Shown here in pieces: positions 1 to 64,000 of a DNA stretch of 64,000 nt. How positions within the stretch are numbered: the stretch's first letter is position 1; every line of letters begins with the position of its first letter. The notes under the pieces are model-generated. The model did no database searches. It saw only the letters and a program-made list of their open reading frames with translations, and had not been told where the DNA came from. The translations under genes were made by a program, and so were the position numbers. This stretch comes from Planctomycetota bacterium (GTDB lineage Bacteria; Planctomycetota; MHYJ01; WSZJ01): assembly GCA_009773755.1 (NCBI GenBank), contig WSZJ01000001.1, forward strand, positions 17,158 through 81,157, given 5' to 3'.

Positions 1-2827
1 TCGGAACGAGAATCCTCTCGAGGTCGGGCAGGTCCTCGCGGAAATCGCGGAGGTAGCGGACGCGGACGGGATAGCGCTCGCGCCCCTCGACGGTCTGGGT
101 GAGATTCTCGCCGCCGATGGCCACCTCGATGACGTCCTGCACGTCGCGGATGTTCACGCCGTAGCGCGCAATCTTTTCGCGGTCGATCTCAATCTCGATG
201 TACGGCTTGCCAACGATCCGGTCGGCCACGACGTCGGTCGCGCCGGGGACGTGGCGCAGAATCCCCTCCATCTGCAGTCCGATCTGCTCGATCTCCCGCA
301 GGTCGGACCCGTAGATCTTGACGCCCATCATGGCGCGGAAGCCTGTCTGCAGCATGATGAGCCGCGTCTGGATCGGCTGCAGGAACGTCGGGAGCACGCC
401 GGGGATCGCGGACTTCCGCTGGATTTCCTCCAGGATCTCACCTTTTGTGATCGAACGATCCTCCGAGGCGACGAATGCGAGCGGCGCCTTCAGCCAGCCG
501 GGCCACGAAGAGAACCAGCGCTTCACCGGAACGCGCCGCCACTCCGATTCCGGCTTCAGGATCACGACGCTCTCGAACATCCCGATCGGCGCCGGGTCGA
601 GCGCCGATTCCGCGCGCCCGAGTTTTCCGACGACCGACTCCACCTCCGGCACCGTAGCGATCGCCAGGTCCTGCCGGCTGTTCACCTCCACCGCCTGCGA
701 GAGCGAGCCCTGAGGCAGCATCGACGGCATGTACAGAATCGACCCTTCGTCGAGCGGCGGCATGAACTCGCGCCCGATCCCGGCGAGTATCCGCCCCTCG
801 CGCAGCACCTGAAGCCCCTTCCCGGACTCCGCCGCCTTTTCCTCGTCCGTCTGCCGCCGCCAGAGCACGCGGTTCCGGGCGCCTCCCCCCGCACCCTTCA
901 CTTTCTGCCAGCGCAGTTGGCCGGGCTCGAGGCGTGGCCTGGAAGCGGCGACGTTGGCGACCCAGCCGAGGGGGGCGAGCATGACGCCGGCGCCGAGCCA
1001 GACGGTGAGGCCCGCGAAGAGGATCACGGTCGGCAGGGCCAGGAACGCGAGCTTGTGTGCCAGGACGGTGCGAAGCGCGGGCCTGTACAGGCGGGCAATG
1101 CCGCGGGAAACGACGTTCTCCTCGAGCGGGAGAAAGCGTTCTTTGGTCATGCGCACGACCGCGAGGCCCGCAATCACGCCGGCGGCGATCGCGGTCGGCC
1201 AGCCGACGAGGCCGCCGGCAAATCCGCCCCATTCGAGCGCCCATCTGGCACCGATCGCGACCACGAGGCCAAGGCCGCACGCGACCGTCGCCACGCGCCT
1301 GCGCGTCCAGGCGACGGGCTGGAAGAGGAAGTAGCACATGAGGGGCACGACGGTGAGCGCGAGGACGACCGATCCGCCGATCGCGAACGTCTTGGTGTAG
1401 GCCAGGGGCTTGAAGAGTTTTCCTTCCTGCCCCGTGAGCGCGAACACCGGAATGAACGACACCAGCGTGTTGGAGACGGCGGTGACGATCGCGCCGCCGA
1501 CTTCGCGCGCGCCGTCGTACACGTTTTCGAAGTGGCTCCTGCCGGGCAGCGCCGTCGCAATGCGGCGATAGATGTTCTCGGTCATGATGATCCCCATGTC
1601 GCCGACGTCGCCGATGGCGATCGCCAGGCCCGCCAGCGACATGATGTTGGAATCGACTCCGACGGCCCACATGAGGACGAAGGAGAACGCGATGGCGAGC
1701 GGAAATGTGACGAGCGTGGCGGCGGCGCTTCGGAGGTGAAGAAGAAAAATGACGATGATGAGACTGGCGACGGCCATTTCCTCGAAGAGCGTCTCCTTCA
1801 AAGTCGCGATGGTTTGGTTGACGATGTCGGTGCGGTCGTAGAAAGGGACGATGCGGACTTTCGACCTGCGTCCGTCCGCGAGGCGCTTCGAGTCGAGCCC
1901 GGCCTCGAGCGTTTTGACTTTCTCCTTCACGCGCTCGACGACCGCGAGCGGATTTTCGCCGTAGCGCATCAGGACGACGCCACCGACGGCTTCGACGCCG
2001 CCCTTGTCGAGGGAACCCCGGCGAAAATCGGCGCCGAGCGTGACCGTCGCGACATTCCTGACGCAGACAGGCGTGCCGCCCTGCTGGCGGATGACGATGT
2101 TCTCGAGATCGGCGACGGACTTGACGAACCCGACGCCGCGGATGAAGAACTCGATTCCGTTCTTCTCGAGGACCTTCGCGCCCACGTCGACATTGGACTT
2201 CCGGACGGCTTCGTAGATCTCGGGGAGGCTCACGCCGTGCGCGCGCATTTTGTCCGGATGAACGTCGATCTGGTACTGCTTGACGAAGCCGCCGACGGAA
2301 GCGACTTCGGAGACGCCTTCAACGGCGTTGAGCTGGTACCGGACGTACCAGTCCTGGATCGAGCGCAGTTCGGCGAGGTCGAACCCTTCGCCTTCGAGGG
2401 TGTACCAGAAGACCTGTCCGAGCGCGGTGGCATCCGGGCCCAGGACGGGAGAGACGCCTTGGGGAAGGCGCTGCTGCGCGACGTTCATGCGCTCGAGAAC
2501 GCGCGAGCGCGCCCAGTAGTAATCGGTGGCATCGTCGAAGATCACGAAAACCATCGAGAATCCGAATCCGGACATCGAACGGATGGTCTTCACGCCGGGA
2601 GTGCCGGTGAGGCTCGTCGTCAGAACGAAAGTGACCTGGTTGTCTACGTCCTGCGGCGAGCGCCCCGGCCAGTCGGCGAAGACGATGACCTGCTTTTCTC
2701 CGATGTCCGGGATCGCGTCCACAGGCGTGCGTTTGATCGCTTCGTAGCCGCCCCACGCGAGCGCGGCCATCCCGATGAGGACCAGGAAGCGGTGGGTCAG
2801 GCACCAGCGAATGAGGGCATCGACCAT
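1..2827 (-). CDS. cusA: CusA/CzcA-family heavy-metal efflux RND transporter, 5' part only; the gene runs off the window start
   Basis: The minus-strand ATG is at 2827 (plus-strand 'cat' at 2825-2827). My own translation reads MVDALIRWCLTHRFLVLIGMAALAWGG...TPVDAIPDIGEKQVIVFADWPGRSPQDVDNQVTFVLTT...YYWARSRVLE, matching the CusA N-terminus. There is no stop within the window, which is why the ORF track omits it. The gene lies 3 nt downstream of the cusB-like stop. Confidence 0.85.
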   Translation of the reverse strand, partial: MVDALIRWCLTHRFLVLIGMAALAWGGYEAIKRTPVDAIPDIGEKQVIVFADWPGRSPQDVDNQVTFVLTTSLTGTPGVKTIRSMSGFGFSMVFVIFDDATDYYWARSRVLERMNVAQQRLPQGVSPVLGPDATALGQVFWYTLEGEGFDLAELRSIQDWYVRYQLNAVEGVSEVASVGGFVKQYQIDVHPDKMRAHGVSLPEIYEAVRKSNVDVGAKVLEKNGIEFFIRGVGFVKSVADLENIVIRQQGGTPVCVRNVATVTLGADFRRGSLDKGGVEAVGGVVLMRYGENPLAVVERVKEKVKTLEAGLDSKRLADGRRSKVRIVPFYDRTDIVNQTIATLKETLFEEMAVASLIIVIFLLHLRSAAATLVTFPLAIAFSFVLMWAVGVDSNIMSLAGLAIAIGDVGDMGIIMTENIYRRIATALPGRSHFENVYDGAREVGGAIVTAVSNTLVSFIPVFALTGQEGKLFKPLAYTKTFAIGGSVVLALTVVPLMCYFLFQPVAWTRRRVATVACGLGLVVAIGARWALEWGGFAGGLVGWPTAIAAGVIAGLAVVRMTKERFLPLEENVVSRGIARLYRPALRTVLAHKLAFLALPTVILFAGLTVWLGAGVMLAPLGWVANVAASRPRLEPGQLRWQKVKGAGGGARNRVLWRRQTDEEKAAESGKGLQVLREGRILAGIGREFMPPLDEGSILYMPSMLPQGSLSQAVEVNSRQDLAIATVPEVESVVGKLGRAESALDPAPIGMFESVVILKPESEWRRVPVKRWFSSWPGWLKAPLAFVASEDRSITKGEILEEIQRKSAIPGVLPTFLQPIQTRLIMLQTGFRAMMGVKIYGSDLREIEQIGLQMEGILRHVPGATDVVADRIVGKPYIEIEIDREKIARYGVNIRDVQDVIEVAIGGENLTQTVEGRERYPVRVRYLRDFREDLPDLERILVP

Positions 2828-2830
2828 GGA

Positions 2831-4297
2831 TTATTTCCCGTGATCCGAGCCTTCGTGCCCGGGCGGCTTCTCCCCGCCCGGCGGCGATTCCGTCCCCGCG
2901 CCGTGCTTGTGCGGCACGGGCGCCGCGCCGCCGCCGGGATTGAGAAGGCTCGGCAACCCGCGGATCTGGAATTGCGAATCGATCAGGAATCCGCCACGCA
3001 CCGCGACCCGTTCGCCCTCCGCGATCCCGGACATCACCGGAAACCATTCCCCCGATCGCGAACCGACCACGACCTCGCGCTGTTCGAAGCGCCCCGGCGC
3101 GCGCTGCACGTAGGCCAGCTTCCGGGTCCCCGAGTCGAGCACCGCGGTCGCCGGCACGGCGAGCACGCGAAGATCGTCATCCGAAGCCGTCGCGCCGCTT
3201 CCCGGAAACCGCACCAGCGGCATGCTGCATTTCGGGCAACTCCCCGCCGCTTCCGCGATCACCTCCGGGTGCATCGGACAAGTCCACTTCCCCGCCCGGG
3301 CCGTCGGCGCCGGCTTCCCGGACTTCAGCAGCCCCACGCGCAGCGAGGCGCTCACGAACATGCCGGGCTTCAGCAGGCCGTCGGGGTTGGGAAGAGCGAC
3401 GCGGACCCGGATCGTCCGCGTTTCCTCGTTGAGGACCGGGCTCACGAACGTCACCGTCCCGGCGAACGACGTTCCCGGCTGCGACTCGGCGATCGCTTTT
3501 ACTTCCTGCCCGGGCTGGACCCAGCCGATCTCGTACTCGTAAATGTCCAGGTGGACCCAGACGGACCCGAGGTCCGCGAGACGATAGAGCGTGTCGCCGC
3601 GATTGACGTGCGTCCCCTTCACGACCGCCTTTTCGAGAACCGTACCGGCCGCGGGAGCGTGGATGGTGACGAACTCCAGAACCTCCTTCGATTTGAGAAC
3701 TTGTTCTATTTCCTCGGCGCCCATTCCCCAGCGCTCCAGGCGGGACCGCGCCGCCTTCAGGACGTCCGCGGATGCATTGGTTCTCAGCGCGATCAGCAGC
3801 TCGCGCTGGTCGGAAATCAACTCGGGGCTGTACAGCTCGAGCAGGTGATCGCCCTTCGCAACCGGGACGCCCGTGGCATCGACGAAGAGCCGCTCGACCC
3901 ACCCCTCGACGCGCGTCGTGATCGTTGTCAGCGCGGTTTCGTTCGGCTCGACACGGCCGATGGCGCGAATCTCGTGGAAGAGCGGGCGGCGTGAGACCGG
4001 CGCGGTCTCGATGCCGGCCATGGCGATGGCGGCCTCGGAGAGCTGCATGGAAGGTGCGCCGCCCTTATCGCCCTTGTCGTCCTCGATCGGGATGAGCGGC
4101 ATGGAGCAGATCGGGCACTTTCCAGCGTTCGGCAGACGGATCTGCGGGTGCATCGAGCAGGTCCAGATCTGGCCCGTGACCTGCGCCACCGGTTTCTCTT
4201 CCGGCGCCGACCCGTCAGGCGCACAGCCGCGACCGGCGAGAAATACGATCAAGGCGCCGAGCAGTGCTGAAGCGGCGATCACCAAGTTCTTGTTCAT
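2831..4297 (-). CDS. cusB: Efflux RND periplasmic adaptor (membrane fusion protein), CusB-like, with N-terminal and internal CxxC/CSMHP metal-binding motifs
   Basis: A 488-aa ORF with signal/anchor MNKNLVIAASALLGALIVFLAG. It carries two 'TCSMHP...CPxCSMPL' metal-binding motifs typical of CusB-family adaptors, and a beta-barrel/lipoyl-like core (HLLELYSPELISDQRELL...). It sits directly upstream of cusA. Confidence 0.85.
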   Translation of the reverse strand: MNKNLVIAASALLGALIVFLAGRGCAPDGSAPEEKPVAQVTGQIWTCSMHPQIRLPNAGKCPICSMPLIPIEDDKGDKGGAPSMQLSEAAIAMAGIETAPVSRRPLFHEIRAIGRVEPNETALTTITTRVEGWVERLFVDATGVPVAKGDHLLELYSPELISDQRELLIALRTNASADVLKAARSRLERWGMGAEEIEQVLKSKEVLEFVTIHAPAAGTVLEKAVVKGTHVNRGDTLYRLADLGSVWVHLDIYEYEIGWVQPGQEVKAIAESQPGTSFAGTVTFVSPVLNEETRTIRVRVALPNPDGLLKPGMFVSASLRVGLLKSGKPAPTARAGKWTCPMHPEVIAEAAGSCPKCSMPLVRFPGSGATASDDDLRVLAVPATAVLDSGTRKLAYVQRAPGRFEQREVVVGSRSGEWFPVMSGIAEGERVAVRGGFLIDSQFQIRGLPSLLNPGGGAAPVPHKHGAGTESPPGGEKPPGHEGSDHGK

Positions 4298-4320
4298 GGA
4301 ACTCCTCGTTATCGCGGCAA

Positions 4321-4356
4321 CCGCGCGAATTCGCGCAAGTTAGCGCGAATTCGCGC
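4321..4356. promoter_or_regulatory. Two tandem copies of the perfect 14-bp palindrome GCGCGAATTCGCGC in the divergent cusB / ATPase intergenic region; a candidate operator
   Basis: The sequence reads cgcgcgaattcgcgcaagttagcgcgaattcgcgctg. The two palindromes are 20 bp centre-to-centre, about two helical turns. They lie 25-60 nt upstream of the cusB start on the minus strand. Confidence 0.4.
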
Positions 4357-4472
4357 TGTCAATTCAACTTCTGCCATCAAGCCACCACCCTGGACACGCC
4401 CCAGCTCCGTGGAATCTCGCAACAACCGTTCCCTGCCGGCTTCAGGACTTCCGTTTGCGAAGGTATCGCTTC

Positions 4473-5141
4473 ATGAGCACCGCCCCCACTCCCTCCGGTG
4501 TCCCCGCGTGCGGGTGCTGCCACGCGACGCACACCACTCGCCTCGTCGTCCTCACCGGCGGCCCCGGCGCCGGCAAGACCGCGGTCCTCGAAGTCATCCG
4601 CAAGAACTTCTGCGAACACGTCGCCGTCCTTCCCGAAGCCGCGTCCATCCTGTTCGGGGGCGGCTTTCCTCGCCGCAACGGCCTGCCCGCGCGAAAGGCC
4701 GCGCAACGAGCGATTGCGCGCGTCCAGATCGAGCTGGAGCGCCTTCATCTCGAGGAAGGAACGGCTGCGGTCGTCCTGTGCGACCGCGGCGTTCTCGACG
4801 CCCTGGCCTACTGGCCCGGTGACGACGCCGATCTGTGGCGCGATCTCGGCACGACGCGCGAATCCGAACTGCGCCGGTACGCCGCAGTCATCCACCTGCG
4901 CGTCCCGGGAGACGGAGAAGGCTACGGACACTCCAATCCCCTGCGCACCGAATCCGCCGTGCAGGCGGCCGCGATCGACCACCGGATCGCCGCGGCCTGG
5001 AAGGGCCACCCGCGTCTGACCGAGATCGCCACGACCCGGGATTTCCTTGAGAAACTGCGCCGCTCCGTCGAAGCGATCCGCGACGAAGTTCCCGAGTGCT
5101 GCCGGAACCACAGCGTGCCGGAGCTCATTTCGAAGTCCTGA
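4473..5141 (+). CDS. P-loop NTPase (AAA/adenylate-kinase-like ATPase), function unknown
   Basis: A Walker A motif VVLTGGPGAGKTAVL. The ORF track starts at 4455; the ATG at 4473 (MSTAPTPSG) is equally possible. Confidence 0.55.
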   Translation: MSTAPTPSGVPACGCCHATHTTRLVVLTGGPGAGKTAVLEVIRKNFCEHVAVLPEAASILFGGGFPRRNGLPARKAAQRAIARVQIELERLHLEEGTAAVVLCDRGVLDALAYWPGDDADLWRDLGTTRESELRRYAAVIHLRVPGDGEGYGHSNPLRTESAVQAAAIDHRIAAAWKGHPRLTEIATTRDFLEKLRRSVEAIRDEVPECCRNHSVPELISKS

Positions 5142-5245
5142 TCCGCGCGGAATGCTCCGCCGGCAGATTTCGCCAAGTCCGGAACGGGTTCGTTGGAAAT
5201 ACTCACGACGAGCAGAAGGGCGAATCCCTCGGGTTTGGGCGACTC

Positions 5246-5760
5246 TCATTTGTGGTCGTGATCGTGCTTTGTTCCCGGCGACAGCGCCTTCAGCTTCGCG
5301 ACGAGATCGCGCATCTTTGCGGTCGCCGCCTTCGTCTCGTCCGGCTTGCCGGCATCCGCCACTTCGTCGATCTCCCTGAACATCCCCGCCAGCTTTGCGG
5401 CGCTCTCGGCTGCCGACGCCGACTTGTCCGCGGGCCAGCCTTGCGTCTGCTCAGGCATTCCCTTGGCGAGAGTGCAGATGACCTCGGCCTCCCGGTGCAC
5501 CTCATCGAGCTTGCCGGAAGCGATCAACCCGTCGATCGTCTTCAGGCGTTCTTCCATCTGGCCGATGGAATCTTCGAAGCTGTTCGATGAGACCTTCACC
5601 GGCTCTCCGCCGTGGGAGTGCCCCTCATGGCCTTTCTCCCCTTTCGCGGCCGCCGCATCCTTGGGCCCGTGGTTGTGTCCTGCGTGGCCGTCTTCGGACT
5701 TCCCGCAGCCGCCGAGAAGAAGACCGGCCGCGACGATGGCGGCGGTCATGAGCGTCTTCA
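5246..5760 (-). CDS. His-rich periplasmic lipoprotein, putative metal-binding component of the efflux operon
   Basis: The internal start is MKTLMTAAIVAAGLLLGGCGKSEDGHAGHNHGP...HEGHSHGG...KHDHDHK. It has a lipobox LLGGC and His-rich termini. Its stop overlaps the RND gene upstream by a few nt. The 409-aa track ORF's N-terminal part looks non-coding (Arg/Pro-rich). Confidence 0.55.
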
Positions 5761-8700
5761 TTTCAGTTCTCCTGTGTGGGACACAGCCTGGAGAAGCCCC
5801 GGGGGCACTTCTTCCGGCGCGTCGTGGGTTGCGAGGCGTTTTTCGAAGACTTTGCGGCCGAGCAGGTAGAAAAGCGCGGGAGTCACGAACTGGTCGAGGA
5901 GTGTGGAAGAAATCAGGCCGCCGATGACGACGATGGCGAGCGGATGGAGGATTTCCTTGCCGGTTTCGCCCTTCCCGAGCGCGAGCGGAACGAGTCCTAT
6001 ACCCGCGGTGAGCGCGGTCATCAGCACAGGAGCAAGCCGCTCGAGCGACCCGCGGACGATCATCTCCGTGCCGAAAACCTCGCCTTCGTGACGCATGAGA
6101 TGGATGTAGTGCGAGATCATCATGATCCCGTTGCGCATGACGATGCCGGTGAGCGTGATGAAGCCGATGAGCGAAGCGACGGACAGCGTGCGGTCGCCGA
6201 ACCACCATACGGCGAGAACGCCGCCCACGAACGCGAGCGGGAGGTTGACGAGGCACTGAAGCGCGGCGCGCCAGGACCCGAGGGCGCGCGTCAGAAGGAC
6301 GAAGATGGCGAGGAGCGCGAAAACGGAGAGGACGGCGATGCGCGTGGCGGCGGCGCGCCGCGCTTCGAACTGGCCTCCATACTCGATCCGGTACCCCGCC
6401 GGGAGGTCGAGCGCTTTCTCCAGCGCCCGGATGTCCGCGACGACGGAGGTAATGTCCCGCCCGGCCGCGTTGCACTGCACCGCGATGCGCCGCTGGCTCC
6501 CTTCCCGGTTGATCGTGTTCGGACCGCTCGAGCGCGCGACGTCGGCGACCGCGGCAAGCGGAATACGGGCGCCTGAGGGCGTCGTCAGCAGCGCCCGTTC
6601 GATGACGCGCGGGTCGTTGCGCGCTCCCTCGTCAAACCAGACGACCATGTCGATCGAACTGTCGCCCTGCAAAACCTGAGACACCGTTCGCCCCTTCAGC
6701 GCCGTCTCAAGCGCTTCCGCCACGTGCCGCGCGCCAAGGCCGTAGAGTTTGAGCATGTCGCGCCGGATTCGGACGCGGAGCTCGGGGATATTGACCTGCG
6801 GCTCCACCTGGAGGTCCACGACTCCCGGGACTTTCGCCATCCGGTCCGAGAGGCGCGCGGCTCGATCGCGGAGGACGTCGAGGTCGGGTCCAAAAATCTT
6901 CACCGCGAGCTGCGCCTTGACGCCGCTCATCAGGTGATCGATCCGGTGCGAAATCGGCTGCCCGAGGTTGACGACGGCGCCCGTCATGTAGGACAGCCGC
7001 TCGCGAATGTCCGCCATCACCTCGTCGCGCTCACGTCCGGACTGCAGGACGACTTCAATTTCCGAAGAATTCACTCCCTCAGCGTGCTCGTCCATCTCAG
7101 CCCGTCCCGTCCGTCGCGCGGTCGAAACCACTTCGGGAACTTCGTGGAGAAGTGCCTCCGCAACCGCTCCGAGCCGGTTGGATTCCTCAAGTGACGTCCC
7201 GGGCTCGGTGACGACATTGACGGTAAAGGTCCCCTCGTTAAAGGGCGGAAGGAATTCGCCGCCCATCCGGAGGAAAGCCCAGCCCGCAGCAACAACGCCG
7301 AGCGCGGGTGGAATGAGGACGATCAGAGGAAACCGGAGTGACAAGCCCAGGACGCGGCGATCGGCGGCCTTCAGGAAGCGGAGAAGCGCGGGATCGCCGC
7401 GGCGTTCGGTGACGCGGGCTTTTCCGAGAAGCATGTAGGACAGCGCCGGGGTGACGGTCAGGCTGACGAGGAGCGACGCGAGCAGCGCGGTCAGGTAGGC
7501 GTAGCCGACAGGAGCGAACAGGCGTCCTTCGATCCCGGAGAGCGACATGAGGGGGACGAGCGCGGCGGCGATGACGAGGGTCGCATAGACGATCGAGTTG
7601 CGAACTTCGGCGGAAGCGCGGAAGACGACGAGAAGGGGATGCTCCGGGTTTGTTTTTTCGCGGCTCTCGCGCAGCCTGCGAAAGATGTTCTCGACGTCCA
7701 CGATGGAATCATCGACGAGTTCACCGACGGCGACGGCGATGCCGCCGAGCGTCATGGTGTTGATGGACAGGCCGAACGCATGGAACACGAGAACCGTCAG
7801 GACGAGCGAAAGCGGGATCGCGGTCAGGTTGACGACCGATGTGCGCAAGTTCCAGAGGAAGAGGATGAGAATGACGACCACGAGAATCGTGCCGTCCCTC
7901 AGCGCGTCCAGGACGTTGCGGATCGCAGCGTCGATGAAGGACTCCTGGCGGAAGAGGCGGTTGTTCACGCGGACGTCCGGGGGAAGTGATCCCATGAGTC
8001 CATCGAGCGCGGCGTCGATGTCCCTGCTGAGCCGGACGGTGTCGGCCTCCGGCTGTTTCTGGATCGAGAGGATGACGGCGGGTTTCGCGTCGATGGCGCC
8101 GTCGCCGCGCGCGGGCGCCGGGCCCCACGCGACTTCGGCGACGTCCCGGACGAGGACCGCCACAGGCTGGCGATCCGCCACGACCGCTTCACGGACGTCG
8201 TCGAGCGAATCGGCGCGGCCTGTGATGCGGATGAGCGACTCGGTCCCGGGTTCGGCGAGGAAACCGCCTGCGACGCTGGAATTCGAGTCGGCGACGGCGT
8301 CGGAGAGGTCTTCGAGCGTCACGTCGTGGCGGCGGAGTCGTTCGGGGGTGGTAGTGACCTGGATCTGCCGAAGGCCGCCGCCCATGACGGTCACCTGTGA
8401 AATCCCGGGCACGGACAGCAGGCGCGGGCGGACTCTCCATTCGGCGAGCGAACGGATATCGATGGGCCGCGTCGTGCCGTCTTCGGAGAACATCCCGACG
8501 ATCAGGATTTCCCCCATGATGGAGGAGATCGGCGCCATCTCGGGATGCGCCCCCTCGGGCAAGCGGTCGCCAATCTGGGTCAGTTTCTCGCCGACAATCT
8601 GGCGATCCCGGTAGATGTCCGTTCCCCAGTCGAATTCGACCCAGACGATCGACAGCCCCACGCCGCTCGCCGACCGCACGCGCCTCACGCCCGCCGCGCC

Positions 8701-8922
8701 GTTCACCGACGTCTCGATCGGAAACGTCACGAGCCGCTCCACTTCTTCGGGCGCCAGTCCGGGCGCTTCCGTCATGATCGTGACCGTCGGCCGGTCCAGG
8801 TCGGGAAGCACGTCGACCTTCATTCCCGCGGCCGTCCAGGCGCCGTACACCGACGCCACCAGCGCGAGCGCGAGGACAAGCCCGCGATGCGTGAGCGAGA
8901 AGGCGATGAGACGGTTCAGCAC
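5758..8922 (-). CDS. CusA/CzcA-family heavy-metal efflux RND transporter
   Basis: A 1054-aa protein with the typical RND 12-TM layout and large periplasmic loops. It is similar in pattern to the partial CusA at 1-2827 (MLNRLIAFSLTHRGLVLALALV...DVLPDLDRPTVTIMTEAPGLAPEEVERLVTFPIET). Confidence 0.9.
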   Translation of the reverse strand: MLNRLIAFSLTHRGLVLALALVASVYGAWTAAGMKVDVLPDLDRPTVTIMTEAPGLAPEEVERLVTFPIETSVNGAAGVRRVRSASGVGLSIVWVEFDWGTDIYRDRQIVGEKLTQIGDRLPEGAHPEMAPISSIMGEILIVGMFSEDGTTRPIDIRSLAEWRVRPRLLSVPGISQVTVMGGGLRQIQVTTTPERLRRHDVTLEDLSDAVADSNSSVAGGFLAEPGTESLIRITGRADSLDDVREAVVADRQPVAVLVRDVAEVAWGPAPARGDGAIDAKPAVILSIQKQPEADTVRLSRDIDAALDGLMGSLPPDVRVNNRLFRQESFIDAAIRNVLDALRDGTILVVVILILFLWNLRTSVVNLTAIPLSLVLTVLVFHAFGLSINTMTLGGIAVAVGELVDDSIVDVENIFRRLRESREKTNPEHPLLVVFRASAEVRNSIVYATLVIAAALVPLMSLSGIEGRLFAPVGYAYLTALLASLLVSLTVTPALSYMLLGKARVTERRGDPALLRFLKAADRRVLGLSLRFPLIVLIPPALGVVAAGWAFLRMGGEFLPPFNEGTFTVNVVTEPGTSLEESNRLGAVAEALLHEVPEVVSTARRTGRAEMDEHAEGVNSSEIEVVLQSGRERDEVMADIRERLSYMTGAVVNLGQPISHRIDHLMSGVKAQLAVKIFGPDLDVLRDRAARLSDRMAKVPGVVDLQVEPQVNIPELRVRIRRDMLKLYGLGARHVAEALETALKGRTVSQVLQGDSSIDMVVWFDEGARNDPRVIERALLTTPSGARIPLAAVADVARSSGPNTINREGSQRRIAVQCNAAGRDITSVVADIRALEKALDLPAGYRIEYGGQFEARRAAATRIAVLSVFALLAIFVLLTRALGSWRAALQCLVNLPLAFVGGVLAVWWFGDRTLSVASLIGFITLTGIVMRNGIMMISHYIHLMRHEGEVFGTEMIVRGSLERLAPVLMTALTAGIGLVPLALGKGETGKEILHPLAIVVIGGLISSTLLDQFVTPALFYLLGRKVFEKRLATHDAPEEVPPGLLQAVSHTGELK

Positions 8923-8935
8923 CTGGAATTCCCTC

Positions 8936-11119
8936 TTACTTGACTGCGCTCAACCCGAGATTCAGTTCGTCCAGCGCGGAGACCGCCACGCGGTCCCCGG
9001 GATAGAGCCCTTGCACGATCTCGACATCGCGCGCGCCTCTCCGCCCCGGCACAACGCGCTGCCGCCGGAATGTCTCTCCTTCCTGAAGGAACACGTACCA
9101 GCTCCCGCTGGAGGGCCAGAGGGCCTCCTCCGACACGGCGATCACCTGCCCGCCGCCCGCACCTGTCTCGACCACCAGCTCCGCCACCATTCCTTCGCGT
9201 AACTGGCCGCCCGGGTTCAGGACATCAGCCCAGACGAAGAGCGCATTGCCCGCACCGAGACCGGGTGCAATCCCGGAGACTTCGGTGGACCAGCCAAGTC
9301 CCGGCCATGCCGCGGGGCGGAGAACCGCCTTTGCTCCTCGCGCAGGGACGCCCTCGACCAGCCGCGACTCCGGAAGCACGCCCTCGGCGCGCAGAACGGC
9401 GGTGTTCGCGATTTCGAACAGCCTTTCGCGAGCCTCGACGACCTGGCCCGGGGCAACGGAGGACGCCACGATGACGCCCGCAATCGCCGAGCGCAGCGTC
9501 ACGGCGGCTCCCGGCTTTCCCTCGCGCTGCACGAACTCGACCTCGTCTGCCGGCACGCCAACGGCTGTGAGCTTCGCCTTCAGAGCGAGCGCGGCGAGTC
9601 TCTCCGCGCGCAACTCCGCTTCCAGCCGCAGCAATTCCTTCCGAGCGGAGATTCCCTTTTTCTCCAGCTCGCGGAGAAACCCCGCGCGCTTATCCAGAAG
9701 AGCGATCCGCGTCGCCGCCCGGATCAGCTCCACTTCGTCTCCCCGGACTTCGACGGACTCCACCTCCGCCAGCGGCGTTCCTGCTTCAACCCGGTCGCCT
9801 TCGAATACGAACACGCGGCGGACCTTGCCGTGGGCGAGGCTCGCGACGAATGCCGAAGTGCCGGGCGGCGCGCGCATCGTCGCAGAGAGCCGGATGACCG
9901 GCTCCACGGTGCTCAAGTCCGCCTCGGCGATCCGGACGCCGTGTTCCACAAGGGCGTCGGCGTGGATTTCAAAGACACCCTGCACGAAGAGCGAGGCGAG
10001 TTCGCGCGCGCCGTTCACGACAACCGCGTCCCCCGCCTTGATGCCGGAGGGGATCTCGACATCGCTTCCCGAGCGAGCTCCCGGAGTTACCGGCTGCCGC
10101 CGGTACCGGCCGCTTCCGAGCGAAACGAAGGCGAACCGCTCGATTCCCTGGCGCGCAACGGCGCCGCGCGGCACAAGAACGCCGCTGGCCGAACGGCGAA
10201 TCAGGTCGAGCCTGCCCGGCGTCCCCGGCCGAAGTCCTTCGGACCTGCCGATCTTCGCCGCGACGGACAGAGTTCGAGTGGCCGCATCGACGCGGGCGGC
10301 GACGCGCGCGAGCGAAACGGTGAATGACAGGCCGGGGAGAGCCTCGAAGGAAGCGCGTGCGGCGCGGCCTGCCTGGGCGTCCGCGGCGAAATACTCCGGG
10401 ACCCAGCCCTCGACCCACAGTTCCGCGTCGTCCACAATTTCGAACAGGTGCAGTTCCGGAACCACGATCTGCCCTTGCGTGACATCGACGTGCACGCAGA
10501 CTCCGTCGCCGGCCGCGAGAATTTTCAGCTGCCGGATCGCGGGGCCGCCCGCCCTCATCGCGCCGATCGCCTCGTCCTCGACCCCCGCGATCCGCATTTT
10601 CTGAAGCGCGGCCTCCAGGGAGATCCGGCGGTCGTCGGCGATCCCCCTCAAAGATTCGATTTCCTGTTCGGGCAGGATCGCCGGAGACGCCGCCTCGGCC
10701 CGCTTCAGATCCGCCTCGGCGGTAGCAAGGTCGTCTTGCGCCTGATTCCACTGCAGCGCCAGCGATTCCAGATCGATCGAATCGACCACGGCGAGCACGT
10801 CGCCGGCCCTCACGCGATCGCCGACCGCACATTTCACGGACGTCACCACTCCGGCCAGACGCGCGCTGGCGAACGATCGCGCCCCGGGAGCCGGCACGAT
10901 GCGAGCGCTGACGGGAAGCGAATCCTCGACGGAGCCTTCCCGGGCGAGCGCCGTCGAGATCCCGAGAGCGCGCTCTGTACGCTCGTCCAGGATCAAAAGC
11001 GCTCCCATCACCCTGACGCCCTTTGCTTCGAGTCCCTTGTGACCTTCGTGCGCGACCAGCAGGGCGGTCGCGGCGAGGCCGAGAACAACGGCGCAGGCAA
11101 CCTTGCGGCTAGTTCTCAT
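8936..11119 (-). CDS. Tandem-duplicated efflux RND periplasmic adaptor (two HlyD/CusB-like modules fused, about 727 aa)
   Basis: The ATG is at 11119 (MRTSRKVACAVVLGLAATALLVAHEGH), with an N-terminal anchor. Two successive adaptor-like halves each carry coiled-coil and beta-barrel segments. The gene sits directly upstream of the RND pump. Confidence 0.75.
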   Translation of the reverse strand: MRTSRKVACAVVLGLAATALLVAHEGHKGLEAKGVRVMGALLILDERTERALGISTALAREGSVEDSLPVSARIVPAPGARSFASARLAGVVTSVKCAVGDRVRAGDVLAVVDSIDLESLALQWNQAQDDLATAEADLKRAEAASPAILPEQEIESLRGIADDRRISLEAALQKMRIAGVEDEAIGAMRAGGPAIRQLKILAAGDGVCVHVDVTQGQIVVPELHLFEIVDDAELWVEGWVPEYFAADAQAGRAARASFEALPGLSFTVSLARVAARVDAATRTLSVAAKIGRSEGLRPGTPGRLDLIRRSASGVLVPRGAVARQGIERFAFVSLGSGRYRRQPVTPGARSGSDVEIPSGIKAGDAVVVNGARELASLFVQGVFEIHADALVEHGVRIAEADLSTVEPVIRLSATMRAPPGTSAFVASLAHGKVRRVFVFEGDRVEAGTPLAEVESVEVRGDEVELIRAATRIALLDKRAGFLRELEKKGISARKELLRLEAELRAERLAALALKAKLTAVGVPADEVEFVQREGKPGAAVTLRSAIAGVIVASSVAPGQVVEARERLFEIANTAVLRAEGVLPESRLVEGVPARGAKAVLRPAAWPGLGWSTEVSGIAPGLGAGNALFVWADVLNPGGQLREGMVAELVVETGAGGGQVIAVSEEALWPSSGSWYVFLQEGETFRRQRVVPGRRGARDVEIVQGLYPGDRVAVSALDELNLGLSAVK

Positions 11120-12467
11120 GAGGACACTTCTCCCCTGTTTTGTGAATTCCGCGGCACTTGCAATGCCCCGCAACGTCCACCATGGAGCACTTCCCTTCGC
11201 GCACGCTGCACGGGCAGGGTCTGTCAGGCCGGGGGACGGCGAGGGACCGAACGTACTCGACGAGCGCGTCCACGTCCTGCGTCGATACTTCCCGGAAGGC
11301 CGGCATCGATCCGGACAGATTCCAGTGCAGACCGCCGTTTGAAATCACTTCGCGCAGGTATTCGTCCGAGAGCGCGTTCATGCGTTCGCCGTCCGCGAAA
11401 TTCCGCGGGCGGAACGCGCCTTGGACGACGCGGGGGCCGACCACCCGGCCGGTGGCCCCATGACAACTCGCGCACGCGGCGAGGAACAAGGAGGCGCCGC
11501 GATCCGCCGGCGGGTTCCGGAGAAGCGCCTCCGCGGCTTCTTCGTCGTCCGCAAACTGTCCGAGGGCCTCTCGCAACCGCGGCGTCGCCGCCTCGATCGT
11601 CGTTCGCAGGACGTGCTCTACGTCCGGCGCGCCTGCAAGCCTGTCCGCCGCCCGGCCGGCCAGCCACCCATCGACCGCGTCCGCCGGGATTCCGCGGACG
11701 CGGATCCGCCGGTGCGACTCCATCGCCACCAGCCGCGCCTCCATGTCAAAAGTCAGGGTCAATCCCGCGCGGACGCCGTCGATCTCCGCCACCGGGTACG
11801 TCGCATATCCCGTCACGTGCCCCTGCGCGTCCACGTACGCGTGCACGGGCGCCCGCCGCACTCCCCCCCCCGCCCGCACCAGCCGCTCGTCCGACAAGAT
11901 CGCTTCCAGGTCCCGCACGCGGACTCCCGCCTCCGCCGGGGGCGCCGGCGCGAGCGTGCGCACGTGCGCCACCAGCGCCCATATCTGAAGCGCGTCAAAC
12001 CGGTCGTCCCACCGCGGCATGAGTTTCGACCGCCCGACCTCCGGGCCGCCGCCACGGATCGCCTGGAAGAGGTCGTCGTCGGTGCGCGCGTTCATGTAAG
12101 AAGCATCCGTGTGGTCGCGCGGACGGGGCCAGAGCGCCGCGGCGGCGGGGCCGTCGCCCGCGCCCCCCGCGCCGTGGCACGACGCGCAGTGAACTTCGTA
12201 CAACGCCTTCCCGGCTGCAGGGTCGCCAGGCAGAACGCCCGTGCGCGTCCGGTTTTCCAACCAGACTCGAGCGGCCACCTTTGGCGACGGTCCTGCTCCC
12301 GGCCGGCGCCACCCCCAAGCCAACACGACGATCCCGACGGTGATCAGAACCGATGTCACAAGCACTATCCCCCAGAGGCGCCTCTTCACTTCCGGCCCTC
12401 CACCCTCGGAAACCTCGACAGATCCCGCACCACGTCCCAACGGAACTTCAGGTGGCACTTCACGCAA
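11109..12467 (-). CDS. Di-heme c-type cytochrome with a C-terminal Cys/His-rich tail
   Basis: Two CxxCH heme motifs (HCASCHGAGG and ACASCHGATG) in separate cytochrome c-like domains. An N-terminal TM/signal anchor LWGIVLVTSVLITVGIVVLAWGW. The tail reads PCPCSVREGKCSMVDVAGHCKCRGIHKTGEKCPHEN. The start is uncertain because the 5' end overlaps the upstream ORF by about 80 nt. Confidence 0.7.
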   Translation of the reverse strand: MREVPPEVPLGRGAGSVEVSEGGGPEVKRRLWGIVLVTSVLITVGIVVLAWGWRRPGAGPSPKVAARVWLENRTRTGVLPGDPAAGKALYEVHCASCHGAGGAGDGPAAAALWPRPRDHTDASYMNARTDDDLFQAIRGGGPEVGRSKLMPRWDDRFDALQIWALVAHVRTLAPAPPAEAGVRVRDLEAILSDERLVRAGGGVRRAPVHAYVDAQGHVTGYATYPVAEIDGVRAGLTLTFDMEARLVAMESHRRIRVRGIPADAVDGWLAGRAADRLAGAPDVEHVLRTTIEAATPRLREALGQFADDEEAAEALLRNPPADRGASLFLAACASCHGATGRVVGPRVVQGAFRPRNFADGERMNALSDEYLREVISNGGLHWNLSGSMPAFREVSTQDVDALVEYVRSLAVPRPDRPCPCSVREGKCSMVDVAGHCKCRGIHKTGEKCPHEN

Positions 12468-13369
12468 CTCTCTGTCTCCAGCGCCGACTGCATCGCCCGC
12501 GCGGCCGCGAAGTTTTTGCGCGCCGCCAGCTCCCCCAGCTCGGAAAGACGCCCCTTCAGGTCCTCTCCGTACTTCACGAACTCTGGTTTGTCGTCGCCGT
12601 TCACGTGCAGCTCGAAAAGCGGCAGCCGCTTCCGCTCGTCTTCGATTCGACTGGCGGAAGCGCGGATGACCGCGGCGTCGGGATTTTCTTTCTCAAGCTC
12701 GAGCTGGATGGCCTGCCAGTGGCGCCCGAAGCGCCGCATGACCTCGTGCTGCCGCGCCATCGTGAAGGGCTCGTCGGCGATGGCCGGAGCCGTGCTCTCC
12801 CCCGTCGTGAATGAACCGGAAAGGCGCACCGCCTCGCCCGTCGAGGTGGTGGCTTCCATGATGAAGCGCGTGTCGCCGGGATGTGCGGCCAGGCGGAGCG
12901 CCCCGTAGGCGTTGCCGCCGAGAGGCTGCAGGCGGACGGTCGTCCTCCGGGCCGGACGCTCGCGATCGACCTCGAAGAAATAGACGAGGGGGTCGCGCAG
13001 TTCTACCGGGGCCGATTCGTCGGCGCCGTCGCCTTTCTTCGGCGCCAGAACGACCCGCAACCGGACCTCGGAGCCGGCCGCAGGCGTGCCCGGGTCGATC
13101 GTGACGATCAACTGGCCGCCGGCCGCCCAGCGTTGAAGTCGCTTCGCCGACACGAACTTCGCCGGATCGGCGAGGAATTGCGCCCGCTCTTCGATCTGGC
13201 AGAAGTAGTAGGTCTTGCCGAGGTAATCGGCGCTCGCCGCGGCGTGCTCGGGGTCGATCATCATGCCGCAGATCGGGTCGCGCACGGGATCGTGCGCGAA
13301 CGCGACGGAGTGCGGCATGAGCAAGGCAAGGGCAAGCGGGAATTTCCGCATGGGCGCACCTGAAAACAC
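12386..13369 (-). CDS. Secreted YHS-domain protein fused to a class II (cytochrome c'-like) C-terminal heme domain
   Basis: Signal peptide MRKFPLALALLMPHSVAFA. A YHS/TRASH motif DPICGMMIDPEHAA...GKTYYFCQIEERAQFLADPAKF. A C-terminal helical region ends with a single CVKCH heme-binding motif near the C-terminus, as in cytochrome c'/c556. Confidence 0.65.
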   Translation of the reverse strand: MFSGAPMRKFPLALALLMPHSVAFAHDPVRDPICGMMIDPEHAAASADYLGKTYYFCQIEERAQFLADPAKFVSAKRLQRWAAGGQLIVTIDPGTPAAGSEVRLRVVLAPKKGDGADESAPVELRDPLVYFFEVDRERPARRTTVRLQPLGGNAYGALRLAAHPGDTRFIMEATTSTGEAVRLSGSFTTGESTAPAIADEPFTMARQHEVMRRFGRHWQAIQLELEKENPDAAVIRASASRIEDERKRLPLFELHVNGDDKPEFVKYGEDLKGRLSELGELAARKNFAAARAMQSALETESCVKCHLKFRWDVVRDLSRFPRVEGRK

Positions 13370-13409
13370 GGGAAGCGGGAGGGGAAACGACGGTCCCGTC
13401 CGGCGCGCG

Positions 13410-13805
13410 CTAGATCAGCAGCGAGGCGTGAAGAGTGTAGAGCGGAACGTCCGGCGCCCTCCCGGGTGGAGAAACGTCGGATACGTAACGGTCGGCCCCG
13501 GTGCGGACTGCGTCCAGAAACAGGTCGACGGGCACCTCGACCACCGGGGACTTGACGCCGACGGTCGGCTCATCCTGGACGGCAAAATGCGAAGGGTCGT
13601 CGCAGCAGCACGAACTCTTCACGGGCTTCGACGGCTGCGGCTCATCAGGAGACTTCTTCGTGCAGCATCCATGCCCCTCGGGCTTCGCCTTCGACTCCGC
13701 GGCTCGCGGCACGGACGAAAAGGTGCACGCACATGCCGACAGATGGGCCGCCAGGAAGGCGGCGACCACGAACGGCGAGCAGCGGCGGAGCTTCACGGGG
13801 ATCAC
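13410..13805 (-). CDS. Small secreted Cys-rich (CC/CCC motif) protein, putative metal-binding
   Basis: A GTG start with AAGGA about 10 nt upstream. The signal/lipobox-like N-terminus is FVVAAFLAAHLSACAC. Motifs HGCCTKK and SSCCCDDPSH are present. It is the first gene of the minus-strand metal operon. Confidence 0.4.
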   Translation of the reverse strand: MIPVKLRRCSPFVVAAFLAAHLSACACTFSSVPRAAESKAKPEGHGCCTKKSPDEPQPSKPVKSSCCCDDPSHFAVQDEPTVGVKSPVVEVPVDLFLDAVRTGADRYVSDVSPPGRAPDVPLYTLHASLLI

Positions 13806-14018
13806 CTTATGTCATCCTTCGTTGGGAAAGCAAGCCGGTTCTTGCGCGGTTCTTGCGCGACGCCTTCCCGAACAACCCAAATCCGCGGCGTATTCCCGCT
13901 CCCCGGACCACTCTGCGGCCAGAATCACAGCGTGCTGGGAAGAAGTCCACATAGACCCCGCGAGGCTCGCGCCTTCCGCCGAACCGACTGGCACGGCCGT
14001 TGCGACAGGAGTTCCTCC

Positions 14019-14418
14019 CATGAAGACCGCCCGCGATTACATGAGTTCTCCCGTCTGCACGCTTCCCCGCACAGCGACCGTTCTGGAAGCGGCCCGCCTG
14101 CTGCTCGACAAGAGGCTGACGGGTGTGCCCGTCCTCGACGCGAAGGGCCGTCCCGAGGGCGTCTTCAGCCTTCGCGACCTCGCGAAGTTCTTTCTCGATC
14201 CGCTGCTTGACACTCCGGGAAGCCGGCCCGACGCCGCGAACGCCCCGATTTCCGGGCTGATGACGCACCACGTCGTGACCGTGAGGCCCGAAGCGACGGT
14301 CGAGGCGATCAGAACGGCGATGAAGACCAGCAAGGTTCATCGGCTGGTGGTGGAGGACGGACACGGAAAGTTGCTCGGAATCGTCAGCGCTTCGGACCTG
14401 GCGACGAGGGATGTCTGA
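14019..14418 (+). CDS. CBS-pair domain protein
   Basis: An internal start MKTARDYMSSPVCTLPRTATVLEAARLL...GVPVLD...HRLVVEDGHGKLLGIVSASDL gives two CBS motifs. The upstream part of the 305-aa track ORF looks non-coding. Confidence 0.75.
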
Positions 14419-14429
14419 AGCCATCGACG

Positions 14430-15278
14430 CTACGCCGGCTTCCGGGAATCCCTCAGGTAGACAGACCAGTAGACCGCCGCGACCATGAGCCCGCCGCCGA
14501 CGACATTTCCCAGCGTCACGGGAAGCAGATTTCCCAGAAGTCCTTCCCAGCCCACCCGCGAAACCGCTTCCGGCCCCCACCCGCCGGCCGCGAGAACCAC
14601 GGGCTCTGACCGGAGCAGCATGCCGAGCGGGATGAAGTACATGTTCGCGACGCTGTGCTCGAGACCGAGGGCCACGAACGCCGTTATGGGGAAGACGATC
14701 GCGAGCACCTTGTCCGTCGTCGACCGCGCGCTGAAGCAGAGCCACACGGCGAGGCACACGAGCGCATTGCAGAGCACGCCCAGCACGAACGCGGTCCCGA
14801 ACGGAAGCGAACATTTCGCCTTCGCGATCCCGAGCGCCGTTGCGCCGAGCTGGCCGCCCGCGTCCTCCCAGCGGCGCGTGAAGTAGAAGGCCACCGCCGT
14901 CGCCGCGGCTCCGCCAAAGTTCCCGAAGTAAACCCAGAACCAGTTGCGCAGGAGGCGCGCCGTCGAGACGCGGCGGCTCGCCCAGGCCATCACTACCAGG
15001 TTGTTTCCCGTGAAGAGCTCCGCGCCGGCGACCACGACAAGGATCAGGCCGAGGGAGAACGCGAGCCCGGTGAGAAGGCGCGAGGGGCCGTACCCCAGCC
15101 TCGGGTCGGTCGCGGCGACGGTCGAGAACGCCGCCCCGAGCGCGATGAACACGCCGGCCAGGACCGCCAGCGCCAGCATGGAGCCAAGCCCGAGCTCTGC
15201 CTTCTGCACCCCGGTCTCCTCGACGCGCCGCGCCATCTCAGCGGGCGAGTACGCGTCGATCCCCGGTGTCGGCTCCAT
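14430..15278 (-). CDS. Formate/nitrite transporter (FNT) family channel
   Basis: A 282-aa polytopic membrane protein. It carries FNT signatures (LVVVAGAELFTGNNL, ALGLEHSVANMYFIPLG). Confidence 0.85.
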   Translation of the reverse strand: MEPTPGIDAYSPAEMARRVEETGVQKAELGLGSMLALAVLAGVFIALGAAFSTVAATDPRLGYGPSRLLTGLAFSLGLILVVVAGAELFTGNNLVVMAWASRRVSTARLLRNWFWVYFGNFGGAAATAVAFYFTRRWEDAGGQLGATALGIAKAKCSLPFGTAFVLGVLCNALVCLAVWLCFSARSTTDKVLAIVFPITAFVALGLEHSVANMYFIPLGMLLRSEPVVLAAGGWGPEAVSRVGWEGLLGNLLPVTLGNVVGGGLMVAAVYWSVYLRDSRKPA

Positions 15279-15290
15279 CGCTGTCGAGGC

Positions 15291-16682
<1,392 letters not shown>

Positions 16683-16737
16683 GAGGGGCACCGCGAAGAG
16701 GAGGCGTGGTTGGGGGGATGGAGTCCCGGTCCGAGAG

Positions 16738-16753
16738 TGCAAGGGGAATGCCG
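16738..16753 (-). promoter_or_regulatory. Possible sigma-54 (-24/-12) promoter upstream of the NtrC-like gene
   Basis: The minus strand reads CGGCATtccccTTGCA. The GG and GC elements have canonical 10-nt spacing. It lies about 55 nt upstream of the ATG at 16682. The match is imperfect (CGGCAT rather than TGGCAC). Confidence 0.3.
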
Positions 16754-16857
16754 CGCAGTTCTCCTAGGGAAGTCTCGCTGAGTGTGCGTGAAATTCCGCA
16801 GTATGGCGCGAGATTACCCATTACCTCGTACCCTTCCCTGGCAGTTCCTCGCCTCCA

Positions 16858-17676
16858 TTGTCCCCCGGTCCTGAGTTTGCACCCTCTGAGCGCATGCGCC
16901 TGATCTACAATTTCTTTCGAGCTCTCGCCTGCGGCCACACCTACAACCTCCACACGAATCCCGAGGCATGGTTCGGCCTACTCTGGGGTCTGCCGATTCC
17001 CGTCTTCTCATTCGCGCTCGACGGCCTCCTGCTCGGGTGGGAGAACCGCACGATCGCTTCAATTCTCTCCCAGCACCCCTGGCAACTGGTCTTCCTCACC
17101 CACCCGCCTCTTTTCGCCATCGTATTCGGCGCCATGGGGACCATCCGCCGCGACCTCGAGACGCACAATCGCCAACTCATCGCCCGGCTGGAACTGGATG
17201 CGCTCACCGACCCCCTCACGGGCGTCCATAACCGCCGTTTCGTCCTCGAGGAGCTCGACAAGGCCGCCGCGCGGGCCGGGCGCTCCGCCGAAACGGTCGC
17301 CGTCGTCATGTTCGACATGGACAACTTCAAAATCGTCAACGATACGCAGGGCCACCTGGCCGGCGACAAGCTGCTCAAGGAGGTCGCCGCCGCGATCCGG
17401 GACTCTCTTCGCCGAGGCGACACGCTCGGCCGCTACGGTGGCGACGAGTTTCTGCTGGTCGCGCCCGGTTCGCGCGAAGGCGCGCTCTCCGTCGCGGAGC
17501 GCGCCCGGCAGACCGTGCGAGAGCGGACATCGCACAGCATCAGCGCGGGCGTCGCGCTGAGCGGCGAGGACGGGAAGTCGCCTGCGGAGCTCATCGCGGC
17601 GGCCGACCGCGACCTGGCGGCGGCAAAGAAGCGCCTTCACGTCGGCCGGCCGGAGACGAGGAAGCTCGTTCCCTGA
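16858..17676 (+). CDS. GGDEF-domain diguanylate cyclase with an N-terminal membrane/sensor region
   Basis: Motifs RYGGDEF, an A-site-like DPLTGVHNRR and the GGDEF fold. Its N-terminus is hydrophobic. Confidence 0.85.
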   Translation: MSPGPEFAPSERMRLIYNFFRALACGHTYNLHTNPEAWFGLLWGLPIPVFSFALDGLLLGWENRTIASILSQHPWQLVFLTHPPLFAIVFGAMGTIRRDLETHNRQLIARLELDALTDPLTGVHNRRFVLEELDKAAARAGRSAETVAVVMFDMDNFKIVNDTQGHLAGDKLLKEVAAAIRDSLRRGDTLGRYGGDEFLLVAPGSREGALSVAERARQTVRERTSHSISAGVALSGEDGKSPAELIAAADRDLAAAKKRLHVGRPETRKLVP

Positions 17677-17682
17677 CGGACC

Positions 17683-18765
17683 TCAGGGTGACGGCGCCGC
17701 AATCTTCTTCAGTCTCAGCTGGCCGCACGCCGCCGCGATCCGGTCGCCGCGGGCCCGCCGCACGGGGGCGGGAATGCCGGCCGCTTCAAGGATTCGAGAG
17801 AACTCCGCCACCGCTTTCGACCCGGGGGCCTCGTACGACAATCCCTCGACCGCGTTGTACGGAATCAGGTTGACCTTCAGCCCCTTCCCCGAAATCCGCT
17901 TCGCCAGCTCCCTGGCGTGCTCCGGACCTGAGTTGATGTCGCCGAGCAGCACGTACTCGCAGGTGACGTCCTTTCCGGTTTTCTGCTGGTACTTCACGCC
18001 CTCGGCGAGGACTTCCGCGACGGGAAGCGCCTTCGCGAACGGGACGACGCGGGCGCGGATTTCGTCGTTGGGGGCGTGGAGAGAGAGGGCGAGGTTGGGA
18101 GCGAGGGGGTGTGCGGCGAGTTTCATGACTCCGCCCTCGACGCCGACGGTGGAGACGGTGATGCGATTGAGGCCGATGCCCATGCCCCAGTCGGCGTTGA
18201 GGCGCTCGATGGCGGCGATGACGCGGTCGAGGTTGTAGAAGGGCTCGCCCATTCCCATGAAGACGACGTTGGAGATCGGGTGGTCCATCTCGTCGTAGCG
18301 CTGGCGGACGAGCCGCCCGACGCGGATCGCCTGCTCGACGATTTCGGCCGCCGTGAGATTCCGCGCAAGGCCCGCGAGCCCGCTCGCGCAGAAGACGCAC
18401 CCGACCGGGCACCCCGCCTGCGTCGAGACGCACACCGTCCGCCGTTCCGGCGGCGACTTCCCGGGCGGCTCCGGGATCAGCACGCATTCCACCAGCTGCC
18501 CGTCGGCGCAAGGCACCAGCAGCTTCGCTGTCCCGTCCTTCGACTTGTTTTCCTCGGGCTCCGCCGTCGACATCACCGGAATCTCGGCCTTCAACCGTTC
18601 CCGAAGCGCCGCCCCGAGATCCGTCATCTCGTCGTACGACGTCGCGCACCGCTTGTACACATGCCGCAGGATCTGGTCAGCCCGAAACGCCTTCTCCCCC
18701 ATCGTGACGAGGGCGTCGCGGAGGCTGTCGCGGTCGTGGGAAGTGACGGTCGCCGCAGCGAGCAT
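17683..18765 (-). CDS. rlmN: 23S rRNA (adenine2503-C2)-methyltransferase RlmN (radical SAM)
   Basis: A radical-SAM CxxxCxxC motif (STQAGCPVGCVFCASG). The RlmN/Cfr-family pattern is conserved (MGMGEPFYNLD, the C-terminal Cys). Confidence 0.9.
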   Translation of the reverse strand: MLAAATVTSHDRDSLRDALVTMGEKAFRADQILRHVYKRCATSYDEMTDLGAALRERLKAEIPVMSTAEPEENKSKDGTAKLLVPCADGQLVECVLIPEPPGKSPPERRTVCVSTQAGCPVGCVFCASGLAGLARNLTAAEIVEQAIRVGRLVRQRYDEMDHPISNVVFMGMGEPFYNLDRVIAAIERLNADWGMGIGLNRITVSTVGVEGGVMKLAAHPLAPNLALSLHAPNDEIRARVVPFAKALPVAEVLAEGVKYQQKTGKDVTCEYVLLGDINSGPEHARELAKRISGKGLKVNLIPYNAVEGLSYEAPGSKAVAEFSRILEAAGIPAPVRRARGDRIAAACGQLRLKKIAAPSP

Positions 18766-18838
18766 CGGGGAAGTCTAACCGCGAATTGGCTGCAGCCCGG
18801 CTTGAGCCGCGGTTCCCGGTCGTGGGACAATCCCGGCA

Positions 18839-19128
18839 TGAAGTCACCGGGTCATCGGACGGTCCAAGTCGCGGGCGCCGCGCTCTACGCAGGCGTGTCC
18901 TGGGCCACGGAGTACTGCGAATCCTGGGGGCGCACGATCCTCCTCATCTGCAGCCTCCTGCTCTGCGCCTCCACCTTCGGGTCGAGACTGCTCCAGGGAG
19001 GCGCGTGGGGCGATTTCTGCCGTGCGCTCGCCGTGTTCCCGTTCTGTCTCTTCCTGAAGTACACGTGGCTCGGTTCCCTGGAAGTCGAACCGCAGCCGAA
19101 GCAGGGGGCACCGAACCCTTCGGTCTGA
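18839..19128 (+). CDS. Hypothetical small membrane protein (96 aa)
   Basis: Only an ORF with high GC3 and a hydrophobic core (ILLICSLLLCASTF) in the rlmN-ispD intergenic gap. It has no recognisable domain. Confidence 0.3.
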
Positions 19129-19179
19129 GGCGCCCCCCTTTCCCTCCCGCCCGCCCCTCGAATCTGGTACGACGTCCCC

Positions 19180-19833
19180 ATGCCCCGCTGGTCCCTCCTA
19201 ATCCCCGCCGCCGGTTCCGGCAGCCGCATGGGCGGAAAGAAGAAGCCGCTTCTCCGGATCGATGGGAAGCCGCTCCTGGTCCACGCTCTCGCGGCGTTCC
19301 GCGGGATCGCCGACATCGTGATCGCGGTGCCGCCGGGGGAAGGACTTCGATGGAAGCGGCAGCTCGGGATCGACGCGACGTTCGTGGACGGAGGCGCGCG
19401 GCGGCAGGATTCGGTGGAGCGGGCGCTGGTCGCTGCGGAGGAGCCGACGCACGTGCTGGTGCACGACGCGGCGCGGCCGTTTCCGGGGAAGGAGCTGGTG
19501 AAGCGCGTGATGGAAGCGACGCTGAAAGTCGGCGCGGCGATCCCGGGGCTGGCTGTGACGGACACGCTGAAGCGGGTGGACGCGCTCGGGCTGGTGACAG
19601 GCACGGTGCCGCGCGGCGGGCTCTGGCAGGTGCAGACGCCGCAGGGGGCGCGGGCGGACTGGCTGCGCGAAGCGTTCGCGAGGGCGGCGCGCGAAGAATG
19701 GGACGTGACGGACGAGGCGATGCTGCTCGAAAAATGCGGCCGGCCGGTCGCGGTCGTCGACGGGGATCCGCGCAACGTGAAGGTGACGACGGCCGCCGAC
19801 TGGAAACTACTGAAAGGCCGGGGGCGGCGGTAG
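19180..19833 (+). CDS. ispD: 2-C-methyl-D-erythritol 4-phosphate cytidylyltransferase
   Basis: It has an IspD N-terminus (LIPAAGSGSRMG) and the IspD fold pattern throughout. Confidence 0.9.
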   Translation: MPRWSLLIPAAGSGSRMGGKKKPLLRIDGKPLLVHALAAFRGIADIVIAVPPGEGLRWKRQLGIDATFVDGGARRQDSVERALVAAEEPTHVLVHDAARPFPGKELVKRVMEATLKVGAAIPGLAVTDTLKRVDALGLVTGTVPRGGLWQVQTPQGARADWLREAFARAAREEWDVTDEAMLLEKCGRPVAVVDGDPRNVKVTTAADWKLLKGRGRR

Positions 19834-19876
19834 AGTGACCCGCTTCGCCGGGGGACTTTTTCTCAGGAGATCCTGC

Positions 19877-21400
19877 ATGCGCTTCCCGTTCGTAGCCACC
19901 GCTCTCCTCGCCACCGCACTGACGGCGGCTGCCGAAAGCGCGACCAACATCAAGGCGCCGGCCGCGCAGGGCATCGAGGTGTACGGGGACCTCTTCATCA
20001 AGTCGTTCGGGCGTTCAACGGCGATGAACGAGGCGCTCGACCGGGAATTCCTCGGCGGGAACCGGTCGGACAGCGACACGGGGGGCTACCTGACGGCGCG
20101 GATCGGGCTGCGCGTGCTGCTGGAGAAGCGCGTGTCGGTCGTGCTGGAGTTTGAGAACCGCGAGATGAACCGGATGGGCGAGGGGACGCAGGCGGTGGCG
20201 AGCCTGTGGGGGGGAGAGGACAATCTCGACTTCGATGTCCGGTTCGGGCAGGCGTACGTGAACATCCAGGATGTGTTCATCGAGGGGTTGAGCTTCCGCG
20301 CGGGGATCCAGGATTTCAAGGTGGACCCGGCCGGGACGGGGAACCCGTTCTTCATGGACTTGCGCAGGAGCGAGTCGCCGTTCTGGACGTCGGTGCAGGA
20401 AGGGCAGCTGGTGCAGGGGAACGCGGCGGCGGGTTTCAACGGGCTGCTTTCGACGGACGGTTTGTTCAAGGACCGGCAGTACGACGCGGGCGGGTTCAAG
20501 ATCGGCTACGCGCTGAACGAGAACGTCGAAGTGTCGTCGTTCCTGTTCACGACGTTCGAGGGCGGGCCGGCGCACGACGACCAGCTGCTCTACGGCGCGC
20601 GCTTCGACATGAACTTTCTCGACAAGGACAAGCCGTCGAACCTCGTGCTGATCGCGACGATGTTCACCAACGGCGGCAACCGGCACCGGGTGCTCACCTA
20701 CGGCGGCGGCACAGGGGTGCGCTTCAAGGACTTCACGTTCCACCTCGAGGGGTACGGCCAGTTCGGCGAGTTCGGCGAGTTCGATTCCGGCGCGGACGAG
20801 GACGTCGAGCGGCAGGTGGGCTGGGCCGGGATCCTCGGGGTTTATTACCGGCCGGAGGTCAGCATGGAGGCGAAGGATGCGAAGCCGCTGACGCCGTTCT
20901 TCTCGGTGAGCGGCCGGATCCTGAGCGGCGACGACGGGCAGAACGCGATCGCGGACGGGACCGGGACGTCGCCGCGGAGCCGCAAGAACCGGGACTTCAT
21001 CAGCATGGAGGGGAACAACGAGCTGATGATTCTCGAGGACGACGTGCTCGGGCTCGACGTCGATTCGAATTACGCTTCGATCCGCGTCGGCGGCGGCGTG
21101 CGGCTGAGCCTGCTCTCCCCCGCGGACTTCGAGGTCGGCGCAACCTACGCGTACAACCGCTGCCTGAAGACGGTGAACTTCGGCATCGGCGGCGCGGATT
21201 CATGGAAGACGCTCGGGCACGAAGTCGACGTGAAGCTGCGCTGGCACCAGTCGGAGCTGGTCACGTTCGCGACGGGATTCGGGTTGCTGTGGGACGCGGA
21301 TCATTTCGGCACGCGCAAGAACAGCGTCGACGACCTGGGGTTCCGGACGGGCAATACCAGGATGTGGATGTGGACCTTCGAGGTCGGCGTGACGTTTTAG
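19877..21400 (+). CDS. Outer-membrane beta-barrel protein (porin-like)
   Basis: Signal peptide MRFPFVATALLATALTAAA. The sequence has alternating amphipathic beta-strand character and ends in an aromatic residue (…FEVGVTF). Confidence 0.7.
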   Translation: MRFPFVATALLATALTAAAESATNIKAPAAQGIEVYGDLFIKSFGRSTAMNEALDREFLGGNRSDSDTGGYLTARIGLRVLLEKRVSVVLEFENREMNRMGEGTQAVASLWGGEDNLDFDVRFGQAYVNIQDVFIEGLSFRAGIQDFKVDPAGTGNPFFMDLRRSESPFWTSVQEGQLVQGNAAAGFNGLLSTDGLFKDRQYDAGGFKIGYALNENVEVSSFLFTTFEGGPAHDDQLLYGARFDMNFLDKDKPSNLVLIATMFTNGGNRHRVLTYGGGTGVRFKDFTFHLEGYGQFGEFGEFDSGADEDVERQVGWAGILGVYYRPEVSMEAKDAKPLTPFFSVSGRILSGDDGQNAIADGTGTSPRSRKNRDFISMEGNNELMILEDDVLGLDVDSNYASIRVGGGVRLSLLSPADFEVGATYAYNRCLKTVNFGIGGADSWKTLGHEVDVKLRWHQSELVTFATGFGLLWDADHFGTRKNSVDDLGFRTGNTRMWMWTFEVGVTF

Positions 21401-21447
21401 CCGGGAAAAAGCAACTTCAACGTTTCAACTACAAGCAACTTCAAACA

Positions 21448-22923
21448 GTGAACTTCAACTTCAATCCTCTGCTCATTGCGCTGGCGACCCTCGTTGCGTC
21501 CGACGCCTTCGCGCAATCTCCGGAAGCAGCGAAAGAAGCGGAAGATCGCCTCCGCATCGACTTCTTCATCGACGCGGAACTCTCGGGCGCCTACCGCAGC
21601 CACGCGATCACTCGCATCCTCGACCGCGACAACAACACGGACTCCGAGGCTTTTCTCGCGCCGAGGCTCACGATCCGCGCGGAAGCGCGCCTGCCGAAAT
21701 CCGCCGAAGTGGTGGTTGAAATCGAAAACGCGCGCCTGCGCTCCAACCTCTTCGACAGCGACACGTGGGGGACGGACGCCAATCGCGTCATTCCCGGGCG
21801 CGCGGACGATTTCGAAGCGCTCGTCGAGCAGGCCTACATCCGCGTCGACAACCTCTTCTGGAACCAGCTCTCGGTGAAGATCGGGCTGCAGGATTTCGCG
21901 CTCGCCCTGCGCGGGCCGGGGGACTCGTTTTTTGCGGACCTGCAGGAAAGCGAATTCGCGCTCGTTTCGCCGGTCGCGGAATCGGTCACGACGGGAAGCC
22001 TGTACGGCATGCGGGCGCCGGACGGGACGACGCCGGCGACCGCGGGAGTTTTCCGTGACCGCGCGGACGCCGGCGGAGCGCGGCTGACGTGGAACGTCGC
22101 GCAGAAGTCGCTGTTGTTCGTCGACGCGTTCTGGTTCACGACGCTGGAAGGCGGCGTGCGGCACGCGGACGAGCGGTTCTACGGGTTGAACGCGGATTTC
22201 CTGATTCCGATCACGGAAGACCGGCCTTCGCTCGTCAACGTGATGTTCTCCGGGATCGACAACGACCGCGCCGGCTCGCAGATCTGGACGGGCGGCCTCG
22301 GCCTCGATTTCTCGCCGATGGCGCCCGTGGGCCTCGACATCTACCTGGAGCTCTACGGACAGTGGGGACACTATGCCGACACGCCGGCTCACGGCGTGCA
22401 CCAGCGCGCGTTCGCCGGCCGCGCCGGCGTCAAGCTGCCGCTCCCCCTCCCGCTCAAGCCCGCCATCGAGGGCTCCGTCTGGCTCCTGTCCGGCGATCGC
22501 GGCGACCCCGACGACAGCACCAACCGCGATTTCGTCTCCTACGAAAACATCAACGAGGCCCTCGTCGTCGAGGACGCCCTCTACGGCCTCGACATCGACT
22601 CCAACTATTTTTCCCCGCGCCTCCGCGCCACGGCGACCGCGAAGCTCTTCAACCCCGACGATCTCCACATCGAACTTCTCTACGCGTGGTTCCGCTTTCA
22701 TCGCGAACCCGCCCGCGCCGGCGGCCCGGGCCGCTCCGACCCGGCAAGAAAGATCGGCCACGAAATCGACCTGCGCGCGCGCTTCGAATTCTCCGAGCAC
22801 GCTTCGTTCTCGATCTTCGCCGGCGCTCTGCTCGACTCGCCCTGGCTCGCGGCGAGGGATGCGTTCTACACACGGACGAGAAGAGCGTTCATCGGCGGCG
22901 TGCAGCTGAACGTCGGCTTCTGA
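21448..22923 (+). CDS. Outer-membrane beta-barrel protein, paralog of 19877-21400
   Basis: A GTG start at 21448 (VNFNFNPLLIALATLVASDAFAQ signal). Segments shared with the upstream paralog include VNIQDVF/IRVDNLF and a C-terminal aromatic (…GGVQLNVGF). Confidence 0.65.
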   Translation: MNFNFNPLLIALATLVASDAFAQSPEAAKEAEDRLRIDFFIDAELSGAYRSHAITRILDRDNNTDSEAFLAPRLTIRAEARLPKSAEVVVEIENARLRSNLFDSDTWGTDANRVIPGRADDFEALVEQAYIRVDNLFWNQLSVKIGLQDFALALRGPGDSFFADLQESEFALVSPVAESVTTGSLYGMRAPDGTTPATAGVFRDRADAGGARLTWNVAQKSLLFVDAFWFTTLEGGVRHADERFYGLNADFLIPITEDRPSLVNVMFSGIDNDRAGSQIWTGGLGLDFSPMAPVGLDIYLELYGQWGHYADTPAHGVHQRAFAGRAGVKLPLPLPLKPAIEGSVWLLSGDRGDPDDSTNRDFVSYENINEALVVEDALYGLDIDSNYFSPRLRATATAKLFNPDDLHIELLYAWFRFHREPARAGGPGRSDPARKIGHEIDLRARFEFSEHASFSIFAGALLDSPWLAARDAFYTRTRRAFIGGVQLNVGF

Positions 22924-22927
22924 GAAG

Positions 22928-24430
22928 CTACTTCGGAAGCGCCTTCTCCGCCTCCGGGATTCCGGGCGCATCCGGCGCGAGCGCTTTCGCCGTCGCAAGC
23001 CAGGCACCCGCCGCCGCAGGCGTTTTCCCGGCGCTCTCGAGCGCCAGCTTCGCGTACCGGGAAGCGTTTTCCCGCAGCACAATTGCCTTTGCCCCCAGCG
23101 CACGAAGCTCCTCGACGCGCGACCAGCGCACGCCGATATCGCTTCCGTCGCTTCCCGCCCCGCGCGCCGGGCTTCCTTCACCCAGCCGGTAATTGCCGTC
23201 TTGCCGCGCCACGAAGCGCGGGTCCGCTTCCAGCGCCTTCGTGAAAATCCACTTCATCTCGATCACGCCGGACTTCTGGCCTTCGCGAAGTTCCGCGAGC
23301 GAAGCGCATTTGTTCTGAACGATTCCCGCGAAGTTCTCGCAGTCCCACGCGAGAGCGCGCTCGATCGACCCGCCCCAGCAGAACCAGCGGTAGGCCAGCC
23401 CCGGGCGCACTCCGACGACGATGTTGTCCTCGAAGCGCCCGCCTCCGCCCTTTACGTACAGCCCGAATACGGCCCCGCCCACGATCGTGTTGTGGCCGAT
23501 TTCGGCTTCCTTCACTTCGCCGGAGACGATTCCGGATGAAGTGCCGATTTTCTGGGAGGTCCCGCAGTCGACGGTGAGACAGTCCGTTACGGATATCCCC
23601 GCGGCGTTCTCCACTGCGAAGCCCGTTTCGGGAGTGTCGCGGGCCTCGCAGGCTTCGAAGCGCACGCGGTCGGCGTTGGCGTGGAAGGCGCAGCGTTCGC
23701 CTCGTTCGGCCCGGCAGAGGAGAACGCGGCAGTCGGCGGCGTCAATGTTGAAAACGGTCCAGGCGGCGTCGCGGCCGGAGACGCCGACGGCAAGCCCGCG
23801 AGGCGACGCGGCAACATCGAAGGCGACGTTGCTTGAACCGTTCACTTCCACGTCGCGCGCGAGCCAGTCTTCGCAGCCGCCCAGGTGGACTCCGTGGCCG
23901 GGAGCCTTCGTGATGAGGACTCGCGAGATCGACGGCCGCAGGGAATTCCTGATCCAGAAACCCGAACACTGCTGCGACTCTCCCCTTGCGACCGCAACAT
24001 CGCGGACGCGGAGACCGTGCGCTCCGTCCGCGAGAAAGGCGGCCCAGCGACGGTCGGACTGCGGCACAAAGGTCGCCGTCGCGCCTTCCGCAGATCGGAT
24101 CAGCAGTCCCGGCAGGACGAGTTTCGGAAGCGACCAGGTCCCCGTTCCGAATTCGAGCGTGTTCCCGGCGCGAACGCCGGCGAGGTCCAGCGCGACCACG
24201 GCCATCGACTCCGCGGGCGCCTCGTACTTCCGCAAGCGATGCTCCAGCTGAACTTCCGCCATGCGTGCAACACGCAGGAAAATGACCCGCACCGCGCGCC
24301 CGCCCGAACTGAGCACGACCATGTGGTCCCCGAACGGAATGTCGAGATGCACAATCGGCGCAGCACCGACGCGCGCGCACAGCCCCGCTGTTCGCGCGAC
24401 TTCAATCCCTGGAAATAAATACCTCTTCAT
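22928..24430 (-). CDS. Right-handed parallel beta-helix repeat protein (pectate-lyase/NosD-like fold)
   Basis: Repeated Gly/Asn-rich beta-helix rungs (NTIVGGAVFGLYVKGGGG, NIVVGVRPG, VENAAGISVTDCL). The start is uncertain: MKRYLF at 24430 or a downstream Met. Confidence 0.6.
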   Translation of the reverse strand: MKRYLFPGIEVARTAGLCARVGAAPIVHLDIPFGDHMVVLSSGGRAVRVIFLRVARMAEVQLEHRLRKYEAPAESMAVVALDLAGVRAGNTLEFGTGTWSLPKLVLPGLLIRSAEGATATFVPQSDRRWAAFLADGAHGLRVRDVAVARGESQQCSGFWIRNSLRPSISRVLITKAPGHGVHLGGCEDWLARDVEVNGSSNVAFDVAASPRGLAVGVSGRDAAWTVFNIDAADCRVLLCRAERGERCAFHANADRVRFEACEARDTPETGFAVENAAGISVTDCLTVDCGTSQKIGTSSGIVSGEVKEAEIGHNTIVGGAVFGLYVKGGGGRFEDNIVVGVRPGLAYRWFCWGGSIERALAWDCENFAGIVQNKCASLAELREGQKSGVIEMKWIFTKALEADPRFVARQDGNYRLGEGSPARGAGSDGSDIGVRWSRVEELRALGAKAIVLRENASRYAKLALESAGKTPAAAGAWLATAKALAPDAPGIPEAEKALPK

Positions 24431-25979
24431 CCCACACCACACCGGGCACGCACGGCCCCATGTCGACGTCCACTCCCGAGTCGGTCGATACCACGCTCAG
24501 TATCGCGGTCCCCGCTACTCGCCGGGCGAGCGGCCCGAACCCCGGGTTCGCGCGCACGTCCGAGAACGCCGAAAGCACCGCCTTCGCCCCTTCCCAGTTG
24601 TCCTGCGCCGCGAGCGCATCCACCTGCGCCGTCGCGTGGGAGAAGCGGATCTCCGCGCGCGCGGCCGAGGCTTCGGGGAGCGATGCTTCCAGCGCTTCGG
24701 AAAGCCCCAGCGCGACGTACGACTCGTCGAAGCGGCCTTCTTTCGAGAGCCGCAGCGCTTCCGCAGCGTGGCCGCGCGCCTTGCCGAGCCGGTCGCGACG
24801 CGCATCCATGGACCTCCAGATCGAACCGCCCCCGGCCGCTCCGACGGCCAGCAGGCAGACGCACGCCGCGAGCACGCCCGCGCGATGGCGCTGCGCGAAT
24901 CGCGTCGCCCGATAAACGTACGACGGCGGCGCCGCCCGGATCGCTTCGCCCCGCAGGTACCGGTCGATGTCGTCGGCCAGTTCGCGGGCCGTCTGGTAAC
25001 GCCGCTCCTTTTCGCGCGCGAGCGCCTTCCCCACGATGATTTCGACATCGCGGTGAAGCCCGGCCCGGAGGGTCCGCATCGGCCGCGCGTCCGTCGTGCG
25101 GATATTCGTGAGGACGTCGGCGATCGTTGCGCCGCCGAAGGGCATGTCGCCGGTGAGCGCGTGGTAGGCCACGGCGCCGAGCGAGAATACGTCACTGCGC
25201 GCGTCGATTTCGGACGTCTTCCCCGCCGCCTGCTCCGGCGACATGTACCCCGGCGTCCCGAGCAGGTTCCCCGAAACCGTGAGGGAACTCTCGACCGACA
25301 GGTCCTTCGCCAGCCCGAAGTCCGAGAGCTTCACGCGTTCGAGCGGCGCCGAGGCGTCCGCCGACCGCTCCAGCCCGCTGGATGTCACCGTCAACCCCGC
25401 CATCAGGATATTCCCGGGCTTGACGTCCCGGTGAATGATCCCCTTCTCGTGCGCAAACTGAAGCGCCCGCGCCACTTCGCGCACCACCCGCAGCGCCTGC
25501 ATCGGAGGCAGCGGCCCGTCGCGCTTGATCAGCCGGTCGAGCGCGATCCCCTCGACGTACTCCATCGCGAAGTAATGGACCCCGCGCTCCTCGCCGACGT
25601 CGAAGATCTGCACGATCCCCGGATGCTGCAGCGCGGCCGCGGCGCGCGCTTCGCCGGTGAAGCGCACGATCTGTTCTTCGGAAGCTCCCTCGCCGGCCAG
25701 CAGCACTTTCAGCGCGACGACCCGGTTCAACTTCGCTTCGCGCGCCCGGTACACGACGCCCATCCCGCCACGCGCGATCTCGCCGAGAATCTCGTACTTT
25801 CCGAACGATTTCGGCTGTGCCGCCCCGGGCACCGGCTCGCCGGCCACCGGGCCGTCGGCCGCGCGAGTCTTCTCGAACGCCTCCTTCGATCTGGACATCA
25901 GCGTCCGCGCCACGTCCTCAGGCGTGGCCTTTCCTTCGCGCAGGAGCCGCGCGGCTTCTTCGAGGTCTTCTGGTTTCAT
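24402..25979 (-). CDS. Ser/Thr protein kinase with a C-terminal TM segment and an extracytoplasmic domain
   Basis: Kinase motifs GEIARGGMGVVYRA, VALKVL, HRDVKPGNIL, DFGLA and SPEQ. A TM helix VLAACVCLLAVGAAGGGSIW follows. Confidence 0.9.
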   Translation of the reverse strand: MKPEDLEEAARLLREGKATPEDVARTLMSRSKEAFEKTRAADGPVAGEPVPGAAQPKSFGKYEILGEIARGGMGVVYRAREAKLNRVVALKVLLAGEGASEEQIVRFTGEARAAAALQHPGIVQIFDVGEERGVHYFAMEYVEGIALDRLIKRDGPLPPMQALRVVREVARALQFAHEKGIIHRDVKPGNILMAGLTVTSSGLERSADASAPLERVKLSDFGLAKDLSVESSLTVSGNLLGTPGYMSPEQAAGKTSEIDARSDVFSLGAVAYHALTGDMPFGGATIADVLTNIRTTDARPMRTLRAGLHRDVEIIVGKALAREKERRYQTARELADDIDRYLRGEAIRAAPPSYVYRATRFAQRHRAGVLAACVCLLAVGAAGGGSIWRSMDARRDRLGKARGHAAEALRLSKEGRFDESYVALGLSEALEASLPEASAARAEIRFSHATAQVDALAAQDNWEGAKAVLSAFSDVRANPGFGPLARRVAGTAILSVVSTDSGVDVDMGPCVPGVVWDEEVFISRD

Positions 25980-26083
25980 CGTGCGTTGGAGATTATGCCG
26001 TAGCGGGACCGGGATCTGCGCCTTGAAGCGCCCCCACCCCCTCTTCTAAGCTGTCTGTACTTCCCCGTTTCCCGGAGTTCGGC

Positions 26084-26968
26084 GTGCGCCGCTTCGCCCT
26101 CGCGATTGCCGCTTTCTCGCTGTCGCTCTGCGCCGACGACAAGCCGGATCTCCGCCAGGAGTCCGCCGACAAGATTGCCGCCAAGGTCGCGAAGATGGAA
26201 TTCGACGGCGCCGAGCCTGAAAAGTTCTCGGACAAGATCCAGGCGATGTCGGACGAATTCAGCGCCGCAAACGCTCCCGCGGGCGAGGCGCTTGCGATCG
26301 CCAGCTCGGACGGCAAAGTCATTCTCGTGGTGGGCGGAAAGGGCGCGAAAGACGGCCTCACTGTGGCGGTGGCGACGCCCCCGAAGGGCCGCAAAGTGCT
26401 TCTGCGGGGCGGGGACGGCGGAACTGGCGGTCGCGCGGGCCGATCGGCGCTCTGGATTGAGAGCGGTGCGGGCACCACATGGTGCCATAGCCCCCAAAAC
26501 GGTGCGCGTGGCGAACGCGAAGACGCCTTCTACGTCACCGTCACTCAGCCTGGAGCGGGCTATTGGGTCTCGGGCTCGACCGGTGCGAACGGAACGGATG
26601 CCGAAGAGGGCGGTCAGGACGACCTGGTCCCTAAGGACGACGTCAAGGCGGTCGCGGACGCCGTGGAAAAGGTGAATGCTGCGTGGGAGAACGAGGCAAA
26701 GCGCAAGACCGAAATCGAAGAGCTTTCGAAGCACCGGCCGACGCGCGGCGTCATCGCGGCGTTTTCAACCGACGGAAAGCTCCTTGTCCTCATCGGCGCC
26801 AGCGGAAACGACCGCAATCCGGACGGAGCCTCCGTCGAGCTCGCGGGAAAGGTGGCCGAGAGGATGGTGGCCATCGCGGGAAGCGCAGGGAAAGGCGGAA
26901 AGCCTGGCGTCGCCATAGCCCCTCAGGGAGCCGTCACGATAGACGAGGTCGAGCGTCGAGAGGAATGA
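26084..26968 (+). CDS. Secreted hypothetical protein (paralog A)
   Basis: Signal peptide MRRFALAIAAFSLSLCADD. It has Gly-rich segments and the motif GKLLVLIGASGNDRNPDGASVELAGK. Confidence 0.6.
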   Translation: MRRFALAIAAFSLSLCADDKPDLRQESADKIAAKVAKMEFDGAEPEKFSDKIQAMSDEFSAANAPAGEALAIASSDGKVILVVGGKGAKDGLTVAVATPPKGRKVLLRGGDGGTGGRAGRSALWIESGAGTTWCHSPQNGARGEREDAFYVTVTQPGAGYWVSGSTGANGTDAEEGGQDDLVPKDDVKAVADAVEKVNAAWENEAKRKTEIEELSKHRPTRGVIAAFSTDGKLLVLIGASGNDRNPDGASVELAGKVAERMVAIAGSAGKGGKPGVAIAPQGAVTIDEVERREE

Positions 26969-27045
26969 CCTCCTGCGCCCGTCTGCGCCTTGCAGCGACG
27001 CAGGAGAGTTTCTAAGCTGCTTTCTTCATCTTCCAAGAGGCCTCG

Positions 27046-27903
27046 ATGCGCCGCTTCGCACTCGCTTTCACGCTCTTCGCCTTCTCCGTCCGCGCGGATG
27101 ATGACGCCGAAAAGAGGCAGAAGGTCGTTGACAAGGTCGCGGAACACATGAAGCGCATCAAGACGGCGCCCGTCGACGAGCGCAAGGTCCGCGAGGGCGA
27201 GGTGAAGGACACGCTCGACCGCTGGGGGAGCACCTGGGCCGGCGCGAGCGGCGCGCTCGTGATCGCCAGCACCGACGAAAGCGCCGTCCTGATCGTGGGC
27301 GGCACGTGCGAAAAGGACGGCGTCAGCGTGGTGGTCGCCGCGCCGCCGAAGGGACTGCCGGTGCGACTCCGGGGAGGAGACGGCGGCGAAACGGGAAAGG
27401 CGGGGCGCTCGGCAGCCTGGAGGGACGGCGCTTACTCCGGGGAAAGCGGCGGGAACGGTGAGGGAGAAAGAGGCGGACGCGGTGGCTCGTTCGCGGTCTC
27501 CGCCGCCGGCGCCTCGGCTTCCGGCGCGACCGGCGCCAACGGCAAGAAGGCGGAGGCCGGCGGAGAAGACGACCTCCCGGACGCCGAGAGCGTCAAGTCG
27601 GTTGCAGAAAGCACCGACGCGCTTCAGGCCGTCTGGGACAACGAGGACAAGCGCAAGGCGGTTCTCATTGCGCTCGCCGGGCACCGGCCGGCACGCGGCG
27701 CGGTGGCCTGCTGGTCCAAGGACGGCAAACTGCTCGTCCTCATCGGCGCCAATGGCGACGACCGTAACCCGGACGGCGTCTCGGTGGAGGTCGCGGGAAA
27801 GCCGGCCGAGCGAATCGTGGCGATCGCGGGCAATCCGGGAACGAACGGCAAGCCCGGCACCGCAAAGGCGCCGGAAGGATCTGTGACGGTGAACGGCAAG
27901 TAG
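27046..27903 (+). CDS. Secreted hypothetical protein (paralog B, tandem duplicate of 26084-26968)
   Basis: Signal peptide MRRFALAFTLFAFSVRADDD. Blocks shared with paralog A are GKLLVLIGANGDDRNPDGVSVEVAGKPAERIVAIAG and VLLRGGDGG. Both genes are preceded by a ttctaagctg motif. Confidence 0.6.
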   Translation: MRRFALAFTLFAFSVRADDDAEKRQKVVDKVAEHMKRIKTAPVDERKVREGEVKDTLDRWGSTWAGASGALVIASTDESAVLIVGGTCEKDGVSVVVAAPPKGLPVRLRGGDGGETGKAGRSAAWRDGAYSGESGGNGEGERGGRGGSFAVSAAGASASGATGANGKKAEAGGEDDLPDAESVKSVAESTDALQAVWDNEDKRKAVLIALAGHRPARGAVACWSKDGKLLVLIGANGDDRNPDGVSVEVAGKPAERIVAIAGNPGTNGKPGTAKAPEGSVTVNGK

Positions 27904-27937
27904 CGCTTCGCGGCCTGCATCGCTAACGTGGGCGCCC

Positions 27938-28447
27938 ATGCGCCTCGGCCTTGGCTTCGACATCCACCGTCTGGTCCCCGGTCGCCCCTTCATTCTCGGC
28001 GGCGTGACGTTCGACCACCCGCGCGGCCCCTCCGGCCACTCCGACGGGGATGTCCTGCTCCACGCGCTCGTCGACGCCCTCCTCGGCGCGGCGGCCCTCG
28101 GCGACATCGGCGACCACTTCCCCGACACCGACCCGAAGTGGAAGGGCACTGCGGGGAGCGTCTTCGTCATTGAGACGCTGGCGCTTCTTGCGAAACGAAA
28201 GCTCTTTCCCGTCCAGGTGGACTCGACGGTGTTCCTGGAAGTGCCGAAGCTGGGGAAGAAGAAGCGCGAGCTGGCGGAGGCCCTGGCCAGCCTGCTCGAC
28301 ATTTCTCCGGACCGAACCTCCGTGAAGGCCAAAACGATGGAAGGACTTGGCGCGATCGGGGCGGGCGAGGCGGTGGCGGCGCAGGTGCTGGTGGTGGTGG
28401 AGGAGCGGATTGCGAAGGGCGGCACGACGAAACGGAGGGCGAAGTAA
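27938..28447 (+). CDS. ispF: 2-C-methyl-D-erythritol 2,4-cyclodiphosphate synthase
   Basis: An IspF signature is present (MRLGLGFDIHRL...GHSDGDVLLHALVDALLGAAALGDIGDHFPDTDPKWKG). Confidence 0.9.
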   Translation: MRLGLGFDIHRLVPGRPFILGGVTFDHPRGPSGHSDGDVLLHALVDALLGAAALGDIGDHFPDTDPKWKGTAGSVFVIETLALLAKRKLFPVQVDSTVFLEVPKLGKKKRELAEALASLLDISPDRTSVKAKTMEGLGAIGAGEAVAAQVLVVVEERIAKGGTTKRRAK

Positions 28448-29857
28448 GTGGCGATCCAGTTCTACAACACGCTGACGAAGAAGAAGGAAGAGTTCGCGCC
28501 GCAGGAGAAGGGCGTGGTCCGCATGTACAACTGCGGGCCGACGGTGTACTCGTACCCTCACATCGGGAATTTCCGGGCGTTCGTCTTCGCGGACGTGCTG
28601 CGGCGCTACCTCGAGTACCGCGGGTTCGACGTGAAGCAGGTGATGAACATCACCGACGTCGGGCACATCACGCACGATGCGGACGAGGGCGAGGACAAGA
28701 TGGAGCTGCAGGCGAAGAAGGAGAAGCGGGATCCCTGGCAGATTGCGGCGCACTACGGCGGGATCTTTCTCGACCTGCGCAAGCAGCTCGGCTTCGCGGA
28801 CGCGCTCGCGCACCCGAAGGCGACCGATCACATCCCCGAGATGCTCGCGATGATCGAGAAACTGATCGAGAAGGGGCACGCGTACGTCGTCGGGCACAAC
28901 GTGTACTACAGCGTGGCGTCGTTTCCGAATTACGGAAAGCTCAGCGGCAACATCACCGAGGACCTGGAGGCCGGCGCGCGGATCGAGCCGCACCCGGACA
29001 AGAAGGATCCGCGCGACTTCGCGCTCTGGAAGCACGACCCGCACCACGTCATGCAATGGGACTCGCCATGGGGAAAGGGCTTCCCGGGCTGGCACATCGA
29101 GTGCAGCGCGATGTCGATGAAATACCTCGGAGAGACGCTCGACATCCACACCGGCGGCGAGGACAACATCTTTCCGCACCACGAATGCGAAATCGCGCAG
29201 AGCGAGGCCGCCAACGGGAAGTTGTTCTGCAAAATGTGGATGCACGCGCGCTTCCTGCTCGTCGACGGCCAGAAAATGTCGAAGTCGCTGGGGAACTTCT
29301 ACACCGTCGAGGACGTCTTCAAGCACGGCGTCACGGCGCCCGCGCTTCGCTGGGGCCTCGCCACGTCGCACTACCGCCAGCAGATGAACTTTTCCTGGGA
29401 GAGCATGCAGGTCGCGCAGGGGTCGGTCGACAAGCTGATCGAGTTCCGGCGGCGGCTTTCGGACGCGCACGGAGCGGCGACTCTGGAGCTTGTCAAGCCG
29501 ATCGTCGAAAAGGCGCGCAAGGACTTCGAGAGGGGGATGGACGACGACCTGAACGTCTCCGAAGCAACCGCGGCGTTGTTCACGCTCGCCCGCGAAGTCA
29601 ACCGCCTCGACCCGAATCCCCAGGCGGCTGCATTCGTGCGCGACGCGTTCGACAAGCTGGACACGGTGTTCAACATCGGCAGCGCGCTTCCGGACGTCTT
29701 CACGCCCGAGGAGCAGAGGCTCCTCGACGCCCGCGCCGCTGCCCGCGCTTCGAAGAACTGGGACGACTCAGACCGCCTCCGGAAGGAGCTCGAGGCGAAG
29801 GGCGTCCTCGTCGAGGACTCGCCGCGCGGCCAGCGGCCCCGGCGGGCGCGGAAATGA
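28448..29857 (+). CDS. cysS: Cysteine--tRNA ligase
   Basis: HIGH (PHIGN) and KMSKS motifs and the class I aaRS pattern. It has a GTG start. Confidence 0.95.
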   Translation: MAIQFYNTLTKKKEEFAPQEKGVVRMYNCGPTVYSYPHIGNFRAFVFADVLRRYLEYRGFDVKQVMNITDVGHITHDADEGEDKMELQAKKEKRDPWQIAAHYGGIFLDLRKQLGFADALAHPKATDHIPEMLAMIEKLIEKGHAYVVGHNVYYSVASFPNYGKLSGNITEDLEAGARIEPHPDKKDPRDFALWKHDPHHVMQWDSPWGKGFPGWHIECSAMSMKYLGETLDIHTGGEDNIFPHHECEIAQSEAANGKLFCKMWMHARFLLVDGQKMSKSLGNFYTVEDVFKHGVTAPALRWGLATSHYRQQMNFSWESMQVAQGSVDKLIEFRRRLSDAHGAATLELVKPIVEKARKDFERGMDDDLNVSEATAALFTLAREVNRLDPNPQAAAFVRDAFDKLDTVFNIGSALPDVFTPEEQRLLDARAAARASKNWDDSDRLRKELEAKGVLVEDSPRGQRPRRARK

Positions 29858-30222
29858 GCGTCGAATTCATCGCACTCTTTGAGGGGATGCGGGCGAACCC
29901 CGACGCCTGCGCTGCCGCGAAGAAGTCAGGCGTCGTGCTTCAATTCCGGCTGCTGGCGCCGGTAGCGTTCGTCGTCCTCGACTTGTCTGTCGAACCGTTC
30001 AGCGTCTCCACCGGGGAACATGCGGAACCCGGAGTGGAACTGACGCTCACGGTCGCCGCGGCCCACGAACTGCTCTCAGGCCGCCTCGCGGTCGCGCAAG
30101 CCGCCGCCACCGGCGCCGTGCGCGCACGGGGCGGCGTGCTGAAACTGCTCGCGCTTCAGCCCTTCCTTGGCGCCGCCAAAGAGGCCTACGCGTCCAGATC
30201 CGGCGGGACTACGAGCCGGTGA
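29854..30222 (+). CDS. SCP2 sterol-binding-domain protein
   Basis: A 122-aa protein, MSVEFIALFEGMRANPDA...LTLTVAAAHELLSGRLAVAQAAATGAVRARGGVLKLLALQPF. It has an ATGA overlap with the cysS stop. Confidence 0.65.
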   Translation: MSVEFIALFEGMRANPDACAAAKKSGVVLQFRLLAPVAFVVLDLSVEPFSVSTGEHAEPGVELTLTVAAAHELLSGRLAVAQAAATGAVRARGGVLKLLALQPFLGAAKEAYASRSGGTTSR

Positions 30223-30676
30223 GAAGTTCGGACTGCCCCCCGGGGAGAATCCGCAGGCGAATCCTGGCCGGACCGTCCGCGGGGGCGTCCGCGGGAAGCG
30301 CGAGCCAGGCTTCGGTGGAACCGGGCAGGAAGAGTTCCGGCCGCCCGCTGACGCGCTTCACCTCTCCGGTAGCCTCGACGGTCACGGCGTCGCCGCGGAA
30401 ACCCGCCGCCTTCAGCGCGTCAAACATCGCCGAGGGCGCGATCCGCGCCCCGGGCCTCGGGAAGATCAGAGCCTTCCCACCCTGCAAGTCGATCATGATG
30501 CTCGCGACGCCGTCCAGGCGTCCCAGGGCGTCCTCGACGCCCTTCGTTCAGGGGCTTCACTCCATACCGGAAATGTCGACGGTGAATTTGAGCAGGCCTT
30601 CGGTCGGCGCGGGCCCCGCGGGCGGCGCGACGGCGCAGCCAGCCAGGGCGAGGATCAGGACGGGCGCGTATCGCAT
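30209..30676 (-). CDS. Candidate selenoprotein: lipoprotein with a heavy-metal-associated (HMA, MerP/CopZ-like) domain whose MxCxxC motif is encoded M-E-TGA-S-P-TGA (putative UxxU)
   Basis: The ATG is at 30676 with AAGGAA about 8 nt upstream. The lipoprotein signal is MRYAPVLILALAGC. My own translation reads ...LLKFTVDISGME[TGA]SP[TGA]TKGVEDALGRLDGVASIMIDLQGGKALIF...FDALKAAGFRGDAVTV. This matches the HMA beta-alpha-beta-beta-alpha-beta pattern with both metal-ligand Cys positions occupied by in-frame TGA (minus-strand codons at 30559-30557 and 30550-30548). Two perfect hairpins lie immediately downstream: GGGCGUC-GAG-GACGCCC at 30542-30526 and GACGCC-UGGAC-GGCGUC at 30522-30506. The alternative reading is a pseudogene. 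Confidence 0.5.
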
Positions 30677-30706
30677 GGTTCGTTCCTTTGTAGGAGGTTG
30701 AACGGC

Positions 30707-31582
30707 TCAGAACAGGATCTTGACCGCGACAAATGCGCTCCAGCGCGACCGGCCGTACTCGTCGTCGATCGTGTCCATCAGATCGAACGCCGCGTTTCCT
30801 TCGAACAGCAGCCACTTCGTCGCATAGAACTGCAGCCCCGGCGCAATCCAGACCTGGTCGCCGCTGTCGTCGAATTCGGCGCCGCGCGTGTGATACCTGT
30901 GCAGGTACCACGCATCGACAACCAGACGGAGTTCCAGCCCCGCCTCGCCCGGCTGAAAAACTGCCGGGAACAGCCGGAACCAGTACGCCACGTCGACCCG
31001 CAGGATCGGCCCCGGGCTGATCCCGCCGCGGGAAGTGCCCGCCCGGCCGATCGCGTCGATGGCGAAGCGATGCCGGTCCTTGATGTAGGTGAACGCGGCT
31101 CCCAGCGTGAAATCGAACGTGCCGCTTCCCAGCTGCAGCTTGCGCGCGTAAGGCTCCTTCTCGTCACCAATGCGGTCGTTCCACTTCCCTGTCGGGAATT
31201 CGATCCCCGCGATCACGGCTGTGCGCATGGAGGTCATGACGCCGTCCTCCTTGTGCACCACGACCTTGCCTTTCATGCCGACGTCGCCGAATCCGGCGAT
31301 GTTCTCCCAGTCGTCGCGGATTTCAAAACTCCGTGCGATGAACGGGACGGAGATGGAGCCCTCGAAGCGCGGGTGGAAGCCGTAGTGGAACTCCCCGACC
31401 GCGGAGAACTCGTCGACATGCCGCCACTGCGCGCCGTTGATGACGAGGCGGGCGAGCGGCGTTTCGGGCGAAACCGTGCCGGCGTTTTCCGTGACGAGCT
31501 GGGCGGAAGCGCTTCCGGCGAGTGAGCAGAGGAATGCGGCGGCAGCGAGGGCGCGCCAGAATCCCGGGAATGCGTGGTGCAT
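30707..31582 (-). CDS. Outer-membrane beta-barrel protein (MetA-pathway/phenol-degradation-like transporter family)
   Basis: An internal ATG at 31582 (MHHAFPGFWRALAAAAFLCSLAGSASAQ signal) has a GGAG RBS. The protein is about 291 aa and ends …FVAVKILF. The upstream part of the 367-aa track ORF is non-coding-like. Confidence 0.65.
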   Translation of the reverse strand: MHHAFPGFWRALAAAAFLCSLAGSASAQLVTENAGTVSPETPLARLVINGAQWRHVDEFSAVGEFHYGFHPRFEGSISVPFIARSFEIRDDWENIAGFGDVGMKGKVVVHKEDGVMTSMRTAVIAGIEFPTGKWNDRIGDEKEPYARKLQLGSGTFDFTLGAAFTYIKDRHRFAIDAIGRAGTSRGGISPGPILRVDVAYWFRLFPAVFQPGEAGLELRLVVDAWYLHRYHTRGAEFDDSGDQVWIAPGLQFYATKWLLFEGNAAFDLMDTIDDEYGRSRWSAFVAVKILF

Positions 31583-31874
31583 GAATGCGATCTCCTGGTT
31601 GCGGTGACGGGGAACGGCATCGCCACGGAGACGCAATCTAGCAGCGCAGGGGGAAGCCTTCGAGAAGTGGTGAAGGGCCGGTATCGGCGAAGGAGGCGCG
31701 GGCCTGGAGTGCGCAGAGAGCGGGAGGCGGAATAAAGAGCTCGTCGAGGCTTGCGGACGGATCGGATTCAATGTCCGGCGGGACAGGATCAGCGGGTTCC
31801 GCGGCCGCAAGGCTCGTCAGGCAGCACGGCCCGCCCATGGAAATCGCCGGACCCTCCGGCGCCGGGGTGGCCTC

Positions 31875-32066
31875 TCAGGAGCCGCAGCCGGCGGCGGGGC
31901 GCGCTTCATGAATTCCACCCCCGCAGGCCTCGGTCGTGGAGCCGGTGCAGCAGCAGGCCGACTGGTCCTGTCGCATGGTCCGGAGGCACGAGAACCGCAG
32001 ACCGCGCGCGTTCGCCGGAAGGGCGGCCGTCAGGGCTGCGAGCAGAAGGAGTGTTTGCCGGAGCAT
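31875..32066 (-). CDS. Small secreted Cys-rich peptide with a CCC motif (63 aa)
   Basis: Signal peptide MLRQTLLLLAALTAALPANA. The mature part is RGLRFSCLRTMRQDQSACCCTGSTTEACGGGIHEARPAAGCGS. It has high GC3 codon usage and is co-oriented and adjacent with the OM barrel and HMA genes. Confidence 0.35.
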   Translation of the reverse strand: MLRQTLLLLAALTAALPANARGLRFSCLRTMRQDQSACCCTGSTTEACGGGIHEARPAAGCGS

Positions 32067-32103
32067 GGTGCGAGTATCCCCCCGAACGCCGGATTTCAGC
32101 GCG

Positions 32104-33975
32104 CTATTCCCGGTTCTGGATTTCCCCGTCGAATCTCACGACCACGCGGTACTTTCCGTCCTCAAGCCGCGACTCGACGGGCTCGCCGCTCTTGTGGAAG
32201 ATCCCCATCATGCGGACGTTTCCGGCGAGAACGACGCCGGTGAAGCCGCGGATGCCGCGCTCGCGGGCAATGCGCGCAAGACGCTTGAAGAGCCAGGTGC
32301 CGACGCCGCGGCTCTGGAATTCCTCTGCGACGGTGAAGGTGAGGTCTGCGAAGCCGGTGGCGCGCTCGAGTTCGTAGCGGCCAAGCGCGACGATGCGGTC
32401 GCTCTCGCCGTCCCGGACGAAGCCCGCGATCGCCATTTCCGCGTCGTAGTCGAGCGCGCACTGGTCCTGGATCTGTTGCGGCGTCAGAGACTTGAGAGGC
32501 GCGCCGTAGCGCTGGTAGACCGTTTCCGGGGAGTGCGAATAGAAAAACGCGCGGAGGAGGCGCTCGTCGTCGGGGCGAAGCGGCCGGAAGAACACCTCAG
32601 CGTCCCCGAATTTCTCGCGCGCCTCGAGTTCGACGGGGTACGGCCGTCCCTTTTCAGGCCACGGCACCTGGTCGACCGCGACCACATGTCGCTTCTTCGC
32701 CGCTGCCAGGAGTTCGCCGCGGAAGTCCGGGTGCGCAATGCTGATCAGCGACAGCGCGCGTTCGCGGACCGTGCGCCCCTTCAATTCCGCAATTCCGTAT
32801 TCCGTGACGACGGTGTGGACATCGCCGCGCGTCGTGACGACGCCCGCTCCCTCGGCGAGCACGGAAACAATCCGCGACAGCGTGCCCTGCTTTGCCGTCG
32901 ACTCGATCGCGATGATGCTCCGCCCACCTGCCGAGCGCGCCGCGCCGCGAATGAAGTCGACCTGACCGCCGATGCCGGAGTAGAAGCGGGTGCCGATGGA
33001 GTCCGCGCAGACCTGCCCGGTGAGGTCGATCTGGAGCGCGGAGTTGATGGAGACCATGCGGTCGTTCTTGGCGATGACGAACGGGTCGTTGACGAACTCG
33101 TTGGGGAGGAACTCGAAGAACGGGTTGTCGTCGACGAAGTCGTAGAGGCGGCGCGAGCCCATGCAGAAGGACGTGACGGCCTTGCGCGGGTGGAGCGTTT
33201 TGCGGCGCCCGTTGATGACGCCGGACTCGATGAGCGGGATCACGCCGTCCGCCAGCATCTCCGTGTGCAAGCCGAGATCGATCTTGTTGCCGAGATTCGC
33301 GAGGACAGCGTTCGGGATGCCGCCAATTCCGAGCTGAAGCGTCGCGCCGTGATCGATCAGGCTCGCGCAGAACGCGCCGATCGCGAGCGACACCTTGTCC
33401 GGCGCTTCCATCGGCCGCTCGAGAATGGGCGCGGTTCCCGTGACGAAGAAGTCGATGTCCTCGACGTGCACGAAGCTCGCGCCGTGCGTCCGCGGCATCG
33501 TGGGGTTCAGTTCCGCAACGACGACGTCCGCGCTCTCCACCGCCGATTTCACCACGTCTACCGAAACTCCCAGCGAAACGAATCCGTGCCTGTCGGGAGG
33601 CGACGTGCAGACGAGCGCGACATCCAGCGGGATACGGCGCGACCGGAACAACCCCGGAATCTCCGAGAGAAACATCGGCGTGAAGTCCGCCGCCCCCTGC
33701 GCCACCGCGTCACGGACGTTCGAGCCGATGAAGAAAGCGTTCGCGCGGAAGCGCCGCGTCTGTTCCGCCTTCGCATAGGGCGCGTGGCCGACGGTCATGA
33801 TGTGCAGCACCTCGACATCCTCGACGTCGGACCGCGCCGCCAGCGCCTCGACGAGCGGCACCGGCTCCGCGCAACCCGAACCGACGAAGACGCGCGAGCC
33901 GCGCTTCACGCAGGCAACCGCTTCGGCGGAGGTGACGGTGCGGGTACGGAGGTGGTCCTGCCACGGTGCTGGCAT
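32104..33975 (-). CDS. Acetyl-CoA hydrolase/transferase family protein fused to a C-terminal GNAT N-acetyltransferase domain
   Basis: It starts at MPAPWQDHLRTRTVTSAEAVACVKRGSRVFVGSG (the CoA-transferase N-terminus) and contains GIGGIPNAV. The C-terminal 150 aa has the GNAT pattern (QSRGVGTWLFKRLARIARERGI). Confidence 0.85.
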   Translation of the reverse strand: MPAPWQDHLRTRTVTSAEAVACVKRGSRVFVGSGCAEPVPLVEALAARSDVEDVEVLHIMTVGHAPYAKAEQTRRFRANAFFIGSNVRDAVAQGAADFTPMFLSEIPGLFRSRRIPLDVALVCTSPPDRHGFVSLGVSVDVVKSAVESADVVVAELNPTMPRTHGASFVHVEDIDFFVTGTAPILERPMEAPDKVSLAIGAFCASLIDHGATLQLGIGGIPNAVLANLGNKIDLGLHTEMLADGVIPLIESGVINGRRKTLHPRKAVTSFCMGSRRLYDFVDDNPFFEFLPNEFVNDPFVIAKNDRMVSINSALQIDLTGQVCADSIGTRFYSGIGGQVDFIRGAARSAGGRSIIAIESTAKQGTLSRIVSVLAEGAGVVTTRGDVHTVVTEYGIAELKGRTVRERALSLISIAHPDFRGELLAAAKKRHVVAVDQVPWPEKGRPYPVELEAREKFGDAEVFFRPLRPDDERLLRAFFYSHSPETVYQRYGAPLKSLTPQQIQDQCALDYDAEMAIAGFVRDGESDRIVALGRYELERATGFADLTFTVAEEFQSRGVGTWLFKRLARIARERGIRGFTGVVLAGNVRMMGIFHKSGEPVESRLEDGKYRVVVRFDGEIQNRE

Positions 33976-34128
33976 GGCGCCTAGTCTAGAAGAGCGCGAG
34001 CGCTTGGAGAAGGTCACCCCGGCTGATCTTTACCGCTTCTTAAAGAACCCTTTGTCCGGCCTGAACCGGGCGCGCCTACCGTCCGGCAGATCGAGATATC
34101 AAAACGGTTCCCAATCCCAGGAGATCGC

Positions 34129-35472
34129 ATGCGTCATGCGGCCAGAATGCTGTGGCATTTCGTGCTTCTCGCCGGTATCGCGGGCGCGGAGACGGTTGAG
34201 GAAAGGGTAAAGGCGCTCGAGGACAGGATGGCGCTGAAGGACCAGCCCAGAGGAGAGGCCCCCACGGCTGCAGAGGGGAACAGGATCGGCGTCTACTTCA
34301 AGAATGGGCTGCACGCGAAGACCCAGGACGGGAACTTCGAGATCAAGATCGGCGGGCGCGTTCTGGTGCACTACCGCGAGTACTTCGCGAACCCGGAACG
34401 GATCTCGATCGACAACTTTTCGATGCGTGAAGTGAAGCTCGACCTGAAGGGAAAGCTCTGGAAGGACTTTGGGTTCCGGGTCGAGATCAACGGAGGCGGC
34501 AATTCGGGGTTCCTCCTGGACGACGGCTACCTGTCATTCGAACGGTGGACCCTGCTCAAGATCAAGGTGGGCCAGTTCAAAGCGCCGTTCTCGATCGAGC
34601 AGACCACAAGCACGCTTTTCATCGACTTGCCCGAACGCGGCCCCTCGGACCGGCTGGTCCCTGGATACGAGCTGGGCGCCACGGTCTACGGTGAGATCTT
34701 CGAAAAGATCCTCGAGTACAACCTCATGATCGCCAACGGCACGCTGAAAGCCGCCGAGAACAACAGCGACAAGGACATGTACGCGCGCCTCCAGCTCCGC
34801 CCGTTCGCGAAAACCGGGATCGACTTCATCAAAGGGCTCCACGCCGGATGCTCGGTCAACTGGGGGAAGCGCGGGATCGCCAGGGGCGTGCTCCCGTACA
34901 ACTACTCCGTGCCGTCCTCGCAGACGGTCTTCGTCGCGAGCGGCCCCCGCACCGCGCAGGTGCGGTTCGACGAAGACCGCTTCCGGTTCTGCGCTGAGCT
35001 TGCCTGGCTCGCGGGCCCGCTCGGCGTGAAGGCCGAGTACATCAAGACGCGCGACAAGTACCGCTTCCCCGGCCAGCCCGACAGCTCCGGACACAGCAAC
35101 CACGAAGCGATGTTCGTGACGGCATCGTGGTTCATCACCATGGAGGAGAAGAACTGGGACCGCCCGAACGTGAAGAAGCCGATCTTCAGCGGCAGCGGCG
35201 CCTTCGGCGCCCTCGAAGTGCTCGCGCGCTATTCCCGCTTCAATGTTCCCGGCGACCTGGCCCGCGACGAAATCATCTCAAAGCTCGCTTCCGCACAGCA
35301 CGTCGACGAGATGGCCGCGTGCATCAACTGGTACCCGAACGCCCACGTCCGCATCAGCGTGATGTACGCGTACATCGAGTACAACGGCCGCAGGAACAAC
35401 CCGCTGGTGATCGGCGGGAAGAGGATCGATCACGAAGATGTGCTGATCGTGAGGATGCAGATCGACTTTTGA
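34129..35472 (+). CDS. Phosphate-selective porin O/P family outer-membrane protein
   Basis: A signal peptide and then the OprO/P pattern (GRVLVHYREYF, DDGYLSFERWTLLKIKVGQFKAPFSIEQTTS). It ends in an aromatic residue (…RMQIDF). Confidence 0.85.
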   Translation: MRHAARMLWHFVLLAGIAGAETVEERVKALEDRMALKDQPRGEAPTAAEGNRIGVYFKNGLHAKTQDGNFEIKIGGRVLVHYREYFANPERISIDNFSMREVKLDLKGKLWKDFGFRVEINGGGNSGFLLDDGYLSFERWTLLKIKVGQFKAPFSIEQTTSTLFIDLPERGPSDRLVPGYELGATVYGEIFEKILEYNLMIANGTLKAAENNSDKDMYARLQLRPFAKTGIDFIKGLHAGCSVNWGKRGIARGVLPYNYSVPSSQTVFVASGPRTAQVRFDEDRFRFCAELAWLAGPLGVKAEYIKTRDKYRFPGQPDSSGHSNHEAMFVTASWFITMEEKNWDRPNVKKPIFSGSGAFGALEVLARYSRFNVPGDLARDEIISKLASAQHVDEMAACINWYPNAHVRISVMYAYIEYNGRRNNPLVIGGKRIDHEDVLIVRMQIDF

Positions 35473-35529
35473 GCGCCTTCCCGCCGCGCCCCTCTTTCGT
35501 TTCCGCCCGGAACTCGATACGATTTCACC

Positions 35530-35922
35530 GTGCCCGCCGAGCGTATCACCCGCCAGTGCACCATCGATGTCGGCGCAGGATTCCAGCGCCGCGTCGAAAA
35601 CGGCGACGTCTGTCTCTCCGCCGGCGGCCGCATCGTCTGGATCGCCCTCTACGAATCGAAATTCCGCGAGCCGGATCGCACCGTGAACGAGATCTATTCG
35701 CCCGGTCGGAAGCCGGAAGAGGAATGGGAGGTCCGCAGCGAGGGGCGCTACGCGCGCGGCTACCTGACGCGGGAGGTCGAAGGCGGTCACTCGCAGTGGA
35801 CCCTGACCACGCTGACCGCCACGCGCCACCGCCTCGCCCTCGTGTCGTTCACCTACGACGCCGAGGGACAACTCGACTGGGCCGTGCGCGCCTGGGACTC
35901 CCTGCGGCTTCACAGGGCGTGA
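35530..35922 (+). CDS. Hypothetical protein (130 aa)
   Basis: Only an ORF with a GTG start. It is translationally coupled (GTGA overlap) to the downstream methyltransferase. It has no recognisable motif. Confidence 0.4.
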   Translation: MPAERITRQCTIDVGAGFQRRVENGDVCLSAGGRIVWIALYESKFREPDRTVNEIYSPGRKPEEEWEVRSEGRYARGYLTREVEGGHSQWTLTTLTATRHRLALVSFTYDAEGQLDWAVRAWDSLRLHRA

Positions 35923-36626
35923 GCGTGGAAGTCGACGAGCTTTCCGTGGAGCTGCTCGATGCCGAGCGCGCGCTGCATGACGACGACCTGCGGTACTGGG
36001 GGACACGCGCGCGCGGAAAAGTGCTGGAGCTTGGAAGCGGCACGGGTCGGCTTGCGGCGCTGCTTCGGCGGCAGGCCGTCTGGTACGTCGGGCTCGAGCC
36101 GTCCGCGGCGATGCTGGACCGGGCGCGCCGCAACGCGCCGGGCGTCCCGTTCATGCGGGGAGACCTGCGGCGCTTCGCGGCGCGCGGCCTCGGCGCGGTT
36201 TTCTCGCTTTACGGCGGACTCCAGGCCCTGCTTTCCCGCGAGGATCGCGCCCGCTGCCTTGCCTGCGCCCGCGAGTCGCTCGTCGCCGACGGCTGCGTGG
36301 TTCTCGACCTCGAAAATCACTCCCCGCGCGCCGCGGCCTCCGCGCCGCGACGCCTTGCGCGCGAATTCGATCTGGGCGGGAAGCGCTTTTCCCGCTTCGA
36401 GACGATCCGGCGCGAGGGAGGCGCGGTGGAATTGAAATGGGAGTGGTATCACGCCGGGAAGCCGGTCGCGGCACTGACGCGACGCCTCGCGGCGCTCGAC
36501 CGGCGAACGCTCGAAATGGAGCTGCGCGAGGCCGGATTCGAGCTCTTTGCGATCTTCGGCGACTGGCGGGAGGGCATTTTTGCCGAGAGGGGGCCGAGGA
36601 TGGTCGTTGAGGCCGCTCGCGTGTGA
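35919..36626 (+). CDS. Class I SAM-dependent methyltransferase
   Basis: A motif I VLELGSGTGRLAALL, with the downstream acidic residue and motif II pattern. The GTG start at 35919 overlaps the preceding stop. Confidence 0.7.
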   Translation: MSVEVDELSVELLDAERALHDDDLRYWGTRARGKVLELGSGTGRLAALLRRQAVWYVGLEPSAAMLDRARRNAPGVPFMRGDLRRFAARGLGAVFSLYGGLQALLSREDRARCLACARESLVADGCVVLDLENHSPRAAASAPRRLAREFDLGGKRFSRFETIRREGGAVELKWEWYHAGKPVAALTRRLAALDRRTLEMELREAGFELFAIFGDWREGIFAERGPRMVVEAARV

Positions 36627-36680
36627 GGGAAGTTGCAGTTTTCCGGCTGCGCCCCGGAAGAACCGCGGCACAATAACCGG

Positions 36681-38063
36681 ATGCCCCGCATCCTGATCGT
36701 CGACGACGAGGAGTCCATCCGCAAGACGGTGTCGCAGACGCTGTCGAGCGAGAAGCACGAATCGGCGGGCGCTTCGAACGGGAAGGAAGCGCTGGAAAAG
36801 CTCGCGGGGGACACGTTCGACCTGGCGCTGGTGGACCTCAAGATGCCGGGGATGGACGGGAAAGAGCTTCTCACCGCGATCAAGGACCGCGGGATCGACA
36901 TCCCCGTCATCATGATGAGCGGTCACGGGACGATCGACGACGCTCTCGACGCCACCCGGCGCGGCGCCCTCGATTTCATCCAGAAGCCGTTCGACCGCGA
37001 CCGGCTGCTCCTCGCGGTGCGCAACGCGGCGACGCACGGACGGCTCGCGACTGAAAACCGGGTGCTGCGCACGCGCGTGGCTTCGCGTACGCGGATGCTG
37101 GGCGAGAGCGACGGGATGAAGGAAGTGCGCGCGATGATCGCGAAAGTTGCCGCAACCGAGGCGCGCGTTCTCATCCTCGGCGAAAACGGCTCTGGAAAAG
37201 AGCTGGTCGCGCGGCTCATTCACGAACAGTCGGCGCGCGCGGAAGGACCTTTCGTGGACGTGAATTGCGCCGCGCTCCCCGATACGCTGATCGAGAGCGA
37301 ACTCTTCGGGTACGAACCGGGCGCCTTCACCGGCGCGAACAAGTCGATGCCCGGAAAATTCGAGCAGGCGAAGGGCGGGACCCTCTTCCTGGACGAAATC
37401 GGCGACATGCCGCTTCAGGCGCAGGCAAAGGTGCTGCGCGTGCTGGAAGAGCGGCAGGTGCGGCGTCTCGGCGGGCAGAAGACGCTCGCGATCGACACGC
37501 GCGTTGTCGCGGCCACGAACCGCGACCTGTCCGTCATGATTGCGAAGGGCGAATTTCGTGAAGACCTGTACTACCGCCTGAATGTCTTCCCCGTCCGAGT
37601 GCCCCCGCTTCGCGAGCGGCGCGCCGACGTCGCGGTGCTGGCGCGCGGATTCCTCGCCGATTTCTGCGTGGCGAGCGGGCTGCCGGCGAGACGGCTGGAC
37701 GGGAGCGCGGAAGCGCGGCTGGCGGGGCACGCGTGGCCGGGGAACGTGCGGGAGCTGAAAAACGTGGTGGAGCGGATGGCGATTCTTGCCGACAAAGACC
37801 TGATCACCGACGCCGACGTCGCCAAGGCGATGGGCGGGACGCGCCACATGGCCGCGGCCGCGGCGGCAGCCGTCGCCGACACGGACCCGATGACTCCCTT
37901 CCTTGGTTGCCGCACGTACGAGGAGTTCAAGGAGATGAGCGAGCGGCTCTTCCTGGAATCCCGCCTTCGCGCGAACGACGGGAATGTGTCGAAGACGGCG
38001 GAAGCGCTCGACATGCCCAGGAGCAATTTCTACAAGAAGATCGAGAAGTACGGCCTGAAATAG
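36681..38063 (+). CDS. Sigma-54-dependent Fis-family response regulator (REC + AAA+ activator + HTH)
   Basis: It starts at [17 protein letters not shown]. Motifs include [30 protein letters not shown] and a C-terminal HTH. Confidence 0.9.
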
Positions 38064-38170
38064 GGGTGGGGTTGTCCGCCAGGCCGGCAATTGTCCCCGG
38101 AAGAGGACGGAGACAAGATTGATCAGATCCGCAACTCGTTAAGTCGCAACGTGTTATAGAATCGAGTCGA

Positions 38171-38185
38171 GGCACTTGTTTTGCA
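38171..38185 (+). promoter_or_regulatory. Sigma-54 -24/-12 promoter (GGCAC-N5-TTGCA)
   Basis: The sequence aGGCACttgttTTGCAt matches the TGGCAC-N5-TTGCW consensus with correct spacing. It lies about 55 nt upstream of the 38243 start and directly downstream of the sigma-54 activator gene. CGCAAC direct repeats upstream (about 38130-38150) could be a UAS. Confidence 0.6.
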
Positions 38186-38242
38186 TTCCGTTCTCTGCCG
38201 CAGGACGCGCCACACGCGAACCTGCCGGAGTTGAGGCCTGCC

Positions 38243-38665
38243 ATGAAAACCCTGATCCCGTTCCTCCTGATCGCCCTCGCCCTTCCCGCCGTCGCCGATG
38301 ACCCCGACGACCTCGACCCCGGCGCGAAGGCGGTGTTTGAATCCGTCCAATCGGCCTGGTCATCCGGAGGCCATGAAAAGATCGGGGTGCACTTCGAAAA
38401 GGACAGCAAGGTTTCGCTCAGCCTCGACGACAGCGGTTCGTATTCCAGGGACCAGGCGATCGCGCGGCTGAAGAAGTACTTTGATACCAACAAGACCAAG
38501 TCGCTCAAACTCGAGAAAGACGGCTACGAGGGGGGAAACAACCCGCGCGCCTCCTACGAATACGAATACACCGATGCCGAGGGGAACAAGCAGAAGGCAA
38601 CCCTGGTCGTGACGCTTCGCAAGAAGGGCGACCGATGGGTCGTCTCCACGATTTCCAGGCTGTAG
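38243..38665 (+). CDS. Small secreted hypothetical protein (likely the sigma-54-controlled target)
   Basis: It starts at MKTLIPFLLIALALPAVADD (signal peptide). The protein is about 140 aa with no recognised catalytic motif. Confidence 0.6.
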   Translation: MKTLIPFLLIALALPAVADDPDDLDPGAKAVFESVQSAWSSGGHEKIGVHFEKDSKVSLSLDDSGSYSRDQAIARLKKYFDTNKTKSLKLEKDGYEGGNNPRASYEYEYTDAEGNKQKATLVVTLRKKGDRWVVSTISRL

Positions 38666-38674
38666 CGCGGCCCC

Positions 38675-39493
38675 CTACTTCTTCTTCAGCTCGAACTCCA
38701 CTTCCATTTCCACCGACATCTCCATCTCCCCGCTCGACTTGATCTTCGGCCCGTCTTCGTCGCCGCCCATCCCCAGCATCGCCGCGTAAGGGTTGACGGC
38801 CTTCGCAGCCGCCGAACCTTCCCCTGTCGTGTCCTTCACGCGCACGGCGTCGCCGACGCTCAACCCCAGCCGCTTGGCAATCGCCTCAGCGCGCTCCTTC
38901 GCCTTCTTCGCCGCCTCGTCCCACGCCTTCTCGACCTGCGCCTCGTAGTCGGAAAAGCCGAAGAAGACGCCCTGGTTGGCGGAGCCGCCGCCCATGAACG
39001 GGTTGTACCGGTTTCCCGGCGCCTTCATTTCGGCGCCCGCGTCCTTCGTCTTGTCGATGAGCGCGCTGATGATCCCCGCCAGGTCCGTGTCGGACATCTT
39101 GTCGATCCCCGCGACGGTGATCTCCAGCTCCGTCGTCACTGTCATCTCCCCCGCCGCGTCGGGCTGCTGCCCCTGCAGCATCCGGATCTGCGCCATCTCG
39201 TCCGCCGCGCCTCCGAACGTCATCCCCGAATCCTTCACCTTGTAGTCGAGCCCCTGCTTGCCCTCCAGCGCCTGCTTGATCGCCTCTCCGATCTCGGCGC
39301 GCTTCTTCCCCAGTTTGTCCACCGCATCCGACGCTTTCTCGGCTTTCCCGTCGGCGCCCAGCACCAGAACCAGCTTGTCGGGACGAACTCGCACCGACCC
39401 CTTTCCGCGCACCGTGATCGTGTTGCGGCCCTCGGCGAGCGAAGTCGAAGCGGCGATGGCGAGAAGGGCGGTGATGGCGATGAAGCGGCGCAT
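38675..39493 (-). CDS. SIMPL-domain (DUF541) periplasmic protein
   Basis: A signal peptide and then the SIMPL pattern (NTITVRGKGSVRVRPDKLVLVLG...EMEVEFELKK). Confidence 0.75.
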   Translation of the reverse strand: MRRFIAITALLAIAASTSLAEGRNTITVRGKGSVRVRPDKLVLVLGADGKAEKASDAVDKLGKKRAEIGEAIKQALEGKQGLDYKVKDSGMTFGGAADEMAQIRMLQGQQPDAAGEMTVTTELEITVAGIDKMSDTDLAGIISALIDKTKDAGAEMKAPGNRYNPFMGGGSANQGVFFGFSDYEAQVEKAWDEAAKKAKERAEAIAKRLGLSVGDAVRVKDTTGEGSAAAKAVNPYAAMLGMGGDEDGPKIKSSGEMEMSVEMEVEFELKKK

Positions 39494-39518
39494 GTTCTGT
39501 GAACCTCGAAATTTGGAG

Positions 39519-41672
39519 TTACTTGCGGTCGTCAGGATCCATGGGTTTCTCGTCGCCGCCCTCGCCCGGCTTCAGCCCCTCATCTCCGGGCTTCTCCTCG
39601 CCTTCCCCGGGCTTCTTTTCCCCGTCCTTCGGCGGCTCGTCCGAAAGCGCGACAATTTCGTGTGGCGAAACGGAAATGAGCAGCTTGCCGGCCAGCATGA
39701 GCGTCCCTGGAGCGCCGGCCGTCGGCCAGGCCACTTCGCGCCTTGTCTTGAATTCCCGATCGTAAACGAAAAGCCGCGGCGTCGCCCCTCGGACCGGCAC
39801 CAGGATCGAGTCCTTCGTCACCAGCCCGCGGCCGCAGTAACGGAGCGAACTCGGAATGTCCGCCGAAGCGCCCCGCAGGATCCCCGTCTTCCCCGGCATC
39901 GCGCGCAGGTCGTACAGCTTGCACGACTTCCCGATAAACGTCCCTTCGTCTCCCGCGATGGCGACGAGATGCCGGCAATCCTCGCGCTTCACGACCTTCA
40001 TCGCCTGCTGCCAATTCTGAATACGCCTTGTCGCGTCCGCGGGAGCGAGGTACCCGCGCCCGGTGATGGCGTCCAGCCGGCAGCAGTGCGTGCCGTCCGA
40101 CGGCAGGAAGATGAGTTCGCGCCCGGCCGCGAAAATCGGGCTCAGGTCCCACGTGTCCTCGACCGTGTTCTCCATCCAGCCCCACGGGTTGGCGCCCACC
40201 GGCTTGGGGTACTTCGTCGCCCACACGATGCTCCCCGTGTGGCCGACGCACGCCAGCGCGCCGTTGTTCGTGCAGACGTAGACGTAGCTCCCGCTCGCCG
40301 CGACGACCGGCGCAAAGACCGGCGGCGGCACCACGCCTCGCCACGGGTTTCCCTGAGCCTGGTACGCGGAAATGAACGTCTTCCACTCCAGCATCCCCGT
40401 CCGCCGGTCGAACGAAAAGAGCCACACCTCGCCTCGCTTCGCGTCCTCCCGCGGCACCCCGCCGACATAAATGTGGTCGCGCCACGGAAGCGGCGGCCCG
40501 GAAAGGTCGAAGTCGGGAACCGCGCCGGCGTCGGGGTTGGACCAGATCGCGCGGCTGTTGTCGACACGCACGGCCTTGAGCTGGCTCCACTTCCCGGTCG
40601 TCGTGAGGTTCGCGTAGAGCACGCCGTCCGAAATCACGGCGTACCAGCGGTGCGCCCAGAACTCGGGAGTCACGAGCTGGAAAAAATCGGCGGGGAGCTT
40701 GAACGGCTGCCCCACCACGGCGTCGCCGCGCGGGCCGCCCACCTGCCACCGAAAGGCGCCGGTCTCGCTGTCGAGCGCGATCAGGCTGCGACCGAGATTG
40801 ACGAAGAGCTTCCCGTCCGCGCTCGAAGGGTAGGTCTGGAGCGAGCCTCCCATTCCGCCTCGCGCGATCCAGACGTTGGGATTTCGTCGATCCTCAACGG
40901 GCTTGCCCAGCTCGAGGCGCCACTTGACGCTGCGCGGCTCCGGCGCCGAATCGGGAATCGGCGCAAACGTCAGGTCGGGAAGGATCGCGGCTGTGCGCGG
41001 AAGCGGCGCCGGCACGGCCATCGCGTCTTTCAGCGCCGCGGCGATCGTGGTCTCGACCCCCTTCAGCTTGACCTTGAGCCCTCCGTGTTTCTCGAGGAGC
41101 GCCCTGGCCTTGTCGGCGAACCCGAGCCTCACGTAGATCAACCCCAGGCGCGCCAGCGTCGCGGGCAGTACTTTCTTTGCGGGGTGCCTCTCCGCGACTT
41201 CCTCCCAGCACCTCATCGCCAGCTCGATCGCGCCGGCGTCCGCGTGCATCGCCCCCAGCCGCTCCATCGCCGCGCCGCCCGAATCCGTGCAGAAGAACTG
41301 CTCCGCCGCAACGCGCAGCCCCTCCACCGTCCCGAGCGCTGCTTTCTGCGCCGCCTGCGTTTCGTACCGGTCGCGGTAGGTTGCGATCGCCTCGGCGGGA
41401 AGCGCCGCGATCCGGCGCGAGCAGGCGACCGTCGCGGGAAGCCAGATGCCGTCGCCGGCAGGAAGGACGGCTCCGGGGAATTCGCCGAGCACTTTCTGCC
41501 ACGCGTCGAGCGCGCCCTCCGCGTCCCCCTTCTTCAGCGCAGCGTCCCCCTTTTCCACCAGCGCAGTGACATCGGCTTCTTCGTCGAAAAAGACGGACTC
41601 GGAAGCGGCTTCCGCGGCGGCGAGCGCCGGGGCGAGGAGGAGAAAGAAGATCGCTCGAAGGGTGTGTGTCAT
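39519..41672 (-). CDS. PQQ-like beta-propeller repeat protein with an N-terminal TPR-like helical region and an acidic/Lys-rich C-terminal tail
   Basis: The internal ATG at 41672 (MTHTLRAIFFLLLAPALAAAEA signal) overlaps the cutA stop as ATGA. Repeated W/Y-containing propeller blades are present (WRWQV, GVLYANL, GSYVYVCTNNGALACV). The C-terminal tail reads EKKPGEGEEKPGDEGLKPGEGGDEKPMDPDD. Confidence 0.7.
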   Translation of the reverse strand: MTHTLRAIFFLLLAPALAAAEAASESVFFDEEADVTALVEKGDAALKKGDAEGALDAWQKVLGEFPGAVLPAGDGIWLPATVACSRRIAALPAEAIATYRDRYETQAAQKAALGTVEGLRVAAEQFFCTDSGGAAMERLGAMHADAGAIELAMRCWEEVAERHPAKKVLPATLARLGLIYVRLGFADKARALLEKHGGLKVKLKGVETTIAAALKDAMAVPAPLPRTAAILPDLTFAPIPDSAPEPRSVKWRLELGKPVEDRRNPNVWIARGGMGGSLQTYPSSADGKLFVNLGRSLIALDSETGAFRWQVGGPRGDAVVGQPFKLPADFFQLVTPEFWAHRWYAVISDGVLYANLTTTGKWSQLKAVRVDNSRAIWSNPDAGAVPDFDLSGPPLPWRDHIYVGGVPREDAKRGEVWLFSFDRRTGMLEWKTFISAYQAQGNPWRGVVPPPVFAPVVAASGSYVYVCTNNGALACVGHTGSIVWATKYPKPVGANPWGWMENTVEDTWDLSPIFAAGRELIFLPSDGTHCCRLDAITGRGYLAPADATRRIQNWQQAMKVVKREDCRHLVAIAGDEGTFIGKSCKLYDLRAMPGKTGILRGASADIPSSLRYCGRGLVTKDSILVPVRGATPRLFVYDREFKTRREVAWPTAGAPGTLMLAGKLLISVSPHEIVALSDEPPKDGEKKPGEGEEKPGDEGLKPGEGGDEKPMDPDDRK

Positions 41673-41992
41673 GCGTGGAGGACCGAATCGTCCACCCAGG
41701 AAAGATACGGACGGGAGCCCTCCGTGAGAGGGAGACTCACGATTTCGGGGACTTGATAGGGATGAAGGGCGCGGACGCGGGCTTCGAGCGACGGAAAGAG
41801 CGAGGAGCGCGTCTTGGCCACGAGGAGAACTTCGCGCGACTCCTCCACCTTCCCTTCCCACCGGTAGATGCTCTTCATCTCCGGCAGCACGTTTACGCAG
41901 GCGGCCAGCTGCTCTTCCACGAGGGCGCGCGCGATCCGCTCAGCGCAGGCCGCGTCGGGGGCGGTCATGAGAACCACCGCGTGCTCGGACAT
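41669..41992 (-). CDS. cutA: Divalent-cation tolerance protein CutA
   Basis: A 107-aa protein matching the CutA1 pattern (VVLMTAPDAACAERIARALVEEQLAACVNVLPEMKSIYRWEGKVEESREVLLVAKT). Confidence 0.85.
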   Translation of the reverse strand: MSEHAVVLMTAPDAACAERIARALVEEQLAACVNVLPEMKSIYRWEGKVEESREVLLVAKTRSSLFPSLEARVRALHPYQVPEIVSLPLTEGSRPYLSWVDDSVLHA

Positions 41993-42061
41993 TTTTCCTC
42001 GCCGAAAAAAACCGCCCGGACCTCGCGGGACCGGGCGGTTTCCATGTTGCCCCGGAACGCC

Positions 42062-43324
42062 TTACAACGCCGCGACTCCCGCCTCGTCGAACGTCACCAC
42101 CAGCCCGTCGTCCTTCAGGTGCGCGCTTCCGCTGACCGCAGGCGTCAGGCCCTTGGCGGCCAGCAGCTCCGCTTCGAGGCTGTCGATCGTCATGCTCATG
42201 TAGAACAGCTTCTTCTCGAGGAACGCGCGCTCGTCCTGCAGTTTCTTCAGGTCCTGGTTGATCGCCGTCATCGCGTCGATGATGATCTTCTTCTCTTCAG
42301 GCTTGAGGTGCTTGAGGCGGCCGCTTTCGACTTCACGGATCAGGTCGTCCGCGCGCTGGCCGATGCGCGCCATCATCTGGTGCACCTCGGCGTACTGCGA
42401 GCCCTGCTCGTCGACCTTTTCCTCGAGCTTCCTCTTGAAGTCCTGCAGCTCTCCCAGCTCCTTTTCGGCGGCGGACTGCTTCGCCTGCGTCTGCGCGAGG
42501 GTCTGCCTCGCCTGCGAGAGCTCGCGCTCGACGGTGGACTTGTTCCCCGAGGTCGCGGCCAGCTCCTGCTGCGCCTGCGCCAGCTGACGCTTCAGTTCGG
42601 CCTTCTCGATCTTTTCCTTCTCCATCCCCTGCACCGCGGCCTGCGCGATCTGCGCGAGGCGCTCCATCTTTTCCTCGGGCGTCCGCGGCTCCGGACCGAA
42701 ATTCAGGCCCATCTCGCGCGCCTTCTGGCCCAGGGTGGCGTCGATCTTGCTGTACGCGGCGTCCACCGAGCGCGCCACGCCCTGCCCGGTCTCCATCGCG
42801 GCTGCCTTCTCCTGCTCCATCGCCGCGTACTTCAGCTTCATCTGCTCCAGCGCGTCTTCCGCTTTCCGCTGCGACACGCCGCCGTCGATGCGCGCCTTTT
42901 CCGACGCCTGCAGCTTCTGCACCAGCTGCGCGATCTGACCCGAGATCCCCGCGAGCCCCATCTTCGCCGCGTCGCCGCCGCCGCCGGCCAGCAGCCGCGC
43001 CACCTCGTCGATCTCCGCCTGCATCTTCGCGGCCTGACTCTCGATCTCGCCTTTGCCCTTCTGCGTGTCCTGATACCGCTTCAGCAGCTCGTCGAATTCT
43101 TTCTTCGCCAGCGCCTGCAGCTTCTCCTTCTCGCCCGCCAGCTTCGACCCCGACATCGAGTCGACCGCCATGTCCACCGCATCCTTGATCAGCTCCATGA
43201 TCTTGGCGGCGTTGATGACTTTGAACGAACTCTGCCCCTTCGCCTTCAGCTCTTCCAGCGTCGTGACGCGCGTTCCCTTTTCGATCGCGCGCGCGATGTT
43301 TTCAAGATGGGTATTGTCGGCCAT
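42062..43324 (-). CDS. Coiled-coil hypothetical protein (420 aa)
   Basis: It has long heptad-like, Ala/Gln/Glu/Lys-rich segments. It has no signal peptide or catalytic motif. Confidence 0.55.
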   Translation of the reverse strand: MADNTHLENIARAIEKGTRVTTLEELKAKGQSSFKVINAAKIMELIKDAVDMAVDSMSGSKLAGEKEKLQALAKKEFDELLKRYQDTQKGKGEIESQAAKMQAEIDEVARLLAGGGGDAAKMGLAGISGQIAQLVQKLQASEKARIDGGVSQRKAEDALEQMKLKYAAMEQEKAAAMETGQGVARSVDAAYSKIDATLGQKAREMGLNFGPEPRTPEEKMERLAQIAQAAVQGMEKEKIEKAELKRQLAQAQQELAATSGNKSTVERELSQARQTLAQTQAKQSAAEKELGELQDFKRKLEEKVDEQGSQYAEVHQMMARIGQRADDLIREVESGRLKHLKPEEKKIIIDAMTAINQDLKKLQDERAFLEKKLFYMSMTIDSLEAELLAAKGLTPAVSGSAHLKDDGLVVTFDEAGVAAL

Positions 43325-43483
43325 GAGACCTCCTGAAGTGGGGGGGCCAGCCTATCACAGGGCCTGCGGCGATTGGAGAGTTCTTTGCCGTTTCCCTCGC
43401 CCTTGCCCTCGCCCTTGCCATGTCACCAAAAGGAACGGAACTCCCATCCTGCAAAGCACTTCGCGCAAAGCCGGAAGGACAAC

Positions 43484-43571
43484 TCCAACCCCAACTCCAA
43501 CTCCAACCCCAAAAGGTACTACTGCCCCTGACCGGGTCATGGTTTGAATTGGAGTTGGAGTTGGGGTTGGA
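43484..43571. repeat. Large stem-loop: perfect 23-bp inverted repeat built from (CAACYC)n hexamer repeats, with a 42-nt loop
   Basis: The left arm tccaaccccaactccaactccaa (43484-43506) is the reverse complement of the right arm ttggagttggagttggggttgga (43549-43571). A ccctcgcccttgcc direct repeat lies at about 43395-43420. It sits in a divergent intergenic region about 80 nt upstream of the asparaginase gene. Confidence 0.5.
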
Positions 43572-43653
43572 ATTCTCCGTGCCGTTCCCGCGCGCCCCAC
43601 CCTTCCGCTCGATGACACCGCACTCTCCAGCAGTTACCCTCCCCCGTCGCACC

Positions 43654-44595
43654 ATGCCCACTCCCCGGAAAACCCTTCTAGTTCACGGCGGCTGCGGCCG
43701 GCGGCCTTCCACCATCCCGGAAGGCCGCGACGAGGCCCTCGCGCGCGCCGTCGCCGAAGGCCTGCGCGGCAAGTCCGCGATCGACATGGTCGAGCGCGCG
43801 GCGCGCTTCCTCGAAGACAACCCGCTCTTCAATGCCGGCACCGGCAGCGTCCTGACGCTCGAAGGCCATGTCGAGATGGACGCCGCCGTGATGACGAGCG
43901 ACCTCCACGCCGGCGCCGTCGGCGGCATCACGGGCGTCCGCCATCCGATTTCCGTCGCGCGCGCCGTCATGGAAAAGACCGACCACCACCTCCTCGTCGG
44001 CGAAGGCGCGACGAAATTCGCCCGCCACGCCGGCTTTCCGCTCTACGACCCGCGCACTGCGACCAGGAAGAAGCGCTGGAAGGAGCTGATCGCAAAGCTG
44101 CGTGCCGGCGGCGAAGCGGCGGAGGACCGGTACTGGAAGCGGACGAGGTCCTGGCTCGAGCGATACCTGTCGCCCGACGAGCGCGGGCACCGCTCCACGA
44201 TCGGCGCGGTCGCGTGCGACGCGAAGGGCCGCCTGGCGGTCGCGACGTCGACGGGCGGCATCTGGCTCAAGCTCCCGGGGCGCGTCGGCGACTCGCCGGT
44301 CCTGGGCGGCGGCACCTACGCGTGCGAACAAGGCGCGGTTTCGGCGACAGGCTTCGGCGAAGGCATCCTCCGCCTGGGCCTCGCGAAATACGCCTGCGAC
44401 CTGATGCGCACCCTCCCCTGCCAGAAAGCCCTCGACCGCGCGACCGCCTTCGCGCGCCGCGAAGGCGTCGAAGCCGGCCTGATCGGCGTCGACAAAGGAG
44501 GCCGTCCCGGCTCTTCAAAAAACGCCCCCTGGATGCCCACGGCGCGTTCGGTGGAAGGGGGCCCGGGGCGCGCCCCGGGCCTGCCGCTTCGATGA
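43654..44595 (+). CDS. Isoaspartyl peptidase / L-asparaginase (Ntn-hydrolase, plant-type asparaginase family)
   Basis: The internal start is MPTPRKTLLVHGGCG. Motifs include LFNAGTGSVLT, a nucleophile Thr region HRSTIGAVACD and GGIWLKLPGRVGDSPVLGGGTYA. Confidence 0.8.
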   Translation: MPTPRKTLLVHGGCGRRPSTIPEGRDEALARAVAEGLRGKSAIDMVERAARFLEDNPLFNAGTGSVLTLEGHVEMDAAVMTSDLHAGAVGGITGVRHPISVARAVMEKTDHHLLVGEGATKFARHAGFPLYDPRTATRKKRWKELIAKLRAGGEAAEDRYWKRTRSWLERYLSPDERGHRSTIGAVACDAKGRLAVATSTGGIWLKLPGRVGDSPVLGGGTYACEQGAVSATGFGEGILRLGLAKYACDLMRTLPCQKALDRATAFARREGVEAGLIGVDKGGRPGSSKNAPWMPTARSVEGGPGRAPGLPLR

Positions 44596-45510
44596 CGCGA
44601 ATGACCAAATCAATCATCGTCCACGGCGGCGCCGGCCGCGGCCCCACCGGCCCGACCGGCGAACGCCAGTCCGTCCTTGACCGAGCCGCTTCCGCCGGCA
44701 TGCGCGGCCGCTCCGCCGTCGACATGGTGGAACTCGCTGTCAACGTTCTCGAGGACCACCCGATCTTCGACGCCGCCACCGGCGCCGTCCTCACCATGGA
44801 AGGTGATTGCGAACTCGACGCCTGCCTCATGACCGACGACGGCCGCATCGGCGCCGTCGCGGGTCTCCGCCGCACCCAGTACCCCATCGCCGTCGCCCGC
44901 GCCGTCATGGAAAAAACCGACCACCATCTCCGTCATGGAAAAAACCGACCACCATCTGCTCGTCGGCCACGGCGCCACTCGCTTCGCCCGCCTCATGGGC
45001 CACCCCGACCACGACCCCCGCACCCCCGAACGCGTCACTGTCTGGAACCAGCTCAAGCAAGAACTTCGCTGCGGCAAAACCGGCCCCGATTTCCGCTTCT
45101 GGAAGCGGATCTCCAAGTGGCAGAAAGCCTACGGCCTGTTCGACACCGTTGGCGCCTGCGCGATTGATTCGAGGGGGCGGTTTGCGGTGGCCACGAGCAC
45201 TGGCGGCATCTGGATGAAGCTCCCCGGGCGCGTCGGCGATTCGCCGATCCCGGGCGCAGGAACGTGCGCGAACAGATACGGCGCGATCTCGATGACCGGT
45301 CACGGAGAAGGCGTGATGCGGTTGTGCCTCGGGAGGCACGCGGTGGACCTGATGAAGCGATTGCCCTGTCAGGCTGCGCTAGACGCGACCGCGAAATACG
45401 CGCTCAAGCATGGCGTCGAGTGCGGGATCATCGGCGTCGATGCCAAGGGGCGGCTGGGCGGAGCGCACAGCGCGAAGTGGATGCAGCTGGGAATGGCTGC
45501 CGGCAGGTGA
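44592..45510 (+). pseudogene. Second Ntn-asparaginase paralog disrupted by a 28-bp tandem duplication (frameshift)
   Basis: MTRMTKSIIVHGGAGRG...ARAVMEKTDHHL then changes frame. The intact continuation MEKTDHHLLVGHGATRFARLMGH...GGIWMKLPGRVGDSPIPGAGTCA is in the +1 frame (track ORF 44935-45510). Deleting one copy of the duplicated 28 nt restores a single ORF. Confidence 0.7.
44903..44957 (+). repeat. Perfect 27/28-bp tandem duplication cgtcatggaaaaaaccgaccaccatct(c)
   Basis: Copy 1 is 44903-44929 and copy 2 is 44931-44957. They are identical over 27 nt, and the period of 28 is not a multiple of 3. Confidence 0.85.
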
Positions 45511-45590
45511 GCTGACGTGGTGCGTGCGAGGCGAGGAATTTCGTCCGTCGACGTCTTGACGATGCCCTTCTCAATCTCTACTTTCCGCCG

Positions 45591-45881
45591 ATGCCACGTC
45601 AAACCCTCGTTCTGATCCGCCGACTTGTTCTCGAGGGCAGCTATGAATTCACCGAACATGCTTGGGCTGAGGCCGCAAACGATGAACTGGACAGGATCGA
45701 CATCGAGTCGGCGATCCTGACGGGAGACATCGTCGAAGTCCAGAAGGGCGATTCGCGGGGACCGAAGTACCTGATTCGGGGATTGGCGACGGACTTGGTG
45801 CGGCAGGTAGGGGTCGTCCTGCGAGTTCGCGTGAAAAAGACCTGTGTTATTATCACCGTGTATGAAGTCGCGAAAGCCTGA
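45591..45881 (+). CDS. DUF4258-like small protein (putative toxin partner of a TA-like pair)
   Basis: A 96-aa protein with a TEHAWAEA...IDIESAI segment. This pattern is typical of DUF4258 proteins that pair with YgiT-type zinc-finger proteins. Confidence 0.55.
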   Translation: MPRQTLVLIRRLVLEGSYEFTEHAWAEAANDELDRIDIESAILTGDIVEVQKGDSRGPKYLIRGLATDLVRQVGVVLRVRVKKTCVIITVYEVAKA

Positions 45882-46131
45882 CGGAATGTACAACCATCCC
45901 TGCGAGTATTGCAGCGGCGGTCGCGTCGAGTGCGTCGTGATGCCACGCGAGCTGATCCGGGTGGGCAAGACAGGGTTCGTCGCACTCGAGCAGGCCCCTA
46001 TCGGCGTCTGCACCCGATGCAAGGCGAAGTACTACCACGCTTCCGTGATTCGGCAGGCCGAGTCGCTCTTGCATCGCCGCCGCGGGCGCGTCGTGAAAGT
46101 CCCTGTCGGTAGATTTGTCGAAGCCGGATAA
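45862..46131 (+). CDS. YgiT-type (MqsA-like) zinc-finger protein, putative antitoxin/partner
   Basis: Two Cys pairs: CEYCSGG and CTRCKAKYY. It overlaps the upstream gene. Confidence 0.55.
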   Translation: MKSRKPDGMYNHPCEYCSGGRVECVVMPRELIRVGKTGFVALEQAPIGVCTRCKAKYYHASVIRQAESLLHRRRGRVVKVPVGRFVEAG

Positions 46132-46176
46132 GCGAGTCTGGATCTGTCCAGCCGTGCAGGTGGGTTGCGCGGCCCC

Positions 46177-47109
46177 TTAATCCAACAGATCCTGCCAGAC
46201 GCGCTTTGGGCAGGGGGTGCGCGGAATCACGAACTCTGTTACGTCGAACGGCGGCACGTGTTCTTTGATCTGGTTTCTCGTCATCTGGCTGGCAACCCAC
46301 GCCGGATTCCATTGCCATCCGAGTAGCCCGGATGATTTCAACTTCTCGTGCAGCTCGGTTGTCATCACGAGGTGAGGGCTCGGCGGCATCGTTGCATCTC
46401 CAAACGCGACGTCCGAACGTGAGAGCGGACGACGCGGAAGTCTCTGGAGCAGCGTCTCGCCCCTCGGATAAATGACGGATTCTCCGCACATCTGGCATCG
46501 CCGCTTTCGGCGCACTCGCATCGGGGGAATGGCAAGGCGCACCACGGGCGTCACTTGCATCGAGTAGTAGGGTCCAACCCGTCCCGCACCTGCGTCCTTT
46601 ACCCGAACGAAAACGCAGCAACCTGGCGCATACCTCTCCAGGAATCGCTTTGCGCGTTCGGAAACGATGTCCTCCCAATCCATGTAAGTCGTGACGAAGT
46701 CCTTTCCTCGGGCACGGCTCAAATCCAGCGAAAGCGGGTGCACTTGCTTCCGACTGGTGTATCCGCAGGACGCACAGCGCTGGCGGCGATAAAAGTCTCC
46801 CTTCGTTGAAGAGCCATCTATCCCGACACCGGCGACCCCGAACACGCACGCAGGTATTTGCTTCGCCTCCTCCTTCGAATAGGTGCGCCTGATCCGCGTA
46901 TCGCACCAGAAGCCTTTAGGCAGCTTGGCGATGACTTCCGCTCGAAATTTGAGGAGTTCAGGATCGCCGGATTCGAAAGTGATGAAGTGACTTGCAAGGT
47001 TGTACTTCGTATGAGCACGACGATTCCACCGCGTCAGCAGTGGAGTCACTTCTTCATACTCCACCGTGTAGACCTTGTAGCTGACGCACAGGATGAAAGT
47101 GTCTCTCAT
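46177..47109 (-). CDS. Hypothetical protein with two CxxC pairs; lower GC than its neighbours
   Basis: A 310-aa ORF with CASCGY and CQMCGE pairs. Its composition by eye is about 55-57% GC against about 68% nearby. It is adjacent to the TA-like pair. Confidence 0.5.
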   Translation of the reverse strand: MRDTFILCVSYKVYTVEYEEVTPLLTRWNRRAHTKYNLASHFITFESGDPELLKFRAEVIAKLPKGFWCDTRIRRTYSKEEAKQIPACVFGVAGVGIDGSSTKGDFYRRQRCASCGYTSRKQVHPLSLDLSRARGKDFVTTYMDWEDIVSERAKRFLERYAPGCCVFVRVKDAGAGRVGPYYSMQVTPVVRLAIPPMRVRRKRRCQMCGESVIYPRGETLLQRLPRRPLSRSDVAFGDATMPPSPHLVMTTELHEKLKSSGLLGWQWNPAWVASQMTRNQIKEHVPPFDVTEFVIPRTPCPKRVWQDLLD

Positions 47110-47121
47110 CCCCGCACTCGC

Positions 47122-50100
47122 TTACTTCCCCTTCACCCTCAACACCACCTGCCTCTTCTCCGCATCGTCGATCGCCTTGCACAGATCGCCGAACGCGCCC
47201 CACCGCGACGGATCGATGTCCATCTGGTTGAACTCGGCCCTGCGCTCGACGCTGAGAGTCCGGCCGTCCAGCCGGTACGTCAGGTTATACGTCCCGAACT
47301 CGGTCGCGAGCGCGACGCTGTCGGGGACCTTGATCTCGGCGTAGTCGGGGAGCTCGATGGTCATCCAGCCGCAGGTCGTGACCTGCTGGGCCCAGTAGGC
47401 GCGCATCGGGAGCTTGCGGTCGCTTTCGCGGACGAGCTGCTGGGAGAGGTTGAGGGGCGGGGCGATGCCGCGGAAGGTGATCCTGTCGGAGTCGGGCTTG
47501 CGCTGGGCGAAGCTCTTGCAGGTTCCCTCGAAGGAGATGGCGAGCTCGGGCTGGTCGAGATCGAACTCGTTGACCTCGGTTTTCGCGACGGTGACGCCCT
47601 TGAAGAACATGTTGGCGCGCTGCTGGACGATCGTGCGGAGCTGCGCGGGGTCGACGACCTGCTCGAGCTGGTTGCGGACCATGCCAGCGATCCCCTGCGA
47701 GAAGACGAGCGCGCCTCCGACGTCGGCCATCGCGTTCTCGTCGACCTTTGCGTGGAGGCGGACGGAGATCACCTTTTCCTCGAGCGGCACCGAGGGCATG
47801 TCGCGGAAGTACACGTTGCGCCCCTCGACGACCATCGCGTCGCCGCCGTAGACGTTGTTCGGAAGCGCGCCCCAGCTGTTCCAGCGCGACGGCCAGAGCC
47901 AGACGTCCTTCCTGTCGAGGTGCACCAGGAAGATCGGCGTGCCGTACGGCGGCTGGCCGAGGTCGGGGTCGTACTCCTTCCACATCGGTTTCGGCCCGCG
48001 CGCGAACGCGAGCCCGAAGGGAATCTCGGCGGCGCGGAGGAGCGACATGAAGAGGTCGTCGGCCTGTCCTTCCTTCTCCGCCAGCGTGTGGCTCGGGATG
48101 CGGTTCTGGCCCGCCTTGATCTCGCTCACGACGTACTTGAAGATCGCACGCACTTTCGCCTCGCGGTCCGCGCATCCCTTCGTCAGCTCCGCCGCCTTCG
48201 CAACGACGTCCAGAGTCACCGGCAGCCCCATCGCCTGCGAACGGAAGTTCTCGATCGTCGGCTCCATCGTCGGCTTGCCGGACAGGAACTTCACGGTCGC
48301 GAGCCATTCGTCCTCCGGCGCCATGCTCAGCTCTTCCTCGATCTCCGCAAGGTCGCGGAACTCCCATTCGTGCGTCGTCGTCTCCGCCGTGTCCGTGACC
48401 TTCGCCTCTTCCATTCGCGGCGCCACCAGCCGCACCGGCGCGCCCTTGGGCATCACGACGACATAGCGGCTGAGGAGGACGGGCTCATTGAAGTGCCGGA
48501 ACGGCGCCGGCGTTTCGACGGCGAAGACCGGCTGGTCGACGCCGATCGGACCGCGCGAAGTCGACGTGCGGAACTCCAGCACGGCGCCGCGCTCGAGCTC
48601 CGGCATGCGGATCCCGCCGCGGTCCTGCGCGTCGTCGGCCTCGAGAATGCGGCCGTCGGGGGTGAAGACGCGAAGCTCGCGGATGCGGAAGTGTTCCCAG
48701 TCGCCGCGGCCGAGCGGAAGCTGGCCGTACTGCTCGCCGCCTTCTTTCGAGAGGATCATGATGACGCGGTGCTCGTCTTCTTCCATCCACTTGAAGTCGG
48801 CGCCGATGATGCGCACGAGGCGCTGCTCGAACAGGACCGCCGTGTGCAGCGTCTTCCCGAACTTGTCCGGGGACGGCGCTTCCTTCACGAGCTTCGCCAC
48901 GTCCATGTCCCACGGCTTCGTCCAGTCGTCGCCGTCGCCGGCGAGGAAGGCGAGGTACCGGCGGGAGGCCTCGTCGTAGGCGTTGATGCGCGCGGGGGCC
49001 TTCAGGACGTCGGCCATGAGGGCACGCGCCTTTTCGAGAAGGTTGTGGTCGACGTAGAACTGCAGGAGCCGCTGGAGGGTGGAGCCGTTGCGGGGGTTCA
49101 TCGCAACGGCTTCCCTGATCAGCGCTTCCGCCTCGTCGAGCTTCCCCTGGCGCTCGCGGAGCGCGGCAATCTGCTGGACGACGCCGTCGTTGCGGGGGTA
49201 GCACTTGCGGTACGCCTCGAGCGCGGCCATCTGCTCGTCGACCTTTCCGGCCTGCCCGAGCAGCTCGATCTCCTCCCAGTACGCCACGAACCCGTTGGCC
49301 TTCTTGATCGCGGCGATGACCTCGAACGCGGCGGGGTAGTTCAGCTCGGCGGCGTGCTCGCGCGCCAGGGCCGCGGCGTTGCCGTAGTCGCCGGCGCCGC
49401 ACTCGGCGGCCCTTCGCAGCGCCTTGATCTGCTCGGCGCGCCAGCCGCGGTTCGCCTGGATCTGCGCGAGCGCGGTCCACGCTTCGGGGCAGTTCGGGTT
49501 GGCGGACAGGATCTGCTGGAGAATGTCGACCGCCTTCTCGGTTTCCTTCTCGGCCTTCTCGCGCGAGAGCGAGAGCAGCGAAGGGACGAAGCGCGGGTCC
49601 AGCGCGACCGCGCGCTCCTGGTGCGTGCGCGCGATGTTCGCGCGGCGCGACGGCGGCAGGAATTCGTAATCCGCCACGAACGCGCCGCGGAAGAACTGCA
49701 CGTAGGCGGAGAGCACGCCCTTGTCGAACGCGCGCACGCAGACGTCCTCGGCTTCCTGCGAGAGCCCCGCGACCTGCAGGAGCTGAGTCACGAGCACCGC
49801 TTCGCGAAGCGTGCAGGCCGCAAGATCCTTCGCTTTGGGGACCAGGGTCGAGTAACAATCCCCCGCAAGTTGCCCGCCGCGCGCCTCGCGGCCGTTCGGC
49901 GCCTTGTCCGCTTCCTTGTCGAGAATCGCGCTCTCGACGTCCGTCATCGACCTGCCGTCGGCGTGATGCAGCGTCAGCTCGTGCGCGTACTGGAACCCCG
50001 GCGCCACGTACTTCACCAGCAGCACATTCGCGCCCTTCGACAGCGTCACCCCGTACCACTTTTCGTTCGAGCCCTCGTACCTCACAAGGTCGTTCACGCC

Positions 50101-50967
50101 GACAAGCGCGCCGTTCAGCCAGATCTTCACGCTCATCGACGTCACGATCCGGATCCAGCCGTCACGCTCGTCCGGGCACATCAGCGCCGCGTGCATGAAG
50201 AAACAAGATCCGCGGTTCGTGAAGGACCGCACCGCTGTGGTGCCGTCGGTATCCCCCACCCCATGCTCCACCGCGGCCCACACCGCCTTCCCCGTCCCCA
50301 CCGTGTACGCCGCCGCCGGCTTGAATTCGCTCTCCGGCGGAAGCGGGTCGTCCCAGCACGCCGCGCCGCCCTGGCCGAAGAAACCGATCGAGTGCCACTT
50401 TGCGATGTGCCCCTGCGCCTTCCACTCCTCCAGCGCCAGGTCCGTCCGAACCTGCGTCTCGTAGAGGCTCTCGAGCCACTGATGAAGCGCGAACTGCGTG
50501 AAGACGTTTTTCGTCTTCGACAGAAGGTCCTTCGCGAATTCGATCCGCTTCGGCACGGCCCACTGGTTGAAGAGGCTCTGCTGGACGCGGCCGACGCGGA
50601 AGAGCGCCTCGACGCGGGCGGAATCGGGCTCGGCGAGGGCGAGGTTTCTGACCGCATCGGCGCCGATGTCATTCTGCATGCGGGAGAGAGAAGAGGTGTG
50701 GACGCCTTCCCAGGCGTCACCCGACTTCGGGTCGAGCTCGGCCGCCCGCTTGAATTCCACGAGCGCGCGGTCGGCGTCGTTCTGATAGAGGAGGAGCGCC
50801 CAGCCGAGCTTGACCTGGTCGGCGCACGAGCGCCTGGACTCGGGAATGCTCGTCAGCTTTGCGGTCGCGGCCTCGGCGGATTCCTTGTCGAGCCAGAAGA
50901 TGGAATCGTCGGCGCGAAGGGAGAGGGCTGAGAAAAGAAGGAGTGTGAGAAGGCGAAGGCTTTTCAT
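47122..50967 (-). CDS. Large secreted TPR + DUF3857/transglutaminase-like domain protein
   Basis: It starts at MKSLRLLTLLLFSALSLRADD. It has an N-terminal TPR-like region and a central beta-rich domain. A transglutaminase-like core lies around GCADREAKVRAIFKYV...LFMSLLRAAEIP. Confidence 0.8.
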   Translation of the reverse strand: MKSLRLLTLLLFSALSLRADDSIFWLDKESAEAATAKLTSIPESRRSCADQVKLGWALLLYQNDADRALVEFKRAAELDPKSGDAWEGVHTSSLSRMQNDIGADAVRNLALAEPDSARVEALFRVGRVQQSLFNQWAVPKRIEFAKDLLSKTKNVFTQFALHQWLESLYETQVRTDLALEEWKAQGHIAKWHSIGFFGQGGAACWDDPLPPESEFKPAAAYTVGTGKAVWAAVEHGVGDTDGTTAVRSFTNRGSCFFMHAALMCPDERDGWIRIVTSMSVKIWLNGALVGVNDLVRYEGSNEKWYGVTLSKGANVLLVKYVAPGFQYAHELTLHHADGRSMTDVESAILDKEADKAPNGREARGGQLAGDCYSTLVPKAKDLAACTLREAVLVTQLLQVAGLSQEAEDVCVRAFDKGVLSAYVQFFRGAFVADYEFLPPSRRANIARTHQERAVALDPRFVPSLLSLSREKAEKETEKAVDILQQILSANPNCPEAWTALAQIQANRGWRAEQIKALRRAAECGAGDYGNAAALAREHAAELNYPAAFEVIAAIKKANGFVAYWEEIELLGQAGKVDEQMAALEAYRKCYPRNDGVVQQIAALRERQGKLDEAEALIREAVAMNPRNGSTLQRLLQFYVDHNLLEKARALMADVLKAPARINAYDEASRRYLAFLAGDGDDWTKPWDMDVAKLVKEAPSPDKFGKTLHTAVLFEQRLVRIIGADFKWMEEDEHRVIMILSKEGGEQYGQLPLGRGDWEHFRIRELRVFTPDGRILEADDAQDRGGIRMPELERGAVLEFRTSTSRGPIGVDQPVFAVETPAPFRHFNEPVLLSRYVVVMPKGAPVRLVAPRMEEAKVTDTAETTTHEWEFRDLAEIEEELSMAPEDEWLATVKFLSGKPTMEPTIENFRSQAMGLPVTLDVVAKAAELTKGCADREAKVRAIFKYVVSEIKAGQNRIPSHTLAEKEGQADDLFMSLLRAAEIPFGLAFARGPKPMWKEYDPDLGQPPYGTPIFLVHLDRKDVWLWPSRWNSWGALPNNVYGGDAMVVEGRNVYFRDMPSVPLEEKVISVRLHAKVDENAMADVGGALVFSQGIAGMVRNQLEQVVDPAQLRTIVQQRANMFFKGVTVAKTEVNEFDLDQPELAISFEGTCKSFAQRKPDSDRITFRGIAPPLNLSQQLVRESDRKLPMRAYWAQQVTTCGWMTIELPDYAEIKVPDSVALATEFGTYNLTYRLDGRTLSVERRAEFNQMDIDPSRWGAFGDLCKAIDDAEKRQVVLRVKGK

Positions 50968-51094
50968 GAGAACTCCGCAGGGTTGGACGAACGGCTTCAT
51001 TTGAACTCCCGGTCGGTTGCTTTCGTGGCTGTGGCCGTCGCTCCAGGTGAGCTTCAGAATCGATTGGAGGCTCTTCGCTGACTCAGGACCGGCC

Positions 51095-51261
51095 TATCCG
51101 TTTTCATCCGTTGTTATCCGCGACCAAAGCCGTTTCTATCGACTTTTCTTCCTGCTTTTCATTCAGCTCGTTGGGTCAGAGCTTCAAGATCCGGATGAAA
51201 GACCGGATCAACCCCGATACGAACGTCCTTGGTCGCGGATAACAACGGATGAAAACGGATA
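51095..51261. mobile_element. MITE-like element: 167 bp with perfect 33-bp terminal inverted repeats and a lower-GC core
   Basis: The left terminal repeat tatccgttttcatccgttgttatccgcgaccaa (51095-51127) is the exact reverse complement of the right one (51229-51261). The 101-bp interior contains cggatgaaa sub-repeats. It has no coding capacity. Confidence 0.55.
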
Positions 51262-51307
51262 CGCCCGGCTTTGCGGGCGATTCTCTGAGCTACTCCCCTG
51301 ACCTTTG

Positions 51308-54300
51308 CTACTTCTCCGGCTCAATCACGATTTCGTCGTCCTGCGCACGGTCGATTTCTCCTGCGAAATCTCTCCACGCCTTGTAGTCCCCCTTCGGAAT
51401 CCGCGGCGCCTTCAATGTCATGCCGCTCTCGACCTCGATCCGGTTTCCGTCCGCCCTCGCCTTCAGGTGGAACGCGCCGAGCGGCGTGTCGCGGTCGACC
51501 GCCGCGGGCAGGCTGCGCGCCTTCCAGCCGGCCGGCAATTCGAAGATCACCTTCTCGCTCCGCGTCCGCGGGAATTCGAGCAGCAGGTCGTGCTGCCGCT
51601 CCGAGAGCTGCCCGTAGTTCTCGAGCATCTTCGAGGGGAACAGCGACGGACGGATCACGACGCCGCGGCCTTCCTTGCGCGCAAAGTGCGGCACGCTGTA
51701 CTCCGCCGTGTACTCGACCGGCAGGTTGTAGTTCGACAGGTCGTTGAACGAGAGCTTGTTCACCTTCACCGAGTCGAACGTCCTGTTGTACCAGCTCTCC
51801 CACTCCTTCTCGCGCTTCGCCCCTTCCTGGAACCGGCTCCGCATCTGCCCGGCGTCCATCCCCGTCACCGTCCCCTTCTCTACGACCGTCGCGCTTCCGT
51901 CCTCCTTGATCGTCACCGTGATCACGCGCTGGCGGGCGTTCATCTCCGGCGGGAGCCAGTCGCTGATCTGCGCGGCGGCCTTGTCGTCCTGCCGCACGAT
52001 GAAAACAAGCGCGCCCTGGTCCATCGACGGCAGGTCCTTCACCGAGTAGTAGCGCGCCGTGCCGTCGACAAACATTCCTTTGCCGTTCCCCGCGTCCGGC
52101 ACCCACGCGATGCAGTGGTCGAATACCTTCATCGACGGCAGCCCCGTCGCAATCGCGCCGCCGGAATTCGTCCGGATGAGCACCATGTTCGCCTCTTCAC
52201 CGGCCTCGCGCATCATCGTCACGAAGAGCGTCGCCGTGTCCTTGCAGTCGCCGTAGTGGCGCTCGAACGTCTCGCTGGCCTTGAAGGGCAGGTACGCGTG
52301 GTTCTCGAGGCCGAGCGCCTCGTAGCGCGTCCGGCTCACCATGAGCTGGTACAGCGCCTCGATCTTTTCCATTTTCGTCTTCGCGCCCGCCACCGCCTTC
52401 TTCACCTCGACCTTCATTTCCTCCGACGCCTCGAACCGGTCCTTCACCAGCCCGCTGAACCACTCGCCGACGTCCTGCCAGGTCTTGAAGGTCGAGAAGT
52501 GCAGGTACGGGACCGTCTCGTAGAACGCGGGCATCGCGGGCTCGTCCTGGATATAGCCGATGTTGGCGATCTCCCAGGTCGTGATCAGCGTCTTGTCCTT
52601 CTGGGTGATCTCAGGCTTCGAATTGAACCGCACCGCTTCGTGGTAAATCGGCTTCGTCTCCGGGTGCACCAGCGTGATCTTCGCGTTCGCGACCGGCTGG
52701 AATTCCGGCTGAAGCGGCAGGAGCAGCCCGAAGTACCCCTTGTAGCGCGGCTCGCCGCTCTCCTCCATCTGGAACTCCATCACGATCACGTCGCCCGCGT
52801 TGGGATTCGGGAAGCGGCAGCTCCACTGCCCTTCGCGCCGTTCGCCCTCGACCTCGGTCCCGTCCGGGCGGATGAGCTTCGCCGTCCTGAATTCCGCGCG
52901 CCCGCCGCTGAACGTGTCGAAATGCCCGCCGATCGCGGAGGCGAAGCGGAAATCGTTGGCGGCCTTGTCGTCGTGCAGCTTGATGACCTGCTGGGTGAAG
53001 TAATTGCAGGTTCCGTTCTCGTTCACGAAGACGGCGTCGTGCTTGAAGAGGTAGGTCGCCGACTCGTCGCCCTGTTTCCTGGCTGCCTTGGCCGCGTCGA
53101 GGTAGGGCTTCAGCTCGACTTCGTACCCGCGCCAGAATTCTTTCTCCTTCGGCTTGAGCGACCGGAGCCGCTTCGTCACGTCGGGCTGGTTCGGCCGGAC
53201 CGCGAGCGCGTCGCCCAGCCATTTCACGGCTTCGTCGTTCTTCTCCGCCGAAATCGCGCAGTTCGCGGCCGCGATCATCGCGCTGATGTTCTCCGGTGAA
53301 ATCGCGAGCGCGGCCCGGTACCGCGCCGTCGCCTTGTCCCATTCCCCTCTCGACTCGTGAATCGACGCGGCCAGCATGTGCGCATTCACGTCGAAGGGCT
53401 GCATCGCGAGCCTGCCGTCGCAGAGCGCGATCGCCTTCGCGAACTCCCCGGTCCTGCGATAAACGCCGATCAGCTGCCCGCGCACTCCGAAGTCGAGCCC
53501 CCAGCCCGCAAGCCTTTCCTCGAGCCACTTCGTCTGCTCCACCGGCGCGTCGTTCGACATCCGCGCCAGGTCCGCCTTCGCGATCCCGTGGTTCGGGAAG
53601 TCCTTGATGATCCCCTGGTAGATCTTCTTCGCCTCGTTCACCCACACGCCGCCGCGCCGCGCGTAGAGCTGCGCGAGGTCCATCCGCGCCATGACCATCC
53701 CCTTGCGCGCCGCGAGCGCTTCCTCGAAGCGCATCTTCGCCTTGTCGTCGATCTGCCCCTGGTGCAGTTCGCCCTCCTTGCAGAGGATGAGCGCGGAGCC
53801 CGGGGAGAGATCCATGGCCTTGTGGAGCGCCGGCAGCCGGCGGTTCTTCGCCTCCTCGGCCGACCCGAGCCAGAGCCAGAACACCGGCTCGCCGTCGGCG
53901 ATCTTCACCGCCTCGCGCAGCAGGTCGCGCGCTCCGCGGTCGTTCTCGTCCAGCTCGTGGCGGTGCAACTTCAGGAACGCGAGCCGCGCCCGCGACAGCG
54001 CGTCGTCGCTCTTCGCCTTCACATTTTCGACCAGCACGCCCTCGGATCCGGTCTCGACTTTCGGCGCCTCAACGCCCGACCGCTCCGAAACCTTCAGCCC
54101 CTTCGCTCTCGCCAGGTCCCCTTCGCTCTCCCACCCGGCCAGCTTCCGCCCGTCCGGTTCCGTCAGGCGAAGCCCGAATTCCCACGACAGGTCTTCGAGA
54201 TTCTTCGTGTCCTCGCCGCCGCCTTTCTGGCAGACCTTCACGAGAATCACGTTCCAGCCCTTCTCCAGCACCGCCCCCGCCGCGTCCTGGTCGAATCCCG

Positions 54301-55132
54301 CCTGCCGGTAGCAGTCGGAAGTCAGCGCGAGCTTTCCGTTCACCCAGACTTTCGTCGCGCCGTCGCTCGCAAGGCGAAGCGCCACGGGTTTCGTCGCATC
54401 GCTTTTCACGTAGGCCGCGGCGTACGCGCAGACGTCGCTCGCGAGCCGGAAGAGCTGCGCCATGTCGACTTCGCCGAAGCTGGCGCGCGCGGCCGAACGG
54501 AACCAGCGGTTCGCCCCGTGCTTCCCTTCGTGTTCCTTGTCGAGTCCGGAATCCTTCTCCGGCCCGTACACGTTCTTGAAGCCGGTCTCCGACTCGTTGT
54601 CGAACGGCCCGCAGAGGAACCAGTCGCGCACGAAGCCCAGCTCGACCGCCTCCTTCTCCGCGTCCGCGATCTTCCCTTTTCCCCTCGCCACCAGCATCCG
54701 GTAGTTCCGCGCGTGCGCCTCGGCCAGCGGATGAAGCCCTTTCGGCAGCAGCCGGTCCGTCGCCCGGACGATTTCCTCCGTCACGTCGTCGTCCGCAAAG
54801 TCCGCGGCTTCCATGTAGCGCGACCAGTAGTAGTCACACATGGGGGAAGCGGCGTTTGCGGCCATGAGCGATTCGTACGCCTTCATTTCGTTGTCGAAAT
54901 CGCCGGAGAGCATCTGTCGAAGCGCGGCTTCTTCCTCGCCGAGCGGCACGGTCTTCGGCTTCGCCGCAGGCTTTTCATCCGGCTTGTCCGCGGGTTTGTC
55001 CGCGGGCTTGTCGGTGGTGGCTGTCGTCCCTCCGCCGCCGGAATCGGCGGGCTTCTTTTCGGATTCGGAAGAGCACCCCGCGAAGACGGCGGCGAGGAAG
55101 AGGGCAGCAGCGGCGGCGGGGAGAAAACGCAT
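51308..55132 (-). CDS. Large TPR + DUF3857/transglutaminase-like lipoprotein, tandem paralog of 47122-50967
   Basis: It starts at MRFLPAAAAALFLAAVFAGC (lipobox). It has (KPAD)n repeats near the N-terminus and a TPR region. The transglutaminase-like core is HYGDCKDTATLFVTMMREAG. Confidence 0.8.
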   Translation of the reverse strand: MRFLPAAAAALFLAAVFAGCSSESEKKPADSGGGGTTATTDKPADKPADKPDEKPAAKPKTVPLGEEEAALRQMLSGDFDNEMKAYESLMAANAASPMCDYYWSRYMEAADFADDDVTEEIVRATDRLLPKGLHPLAEAHARNYRMLVARGKGKIADAEKEAVELGFVRDWFLCGPFDNESETGFKNVYGPEKDSGLDKEHEGKHGANRWFRSAARASFGEVDMAQLFRLASDVCAYAAAYVKSDATKPVALRLASDGATKVWVNGKLALTSDCYRQAGFDQDAAGAVLEKGWNVILVKVCQKGGGEDTKNLEDLSWEFGLRLTEPDGRKLAGWESEGDLARAKGLKVSERSGVEAPKVETGSEGVLVENVKAKSDDALSRARLAFLKLHRHELDENDRGARDLLREAVKIADGEPVFWLWLGSAEEAKNRRLPALHKAMDLSPGSALILCKEGELHQGQIDDKAKMRFEEALAARKGMVMARMDLAQLYARRGGVWVNEAKKIYQGIIKDFPNHGIAKADLARMSNDAPVEQTKWLEERLAGWGLDFGVRGQLIGVYRRTGEFAKAIALCDGRLAMQPFDVNAHMLAASIHESRGEWDKATARYRAALAISPENISAMIAAANCAISAEKNDEAVKWLGDALAVRPNQPDVTKRLRSLKPKEKEFWRGYEVELKPYLDAAKAARKQGDESATYLFKHDAVFVNENGTCNYFTQQVIKLHDDKAANDFRFASAIGGHFDTFSGGRAEFRTAKLIRPDGTEVEGERREGQWSCRFPNPNAGDVIVMEFQMEESGEPRYKGYFGLLLPLQPEFQPVANAKITLVHPETKPIYHEAVRFNSKPEITQKDKTLITTWEIANIGYIQDEPAMPAFYETVPYLHFSTFKTWQDVGEWFSGLVKDRFEASEEMKVEVKKAVAGAKTKMEKIEALYQLMVSRTRYEALGLENHAYLPFKASETFERHYGDCKDTATLFVTMMREAGEEANMVLIRTNSGGAIATGLPSMKVFDHCIAWVPDAGNGKGMFVDGTARYYSVKDLPSMDQGALVFIVRQDDKAAAQISDWLPPEMNARQRVITVTIKEDGSATVVEKGTVTGMDAGQMRSRFQEGAKREKEWESWYNRTFDSVKVNKLSFNDLSNYNLPVEYTAEYSVPHFARKEGRGVVIRPSLFPSKMLENYGQLSERQHDLLLEFPRTRSEKVIFELPAGWKARSLPAAVDRDTPLGAFHLKARADGNRIEVESGMTLKAPRIPKGDYKAWRDFAGEIDRAQDDEIVIEPEK

Positions 55133-55267
55133 GGAAGGCTCCCGAAAAAGAGTGGCCCCGGAACGGCGCGGGGGTGCCACTATAACGAACGTCTTGGGAG
55201 AGCGAAGGTTGAATTGGAACGGACGGACCGTCCTGGAGGAGGGCATGAGGGCGCTCCGAGTCGTCAA

Positions 55268-55328
55268 TTTAGAATTTATAATTCTAAATTAGTAATCATA
55301 AATTATATATTTGACTTAAAGCTCCGCA
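55268..55328. promoter_or_regulatory. AT-rich island (about 15% GC) with a 9-bp-arm palindrome tttagaatt-tat-aattctaaa
   Basis: The stretch tttagaatttataattctaaattagtaatcataaattatatatttgactt is strikingly AT-rich within a roughly 68% GC genome. It lies upstream of the 55132 start and downstream of the acyltransferase gene. Confidence 0.4.
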
Positions 55329-56294
55329 TCATTTCAGCGGACTCACTCCCCCTTCAAGCCCCGCCAGCTTCCTCGCAATATTGCTCATCGGCTCGCTCTT
55401 CTCCCAGTACGGATCGAAGATGTACCACTGCTCGGGGTTCTCCCGGATTTTCGATTCAAGCACCTTCACGAGCGCCTGCATCGCCGCTTCAACCCTCTCC
55501 ATCTTGGTCCCCTTCTCCGGCAGCAGCACCGGCTCCGCGACGTCGGCGTAATACCGCCCTCCTGGCCCCATCGTCACGAATGCCGGAAGGATCGGCGCGC
55601 CGGTCATGAGGGAGAGGATCGCGGGGCCGCGGGGAAAGCGGGCGCGGCGGCCGAAGAAGTCGAGCTCGACCGGATCGGTTTCGACGAAATTGCGGTCGGT
55701 GAGCATGCAGACCACCCGGTTTTTCTCCAGCGCGTTCATCATGTCGATCGGCGACATCTGGCCGGCCGCGATGATGACGATTTCGATCCCGTTCGCGCGG
55801 CGGACCGAGTCGCGCCACTGGTTGACCGCCTCGTTCATGGGGTCCGTCACGCTCACGGCCGTCACAGGCATGCCCTGCAGACGCAGCGAGACACCTCCCA
55901 GCTCCCAGCAGCCCAGGTGCGCCGTCGCGAGAATCACGCCCTTGCCCGCCTTCAGCGCTTCGTCGATCCTCCCGATCCCGCGCATCGGCTGATGGAACAT
56001 CTTCGGGATCCACGCCTTCGTCATGCGCGGGATGCGGAAGTAGTCCATCATGAACATTCCGTAGTTCATGAGAAGCCGGTCGGCGGCCGCCGCGAGATCC
56101 GTCCCCGGAGGCATCACGGGCTCCAGGTTTTTCGCGACAATCGTGCGCACTTTCCCGAACGTCCCGAACGTGATGACCCAGCGAGTCCGCAGCTTCGAAA
56201 ACAGCCGCGCCAGCCACCGCGGCATCCAGCCGACGAGAAAGGTGAGGCGCCTGAAGCGCCGGATCTGCCGTTCGATGTCAGCGCTGGAGCTCAC
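55329..56294 (-). CDS. Lysophospholipid / lipid A-type acyltransferase (LPLAT, HtrB/MsbB-like)
   Basis: An HX4D-like region ATAHLGCWELGG and the LPLAT fold pattern. Confidence 0.75.
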   Translation of the reverse strand: MSSSADIERQIRRFRRLTFLVGWMPRWLARLFSKLRTRWVITFGTFGKVRTIVAKNLEPVMPPGTDLAAAADRLLMNYGMFMMDYFRIPRMTKAWIPKMFHQPMRGIGRIDEALKAGKGVILATAHLGCWELGGVSLRLQGMPVTAVSVTDPMNEAVNQWRDSVRRANGIEIVIIAAGQMSPIDMMNALEKNRVVCMLTDRNFVETDPVELDFFGRRARFPRGPAILSLMTGAPILPAFVTMGPGGRYYADVAEPVLLPEKGTKMERVEAAMQALVKVLESKIRENPEQWYIFDPYWEKSEPMSNIARKLAGLEGGVSPLK

Positions 56295-57357
56295 CGCGCG
56301 CCTCCCGGGCTTCCAGTTCCCGCAGTTGGGCCTGCCAGTCCTCCAGCTCGACCCCGCGCTCGCGCCATTTGCGGAGGTGGGCCAGAAGAGCGCGCTCGTC
56401 GCCGCGCTTTTCGATCATCATCGCGTGGTTATTCCCGAGGGCAGGATGGCGCATCCCGCGCTCGTCGGCCAGCTCGTAAAGCGCTTCGGCGACGCGGTTC
56501 TTCTCCGCCTTCTGCGCCGAGATGCCCGCTTCGAAGACCCACTCAGGTTCGCGCGCCAGGGGCGCCTTGCGGGCGGCTTCGACGAGCTCGAACGCCCGCG
56601 ATTCGTCCCCCGCGATCGCCGCTTCCGCCGCGGCCTGCACTCGCCAGGCGGAGCTCCAGGCGGGGCGCGCCGCGGCGGCGCCGAGGGCGGCGAGAGCTGC
56701 GAAGAAGAGGATCGACTTGAGGAGGGACGGCTTGCTGGACAGGCGTCCGCGATCGCGACCGGCGAGGGCGGGGACGACGGCGGCGGAGACGGCCCAGCCG
56801 CCGAGGATGCCGCCGATGTGACCGGCGTTGGAGACGCGGGCGATCGTGAAGCCAAATGCGATATTGATGAAGAGCCAGACGAAGAACTGGCTGCCGACCG
56901 GGTCGCGGAGGACGGCGCGGAAGGAGCCGAGCCGGACGCGTTCGAAGCGGAGGAAGGTGGCCATGATGCCGCAGATGGCGCCCGAGGCGCCGAGGCTTGC
57001 TGGCTCGAAGGCGATGCTCGCGAGGGAACCGGCGATGCCTGCGCCGAAGTAGATGGCGGCGAACCGCGCGGACCCGATGGTGCGCTCGAGCGACGGGCAG
57101 AGCTGCCAGAGCGCGTACATGTTCAGGAGAATGTGCAGAAAACCGCCGTGCAGGAACATGGCGGTGACGGGCCGCCAGACCTCGCCGTGCGAAAAGCCGG
57201 TCTGCATGTTCATGCCCCACATCTTGATCGCTTCGCCGCGCCCGTCCGGGAACGCGAGGTCCGTCGCGACAAAGAGAATGGCGCACGCGCCGAGCAGCCC
57301 GATCGAGACGGGGAACGCCTCGAGCGGCGAACGCCCCTGCCAGCGCTCGAAACTCAC
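56278..57357 (-). CDS. Rhomboid-family intramembrane serine protease with a C-terminal helical extension
   Basis: Catalytic GASGAICG and AGHIGG motifs within six TM segments. Confidence 0.85.
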   Translation of the reverse strand: MSFERWQGRSPLEAFPVSIGLLGACAILFVATDLAFPDGRGEAIKMWGMNMQTGFSHGEVWRPVTAMFLHGGFLHILLNMYALWQLCPSLERTIGSARFAAIYFGAGIAGSLASIAFEPASLGASGAICGIMATFLRFERVRLGSFRAVLRDPVGSQFFVWLFINIAFGFTIARVSNAGHIGGILGGWAVSAAVVPALAGRDRGRLSSKPSLLKSILFFAALAALGAAAARPAWSSAWRVQAAAEAAIAGDESRAFELVEAARKAPLAREPEWVFEAGISAQKAEKNRVAEALYELADERGMRHPALGNNHAMMIEKRGDERALLAHLRKWRERGVELEDWQAQLRELEAREARGELQR

Positions 57358-57776
57358 TGCGGGCTCGCCGAAAGCACGAGTTCACCCTCCGCGACCGGCA
57401 CGCCGCCGGCCAGGACGCGAACCGACACTTTGCAGAGAGCGCCGAAGACGCCCGCAACGGCGATCTCGAACACGACGTCCGCCGGCGGGATGACGGGAGC
57501 CTTGAAGCGGAACTTCGAAACGTCGGCGAGAAATCCGCCGCCTCCCTTCCCTCTCGCCGCCAGAAGCACGATCGCGGCGGTCTGCGCGGCGCCCTCGATC
57601 AGCGCCACGCCGGGAACCACCGGGTTCCCCGGAAAATGTCCCGTCAGCCAGGGGTCCCCCGCCGCAAAACGCCGCAGTCCGCGCCCCTTCACGCCCGGCT
57701 CGTCGACCTCCACCGCGTCCACCGTCAGGATCGGCGGCCGGTGCGGAATCCAGGAAGCGGGGTCATCGATACGCAT
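57354..57776 (-). CDS. fabZ: 3-hydroxyacyl-ACP dehydratase (FabZ/FabA-like hotdog)
   Basis: A hotdog pattern (LTGHFPGNPVVPGVALIEGAAQTAAIV). Confidence 0.75.
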   Translation of the reverse strand: MRIDDPASWIPHRPPILTVDAVEVDEPGVKGRGLRRFAAGDPWLTGHFPGNPVVPGVALIEGAAQTAAIVLLAARGKGGGGFLADVSKFRFKAPVIPPADVVFEIAVAGVFGALCKVSVRVLAGGVPVAEGELVLSASPQ

Positions 57777-57800
57777 CGGCGCGGCATTCTACCCGCGGCC

Positions 57801-58061
57801 CTATTTCGCGGAGCGCTTCTCGGAGATGAAGGCCGCCAGCGCGTTCACGCTGCCAAAGGCCTTCTTCCCCATCTCGGCGTCCGCAATGCGGATGCCGTAC
57901 TGGCGCTCGATCCCGACGACGAGCTCGAGCGCGTCGATCGAATCGAGCCCGAGCCCCTCGCCGAAGAGCGGCGCGGCGGCGTCGATCGACGCCGGCTCGA
58001 TTTCCATCTTGAGGCGCGCGACGATCAGCGTCTTGAGGTCGGCAACGAGGTCTTCAGCCAT
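57801..58061 (-). CDS. acpP: Acyl carrier protein
   Basis: The internal start is MAEDLVADLKTL. It has the phosphopantetheine site LGLDSIDALEL. Confidence 0.85.
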   Translation of the reverse strand: MAEDLVADLKTLIVARLKMEIEPASIDAAAPLFGEGLGLDSIDALELVVGIERQYGIRIADAEMGKKAFGSVNALAAFISEKRSAK

Positions 58062-58119
58062 GGGGCGGGAAGTGGACCACAGGGTGCCGGGGGAGTCAAT
58101 GAAGGCGGGGCGGGCAAGA

Positions 58120-58300
58120 AACGACCTAATATCCAATATATAATTTGAAATATACAATATAAAATGAAGTACTTAGACCCGGACTACGGCGTCGCGCAGC
58201 CAGCATCCTGTCTTCACCCTGGAAGAGTCCTCCCGGCCGACGGCCATTTCATATTCTATATTTCATAATACGTATTTGATATTAAGTCGTTTTTGCCGTT
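58120..58300. promoter_or_regulatory. Two inverted AT-rich boxes flanking a GC-rich core in the acpP / 58333 divergent promoter region
   Basis: Box 1 (58126-58166) is aatatccaatatataatttgaaatatacaatataaaatg. Box 2 (58249-58290) is catttcatattctatatttcataatacgtatttgatattaag. They share the inverted motif tgaaatata / tatatttca. Confidence 0.4.
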
Positions 58301-58332
58301 CCCCCCGCAGCTTCGTATTCTCACCCTCACCC

Positions 58333-59076
58333 ATGCGCCGCATCCTCACCATCGGCGTCTTCCTGCTCGCCGCCACCGGACTCTTCGTCACCGCCTTCTT
58401 CGTGCTCGAGAGCTTCCGGCAGAAGGGCGACATCGCGCTCCGCGCGCGCGAAAAGCCGGGGATGAAATTTGCCGTCAACGAGACGCTGACGCACGGCTGG
58501 AAGAACGAAGCGCGCCGCTGGTCCGCCGACCATATCGACGAAATCATGAACGTCGCGGCGGGCAAACCGACCGGCATCCGCCGCACGTACGTTTCTTTCG
58601 AGATGGACGCGTCCGGGCCGCCGCGCCCCACGCCCCTTACCGCCGTCGTCCTCCTCGACTCCAATGGCGCCCGCCTCGAGCCCAACGGCCAGCCCTTCAC
58701 TTCCGCCCCCACTTCCTGGCCCGACCCGTTCTACGGCGCGCTCCCCGACCGCCCCGTCCACCACTTTGCGGAATGGGAAGCGACCTACCCCGAGGCTGTG
58801 GCGATCGCTTCTCTCCTTGCGCGGGCGCCCGCCACAGGCGCACGCCTCCTTTCGAAACTCGAGCCCGACGTGAACCGTGACGGAATCGACTGCTGGCGCA
58901 TCCGGAGCGGCCTCGACGCGACGCTCGAGGACGGCCGGACTCTCAAGATGTGGGGCGACCTCTTCTTCGACAAGAAAGCCGGGATTCTGCTCGACGTGGA
59001 ATGGCTGGGGAATTTCGATTCGGAAAAGGGAGAAGAACGGGTGACCTTCGTCCGGCAGCGCCGGCCCCGGAAGTAA
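58333..59076 (+). CDS. Hypothetical membrane-anchored exported protein
   Basis: It starts at MRRILTIGVFLLAATGLFVTAFFVL (a signal anchor). It has no recognised domain. Confidence 0.5.
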   Translation: MRRILTIGVFLLAATGLFVTAFFVLESFRQKGDIALRAREKPGMKFAVNETLTHGWKNEARRWSADHIDEIMNVAAGKPTGIRRTYVSFEMDASGPPRPTPLTAVVLLDSNGARLEPNGQPFTSAPTSWPDPFYGALPDRPVHHFAEWEATYPEAVAIASLLARAPATGARLLSKLEPDVNRDGIDCWRIRSGLDATLEDGRTLKMWGDLFFDKKAGILLDVEWLGNFDSEKGEERVTFVRQRRPRK

Positions 59077-59211
59077 CCCCCTCACGCGCGCGGCCCCCGC
59101 CCGTATCCCTTTCTCACATTGCTCACCGCCCGCCCCTCGCTTACATTCCCCCCCCTTCTACAAACCAACGCGGCCGGTCACCGACCGCAACCGCACACTG
59201 ACCGCACCGGA

Positions 59212-59231
59212 GCCCGCGGCATGCCGCGGGC
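59212..59231. promoter_or_regulatory. Perfect 20-bp palindrome GCCCGCGGCATGCCGCGGGC upstream of the 59267 gene
   Basis: The sequence gcccgcggca|tgccgcgggc lies about 35 nt upstream of the ATG (RBS aggagg at 59256-59261). Confidence 0.4.
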
Positions 59232-59266
59232 CTGCCACTCTTAGAAATCTCATCTCAGGAGGAACC

Positions 59267-60187
59267 ATGCGTCTTTTCGGCATCACCGCCCTCGCCGCAG
59301 CCCTCGCGCTTCCCGTCCTCGCCGACCCCGTCGAGATCAAGCTCGGCGTGAAGCAGGGCGACAAGATCACGCGAATCGGGGAATTCGGCGGCAAGGGAAA
59401 GCTCGCGGTCAAGATGGGCGAGCAGGAGCAGGAACTCGACTGCATCATGGGCGAGTCGAGCGTCATTGCGGAAGAGGTGCTGGAAGCGAAGGACGGGCTG
59501 CCGACGAAGCTGAAGCGGTACTACTCGAAGAACTACAACGTCGAGCAGATTCCGGACATGGGGCACGACCAGTCCAAGGACAGCACCCTGCTCGGCAAGC
59601 TGCTGACGCTGGAAGTCAAGGACGGCAAGCCCGTGACGACGTTTGAAGGCGCGGGCGAGGCGGAGGCGAAGGAGCTGAAGAAGGAGAAGACGGGGCTCGA
59701 AATCGACTCCGCGATGGTCCCGGGAAAGGCCGTCAATGTCGGGGACTCGTGGGAAGCCGACCCGGAGAAAGCCAAGAACGCGTTCGGCGGCGACGAGGGC
59801 GAGGAGATTTCCGAGGCTTCGCTCGCGTGCACGCTGGAGTCGCTCGAGGAGAAGTACGGGCAGAAATGCGCGAAGATCCAGGTCAAGCTCACGACCAAGG
59901 GAACCCGCACGGAAAACGGCCAGAAGATGAAGGTATCGCTTTCTCTCGAAGGTCCGGTCTGGTTCGGGCTGACGGCGGGACGCACGCTGGGGATGGATCT
60001 CGAGGGGAAGCTGAAGTCGAGCGGCGACCTGCCCGGCGGCCAGAAGATGAAGCTGACGATCAGCATCAAGGCGAAGGCCGAGTCGAAGACCGGCGTGGCG
60101 GATTTCAGCGCGAAGCCCGAGCCGGGCGGCGGCGAGGAAGAGGGCGAAGAAGAGGAAGAGGAGAAGGAAGAAGGCAGCGGGAAATAG
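59267..60187 (+). CDS. Secreted hypothetical protein with an acidic C-terminal tail (paralog 1)
   Basis: Signal peptide MRLFGITALAAALALPVLA. Motifs are EEVLEAKDG and GDSWEADPEKAK. The tail reads GGGEEEGEEEEEEKEEGSGK. Confidence 0.6.
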   Translation: MRLFGITALAAALALPVLADPVEIKLGVKQGDKITRIGEFGGKGKLAVKMGEQEQELDCIMGESSVIAEEVLEAKDGLPTKLKRYYSKNYNVEQIPDMGHDQSKDSTLLGKLLTLEVKDGKPVTTFEGAGEAEAKELKKEKTGLEIDSAMVPGKAVNVGDSWEADPEKAKNAFGGDEGEEISEASLACTLESLEEKYGQKCAKIQVKLTTKGTRTENGQKMKVSLSLEGPVWFGLTAGRTLGMDLEGKLKSSGDLPGGQKMKLTISIKAKAESKTGVADFSAKPEPGGGEEEGEEEEEEKEEGSGK

Positions 60188-60207
60188 TCGGACGACAACT
60201 CGACAAC

Positions 60208-60238
60208 GCGGAGGCGGATGACGCCTCCGCGTTTTTTT
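60208..60238 (+). terminator. Rho-independent terminator
   Basis: gcggaggcg-gatga-cgcctccgc followed by TTTTTTT. It lies 20 nt after the stop at 60187. Confidence 0.65.
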
Positions 60239-60280
60239 GTCGATCGACTTTCGGGCCGACTGCGCGATTACACTCGCCCC

Positions 60281-61159
60281 ATGCCCCGGACGGCACTGGC
60301 CGCAGCACTTCTTCTCCACTCCGCGTTCGCGGCGGCGGAAGACGCCGCCTCCGTCGAAATCCGTCCCGGCGTCAAGACAGGGTCGAAGATCACTCGCACG
60401 ACGGAGACGCGCGGCAAAGGGACGATCACGCGGGAGTCCGACGGCGCTTCGACGGATTTCGAATGCACGATGTCGGGAGTCGAAGAGCTGGCCGAAGAAG
60501 TGCTCGAGGCGAAGGACGGGCGCGCCCTGAAGGCGAAGCGCCGCTACGAGCGAAAGGAGTCGGTCTTCGAGGTGCCGTCGGTCGGCAGGAAGGAGGAAAA
60601 GGCCAGCTCCCTGCCCGGGCGTGTGCTCACGTTGGAGCGAAAGGACGGAAGAACGCGGGCGACGAGCCTGGAGAAAAACGTCGAACCGAGAGATCTTGCC
60701 TCCGAGACGCTGGACGACGAGTGGGATGTGCCGGTCGCGGCCCCGGGACCGGTTGCCGTGGGAGATACATGGAAGCCGGACGGCGCCGCCGTGAAAGCGT
60801 GGGCCTCGGCGCGGGGGCGGACGGTGGAGGAGGCGTCGCTCGAGTGCAAACTCGCGGAGATCGCGCCCTTGGAAGGACGGAGCTGCGCGAGACTCGAGAT
60901 CGAATTCGCTGCCAAGGGGACAACGAAACCGGGTGAAAGGCAGCCGGAGCAGAGAGTCGCGTGGACGCTCAAAGGCAACGTCTGGTGGAGCCTCGACGAC
61001 GCGCGCGTGGTGGCGTTCGACCTGAAGGGAAAACTGACGCTCGAGTGGGAGATCGAGGCAGCGGCTGGAAAGCCGGCAGAGAAGTGGAGGAGTTCCATGA
61101 AGATCGGGCTGGAGGGGAAGAGCGCGCCGGGGGAGGCGGAGTTTTCGGATACGAAGTGA
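60281..61159 (+). CDS. Secreted hypothetical protein (paralog 2 of 59267-60187)
   Basis: It starts at MPRTALAAALLLHSAFAAAE. Blocks shared with paralog 1 are EEVLEAKDG, VGDTWKPDGAAVKAW versus VGDSWEADPEKAKNAF, and ASLECKLAE versus ASLACTLES. Confidence 0.6.
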   Translation: MPRTALAAALLLHSAFAAAEDAASVEIRPGVKTGSKITRTTETRGKGTITRESDGASTDFECTMSGVEELAEEVLEAKDGRALKAKRRYERKESVFEVPSVGRKEEKASSLPGRVLTLERKDGRTRATSLEKNVEPRDLASETLDDEWDVPVAAPGPVAVGDTWKPDGAAVKAWASARGRTVEEASLECKLAEIAPLEGRSCARLEIEFAAKGTTKPGERQPEQRVAWTLKGNVWWSLDDARVVAFDLKGKLTLEWEIEAAAGKPAEKWRSSMKIGLEGKSAPGEAEFSDTK

Positions 61160-61169
61160 TTGAAGCGAT

Positions 61170-61300
61170 AGGGGCAAGCGGGCGGGCGGGCAGGCGTGCG
61201 GGCGGGCGGGCAGGCGGGCAGGCGGGCAGGCAAAGAACAATCCTCCCCTAATAACGGAGGGTATTTTTTTCGCCCGCTCGCCCGCTCGCCCGCCCGGCTT
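61170..61300. repeat. GGGC-tetranucleotide-rich G-tract array, weak hairpin plus T-run, then complementary C-rich array (imperfect long inverted repeat; possible terminator and G4 motif)
   Basis: The G-rich arm is gggcgggcgggcaggcgtgcgggcgggcgggcaggcgggcaggcgggcaggc (61175-61231). A small hairpin cctcc..ggagg plus TTTTTTT follows (61242-61270). The C-rich arm is cgcccgctcgcccgctcgcccgcccgg (61271-61297). Confidence 0.5.
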
Positions 61301-61387
61301 CCCATTTCTCATGGCCTTGCCCGCTTCGCTATACTCGCCCCACTTCCAGCGCCCGCCAGGAATCGGGCGCCCCTCTTGAAAGCCCTC

Positions 61388-62689
61388 ATGCGCCGCCCCT
61401 TGCTTGTCGCGCTTCTCTGCCTTTGCGCTTCCGCTTCGGCCCTCGCCGACAAGGTGACGATGACCGACGGCCGCGTTTACGAAGGCCGGGTTCTGGCCGA
61501 GAACGACAAGGAAGTGAAAATCCGGACGGCGAAAACGACGTTGACGGTCCCGCGCAACCTCGTCGCGCGGATCGACCTGGGGGCGTCGCTGCTGGACGAC
61601 CGGGACAAGAAGCTGGAAGCGCTGGAGACGTCGCGGCCGGGCGAGTACCTGGACGCGGCGGAGTGGATGCTGGGTTCGGGGTCGGCGGTCTGGGACCCCG
61701 AGATGTTCCGGCGGTTGTGTGCGATTCCCGTGGCGCTCGACGCGAATGCGGCTTTCCGGGCGAACCTGATTCTCGGGCGCGGCTGGGATTCTCACGGGCG
61801 GCCGGATGACGCGGCGGAGGCGTGGCTGCGCGCGGCCGCGGCGGACCCGGTGAACTCGGATGCGCGGAAGCTGGCGAAGGGAGCGAAGGCGACGCGCGAG
61901 GCGGCGGCCAGGCGCAGCATCGAGGCGCTTCGAGACGGCCTGAATCGCGCCGGGAACGGAGACATCGAGGGAGCGATTCCGCTGATCCGTTCGGCGAAGG
62001 GAGGGCCCGGCGCTGAGGTGGCCGAGAAGGCGCTGGGGAGAACGCTGGAGTCGCTGATGCAGAACCTGCAACGCCGCATCGCGTGCAAGTCCTGCGACGG
62101 CGGCGGACAGATCGCGTGCCCGCTCTGCAAAGGCACGGGGACGCTCGATTGTTCCGAATGCGGCGGCGACGGCCTCCGCACGGGGTTCAGAGTCGGCATC
62201 GACGAGCAGGGATTCGAGGCGCTCGTCTGCCGGGCGTGCTATGGCGTCGGCGACGTTCTGTGCCCGAACTGCAAGGCGGAGCGCGACCTGATGTTCGTGA
62301 CGGGGACGAAGGAGAACGAAGAGAAGAAAAGGGAAAAGACCGGACCCGTCGTCCACACGACCGCGGGCCATGAAGTCCAGGAGATCCGAAAGCAGATCAA
62401 CCTGCGGAACTACACCTCCGGCAGTTCCAAAGTCCTGGAAGTCATCGCGAGCCCGGTGGACCCGGGCGGAAAGCGCACCTGCCCGGGATGCCTCGGAATC
62501 CCCTTCGACCCGCCTGCTGAGACACTGGATGGCAAGAGTCTCGCGAGCGCGGCCAAAGAGCTCGACACCCGGCTCGCCAACAACGCTCCGCTTCTCCCCG
62601 ATGCACCTCCCGTCGAGCTTTACGAATCCGAACTCATCGCCGACCGCGCGTGGCTGTACACGAACGGCCGGTGGGTCAACGGAAAGTAG
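61388..62689 (+). CDS. Secreted protein with DnaJ-type CxxCxGxG zinc-finger repeats
   Basis: It starts at MRRPLLVALLCLCASASALA. The Cys-rich central module is CKSCDGGGQIACPLCKGTGTLDCSECGGDG...CRACYGVGDVLCPNCKAE. Confidence 0.6.
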   Translation: MRRPLLVALLCLCASASALADKVTMTDGRVYEGRVLAENDKEVKIRTAKTTLTVPRNLVARIDLGASLLDDRDKKLEALETSRPGEYLDAAEWMLGSGSAVWDPEMFRRLCAIPVALDANAAFRANLILGRGWDSHGRPDDAAEAWLRAAAADPVNSDARKLAKGAKATREAAARRSIEALRDGLNRAGNGDIEGAIPLIRSAKGGPGAEVAEKALGRTLESLMQNLQRRIACKSCDGGGQIACPLCKGTGTLDCSECGGDGLRTGFRVGIDEQGFEALVCRACYGVGDVLCPNCKAERDLMFVTGTKENEEKKREKTGPVVHTTAGHEVQEIRKQINLRNYTSGSSKVLEVIASPVDPGGKRTCPGCLGIPFDPPAETLDGKSLASAAKELDTRLANNAPLLPDAPPVELYESELIADRAWLYTNGRWVNGK

Positions 62690-62698
62690 AAAGAGCGA

Positions 62699-64000
62699 AT
62701 GCCCCGGCCTCTCCTCGCCGTCGTTTTCCTCGCCGCCGCTTCCGTCGCGCGCTCGCAGAACGCGCTTCCGGAAGCGAAGCTCAAGGAGTTGAAGGAAGCG
62801 ACCGTCCTGGTGAAGACGGTCGCGGAGAAATTCCAGTCCACAGGAACCGGATTCCTCTTCATGAAGGACGGCGACGCCGGCTTCATCGCCACGAACGCCC
62901 ACGTCGTCGCGGTGCCGGAGGGGGCGAAGCGGCAGGTGTCGGTCGTGTTCTACAGCGGGACGAAGGACGAGTGGGTGGCGGAGGCGGTGCCGATCGGGGA
63001 GGACCCGGAGCGGGATCTTGCGATCCTTCGGGTCTACAAGTCGAAGCTGCCGAAGCCGCTGTCGATCTCGGTGAAGGCGAAGGTGCGCGAAACGACTCCG
63101 GTCTACATCTTCGGATTCCCGTTCGGGGAGTTGCTGGCGACGTCGGAGAAGCACCCGGCGATCACGGTCGGGCGCGGATCCGTGTCGAGCCTGCGGACCG
63201 GCGACGACGGCGAAGTCGCGATCATCCAGATCGACGGCGACATCAACCCGGGGAACAGCGGCGGCCCGATCGTGGATGTCTCCGGCTCGATCGTCGGCGT
63301 GACGGTCGCGAAGGTCGAAGGGACGGGAATCGGCTTCGCGATCCCGCCTCGCGAACTCGACCTCATGCTCCTCGGCCGCATCTCGGGTGTCCGCTTCAAG
63401 CAGATTTCCAACGCCGCCGGGACGATGAAGGTGGAAGTCAACGTGACCCTCATCGATCCTCTCGGGAAGACACAGGGCGTCGCGATCTACTTCGTCCAGA
63501 AGGATCGCGCCAAAGGGGGCGAACCGGCCAAGGGCGGGGCTTTCGCGCCGATCGGCCCCGACCCCCTTGCGTACTCGCTCCCGGTCGCCCAGGGCTTCGC
63601 GCGGGGAGAAGTCACCCTGTCGGGCGATCCTTCGAAGGACGTCGTGTTCCTGTACCAGCTGAAGCGTTCCGGGGCGACGGGCACGTCGGTTTACTATCCG
63701 CCCGGCGAATTCCTCGCGCGCTTTTCGGGAAGCGAGCCGGACGTGAAGCCGCCGGGCGACAAACCGGAACCCGACGTCGCACCCAGAAATCTCGCGGGGA
63801 CGCGCAAGACGATGGTCGACGCCGTCGCGACGGAAATTGTCCTCGACCCGAAAACCACCCTGCCCTGCCTTTTCTGGTCGCAGGACGGAGCAAAACTCTA
63901 CGCCGTCGAGCAGTCCGGCGTCGTTCACCGCATTTCCTGGCCCGAGCTGGAGGACGAGAAGCGGCTCGCGACGCGCGAAACGTGTTCGTGGGCGGGGCTG
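62699..64000 (+). CDS. Secreted trypsin-like (S1/DegP-like) serine protease, 3'-truncated by the window end
   Basis: The ATG is at 62699 and there is no stop before 64000. Motifs are TNAHVV (His), DLAILRV (Asp) and GNSGGP (Ser). Confidence 0.8.
   Translation, partial: MPRPLLAVVFLAAASVARSQNALPEAKLKELKEATVLVKTVAEKFQSTGTGFLFMKDGDAGFIATNAHVVAVPEGAKRQVSVVFYSGTKDEWVAEAVPIGEDPERDLAILRVYKSKLPKPLSISVKAKVRETTPVYIFGFPFGELLATSEKHPAITVGRGSVSSLRTGDDGEVAIIQIDGDINPGNSGGPIVDVSGSIVGVTVAKVEGTGIGFAIPPRELDLMLLGRISGVRFKQISNAAGTMKVEVNVTLIDPLGKTQGVAIYFVQKDRAKGGEPAKGGAFAPIGPDPLAYSLPVAQGFARGEVTLSGDPSKDVVFLYQLKRSGATGTSVYYPPGEFLARFSGSEPDVKPPGDKPEPDVAPRNLAGTRKTMVDAVATEIVLDPKTTLPCLFWSQDGAKLYAVEQSGVVHRISWPELEDEKRLATRETCSWAGL

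What the first reader, a model, noticed from the sequence alone, without database searches (positions are those of the whole stretch)
5246..13805. Heavy-metal RND efflux operon coupled to c-type cytochromes and a YHS domain: candidate redox-linked metal export system
One minus-strand gene string runs Cys-rich small secreted protein, then a YHS-domain protein fused to a cytochrome c'-type C-terminal CVKCH, then a di-heme cytochrome c with a Cys/His-rich tail (PCPCS...GHCKCRG...KCPHEN). It continues with the tandem-duplicated membrane fusion protein, the CusA/CzcA RND pump and the His-rich lipoprotein. Genes abut or overlap, with only 5 nt between the cytochrome stop and the adaptor start. Classical cus/czc operons carry a CusF-type chaperone, not hemoproteins. 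The YHS domain is a copper-binding module, so the YHS-cytochrome fusion suggests periplasmic Cu(I)/Cu(II) (or another redox-active metal) electron transfer feeding or assisting the pump.
Basis: partly seen in the sequence, partly recalled or inferred. Interest (0 to 1): 0.72.

Follow-up and report, generated by a model that had tools for sequence, protein, structure and literature searches.

The report
Cytochrome pair built into metal-efflux operon
An uncultured Planctomycetota bacterium carries a six-gene metal-export operon whose first genes encode two haem proteins fused to metal-binding modules; this pairing recurs in about 19 related loci, is not described in the literature I could search, and suggests (without proving) that electron transfer is coupled to metal export.

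Summary
The gene string is real. Six minus-strand genes (13805..5246) abut or overlap.

- **Cys-rich lipoprotein**
- **YHS, beta-sandwich and class II cytochrome c fusion**, with an invariant C-terminal CxxCH
- **Membrane-anchored dihaem class I cytochrome c**, with a conserved Cys6/His3 tail
- **Tandem-duplicated adaptor**
- **CusA/CzcA-family RND pump**
- **His-rich lipoprotein**

The two cytochrome genes are adjacent in all of about 19 related loci, at 26-84% identity, all from Planctomycetota MAGs or metagenomes. In about 14 loci they sit with the OMF, tandem-adaptor and pump genes, once in permuted order. They are never next to respiratory genes. That supports a functional link.

- The cytochrome and adaptor genes overlap by 11 nt. 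There is no 5-nt gap.
- The pump is not Cus-like. The CusA Met triad is N/S/H here. It carries the E-H-E-H-H site and the HAEGVN/HRIDH motifs of the NieA-like 'HME5?' class. A true Met-triad Cus pump lies next door (1..4297).

The same adaptor, pump and His-lipoprotein core occurs without cytochromes (L098, L101), so the pair is an add-on.

My best reading is a haem relay that changes the redox state of a thiophilic metal, probably oxidising Cu(I) to Cu(II), for a His/Glu-type pump. The metal and the direction of electron flow are inferred. This is a new variant of a known kind.

The parts
13410..13805 (-). First gene: small (131 aa) Cys-rich probable lipoprotein. It has a signal sequence ending LSAC-AC, the motifs H-G-CC-x-K and S-CCC-DD-x-x-H, and a conserved C-terminus PLYTLHASLLI.
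   Evidence: ORF and sequence. No Pfam or NCBIfam hit. Orthologues at 39-62% identity sit in the same position in L001/L002, L003, L004 and L009. The motifs are conserved.
12386..13351 (-). Periplasmic three-domain protein (321 aa). It has a cleavable signal (..VAFA|HD), a YHS/TRASH domain (nt 13145..13285; Cys28, Cys51) and a CrdA-like beta-sandwich (residues 70-184). The C-terminal four-helix class II cytochrome c domain carries MxxQHxxM (12737..12760) and CVKCH (12452..12466).
11109..12389 (-). Membrane-anchored dihaem class I cytochrome c (426 aa). It has an N-terminal TM helix, haem 1 CASCH (12174..12188) with Met124, a central beta domain, a long helix, and haem 2 CASCH (11460..11474) with Met362. 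The C-terminal Cys6/His3 tail lies at 11112..11219. The GTG start overlaps the upstream stop (GTGA).
   Evidence: Pfam and NCBIfam. Both CxxCH motifs and both Met are invariant in 15 sequences, and the tail is conserved in 12 of 15. AF2 model with pLDDT 78.6. Foldseek hits to c552, c6, ActE and the caa3 cytochrome c domain. Junction.
8936..11119 (-). Tandem-duplicated RND membrane fusion (adaptor) protein of 727 aa. The conserved N-terminal AHEGHK motif follows the membrane anchor. The ATG overlaps the cytochrome gene by 11 nt.
   Evidence: Two RND_mfp/HlyD_D23 stretches. The halves are 29% identical, E 4e-15. Orthologues of 720-762 aa occur in all related loci. AHEGHK is also present in L003.
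5758..8922 (-). HME-RND inner-membrane pump (1054 aa) of the NieA-like 'HME5?' type. TM4 reads AVGELVDDSIVDVEN (7681..7746), with HAEGVN (7069..7086) and HRIDH (6934..6948). It has no CusA Met triad.
   Evidence: TIGR00914 scores 779 bits. Alignments to ZneA 4k0e and CusA 3t51. The motifs are conserved in 9 orthologues. Class definition from PMC7060636.
5246..5761 (-). Last gene: His-rich lipoprotein (171 aa) with a conserved helical domain (..GKLDEVH..EIDEAADAGK..) and an HDHDHK tail. Its ATGA start overlaps the pump stop.
   Evidence: A weak, sub-threshold cyt b562 Pfam hit is not backed by conserved haem ligands. The family has 171 members. It lies 3' of the pump in L001, L003, L005, L009, L012, L098, L100 and L101.
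13806..14019 (.). Divergent intergenic region upstream of the operon. It holds an 11-nt tandem direct repeat CGCGCAAGAAC x2 (13838..13859, minus strand) followed by CGGCTTGC (13830..13837). This is a candidate operator or promoter region.
   Evidence: Read. A similar GCAAAAACCCGCTTG occurs upstream in L009. No sigma-70 or sigma-54 consensus faces the operon.
1..4297 (-). Context, not part of the operon: a second heavy-metal RND system. It comprises a CusB-like adaptor with two HMBD domains (2831..4297) and a CusA-like pump that keeps two of the three Met-triad positions within the part held by the window, and runs off the window start.
   Evidence: Pfam. EGSILYMPS and TRLIMLQTG are in the window copy. 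All three Met positions are in the L001 orthologue. The same neighbour is seen in L001 and L009, and an OMF plus HMBD adaptor in L006.

Best explanation
This is one transcription unit encoding a tripartite-type heavy-metal RND exporter. The exporter comprises a tandem adaptor, a NieA-like His/Glu-site pump and a His-rich periplasmic lipoprotein. The outer-membrane factor is encoded elsewhere in this genome.

A lineage-specific two-protein haem relay has been added at the 5' end of the operon. The soluble protein joins a Cys2 YHS metal site and a CrdA-like beta-sandwich to a c-556/c'-type haem domain. Its partner is an inner-membrane-anchored dihaem cytochrome c with a Cys6/His3 tail.

The most likely working is as follows. 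A thiophilic redox-active metal, probably Cu(I), is captured on the cysteine sites (Cys-lipoprotein, YHS, tail). It is oxidised by one electron through the class II haem. The electron passes to the membrane-anchored dihaem cytochrome and on to the respiratory chain. The product, Cu(II), is handed to histidine-type sites (adaptor HEGH, His-lipoprotein, the pump's E-H-E-H-H site) and expelled.

Shown: gene order, coupling and conservation; domain identities; the pump's site type.

Inferred: haem attachment, the identity of the metal, any electron transfer to or from the metal, and its direction.
For: - **Operon structure.** There are 4-nt, 11-nt and 4-nt overlaps and 13- and 58-nt gaps. There are 11 terminator-like sites against 6.7 +/- 2.9 in shuffles, all weak.
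- **Conserved linkage.** The YHS-cytochrome gene is followed directly by the dihaem gene in every locus with enough sequence (about 19). These include the window, L001, L003-L009, L012, L013, L089-L092, L094-L096 and L100. About 14 of them also carry OMF, tandem adaptor and pump genes. L012 has the pump first and the cytochromes last.
- **Translational coupling** between the two cytochrome genes is kept in relatives: 4-17 nt overlaps in L001, L003, L004, L006, L007 and L008.
- **Haem-binding features are invariant.** These are C296/C299/H300 plus M198/Q201/H202/M205 in the class II domain, and both CxxCH motifs plus both Met in the dihaem protein.
- **Metal modules are conserved.** These are the YHS Cys pair, the tail, the CC/CCC motifs and AHEGHK.
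- **Pump site.** It is His/Glu, not Met.
- **Copper context.** A Met-triad Cus-like pump with an HMBD adaptor is adjacent. An HMA P1B-ATPase is in L100. The beta-sandwich is closest to the H. pylori copper determinant CrdA.
- **Precedent.** The periplasmic protein CopG is genetically linked to cus and copA, aids anaerobic Cu resistance, and is proposed to oxidise Cu(I) (PMC7558416).
- **No respiratory genes** are nearby.
Against: - No experiment exists and all carriers are uncultured MAGs.
- The core adaptor, pump and His-lipoprotein system occurs without cytochromes (L098, L101). The pair occurs without a pump within 7-10 kb in L013 and L094. The coupling is therefore not obligatory.
- The beta-sandwich has no invariant Met, His or Cys, so similarity to CrdA is at fold level only.
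- The Pfam Cytochrom_C_2 score of the window protein itself is below the cut-off.
- The pump class is only predicted, and predicted for Ni.
- Some family members lack the YHS domain, and one clade lacks the Cys/His tail.
- The direction of electron flow cannot be read from sequence.
Confidence: 0.5

Rival explanations
1. Same components, opposite direction. The cytochromes take electrons from the respiratory chain (bc1/ACIII level) and reduce a bound metal, for example Cu(II) to Cu(I). The reduced ion is then passed to an exporter, possibly the neighbouring Met-triad Cus-like pump.
For: Cysteine-rich sites (YHS, tail, CC/CCC) stabilise Cu(I), which makes reduction of bound Cu(II) thermodynamically easy (general chemistry, inference). 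A Cu(I)-type pump with an HMBD adaptor is adjacent in the window, L001 and L009, and an HMBD adaptor in L006.
Against: The cytochromes are translationally coupled to the His/Glu-site pump, not to the Cus-like one. Many loci have no Cus-like neighbour in the sequence available. Making more Cu(I) in the periplasm is generally harmful (established knowledge of CueO function).
Confidence: 0.15
2. The substrate is not copper. It is another divalent metal such as Ni(II), Co(II), Zn(II) or Fe(II). The haem proteins then serve as metal chaperones or buffers whose haems play a structural, sensing or protective role (for example quenching metal-driven radicals), not redox conversion of the substrate.
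For: The pump matches the NieA-like class that its describers predicted to be a Ni exporter. His-rich stretches suit Ni, Zn or Co. The host genomes come from groundwater and a Lac Pavin/Lake Fargette sample (record titles). The beta-sandwich also resembles FetP, and the haem domain resembles cytochrome c/FTR1 iron-permease fusions.
Against: Ni and Zn have no accessible redox chemistry, which would leave three conserved haems unexplained. The CC/CCC and Cys2 YHS sites are soft-metal ligands. A NieA-type pump in a Rhodospirillales MAG sits beside DUF305 and a CPC-type Cu-ATPase. The window pump has HAEGVN, not the H-X4-H 'Ni motif' HAEGVH.
Confidence: 0.2
3. The cytochromes are ordinary or stress-replacement respiratory electron carriers. 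They are co-transcribed with the pump, for example because copper damages c-type cytochrome assembly, and have no direct role in metal handling.
For: The dihaem protein resembles CcoP, c552, c6 and ActE carriers. The pair can occur away from any pump (L013, L094). c-type cytochrome assembly is reported as a periplasmic copper target (citation seen in PMC10304878).
Against: Both proteins are fused to conserved metal-binding modules. They are never next to oxidase, bc1 or ACIII genes in any locus examined. The linkage to the pump survives gene-order permutation.
Confidence: 0.1
4. The C-terminal CxxCH of the YHS protein is a metal (Cys/His) site on a helical bundle rather than a haem attachment site. 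The system would then have only the dihaem protein as a redox component.
Against: The position of CxxCH, followed by KFR at the end of helix 4, is the class II cytochrome signature. The top 9 PDB profile hits are cyt c' or c-556. Stand-alone relatives at E 1e-12 to 1e-9 pass the Pfam cut-off. The invariant Met in helix 1 matches the c-556/b562 ligand position. Low pLDDT is expected because no haem is modelled.
Confidence: 0.05

Closest known systems
E. coli CusCFBA Cu(I)/Ag(I) efflux system (HME4)
   Same: It is a CusA/CzcA-family RND pump with an A-x5-D-x6-E TM4 motif, a CusB/CzcB-type adaptor, periplasmic accessory metal-binding proteins encoded in the operon, and an OMF gene in most relatives.
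   Different: The Met triad is absent (N/S/H). There is no CusF. The adaptor is a tandem fusion with an HxxH, not Met-rich, N-terminus. Two c-type cytochromes are in the operon. A real Cus-like pump lies next door.
NieIC-cep-NieBA of Cupriavidus neocaledonicus STM 6070 ('HME5?'/proposed class 6; PMC7060636)
   Same: The proximal-site residues are E-H-E-H-H. The motifs are HAEGV(H/N)xSE and HR(L/I)DH, and TM4 reads A(I/V)G-x3-DD(A/S)-x3-VEN. An extra exported protein is encoded in the operon.
   Different: NieA is only predicted to export Ni and is untested. No cytochromes, YHS protein or tandem adaptor are described for nie. Identity to proteobacterial NieA-type pumps is about 50% (L086).
Helicobacter pylori CrdA-CrdB-CzcB-CzcA copper resistance system
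   Different: Sequence identity is 15-16%. No invariant Met or His ligands are found in the domain here. CrdA is a stand-alone protein with no haem or YHS fusion.
CopG (periplasmic CxCC tetranuclear-Cu protein) and CueO/CopA multicopper oxidases
   Same: They share the functional idea: a periplasmic redox protein genetically linked to cus and copA. CopG is proposed to oxidise Cu(I) to Cu(II) and matters under anaerobic conditions (PMC7558416).
   Different: The folds and cofactors are unrelated: thioredoxin-like with a Cu4 cluster, or cupredoxin with O2, versus c-type haems here. From memory and not checked here (the paper was not held), some CopG homologues are fused to cytochrome c.
Class II c-type cytochromes (cytochrome c', c-556) and cytochrome b562
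   Same: They share a four-helix bundle with a single CxxCH close to the C-terminus followed by (K)FR, and a Met in helix 1.
   Different: Here the domain is the C-terminal third of a 321-aa protein, behind a YHS domain and a beta-sandwich. It scores below the Pfam cut-off itself and has its own signature, MxxQHxxM ... F-x-LH ... CxxCHLKFRW.
Cytochrome c/FTR1 iron-permease fusions (database names only)
   Same: A class I cytochrome c domain is joined to a metal transporter. These are among the best outside matches of the haem domain (35-43% identity over about 90 aa, E about 1e-13 to 1e-15).
   Different: The transporter family and direction differ (uptake), the cytochrome is fused rather than operon-linked, and the function of those fusions is itself inferred.

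Membership tests
CusA-type (HME4) Cu(I)/Ag(I) RND pump | CusA/CzcA-family RND permease (TIGR00914 above cut-off) | tested here: met
   778.9 bits against a cut-off of 701.45. PDB best hits are ZneA at 8e-142 and CusA at 4e-139.
CusA-type (HME4) Cu(I)/Ag(I) RND pump | Three-methionine periplasmic binding site (M573, M623, M672) | tested here: not met
   The positions align to N569, S619 and H663. This holds in all 9 orthologues. By contrast, the neighbouring pump keeps the Met residues.
CusA-type (HME4) Cu(I)/Ag(I) RND pump | CusF chaperone and Met-rich CusB N-terminus | tested here: not met
   No CusF-type domain is found in any operon protein. The adaptor N-terminus is AHEGHK.
NieA-like 'HME5?' RND pumps (PMC7060636) | Proximal site E-H-E-H-H with HAEGVH and HRLDH motifs | tested here: met
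   The residues are E138, H613, E621, H659 and H663. The motifs are HAEGVN (last His replaced by Asn) and HRIDH.
NieA-like 'HME5?' RND pumps (PMC7060636) | TM4 consensus AIG-x3-DDA-x3-VEN | tested here: met
   AVG-ELV-DDS-IVD-VEN, with conservative I/V and A/S changes.
NieA-like 'HME5?' RND pumps (PMC7060636) | Nickel export | not testable with these tools
   This is only a prediction in the source paper as well.
Class II c-type cytochromes (c'/c-556; Pfam PF01322) | Single CxxCH near the C-terminus of a four-helix bundle | tested here: met
Class II c-type cytochromes (c'/c-556; Pfam PF01322) | Score above the Pfam gathering threshold | tested here: not met
   17.1 bits against a cut-off of 26.5. 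Nine of 10 members match below threshold. The indirect link is significant: the family profile hits P0305, P0306 and P0316 at E 2e-12 to 1e-9, and these pass the cut-off at 29-33 bits.
Class II c-type cytochromes (c'/c-556; Pfam PF01322) | Covalently bound haem; axial Met (c-556 type) or five-coordinate (c' type) | not testable with these tools
   Invariant M198 and M205 in helix 1 suggest Met/His ligation.
Class I cytochrome c (PF00034/PF13442), dihaem | Two domains above threshold, each with CxxCH and a distal Met | tested here: met
   87.8 and 78.2 bits, two stretches each. C68/C71/H72/M124 and C306/C309/H310/M362 are invariant in 15 sequences.
YHS/TRASH metal-binding domain (PF04945) | Score above the gathering threshold and a conserved Cys pair | tested here: met
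   33.1 bits against a cut-off of 30.3, and up to E 8e-15 in relatives. C28 and C51 are conserved. The third TRASH Cys is present only in distant members, as CSESC and CGPAC.
YHS/TRASH metal-binding domain (PF04945) | Binds copper | not testable with these tools
RND membrane fusion proteins (TIGR01730) | Adaptor domain set | tested here: met
   203 bits in two stretches, that is two complete adaptor units in one chain.

The most novel reading that the evidence does not exclude
The pair is a haem-based, O2-independent periplasmic metal oxidase wired to an RND exporter. Toxic Cu(I), or another reduced thiophilic metal, is oxidised on a YHS-cytochrome. Its electron is fed through a membrane-anchored dihaem cytochrome into the respiratory chain, and the oxidised ion is pumped out by a His/Glu-site pump. 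Detoxification, export and electron harvesting would then be one machine. This would be the first RND efflux system with built-in electron-transfer subunits.
Probability: 0.25. Interest if true: 0.8.

Novelty: new variant of a known kind. Interest (0 to 1): 0.6.

Why it matters
Heavy-metal RND systems are understood as proton-driven pumps fed by simple metallochaperones. A conserved operon in which two c-type cytochromes carry their own metal sites would add redox conditioning of the substrate to that picture.

It would also offer an oxygen-independent alternative to multicopper oxidases. That is a known gap for copper tolerance in low-oxygen habitats such as the groundwater and lake sites these genomes come from.

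The system gives a concrete, small and expressible test object: a 321-aa YHS-haem protein and its dihaem partner. It also flags three uncharacterised protein families (the Cys-lipoprotein, the His-lipoprotein helical domain and the tandem adaptor) and an untested pump class (NieA-like).

If the cytochromes prove unrelated to metal handling, the finding reduces to an unusual operon in a few uncultured Planctomycetota.

Tried and rejected
1. **Sigma-54 control of the operon.** The only perfect TGGCAC-N5-TTGC in the window (13989..14003) faces the divergent CBS gene. No GG-N10-GC match was found upstream of the operon in 11 loci. The NtrC-type regulator at 15291..16742 is 45% identical to the one next to L005, which is not enough to call them orthologues.
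2. **His-lipoprotein as a haem-less paralogue of the cytochrome c' domain, or a b562-type cytochrome.** hhalign gives a probability of 2.4% and the b562 ligand positions are not conserved.
3. **Central beta domain of the dihaem protein as a flavinylated FMN_bind domain.** There is only a weak resemblance to the NqrC/RnfG fold (E 0.5-1) and no conserved Thr or Ser.
4. **Internal terminators or promoters.** Nothing was found beyond chance.
5. **An OMF gene in the window.** None was found.
6. **Literature.** No paper combines a YHS domain, cytochrome c and efflux in this sense. The Geobacter Co study has cytochromes induced together with czc but not in the operon. The CopG paper was not held. One search was rejected for a bad term. 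The FTR1-cytochrome search returned nothing relevant.
7. **YHS-domain loci outside Planctomycetota (L014-L088).** These are mostly P-type ATPases or adaptors. None has the cytochrome pair.

Full report
**1. What is there**

The window comes from a Planctomycetota MAG. The YHS protein is 100% identical to an NCBI/ENA protein found on a 431-kb contig.

Between 13805 and 5246 the minus strand carries six ORFs. Their junctions, read from the sequence, are:
- Cys-rich lipoprotein (13805..13410), then a 58-nt gap.
- YHS protein (ATG 13351..12386), whose TGA overlaps the GTG of the next gene (GTGA).
- Dihaem cytochrome (12389..11109). Its last 11 nt overlap the ATG (11119) of the adaptor, which is preceded by GGGGAG.
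- Adaptor (11119..8936), then a 13-nt gap.
- Pump (8922..5758), whose stop overlaps the ATG of the last gene (ATGA).
- His-rich lipoprotein (5761..5246).

The point that the genes are tightly packed holds.

A consensus scan found no sigma-70-like promoter and 11 weak terminator-like hairpins, against 6.7 +/- 2.9 in shuffles. None lies at a gene junction.

**2. Domain identities**

Pfam and NCBIfam give:
- YHS at 33.1 bits (cut-off 30.3), and a sub-threshold Cytochrome c' match at 17 bits (cut-off 26.5), for the 321-aa protein.
- Two class I cytochrome c domains (E 6e-25 and 1e-21) for the 426-aa protein.
- Two complete RND adaptor units for the 727-aa protein. Its halves are 29% identical, E 4e-15.
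- TIGR00914 (CusA/CzcA family) at 779 bits for the pump.
- Nothing for the two lipoproteins, apart from a weak b562 hit for the last one.

There are exactly three CxxCH motifs in the operon.

**3. The YHS-cytochrome**

In 10-14 homologues down to 26% identity, the following are invariant or nearly so:
- the YHS cysteines (C28, C51);
- a helix-1 motif MxxQHxxM (M198, Q201, H202, M205);
- F246-x-L-H249;
- the C-terminal C296-x-x-C299-H300-L-K-F-R-W.

The AF2 model (pLDDT 77) has three parts: YHS (22-65), a beta-sandwich (70-184) and a helical bundle (198-294). Confidence is low only around the haem-less CxxCH.

An exhaustive profile search of 1.84 billion representatives finds 133 relatives. After about 30 fused proteins come stand-alone proteins of 130-150 aa at E 1e-12 to 1e-5. 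Three that I checked pass Pfam's own cut-off for Cytochrome c'.

The conserved helix-1 Met suggests a six-coordinate, c-556-like electron carrier (inference).

**4. The dihaem cytochrome**

Both CxxCH motifs and both distal Met residues are invariant in 15 sequences at 36-84% identity. The tail pattern CPC-x6-C-x7/8-C-x-C-x3-H-x5-C-x-H is kept in 12 of them and missing in one clade.

The model (pLDDT 78.6) shows:
- an N-terminal TM helix;
- a cytochrome c domain;
- a beta domain;
- a long helix;
- a second cytochrome c domain;
- a disordered tail.

The haem domains resemble c552, c6, ActE and the caa3-fused cytochrome c, and CcoP. These are carriers that work at the oxidase end of respiratory chains.

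**5. Is the link to the pump real?**

I collected related loci in four ways:
- exact protein look-up;
- a scan of 185,579 species genomes;
- a metagenome scan;
- mapping of the six window proteins plus an OMF by tblastn.

The full-length YHS-cytochrome occurs in only five species-level genomes, all Planctomycetota MAGs.

In every locus with enough sequence (about 19 distinct), the dihaem gene directly follows the YHS-cytochrome gene, usually with a 4-17 nt overlap.

About 14 loci also have OMF, tandem adaptor and pump genes. Most follow the order YHS-cyt, dihaem, OMF, adaptor, pump, His-lipoprotein. L012 has the pump block first and the cytochromes last.

In two loci (L013, L094) the pair stands alone among unrelated genes.

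No locus places the pair next to oxidase, bc1 or other respiratory genes. The window's own surroundings hold an FNT transporter, a CBS protein, regulators, RlmN, a kinase and CysRS.

Conversely, the tandem adaptor, the same pump type and the His-lipoprotein occur without any cytochrome in L098 and L101.

I conclude that the pair is an accessory module recruited to one kind of RND system.

**6. What kind of pump?**

Residue-level alignments to CusA and ZneA show the CusA Met triad replaced by N569, S619 and H663.

The ZneA proximal-site positions read E138, H613, E621, H659 and H663. The motifs are HAEGVN and HRIDH, and TM4 reads AVG-x3-DDS-x3-VEN. All are conserved in nine orthologues.

This is the pattern tabulated for NieA of Cupriavidus neocaledonicus (E-H-E-H-H; HAEGVH; HRLDH; AIG-x3-DDA-x3-VEN). 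That source labels it 'HME5?' and proposes a new class with predicted, untested Ni specificity (PMC7060636).

A NieA-type pump in a Rhodospirillales MAG sits next to a DUF305 protein and a CPC-type Cu-ATPase.

The pump just downstream in the window (1..2830), with an adaptor carrying two HMBD domains (2831..4297), does keep the CusA methionines.

So the cytochromes belong to the non-Cus pump of a two-pump metal island.

**7. Mechanism**

Shown:
- a conserved, translationally coupled operon;
- three probable haems on two exported proteins, one soluble and one membrane-anchored;
- soft-ligand (Cys) modules on the first three proteins;
- His-type ligands on the adaptor N-terminus (AHEGHK, also in L003), in the pump site and on the last lipoprotein.

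Inferred:
- a thiophilic redox-active metal, most plausibly Cu(I), is bound on Cys sites;
- it is oxidised through the class II haem;
- the electron leaves through the dihaem cytochrome to the respiratory chain;
- Cu(II) goes to the His/Glu pump.

The CopG precedent makes this reasonable. CopG is genetically linked to cus and copA, aids anaerobic Cu resistance, and is proposed to oxidise Cu(I) (PMC7558416).

The rivals I consider are the reverse direction, another metal (Ni, Co, Zn or Fe), and a purely respiratory role. They are weighed in the rival explanations section. None can be excluded by computation.

**8. Novelty**

Full-text searches found no description of cytochromes or YHS-haem fusions in HME-RND operons. 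The public names of these proteins are generic.

The pump and adaptor are known kinds. The haem relay, the Cys-lipoprotein and the His-lipoprotein domain are undescribed. I rate this a new variant of a known kind, with interest 0.6.

Noticed in passing
window 8936-11119 (-); also L098 4552-6714, L101 4245-6509, L100 4506-6785: The adaptor is a natural head-to-tail fusion of two complete RND membrane-fusion units (halves 29% identical). It is conserved at 720-762 aa wherever this pump type occurs, with or without cytochromes. RND adaptors normally assemble as six separate chains, so a fused dimer may be of structural interest.
   Followed up: partly
window 1-4297 (-): There is a second heavy-metal RND system directly downstream. 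Its CusB-like adaptor has two HMBD domains. Its CusA-like pump keeps the Met-triad positions and runs off the window start. The same neighbour is found in L001 and L009, and an OMF plus HMBD adaptor in L006.
   Followed up: partly
window 13989-14003 (+): This is the only perfect sigma-54 -24/-12 match (TGGCACGGCCGTTGC) in the 64-kb window. It lies 16 nt upstream of the ATG of a CBS-domain gene (14020..14418) and 1.3 kb from an NtrC-type activator (15291..16742). About 0.1 perfect matches are expected by chance.
   Followed up: partly
window 13830-13859 (-): An 11-nt tandem direct repeat CGCGCAAGAAC x2 is followed by CGGCTTGC, so GCAAG..CTTGC forms a small palindrome. It lies 25-55 nt upstream of the operon's first start codon. 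A similar GCAAAAACCCGCTTG occurs in L009. It may be an operator.
   Followed up: no
window 5246-5761 (-); L005 19135-19989; L007 8772-9647; L099 3161-3634: The helical domain of the His-rich lipoprotein (..GKLDEVH..EIDEAADAGKK.ET..) defines a family of about 171 proteins with no Pfam model. It occurs alone, fused to HMBD, or fused to a His-rich beta-sandwich. In L099 it lies near a CsoR-type repressor and a MerT-like gene, not a pump.
   Followed up: partly
L096 9479-11867: This is an apparently decayed copy of the system. The YHS-cytochrome is split, and only 58-229-aa fragments of the dihaem, OMF and adaptor genes are detectable. It could be a pseudogenised locus or an assembly artefact.
   Followed up: no
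window 11697-11921 (-) (residues 157-231 of the dihaem cytochrome): The beta domain between the two haem domains has a weak fold resemblance to the FMN_bind domains of NqrC and RnfG (Foldseek E 0.5-1). It has no conserved flavinylation Thr or Ser. Its role is unknown.
   Followed up: partly
window 4455-5141 (+): An AAA_28 P-loop NTPase gene is wedged, on the opposite strand, between the two RND systems. The same gene sits next to these systems in L001 and L004. Its role is unknown.
   Followed up: no
P0305 (150 aa, from the exhaustive search): Stand-alone class II cytochromes share the family's MxxQHxxM and F-x-LHK motifs and carry a His-rich N-terminus (HKHEHSHH). This hints at a wider group of metal-associated four-helix cytochromes.
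   Followed up: no

What the first reader, a model, noticed from the sequence alone, without database searches (positions are those of the whole stretch)
30209..30676. HMA-domain lipoprotein in which both cysteines of MxCxxC are encoded by TGA: candidate di-selenocysteine (UxxU) metal-binding selenoprotein
The minus-strand gene starts at an ATG with a good RBS and a lipoprotein signal (LALAGC). It reads ...KFTVDISGME-TGA-SP-TGA-TKGVEDALGRLDGVASIMIDLQGGKALI...AAGF, the canonical heavy-metal-associated (MerP/CopZ) fold. The two in-frame TGA codons fall exactly on the two metal-ligand Cys positions of the GMxCxxC motif. A pseudogene would not be expected to place nonsense codons precisely there. 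Two perfect hairpins lie immediately 3' of the TGAs on the mRNA: GGGCGUC-GAG-GACGCCC starts 5 nt after the second UGA, followed by GACGCC-UGGAC-GGCGUC. Their position and size suit a bacterial SECIS. A Sec-Sec chelation site would have very high affinity for soft metals such as Hg, Cu(I), Ag and Cd.
Basis: partly seen in the sequence, partly recalled or inferred. Interest (0 to 1): 0.88.

Follow-up and report, generated by a model that had tools for sequence, protein, structure and literature searches.

The report
Two-selenocysteine metal-binding lipoprotein gene
This is very probably a real gene for a secreted, lipid-anchored metal-binding protein whose two metal-gripping cysteines are both replaced by selenocysteine; that type of protein is already known, but this family, with an extra domain and an outer-membrane partner, has not been described and is cut short in the databases.

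Summary
Window 30676..30209 (-) reads lipoprotein signal (LALAGC), HMA domain with GME-TGA-SP-TGA, then a 58-residue C-terminal extension.

I recovered 14 distinct relatives from independent assemblies, down to about 30% identity. All 14 keep the first TGA and 12 keep the second. Two unrelated members have TGC (Cys) at the second site. Full-length Cys homologs carry CxxC at the same place. The reading frame is conserved on both sides.

Two hairpins follow the TGAs. RNAalifold predicts them independently, and five base pairs show compensatory changes. Synonymous codons are 78% identical there against 50% elsewhere (p = 4e-5). So this is a di-selenocysteine (UxxU) selenoprotein, not a pseudogene or a sequencing error.

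The kind is known: NCBIfam NF041115 "UxxU_metal_bind", and Sec-containing MerP in ocean metagenomes. This family fails NF041115 (32 bits against a cutoff of 95). It also differs in three ways: a lipoprotein anchor, an OB-like C-terminal domain, and an outer-membrane beta-barrel gene directly upstream in all 15 loci that reach far enough.

Its neighbours are housekeeping genes (cysS, ispF), not a mer or cop operon.

The Sec machinery of the source genome could not be checked. The metal specificity and the roles of the two hairpins are inferred.

The parts
30209..30676 (-). Complete coding sequence: 155 codons plus a TAG stop, with two in-frame TGA codons read as selenocysteine.
   Evidence: Translation. 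The frame is conserved on both sides of the TGAs in 14 distinct relatives.
30684..30688 (-). Shine-Dalgarno-like AAGGA, 7 nt upstream of the ATG.
   Evidence: Read directly.
30635..30676 (-). Signal peptide ending in the lipobox L-A-G-C (Cys14 is the lipidated residue).
   Evidence: A lipobox-type Cys is present in every sequence (LAGC, LSGC, AAAC, TAGC, AAGC, IAGC, VAGC).
30557..30559 (-). First TGA (codon 40), at the first metal-ligand position of GMxCxxC.
   Evidence: TGA in 14 of 14 relatives. It aligns to the first Cys of solved HMA domains.
30548..30550 (-). Second TGA (codon 43), at the second metal-ligand position.
   Evidence: TGA in 12 of 14 relatives and TGC (Cys) in L014 and L020.
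30525..30543 (-). Hairpin 1: AGGGCGUC-GAG-GACGCCCU, an 8-bp stem. Its loop starts 21 nt after UGA1.
   Evidence: 88% of cells are paired, and compensatory changes occur at two pairs (G-C to A-U in L013 and L017; G-C to C-G in L018). The loop sequence is not conserved.
30506..30522 (-). Hairpin 2: GACGCC-UGGAC-GGCGUC, a 6-bp stem. The loop UGGA is invariant and starts 31 nt after UGA2 and 40 nt after UGA1. This is the best SECIS candidate.
   Evidence: 100% of cells are paired in 14 sequences, and 3 of 6 pairs show compensatory changes. The strongest synonymous-site conservation in the gene lies here.
30386..30592 (-). HMA (heavy-metal-associated) domain, residues about 29-97.
30212..30385 (-). 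C-terminal beta-rich extension, residues 98-155. It is specific to this family and probably a small OB-like barrel.
30707..31582 (-). Partner gene: a 291-residue outer-membrane beta-barrel protein with a signal peptide and a C-terminal ...KILF. It ends 30 nt upstream of the selenoprotein ATG.
   Evidence: A tblastn match lies directly upstream in all 15 other loci that reach that far, including the distant L011 and L012 (35-38% identity), and also in L017, L019 and L020. Homologs carry a weak Pfam Phenol_MetA_deg hit.

Best explanation
SHOWN
- The gene at 30676..30209 (-) encodes one continuous 155-residue protein. It has a lipoprotein signal peptide, a Pro/Ala-rich tether, an HMA domain and a beta-rich C-terminal domain.
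- Both metal-ligand positions of the GMxCxxC loop are encoded by UGA.
- That arrangement, and the frame on both sides of it, is conserved in a family of at least 14 distinct sequences from independent assemblies.
- Two conserved RNA hairpins follow the UGAs.
- An outer-membrane beta-barrel gene always lies immediately upstream.

INFERRED, high confidence
- Both UGAs are decoded as selenocysteine by SelB and tRNA-Sec. This gives a U-S-P-U diselenolate site.

INFERRED, moderate confidence
- Hairpin 2 is the SelB-binding SECIS. Its UGGA loop is invariant and lies 31 nt from UGA2.
- Hairpin 1 either serves UGA1 (21 nt to its loop) or acts as a foldable spacer that keeps hairpin 2 within reach of both UGAs.
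- After export and lipidation, the protein sits in the periplasm, probably tethered to the outer membrane.
- There it binds a soft metal ion (Cu(I), Ag(I), Hg(II) or Cd(II)) between the two selenolates and works together with the co-transcribed outer-membrane channel. It either hands metal to the channel or takes metal from it.
- The metal and the direction of transfer are not known.
- The housekeeping neighbourhood (cysS, ispF, SCP2) points to a constitutive physiological role, not an acquired resistance cassette.
For: 1. Conserved TGAs. GME-TGA-xP-TGA occurs in WIN, L015, L003, L005, L006/L008, L001/L009, L013, L011, L012, L017, L018 and L019. Pairwise identity falls to about 30%.
2. Sec/Cys exchange. 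L014 and L020 have TGA-xP-TGC and are not each other's closest relatives. Fifty-eight clusters of full-length homologs carry CxxC in the same place with the same C-terminal extension.
3. The part upstream of the TGAs is coding. The lipobox and the EGLL...GME stretch are conserved while their codons vary synonymously.
4. There is no conserved start codon after TGA2. The codon there is ACG, GTG, GCG, GCC or ATG.
5. RNA structure. RNAalifold predicts both hairpins. 93% of cells are paired, against 30-50% for slid controls. Five pairs show compensatory changes, and 0 of 500 shuffles reach the observed score.
6. Synonymous sites. Synonymous-codon identity is 78% in the 14 codons after TGA2 and 50% elsewhere (Mann-Whitney p = 4e-5). 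The top sliding windows all lie there.
7. Cys control. The one Cys homolog whose DNA I could read lacks this structure: -5 kcal/mol for the fixed structure, against -25.3 for the window sequence.
8. SECIS model. The hairpins fit the published bacterial SECIS model: loop of 3-9 nt, stem of 4-16 bp, G in the first two loop positions, and 16-37 nt from the UGA (PMC13188914). Hairpin 1 fits relative to UGA1 and hairpin 2 relative to UGA2.
9. TGA is not reassigned. It is an ordinary stop for many genes in this window, including cysS.
10. Precedent. UxxU HMA selenoproteins are a recognised family (NF041115). Sec-containing MerP has been reported (PMC2398784). Some Planctomycetes have complete Sec machinery (PMC4807772).
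11. Partner gene. The outer-membrane gene lies 2-33 nt upstream in all loci that reach that far.
Against: - No selA, selB, selD or tRNA-Sec lies in the 64-kb window or in the fetched flanks. The rest of the source genome could not be read.
- No other in-frame-TGA gene was found in the window.
- Folding energy alone is not significant.
- The loop of hairpin 1 has no G in L005, L013 and L017. Hairpin 1 is also out of register in L014, L019 and L020.
- Hairpin 2 lies 40 nt from UGA1, just outside the usual 16-37 nt range.
- Much of the hairpin sequence also encodes the conserved helix GVEDALxRLxGV, so protein and RNA constraints overlap.
- There is no experimental evidence for selenium or for any metal.
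- The outer-membrane protein has no confident family assignment (Pfam E = 0.066; no PDB sequence match).
- The Cys homolog P0024 is not next to such an outer-membrane gene.
Confidence: 0.8

Rival explanations
1. The UGAs are recoded, but to something other than Sec. One route is Cys inserted by a UGA-reading tRNA-Cys with a SelB-like factor, which has been reported for some bacteria (my own knowledge, not checked here). Another is near-cognate read-through by Trp or Cys.
For: The comparative signals would look the same under this reading: conserved TGAs, exchange with Cys, and conserved downstream hairpins. Sec machinery was not demonstrated for this genome.
Against: Replacing TGC with a costly recoded TGA that still gives Cys would bring no obvious benefit, yet the TGAs persist across a family that has diverged to 30% identity. 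UxxU HMA proteins are accepted selenoproteins. Sec-using Planctomycetes exist. Trp at a metal-ligand position would destroy the site.
Confidence: 0.07
2. The protein is a di-Sec selenoprotein, but the UxxU pair works as a redox-active diselenide/diselenol. On this reading it is a periplasmic oxidoreductase or metalloid reductase, not a metal-binding or metal-transfer site.
For: Most bacterial selenoproteins are redox proteins with UxxC or CxxU motifs, and UxxU occurs in a Prx-like family. The metal was not identified.
Against: The fold is HMA. The motif GMxCxxC and the following helix align with metal-binding domains of CopZ, ATP7B, MerP and ZntA. No thioredoxin-like fold or redox partner is encoded nearby.
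Confidence: 0.1
3. The locus is two separate products, as current annotation implies. These would be a 39-residue lipopeptide that ends at the first TGA, and a C-terminal fragment started internally (KAF0247100.1 starts at MIDLQ...).
For: Gene callers split it this way in every assembly. Many relatives have GTG immediately after TGA2.
Against: The codon after TGA2 is not a conserved start: it is ACG in the window, and GCG, GCC or ATG in other members. The split would cut an HMA domain through its metal-binding loop and leave the C-terminal part without a signal peptide. The exact 2-codon spacing of the TGAs, the Cys substitution at the second TGA and the CxxC homologs have no explanation under this reading.
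Confidence: 0.03
4. The gene is a pseudogene or carries sequencing errors, and the TGAs are recent nonsense mutations or miscalls.
For: Nothing beyond the bare presence of two stop codons.
Against: The same two TGAs occur in 12 of the 14 distinct sequences, and the other two keep the first TGA. These come from unrelated samples and assemblers (ENA, Logan, JGI, NCBI), have no frameshifts, and show purifying selection on both sides.
Confidence: 0.01

Closest known systems
NCBIfam NF041115 'UxxU_metal_bind', metal-binding (seleno)protein. [quoted passage not shown]
   Same: An HMA-type domain in which both Cys of CxxC are replaced by Sec. It is a predicted soft-metal binder known only from sequence.
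   Different: The window protein scores 32.4 bits against a cutoff of 95, so it is not a member. The NF041115 model covers only a 74-residue HMA domain. This protein has 155 residues with a lipoprotein signal, a tether and a 58-residue C-terminal beta domain, and it is always paired with an outer-membrane protein gene.
MerP, the periplasmic Hg(II)-binding HMA protein of mer operons (TIGR02052), including the Sec-containing MerP sequences reported from the GOS metagenome.
   Different: It scores 22.2 bits against a cutoff of 92.55. The Pfam scans of the window found no MerT, MerA or MerR family. MerP is a soluble periplasmic protein, not a lipoprotein, and has no C-terminal domain.
CopZ/Atx1-type copper chaperones and the N-terminal metal-binding domains of P1B-ATPases. 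These include the 'Cation-transporting ATPase E1-E2' selenoproteins with UxxC.
   Same: These are the best sequence and structure matches to the HMA part. Sec at the first ligand position is known in the ATPase family.
   Different: Those proteins are cytoplasmic. This one has a signal peptide and a lipobox, so it acts outside the cytoplasm. No P-type ATPase gene is adjacent.
CusF-type periplasmic metallochaperones working with an envelope-spanning export system (analogy from my own knowledge).
   Same: A small periplasmic protein with an OB-type barrel that handles Cu(I) or Ag(I) and works with an outer-membrane component. The C-terminal domain here looks OB-like.
   Different: No sequence relationship was found. 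The metal site here is in the HMA domain, not the barrel. The partner is a lone ~290-residue beta-barrel, not a tripartite RND pump.

Membership tests
Bacterial selenoprotein (SelB-dependent UGA recoding) | In-frame UGA conserved among diverged orthologs, with an intact frame on both sides | tested here: met
   UGA1 is present in 14 of 14 sequences and UGA2 in 12 of 14, with identity down to about 30%.
Bacterial selenoprotein (SelB-dependent UGA recoding) | Cys-containing homologs align Cys to the UGA position | tested here: met
   L014 and L020 have TGC at the second site. Fifty-eight CxxC clusters share the same architecture. The solved HMA domains align their CxxC to the UxxU positions.
Bacterial selenoprotein (SelB-dependent UGA recoding) | SECIS stem-loop immediately downstream: 3-9 nt loop with G in its first two positions, 4-16 bp stem, 16-37 nt from the UGA, MFE <= -7.5 (PMC13188914) | tested here: met
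   Hairpin 2 relative to UGA2 meets every criterion in all 12 UxxU sequences: 31 nt spacing, loop UGGAN, 6 bp. Hairpin 1 relative to UGA1 meets them in the window (21 nt, loop GAG, 8 bp), but its loop lacks G in L005, L013 and L017. Covariation and synonymous-site conservation support both stems.
Bacterial selenoprotein (SelB-dependent UGA recoding) | selA, selB, selD and tRNA-Sec present in the same genome | not testable with these tools
   They are absent from the 64-kb window and the fetched flanks. Some Planctomycetes do have the full set (PMC4807772).
Bacterial selenoprotein (SelB-dependent UGA recoding) | Selenium in the protein | not testable with these tools
   This needs 75Se labelling or mass spectrometry.
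HMA domain (Pfam PF00403) | Profile score above the gathering threshold | tested here: met
   34.5 bits against 24.8, E = 2.6e-8, with U replaced by C.
HMA domain (Pfam PF00403) | GMxCxxC metal-binding loop between beta1 and alpha1, in a beta-alpha-beta-beta-alpha-beta fold | tested here: met
NCBIfam NF041115 UxxU_metal_bind | Score at or above the curated cutoff of 95 bits | tested here: not met
   32.4 bits.
NCBIfam NF041115 UxxU_metal_bind | U-x-x-U at the HMA ligand positions | tested here: met
MerP (TIGR02052) | Score at or above 92.55 bits, and a mer operon context (merT, merA, merR) | tested here: not met
   22.2 bits. The neighbours are an outer-membrane protein gene, SCP2, cysS, ispF and an acetyl-CoA hydrolase gene.
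Bacterial lipoprotein | Signal peptide ending in the lipobox [LVI][ASTVI][GAS]C | tested here: met
   The window protein starts MRYAPVLILALAGC. A lipobox-type Cys is conserved across the family. No dedicated predictor was run, and sorting to the outer membrane is inferred.

The most novel reading that the evidence does not exclude
This would be an undescribed and fairly widespread envelope system: a di-selenolate HMA lipoprotein with an OB-like domain, dedicated to an outer-membrane beta-barrel channel, that captures or transfers a soft metal (Cu, Ag or Hg) across the outer membrane. Its two UGAs lie 9 nt apart and would be served by an unusual tandem RNA element. Hairpin 2 would bind SelB for both codons. 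Hairpin 1 would be a collapsible spacer, folded while UGA1 is decoded and melted while UGA2 is decoded. About 60 further gene calls in the 50%-identity library that start just after the second ligand position suggest that Sec forms are about as common as Cys forms in this superfamily.
Probability: 0.3. Interest if true: 0.65.

Novelty: new variant of a known kind. Interest (0 to 1): 0.5.

Why it matters
- It adds a well-supported two-Sec family to the short list of bacterial proteins with more than one selenocysteine. It also extends selenoproteins in Planctomycetia to an extracytoplasmic metal-handling role.
- It exposes a systematic annotation error. Every database copy is split or truncated at the TGAs; in GenBank this gene is a 95-residue hypothetical protein (KAF0247100.1).
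- Two UGAs only 9 nt apart, followed by two conserved hairpins, make a compact natural test case for how bacterial SECIS spacing rules cope with adjacent Sec codons.
- The fixed pairing with an outer-membrane channel suggests a selenium-dependent route for soft metals at the outer membrane. That would link selenium availability to copper or mercury physiology in soil and freshwater bacteria.

Tried and rejected
- Rfam at gathering thresholds found nothing in the window.
- Single-sequence folding energy against shuffles was not significant (z = -1.35). I dropped it as evidence because any 66% G+C stretch folds well. The Cys homolog has a similar MFE without the conserved structure.
- The search for Sec machinery was negative. 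ARAGORN on the window and five loci found no tRNA. Pfam scans of 43 window ORFs found no SelA, SelB or SelD.
- A scan for other in-frame TGAs flanked by coding-type GC3 found only adjacent same-frame genes, in the window and in the longer loci.
- The protein-pattern scan of metagenome contigs found nothing. An exact DNA pattern then found three loci.
- The genome-collection scan returned only two Planctomycetia MAGs, because the pattern was narrow.
The model of the part after TGA2 (pLDDT 81) gave no meaningful Foldseek match. I therefore modelled a Cys homolog instead.
- The outer-membrane protein has no PDB sequence match and no NCBIfam match, and only a sub-threshold Pfam hit.
- The promoter and terminator scan of 29800-32200 found nothing.
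- I considered and rejected a genome-wide reassignment of TGA, because many window genes end in TGA.
- I considered and rejected a mer or cop operon context.

Full report
**1. The observation**

The minus strand of 30676..30209 reads MRYAPVLILALAGCAVAPPAGPAPTEGLLKFTVDISGME-TGA-SP-TGA-TKGVEDALGRLDGVASIMIDLQGGKALI...AAGFRGDAVTVEATGEVKR...LLTGS-TAG.
- TGA1 is at 30559..30557 and TGA2 at 30550..30548.
- An AAGGA lies 7 nt before the ATG.
- With U written as C, the protein passes Pfam HMA (34.5 bits against 24.8).
- GME-U-SP-U aligns on the GMTCxSC loops of solved ATP7B and CopZ domains.

**2. Is it real? Comparative evidence**

The protein database holds this gene only as fragments. The source record is a 95-residue "hypothetical protein FD180_39" of a Planctomycetota MAG (KAF0247100.1). 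All relatives found start just after the second TGA.

I fetched their contigs and read upstream. This gave 14 distinct sequences from ENA, Logan, JGI and NCBI assemblies, with identity to the window protein from 94% down to about 30%.
- All 14 have a signal peptide with a lipobox-type Cys, a tether, and GME (GLE in L018) followed by TGA.
- Twelve have TGA-x-P-TGA.
- L014 and L020 have TGA-x-P-TGC. These two are not each other's closest relatives.
- The stretch before the TGAs is conserved at the protein level with synonymous variation.
- The codon after TGA2 is not a conserved start codon: it is ACG, GTG, GCG, GCC or ATG.

This excludes sequencing error, a pseudogene and the split-gene annotation.

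A profile search of 1.84 billion cluster representatives gave 506 hits. I sorted the best 150 together with the eight proteins fetched earlier. Fifty-eight are full-length proteins with a signal peptide, CxxC (mostly G[LM]xCPFC) and the same C-terminal extension. About 60 are calls of 95-135 residues that begin right after the second ligand position. Four of these were checked on DNA and all have the TGAs: L017, L018 and L019 are UxxU, and L020 is UxxC. Some unverified calls begin MTCAH... or MCAH..., which suggests a UxxC subfamily.

TGA is a normal stop in this window, for cysS among others, so the code is not reassigned.

**3. The RNA element**

I aligned 66 nt from UGA1 for the 14 sequences, without gaps (A3).
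- RNAalifold predicts the two hairpins on its own.
- Counting the pairs, 93% of cells are standard pairs, against 30-50% when the partner column is slid. Five pairs have compensatory double changes. None of 500 shuffles reaches the observed pairing or covariation score.
- Hairpin 2 is paired in every sequence. Three of its six pairs covary: G-C to C-G, A-U or U-G; A-U to G-C; G-C to A-U.
- Hairpin 1 is paired in 88% of cells. It covaries at two pairs, but it is shifted or altered in L014, L019 and L020.

This stretch also encodes the conserved helix GVEDALxRLxGV, so I tested synonymous sites separately. Among sequence pairs with the same amino acid, codons are identical in 78% of cases in the 14 codons after TGA2 and in 50% elsewhere (Mann-Whitney p = 4e-5). 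The eight highest 14-codon windows all overlap this stretch (with 10 sequences the figures were 87% against 50-57%).

The only Cys homolog whose DNA I could read lacks the structure, although its G+C content is 71%.

The published bacterial SECIS model asks for a 3-9 nt loop with G in its first two positions, a 4-16 bp stem, 16-37 nt from the UGA, and MFE <= -7.5.
- Hairpin 1 fits UGA1 (21 nt) but not UGA2 (12 nt).
- Hairpin 2 fits UGA2 (31 nt) and narrowly misses UGA1 (40 nt).
- Only hairpin 2 has an invariant loop (UGGA). The loop of hairpin 1 lacks G in L005 (UCU) and in L013 and L017 (ACC).

Two readings remain open. Either there is one hairpin per UGA, or hairpin 2 binds SelB for both UGAs and hairpin 1 is a spacer that is folded while UGA1 is decoded and melted while UGA2 is decoded.

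**4. The protein and its neighbourhood**

The mature protein would be a lipid-anchored HMA domain on a tether of about 13 residues, plus a 58-residue beta-rich extension with no Pfam or NCBIfam family.
- An AF2 model of the part after TGA2 (pLDDT 81) shows HMA strand beta4 running on into a small beta structure.
- A model of Cys homolog P0033 (pLDDT 87, pTM 0.78) shows HMA followed by beta-beta-beta-alpha-beta-beta.

Directly upstream lies a gene for a 291-residue outer-membrane beta-barrel protein (30707..31582, 30 nt gap). A homolog sits in the same place, 2-33 nt upstream, in every locus that reaches that far. This includes the most distant ones, at 35-38% identity. Its only family signal is a weak Phenol_MetA_deg hit, and it has no PDB relative by sequence.

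Downstream are SCP2, cysS and ispF, and this synteny is shared with other Planctomycetia MAGs. No mer or cop genes are adjacent. A Cus-type RND cluster and a YHS protein lie about 17 kb away, but they are not part of the conserved neighbourhood.

**5. Mechanism**

Shown: one conserved reading frame with two UGAs at the HMA ligand positions, a conserved downstream RNA structure, and a fixed outer-membrane partner.

Inferred with high confidence: both UGAs are read as Sec.

Inferred with moderate confidence:
- The protein is exported and lipidated.
- It chelates a soft metal between two selenolates.
- It exchanges that metal with the partner channel.

The metal and the direction of transfer are unknown. 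The housekeeping context argues for a constitutive role, not an acquired resistance module.

**6. What could not be done**

No Sec machinery lies in the window or the flanks, and the rest of the MAG was out of reach. The literature shows that complete Sec machinery exists in several Planctomycetes (PMC4807772). That makes Sec decoding plausible but does not test it for this genome.

**7. Comparison with what is known**

UxxU HMA selenoproteins are already catalogued as NCBIfam NF041115. They trace to the Olavius symbiont study (PMC1976440). Sec-containing MerP, MerT and P-type ATPase HMA domains have also been reported.

The window protein works like these but is not a member of NF041115 (32.4 bits against 95), of MerP (22.2 against 92.55) or of the CopZ models. 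It differs in the lipoprotein anchor, the extra domain, the outer-membrane partner and the two-hairpin element. Neither the 2026 review table nor NCBIfam release 20 contains a matching family.

**8. Verdict**

It is a new variant of a known kind, not a new principle. Interest is moderate at 0.5, and higher if the tandem-hairpin mechanism or the outer-membrane metal route is confirmed.

Noticed in passing
window 2-13414 (-): Heavy-metal efflux cluster: two RND pumps (ACR_tran; 2-2830 partial, and 5761-8949), each with a CusB/HlyD-type adaptor. One adaptor carries HMBD heavy-metal-binding repeats (2834-4339). A YHS-domain protein lies at 12389-13414. The cluster is about 17 kb from the selenoprotein gene and is not part of its conserved neighbourhood.
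   Followed up: partly
window 30209-30496 (-): GenBank annotates the selenoprotein gene only as a 95-residue hypothetical protein starting at an internal ATG (KAF0247100.1, FD180_39). In other assemblies it is split into a 39-41-residue call plus a 91-134-residue call.
   Followed up: yes
proteins P0105, P0106, P0125, P0130, P0137, P0139, P0140 and about 50 others: Many 95-135-residue gene calls in the 50%-identity library start exactly after a ligand position of the HMA loop. Some begin MTCAH... or MCAH..., which suggests a U-x-x-C subfamily. Sec forms may be about as numerous as Cys forms in this HMA-plus-extension superfamily. Only four were verified on DNA.
   Followed up: partly
L014 406-417; L020 3989-4000: Two family members from different branches have TGA-x-P-TGC (U-x-x-C), so Sec and Cys have been exchanged at the second site at least twice. 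In both, hairpin 1 is out of register while hairpin 2 is intact.
   Followed up: yes
window 47125-51093 and 51311-55288 (-): Two adjacent paralogous proteins of about 1,325 residues, with TPR repeats plus DUF3857 and transglutaminase-like domains.
   Followed up: no
window 17686-34029; L001 7059-18044: A long block of synteny with another Planctomycetia MAG: rlmN-like, ispD, two unknown proteins of about 500 residues, ispF, cysS, SCP2, the selenoprotein gene, the outer-membrane gene, and an acetyl-CoA hydrolase/GNAT fusion. The selenoprotein unit is therefore a stable chromosomal resident.
   Followed up: partly
window 36624 (+); L011 8353 (-): Same-frame ORF pairs separated by a single TGA, flagged by my selenoprotein scan. 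They look like ordinary adjacent genes (a sensor kinase followed by a sigma-54 response regulator in the window), not selenoproteins.
   Followed up: partly

What the first reader, a model, noticed from the sequence alone, without database searches (positions are those of the whole stretch)
51095..51261. 167-bp MITE-like element with perfect 33-bp terminal inverted repeats between two tandem giant transglutaminase-like paralogs
The terminal repeats tatccgttttcatccgttgttatccgcgaccaa (51095-51127) and (51229-51261) are exact inverse copies. The 101-bp interior is lower-GC than the genome and has internal cggatgaaa sub-repeats. It has no ORF. It sits in the 307-bp gap between paralogous 1280-aa genes, so it may have mediated or followed their duplication. 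It could also form a roughly 160-nt structured RNA.
Basis: seen in the sequence. Interest (0 to 1): 0.55.

Follow-up and report, generated by a model that had tools for sequence, protein, structure and literature searches.

The report
Palindromic insertion between two giant genes
The 167-bp palindrome is real and was inserted, in this planctomycete lineage only, into the short spacer between two co-oriented giant exported-protein genes; it belongs to a small family of non-coding hairpin repeats, for which I found no published description, whose arms are rows of ATCC boxes one DNA turn apart, and similar box rows flank a widespread small nuclease gene (GxxExxY) in other phyla.

Summary
Positions 51095-51127 and 51229-51261 are exact 33-bp inverse copies. 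GC is 48% in the element against 66% in the window.

The element is an insertion. The same gene pair, in the same synteny, has a spacer of only 38-76 bp and no palindrome in four related genomes; here the spacer is 340 bp. The two genes are ancient paralogs (20% identity) and sit in tandem in all four relatives. The element therefore did not mediate their duplication.

Related elements lie at unrelated intergenic sites in two Planctomycetia MAGs and in wetland metagenomes. Each arm is a 65-70-nt module: ATCC boxes every 10-11 bp, then a conserved tail. There are two distinguishable arm types, A and B. The centres are not conserved.

There is no target-site duplication, no transposase partner and no second copy in the 64 kb. 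It is therefore MITE-like but not shown to be a MITE.

One B-arm in another member leads into a promoter and a GxxExxY (PD-(D/E)XK) gene fragment. In other phyla, inverted ATCC/GGAT decamer rows directly flank GxxExxY genes.

Most likely it is a gene-less derivative of a small hairpin-bounded selfish cassette. It is probably co-transcribed as a long hairpin inside the A-B transcript.

Interest is moderate.

The parts
51095..51127 (+). Left perfect 33-bp arm: three decamer units ATCCGTTTTC / ATCCGTTGTT / ATCCGCGACC, preceded by T and followed by AA
51229..51261 (-). Right perfect 33-bp arm, the exact reverse complement of the left arm
51091..51156 (+). B-type arm module (ATCC boxes plus tail ..AAAGCCGTTTCTATCG..TTTTCATTCAGCTC). 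It is homologous to the B-arms of L112/L117, L113, L111, L118 and L071.
   Evidence: nhmmer E = 5e-14; alignment A3
51196..51264 (-). A-type arm module (ATCC boxes plus tail ..AAGGACGTTCGTATCGGGGTTGATCC..). It is homologous to the A-arms of L111, L113, L119, L120 and L118.
   Evidence: nhmmer E = 2e-15; alignment A2
51157..51195 (.). Centre between the two arm modules. It is poorly conserved across the family (35-56% identity to the other members).
51188..51209 (.). Small inner hairpin GATCCGG-atgaaaga-CCGGATC. A similar ATCCGG...CCGGAT hairpin lies in the centre of L085.
51262..51279 (-). GC hairpin CGCCCG-caaagc-CGGGCG, abutting the element. On the sense (minus) strand it is followed by UAUCCGUUUU from the A-arm, so it looks like a terminator for gene A. 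The call is not significant against shuffles.
50968..51307 (-). 340-bp A-B spacer that carries the insertion. The orthologous spacers are 38-76 bp.
51308..55132 (-). Gene A: 1274-aa lipoprotein-like protein with TPR, DUF3857, Transglut_core and DUF3858. It lies upstream of the element in the direction of transcription.
47122..50967 (-). Gene B: 1281-aa protein with a signal peptide and the same architecture as gene A (the Transglut_core match is below the Pfam cut-off). It lies downstream of the element.

Best explanation
The element is a lineage-specific insertion of a small, non-coding palindromic repeat. It belongs to a sparse, dispersed family in Planctomycetia.

Anatomy. It consists of two non-identical arm modules, A and B, of about 65-70 nt each, facing each other across a short unconserved centre. 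Each arm is a row of ATCC boxes phased every 10-11 bp, followed by a conserved tail (GYGACC-CCGYCGTTC-nTATCG...).

Origin (inferred). It is a gene-less, MITE-like derivative of a small hairpin-bounded selfish cassette of the kind that carries a GxxExxY PD-(D/E)XK nuclease gene. The invariant, helically phased boxes are the part that whatever protein moves or maintains the element would recognise. In this copy the outer 33 bp of the two arms have been homogenised to perfect identity.

Effect (inferred). It lies in what is a 38-76-bp intercistronic spacer in relatives, so it is probably transcribed with genes A and B. It would then fold into a long perfect hairpin, a plausible RNase III or exonuclease-barrier site, which would uncouple or modulate expression of A relative to B. 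Correia and ERIC elements are reported to act in this way.

Shown: the palindrome, the insertion, the family, and the box and arm anatomy. Inferred: the mobilising agent, the derivation from a cassette, and the effect at RNA level.
For: Insertion:
- Four relatives have identical synteny (rhomboid, LipA acyltransferase, A, B, asparaginases, CutA1, PQQ protein).
- Their A-B spacers are 39 bp (L103, gene B 81% identical), 76 bp (L105/L106, 73%), 64 bp (L107, 72%) and 38 bp (L109, 53%), against 340 bp here. None has the arms.

Family:
- Arm-HMM hits with E from 1e-10 to 1e-15 occur in L071 and L085 (Planctomycetia MAGs) and in L111-L120 (wetland metagenomes), at unrelated loci.
- Arms are 72-90% identical between members; centres are 35-65% identical.
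- The ATCC boxes are invariant columns, whereas the A-arm spacers vary.

A and B arm types, and solo arms:
- Shown: - The window's B-arm aligns for about 90 nt with the L112/L117 B-arm. That arm is followed by TTGACA-17-TATCAT and by a 5' fragment of a GxxExxY gene.

Link to GxxExxY in other phyla:
- All three inverted ATCC/GGAT-array pairs with more than 300 bp between the arrays enclose a GxxExxY gene (L097, L035, L004).
- GxxExxY genes in three further contexts are enclosed by near-perfect inverted rows of CACAGAG/CACGGAG units.

Composition and folding:
- GC is 48% against 66% for the window.
- The hairpin folds at -112 kcal/mol, z = -9.4.

Homogenisation:
- Complementarity over the box region is 31/31 here and 25-27/31 in the four other paired members.

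Precedent for RNA-level effects of co-transcribed palindromic repeats: PMC2229807.
Against: - No target-site duplication, apart from the self-complementary terminal TA, here or in five other members.
- No transposase, integrase or GxxExxY gene in the 22 kb annotated around the element (window 37122-59151). tblastn finds no GxxExxY gene anywhere in the window.
- Only one copy in 64 kb. The copy number in the whole genome could not be measured, because the source MAG is not in the searchable genome collection.
- The family looks rare: about 7 distinct elements in the whole metagenome scan.
- The boxes have the opposite polarity, relative to the interior, to the GxxExxY-bearing pairs of other phyla (converging against diverging). 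Common ancestry with those is therefore not shown.
- Only one family member (L112/L117) links an arm to a GxxExxY gene, and it has no second arm.
- About 130 bp of the extra spacer lies outside the palindrome and is unexplained.
- There is no expression evidence.
Confidence: 0.6

Rival explanations
1. It is a classical MITE: a deletion derivative of an insertion sequence, mobilised in trans by a DDE transposase (for example IS630/Tc1-like with a TA target).
For: - It has terminal inverted repeats, is 167 bp long, is AT-richer than the genome and is non-coding.
- It begins with 5'-TA and ends with TA-3', as most bacterial MITEs are said to do (PMC2229807).
- Filled and empty sites exist among relatives.
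- Related copies exist elsewhere.
Against: - The terminal TA is part of the palindrome and is absent from most family members, which start CATCC.
- No direct repeat flanks any of the six paired members.
- No partner element with a transposase was found in any locus.
- Centres are not conserved between copies, unlike MITE families amplified from one progenitor.
- The two arms are of different types.
- No second copy lies in the 64 kb.
Confidence: 0.15
2. It is a cis-regulatory protein-binding array. The rows of ATCC boxes, phased one helical turn apart and facing each other across about 100 bp, would be operators for a DNA-binding protein (for example a winged-helix response regulator or a ribbon-helix-helix protein) that loops the DNA and controls gene B or the neighbouring promoters.
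For: - The ATCC boxes and their 10-11-bp phasing are invariant, whereas the A-arm spacers vary and the mismatches are mostly uncompensated.
- Solo arms lie 50-80 nt upstream of consensus-like sigma-70 promoters in L112/L117 and L120.
- The element lies upstream of gene B.
Against: - The arms occur at unrelated genes and in both orientations relative to the genes.
- No promoter-like site lies in or beside the window element.
- The site is empty in all four relatives, so regulation of the A-B pair does not need it.
- No candidate regulator lies nearby.
Confidence: 0.1
3. It is an invertible promoter switch (inverton). The inverted repeats would be recombinase sites, and flipping the 101-bp interior would switch the exported protein B on and off.
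For: - A perfect inverted repeat flanks about 100 bp just upstream of a gene for a large secreted protein.
- In other phyla the arms are shared between loci while the interiors differ. This pattern is also seen in regulons controlled by a master invertase (own knowledge).
Against: - Independent assemblies show only one orientation: L101 against the window and L111 against L114.
- No promoter-like hexamers lie in the interior on either strand.
- No recombinase gene lies in the 22 kb annotated around the element (window 37122-59151).
- Some related pairs are only 14-20 bp apart, which is too close to invert.
- Gene B can be expressed from the A-B operon, as in relatives.
Confidence: 0.07
4. It is a gene for a structured non-coding RNA of about 160 nt, or a riboregulator.
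For: - The fold is very stable.
- Pairing within elements is slightly above the shuffled-partner control: 90.2% against 87.3%, with 5 of 500 shuffles as high.
Against: - No Rfam match, even at E = 10.
- The RNAalifold covariation term is unfavourable at +2.24.
- Most double changes come from the window copy itself, whose arms are identical. 25 of 41 pairs never vary.
- No promoter was found.
- Solo arms exist.
Confidence: 0.05

Closest known systems
Bacterial MITEs and palindromic intergenic repeats (Correia/NEMIS of Neisseria, ERIC/IRU, Rickettsia RPE, Yersinia YPAL; reviewed in PMC2229807)
   Same: - Under 200 bp, non-coding and AT-richer than the genome.
- Terminal inverted repeats and a long predicted stem-loop.
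- Intergenic and co-oriented with an operon.
- Filled and empty sites among relatives.
- Expected RNA-level effects (RNase III cleavage, mRNA stability).
   Different: - No target-site duplication and no known transposase partner.
- The arms are rows of 10-bp-phased ATCC boxes, with distinct A and B tails.
- The centres are unconserved.
- The family is sparse rather than high-copy, as far as could be measured.
23S rRNA intervening sequences carrying small ORFs (for example the Coxiella burnetii IVS, PMC4990558)
   Same: - A small selfish element bounded by a near-perfect inverted repeat of about 28 bp that forms an RNase III stem.
- Short tandem repeats next to the stem (GACAGAT heptamers in Coxiella).
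- A small ORF in the loop. ORF-less forms also exist in other bacteria (own knowledge).
- The GxxExxY cassettes seen here have the same layout.
   Different: - The window element is not in an rRNA gene and carries no ORF.
- The ORF family is GxxExxY (PD-(D/E)XK), not the four-helix-bundle S23p.
- RNase III processing was not tested.
REP doublets (REPIN, BIME) mobilised by RAYT transposases (REP superfamilies: PMC3733652)
   Same: Two conserved short modules in inverted orientation, separated by a less conserved spacer. They are intergenic and form a hairpin.
   Different: - Each REP is itself a 20-40-bp palindrome with a GTAG or CGTC head. The arms here are direct-repeat rows, are not palindromes and lack that head.
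- No RAYT gene was seen.
Transposon ends with several subterminal transposase-binding repeats (Tn7, Mu, IS21, Tn402; own knowledge)
   Same: Repeated short binding-site-like boxes in each end, and two ends that are not identical.
   Different: - In those elements the binding sites are about 19-22 bp long and the elements are kilobases long and encode their transposases.
- They make target-site duplications.

Membership tests
MITE (strict sense) | Terminal inverted repeats | tested here: met
   33/33 perfect, 51 nt at 90%
MITE (strict sense) | Small size and no coding capacity | tested here: met
   The element is 167 bp. Only mechanical ORFs cross it, and it has no Rfam match.
MITE (strict sense) | Target-site duplication flanking the element | tested here: not met
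   Only the self-complementary TA lies at the tips. The flanks ..GACCGGCC| and |CGCCCGGC.. give no register-exact direct repeat. None was found in L071, L085, L111, L113 or L118 either.
MITE (strict sense) | Many similar copies within one genome | tested here: inconclusive
   There is one copy in the 64-kb window and none in about 80 kb of relatives' loci. The source MAG is not in the searchable genome collection. L071's and L085's genomes each gave one hit to a strict pattern.
MITE (strict sense) | Cognate autonomous element with the same ends and a transposase | tested here: not met
   None was found in any of the 120+ loci, in viral contigs or in plasmids. The test is limited by the short metagenome contigs.
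MITE (strict sense) | Filled versus empty orthologous sites | tested here: met
   Four relatives have 38-76-bp spacers without the element. The closest is only 81% identical in protein, so the exact insertion boundaries cannot be read.
REP / REPIN / BIME | Each unit is a short imperfect palindrome with a GTAG or CGTC head, and a RAYT gene is present in the genome | tested here: not met
   The arms are direct-repeat rows, not palindromes, and have no GTAG or CGTC head. The presence of a RAYT gene in the genome could not be tested.
Inverton (invertible promoter) | Both orientations of the interior present in sequence data, a promoter inside, and a recombinase | tested here: not met
   Assemblies show a single orientation. 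No promoter-like site was found. No recombinase gene lies in window 37122-59151, the part annotated around the element. Read-level data were not available.
Intrinsic terminator | GC-rich stem followed directly by a U-run | tested here: not met
   On the sense strand the long hairpin is followed by AGGCCGGUCC. Only the small neighbouring GC hairpin (51279-51262) has a U-rich tail, and such calls are as frequent in shuffles.
Hairpin-bounded small-ORF cassette (IVS-like, GxxExxY-carrying) | Near-perfect inverted repeat made of short tandem units that encloses a small ORF | tested here: inconclusive
   The inverted repeat of tandem units is present. The ORF is absent here. The B-arm is homologous to one that precedes a GxxExxY gene fragment (L112). 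The boxes have the opposite polarity to the GxxExxY-enclosing pairs L097, L035 and L004.
Hairpin-bounded small-ORF cassette (IVS-like, GxxExxY-carrying) | Excision of the stem by RNase III | not testable with these tools
   This needs RNA-seq, RACE or an in vitro RNase III assay.
Known RNA families (Rfam 15) | Match to a covariance model | tested here: not met
   No relevant match at E <= 10 in 50000-52500.

The most novel reading that the evidence does not exclude
Inverted rows of short tandem units may be the ends of a widespread class of tiny hairpin-bounded selfish cassettes for which I found no published description. The units seen are ATCCGTTnTn decamers here and CACAGAG/CACGGAG units elsewhere. 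The cargo would be the GxxExxY PD-(D/E)XK nuclease. Gene-less hairpin derivatives would be scattered through intergenic DNA of many phyla (Planctomycetota, Pseudomonadota, Bacteroidota, Acidobacteriota and others). On this reading the window element is one such derivative, and the nuclease or a host factor recognises the phased boxes or the extruded hairpin.
Probability: 0.3. Interest if true: 0.7.

Novelty: new variant of a known kind. Interest (0 to 1): 0.45.

Why it matters
For this locus the result is modest. A recent insertion turned a tight two-gene spacer into a 340-bp spacer with a very stable hairpin, which may alter the relative expression of two giant exported TPR/transglutaminase-like proteins.

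The wider point is more interesting. The arm anatomy (phased ATCC boxes) recurs across phyla, mostly as inverted pairs. Wherever such a pair is more than 300 bp apart, it encloses a GxxExxY nuclease gene. GxxExxY is a very large and highly conserved family: more than 7,900 hits in one search, with the best about 120 at 70-85% identity and named members from Planctomycetota, Verrucomicrobiota, Acidobacteriota and Lentisphaerota. Its biology is essentially undescribed in the searchable literature (three papers mention the name).

If the boxes are the ends of a mobile nuclease cassette, this gives a concrete and testable model for how that family spreads. It would also explain many orphan intergenic hairpins.

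Tried and rejected
- Link to the duplication: rejected. The paralogs are 20% identical, and the tandem pair is present without the element in four relatives.
- Rfam scan at E <= 10: nothing relevant.
- Sigma-70 promoter scan of 50700-51600: no sites. The one terminator-like call is no more than shuffles give.
- Plasmid BLAST and a viral-contig pattern scan: no match.
- Search for further copies in the window and in relatives' loci with an arm HMM: none.
- Search for target-site duplications in six paired members: none.
- Inversion test between independent assemblies: collinear.
- Similarity of the extra spacer outside the palindrome (50968-51094, 51262-51307) and of the centre to any held locus or to the rest of the window: none. 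About 130 bp of the extra spacer is therefore unexplained.
- Resemblance of the 'GGGGAAC...GAAAACGGA' ends seen in other phyla to Tn3-family inverted repeats, of TTATCC to DnaA boxes, and of ACGGAUG to CsrA sites: these were recalled from memory only. None was tested, and I kept none. The boxes' polarity, their intergenic scatter and their pairing inside the hairpin argue against them.
- Integron attC: considered and dropped by inspection. There are no R''/R' core motifs, and the stem is perfect, with no extrahelical bases.
- Literature searches for planctomycete MITEs, for subterminal-repeat MITEs and for GxxExxY/PF13366: nothing describes this family.
- I first took the 99 genome hits as far above chance (about 0.3 expected for random sequence). 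Generic 10-bp tandem repeats inflate such counts, so I rely instead on shared tails, inverted pairing and the GxxExxY association.

Full report
**1. The observation**

The 33-mer TATCCGTTTTCATCCGTTGTTATCCGCGACCAA lies at 51095-51127 on the + strand. Its exact reverse complement lies at 51229-51261. No shuffle of the window produces a match.

- With mismatches the repeat extends to 51-nt arms at 90% complementarity. It is the longest inverted repeat in the window.
- Each arm is three units phased at exactly 10 bp: ATCCGTTTTC, ATCCGTTGTT, ATCCGCGACC.
- GC is 47.9% for the element and 49.5% for the interior, against 65.9% for the window.
- The minus-strand RNA of 51080-51300 folds at -112 kcal/mol. 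Shuffles average -67 kcal/mol, giving z = -9.4. For an inverted repeat this is expected and is not in itself evidence of function.
- The sequence is not an assembly artefact. An ENA contig (L101) has the identical 340-bp spacer. Two Logan contigs from different runs stop inside the arms, at window positions 51124 and 51232. That is what a k=31 assembler does at a 33-bp perfect inverted repeat.

**2. Context**

Both flanking genes are on the minus strand.

- Gene A (55132..51308) is a 1274-aa lipoprotein-like protein with TPR, DUF3857, Transglut_core and DUF3858.
- Gene B (50967..47122) is a 1281-aa protein with a signal peptide and the same architecture.
- They are colinear paralogs but only 20% identical over 1175 aa (E = 1e-16).
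- In the direction of transcription the element lies after A's stop codon and 127 nt before B's start codon.
- The source is an NCBI MAG labelled Planctomycetota bacterium, locus tag FD180_58.

**3. It is an insertion and has nothing to do with the duplication**

Gene B has four orthologues in the protein database, at 81, 73, 72 and 53% identity. All four lie in the same synteny: rhomboid, LipA acyltransferase, A, B, two asparaginases, CutA1, PQQ protein.

| Locus | Gene B identity | A-B spacer |
|---|---|---|
| L103 | 81% | 39 bp |
| L105/L106 | 73% | 76 bp |
| L107 | 72% | 64 bp |
| L109 | 53% | 38 bp |
| window | - | 340 bp |

- None of the relatives has the palindrome or any arm-like sequence.
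- Parsimony says that about 270-300 bp was gained in the window's lineage, long after A and B had diverged.
- The relatives are too distant for the insertion boundaries to be read.
- About 130 bp of the extra spacer lies outside the palindrome and matches nothing I hold.

**4. It has relatives elsewhere**

- A genome scan for three ATCCGTTnTn units found two Planctomycetia MAGs (L071, L085) with the same layout.
- A metagenome scan with a looser pattern anchored on ATCCGYGACC found ten loci. These represent about seven distinct elements, mostly from wetland samples.
- An HMM of the arms hits all of them at E from 1e-10 to 1e-15. In the window it hits only the two arms.
- The conserved unit is an arm module of 65-70 nt: (C)ATCC-n6-ATCC-n6-ATCC-GYGACC-CCGYCGTTC-nTATCG..., with further ATCC boxes at 10-11-bp steps.
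- The tails fall into two types. Type A has ...CGTTCGTATCGCCGTTCATCC.... Type B has ...CGTTCCTATCG-T-rich-TTTCATYCA.... Paired members have one arm of each type, and so does the window: the B-arm is at 51091-51156 and the A-arm at 51264-51196.
- Between members the arms are 72-90% identical and the centres 35-65% identical.
- The arms can be about 450 bp apart (L118).
- Arms also occur alone: L119, L120 and L112/L117.

**5. Hairpin or boxes?**

- In the five-member alignment the ATCC boxes are invariant. The B-arm is nearly invariant, and the A-arm spacers vary.
- The RNAalifold covariation term is unfavourable, at +2.24.
- Counting pairs gives 90.2% of cells paired, against 87.3 ± 1.2% when partners are shuffled among elements; 5 of 500 shuffles are as high.
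- There are six pairs with double changes, but most of those come from the window copy itself, whose arms are identical. 25 of 41 pairs never vary.
- Over the 31 box positions, complementarity is 31/31 in the window and 25-27/31 in the other four members.

I read this as follows. Each arm is conserved as sequence, through its phased boxes. There is at most a weak pull towards pairing. In this copy the outer 33 bp have been recently homogenised. The data are too few to exclude selection for a stem.

**6. What kind of element is it?**

Against a strict MITE:
- There is no target-site duplication in any of the six paired members. The terminal TA here is part of the palindrome, and most members start CATCC.
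- No transposase or integrase gene lies in the part of the window annotated through L100 and L101, 37122-59151.
- No partner element was found in any locus, plasmid or viral contig.
- The centres are unconserved, and I found few copies.

Against REP/REPIN: the arms are not palindromes and lack a GTAG or CGTC head.

Against an inverton: assemblies show a single orientation, no promoter-like site was found, and no recombinase gene is nearby.

**7. A lead: GxxExxY cassettes**

- In L112/L117 a B-arm is followed by TTGACA-17-TATCAT. Then comes the first 16 or so codons of a GxxExxY gene (MLHFEHLSYRIIGAAF...). That fragment is interrupted by a second, complete GxxExxY gene with its own CACAGAG-type flanks. 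The window's B-arm aligns with this one for about 90 nt, up to the -35 hexamer.
- Among the 110 loci brought in by the two scans, ATCC/GGAT rows form 18 'diverging' inverted pairs, in which the GGAT row comes first and the outer ends read ...GGGAACAC. The rows of a pair lie 14-565 bp apart.
- There are 7 'converging' pairs: the planctomycete family plus one Saprospirales locus.
- The only three diverging pairs with more than 300 bp between the rows each enclose a GxxExxY gene. They are L097 (Aerophototrophica), L035 (Burkholderiales) and L004 (Bacteroidales). No other GxxExxY gene occurs in these loci, except the one in L112.
- In genomes with several copies only the arms of about 50 nt are shared; the interiors are not.
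- Homologues of the L112 protein number more than 7,900. The best about 120 are 70-85% identical to it, and those carrying a source name come from Planctomycetota, Verrucomicrobiota, Acidobacteriota and Lentisphaerota.
- In three contexts examined, these genes sit inside near-perfect inverted repeats of about 27 bp built from CACAGAG/CACGGAG units. One of these contexts is in the MAG of the 72% relative.
- This layout resembles 23S rRNA intervening sequences. The Coxiella IVS has a 28-bp terminal stem cut by RNase III, tandem GACAGAT heptamers and a small ORF (PMC4990558).

Caveat: in the planctomycete family the boxes point the other way relative to the interior. The link therefore rests on the shared box motif, on the ATCCGYG(A/T)(C/T)C junction and on the single L112 locus.

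**8. How it most likely works**

Shown: it is an inserted member of a dispersed family of palindromic arm modules.

Inferred:
- It is the gene-less remnant or derivative of a hairpin-bounded cassette, and the phased boxes are the recognised part.
- In relatives A and B are separated by only 38-76 bp and are probably one operon. The element is therefore probably transcribed within the A-B RNA and folds into a perfect 33-bp stem, extended to about 50 bp.
- That stem is a plausible RNase III site or 3' exonuclease barrier. It would change the ratio of A to B, as reported for Correia and ERIC elements (PMC2229807).
- The adjacent GC hairpin (51279-51262), together with the U-rich start of the A-arm, may add a weak terminator for A. 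That call is not above chance.

**9. Novelty and verdict**

I found no description of this family, or of array-flanked GxxExxY cassettes, in the searchable literature. The element itself is a new variant of a known kind, the small palindromic intergenic insertion. At this locus its importance is modest. The cross-phylum link between box rows and GxxExxY genes is the part worth following up.

Noticed in passing
window 43470-43591: A second palindrome built from short tandem units: CAACTCCAACCCCAACTCCAACTCCAACCCCAA ... TTGGAGTTGGAGTTGGGGTTGG (CAACYC hexamer rows in inverted orientation, 36-42 nt apart). It lies in the 329-bp divergent spacer between the asparaginase gene and a 420-aa gene. The orthologous spacers of four relatives (140-270 bp) have no such rows, so it also looks like a lineage-specific insertion.
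   Followed up: partly
window 61167-61308: A third inverted pair of tandem rows: GC-rich GGGC/GGCA units on the left and CGCCCGCT units on the right. They flank a neat terminator-like hairpin, CCTCCC-ctaataac-GGAGGG-TATTTTTTT, just after the stop codon of ORF 60218-61159.
   Followed up: no
window 45591-47109: A 1.6-kb islet lies directly downstream of gene B. It holds a 310-aa ORF with no family match, an 81-aa ORF and a DUF4258 gene. It is absent at this position in relatives L104, L105 and L109. In L107 it is replaced by a UPF0175 gene plus an 82-aa gene. This looks like a variable spot for small toxin-antitoxin-like modules.
   Followed up: partly
L097 6534-6983; L035 1235-1689; L004 2101-2713; L121 1470-1910; L132 1465-1915: GxxExxY (TIGR04256, PF13366) genes are enclosed by near-perfect inverted rows of short tandem units: ACGGATnnnn decamers, or CACAGAG/CACGGAG units of 8-9 bp. 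The start codon lies inside the last unit. In L132-L141 such a cassette sits between the methylase gene and the restriction gene of an R-M operon.
   Followed up: partly
L100 1-31 and L102 4727-4757 (window 51124 and 51232): Logan (k=31) contigs end exactly inside the 33-bp arms. The perfect inverted repeat breaks short-k assemblies, so such elements will often be missing or split in public contigs.
   Followed up: yes
L061 5849-5890, L070 4405-4436, L079 5185-5226 (Terriglobia MFD00082.bin.2.4), L050: Triplets of ATCCG decamers followed by GTGGCCAAWTGTTTTTC recur in one Terriglobia genome. In two cases they lie about 30 nt upstream of members of a repeated ~197-aa gene family (MSSIVRITSSRANGAKSRGPVTPEGK...) that has no Pfam match.
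   Followed up: partly
L009, L021, L028, L043, L057, L067, L091, L092 (Saprospiraceae MAGs); L015, L022, L054, L058, L072, L086 (Fluviicola MAG): Long pure tandem arrays of ATCCGTTCTA or ATCCGTTATT (10-bp period, up to 13 or more units) occur many times per genome, often at contig ends.
   Followed up: no
L118 1504-1955: One family member has its A-arm and B-arm about 450 bp apart. Between them lies a nested gene-less inverted repeat of CACGGAG-type units, which suggests that these hairpin elements insert into one another. L112 shows a similar nesting inside a GxxExxY gene.
   Followed up: partly
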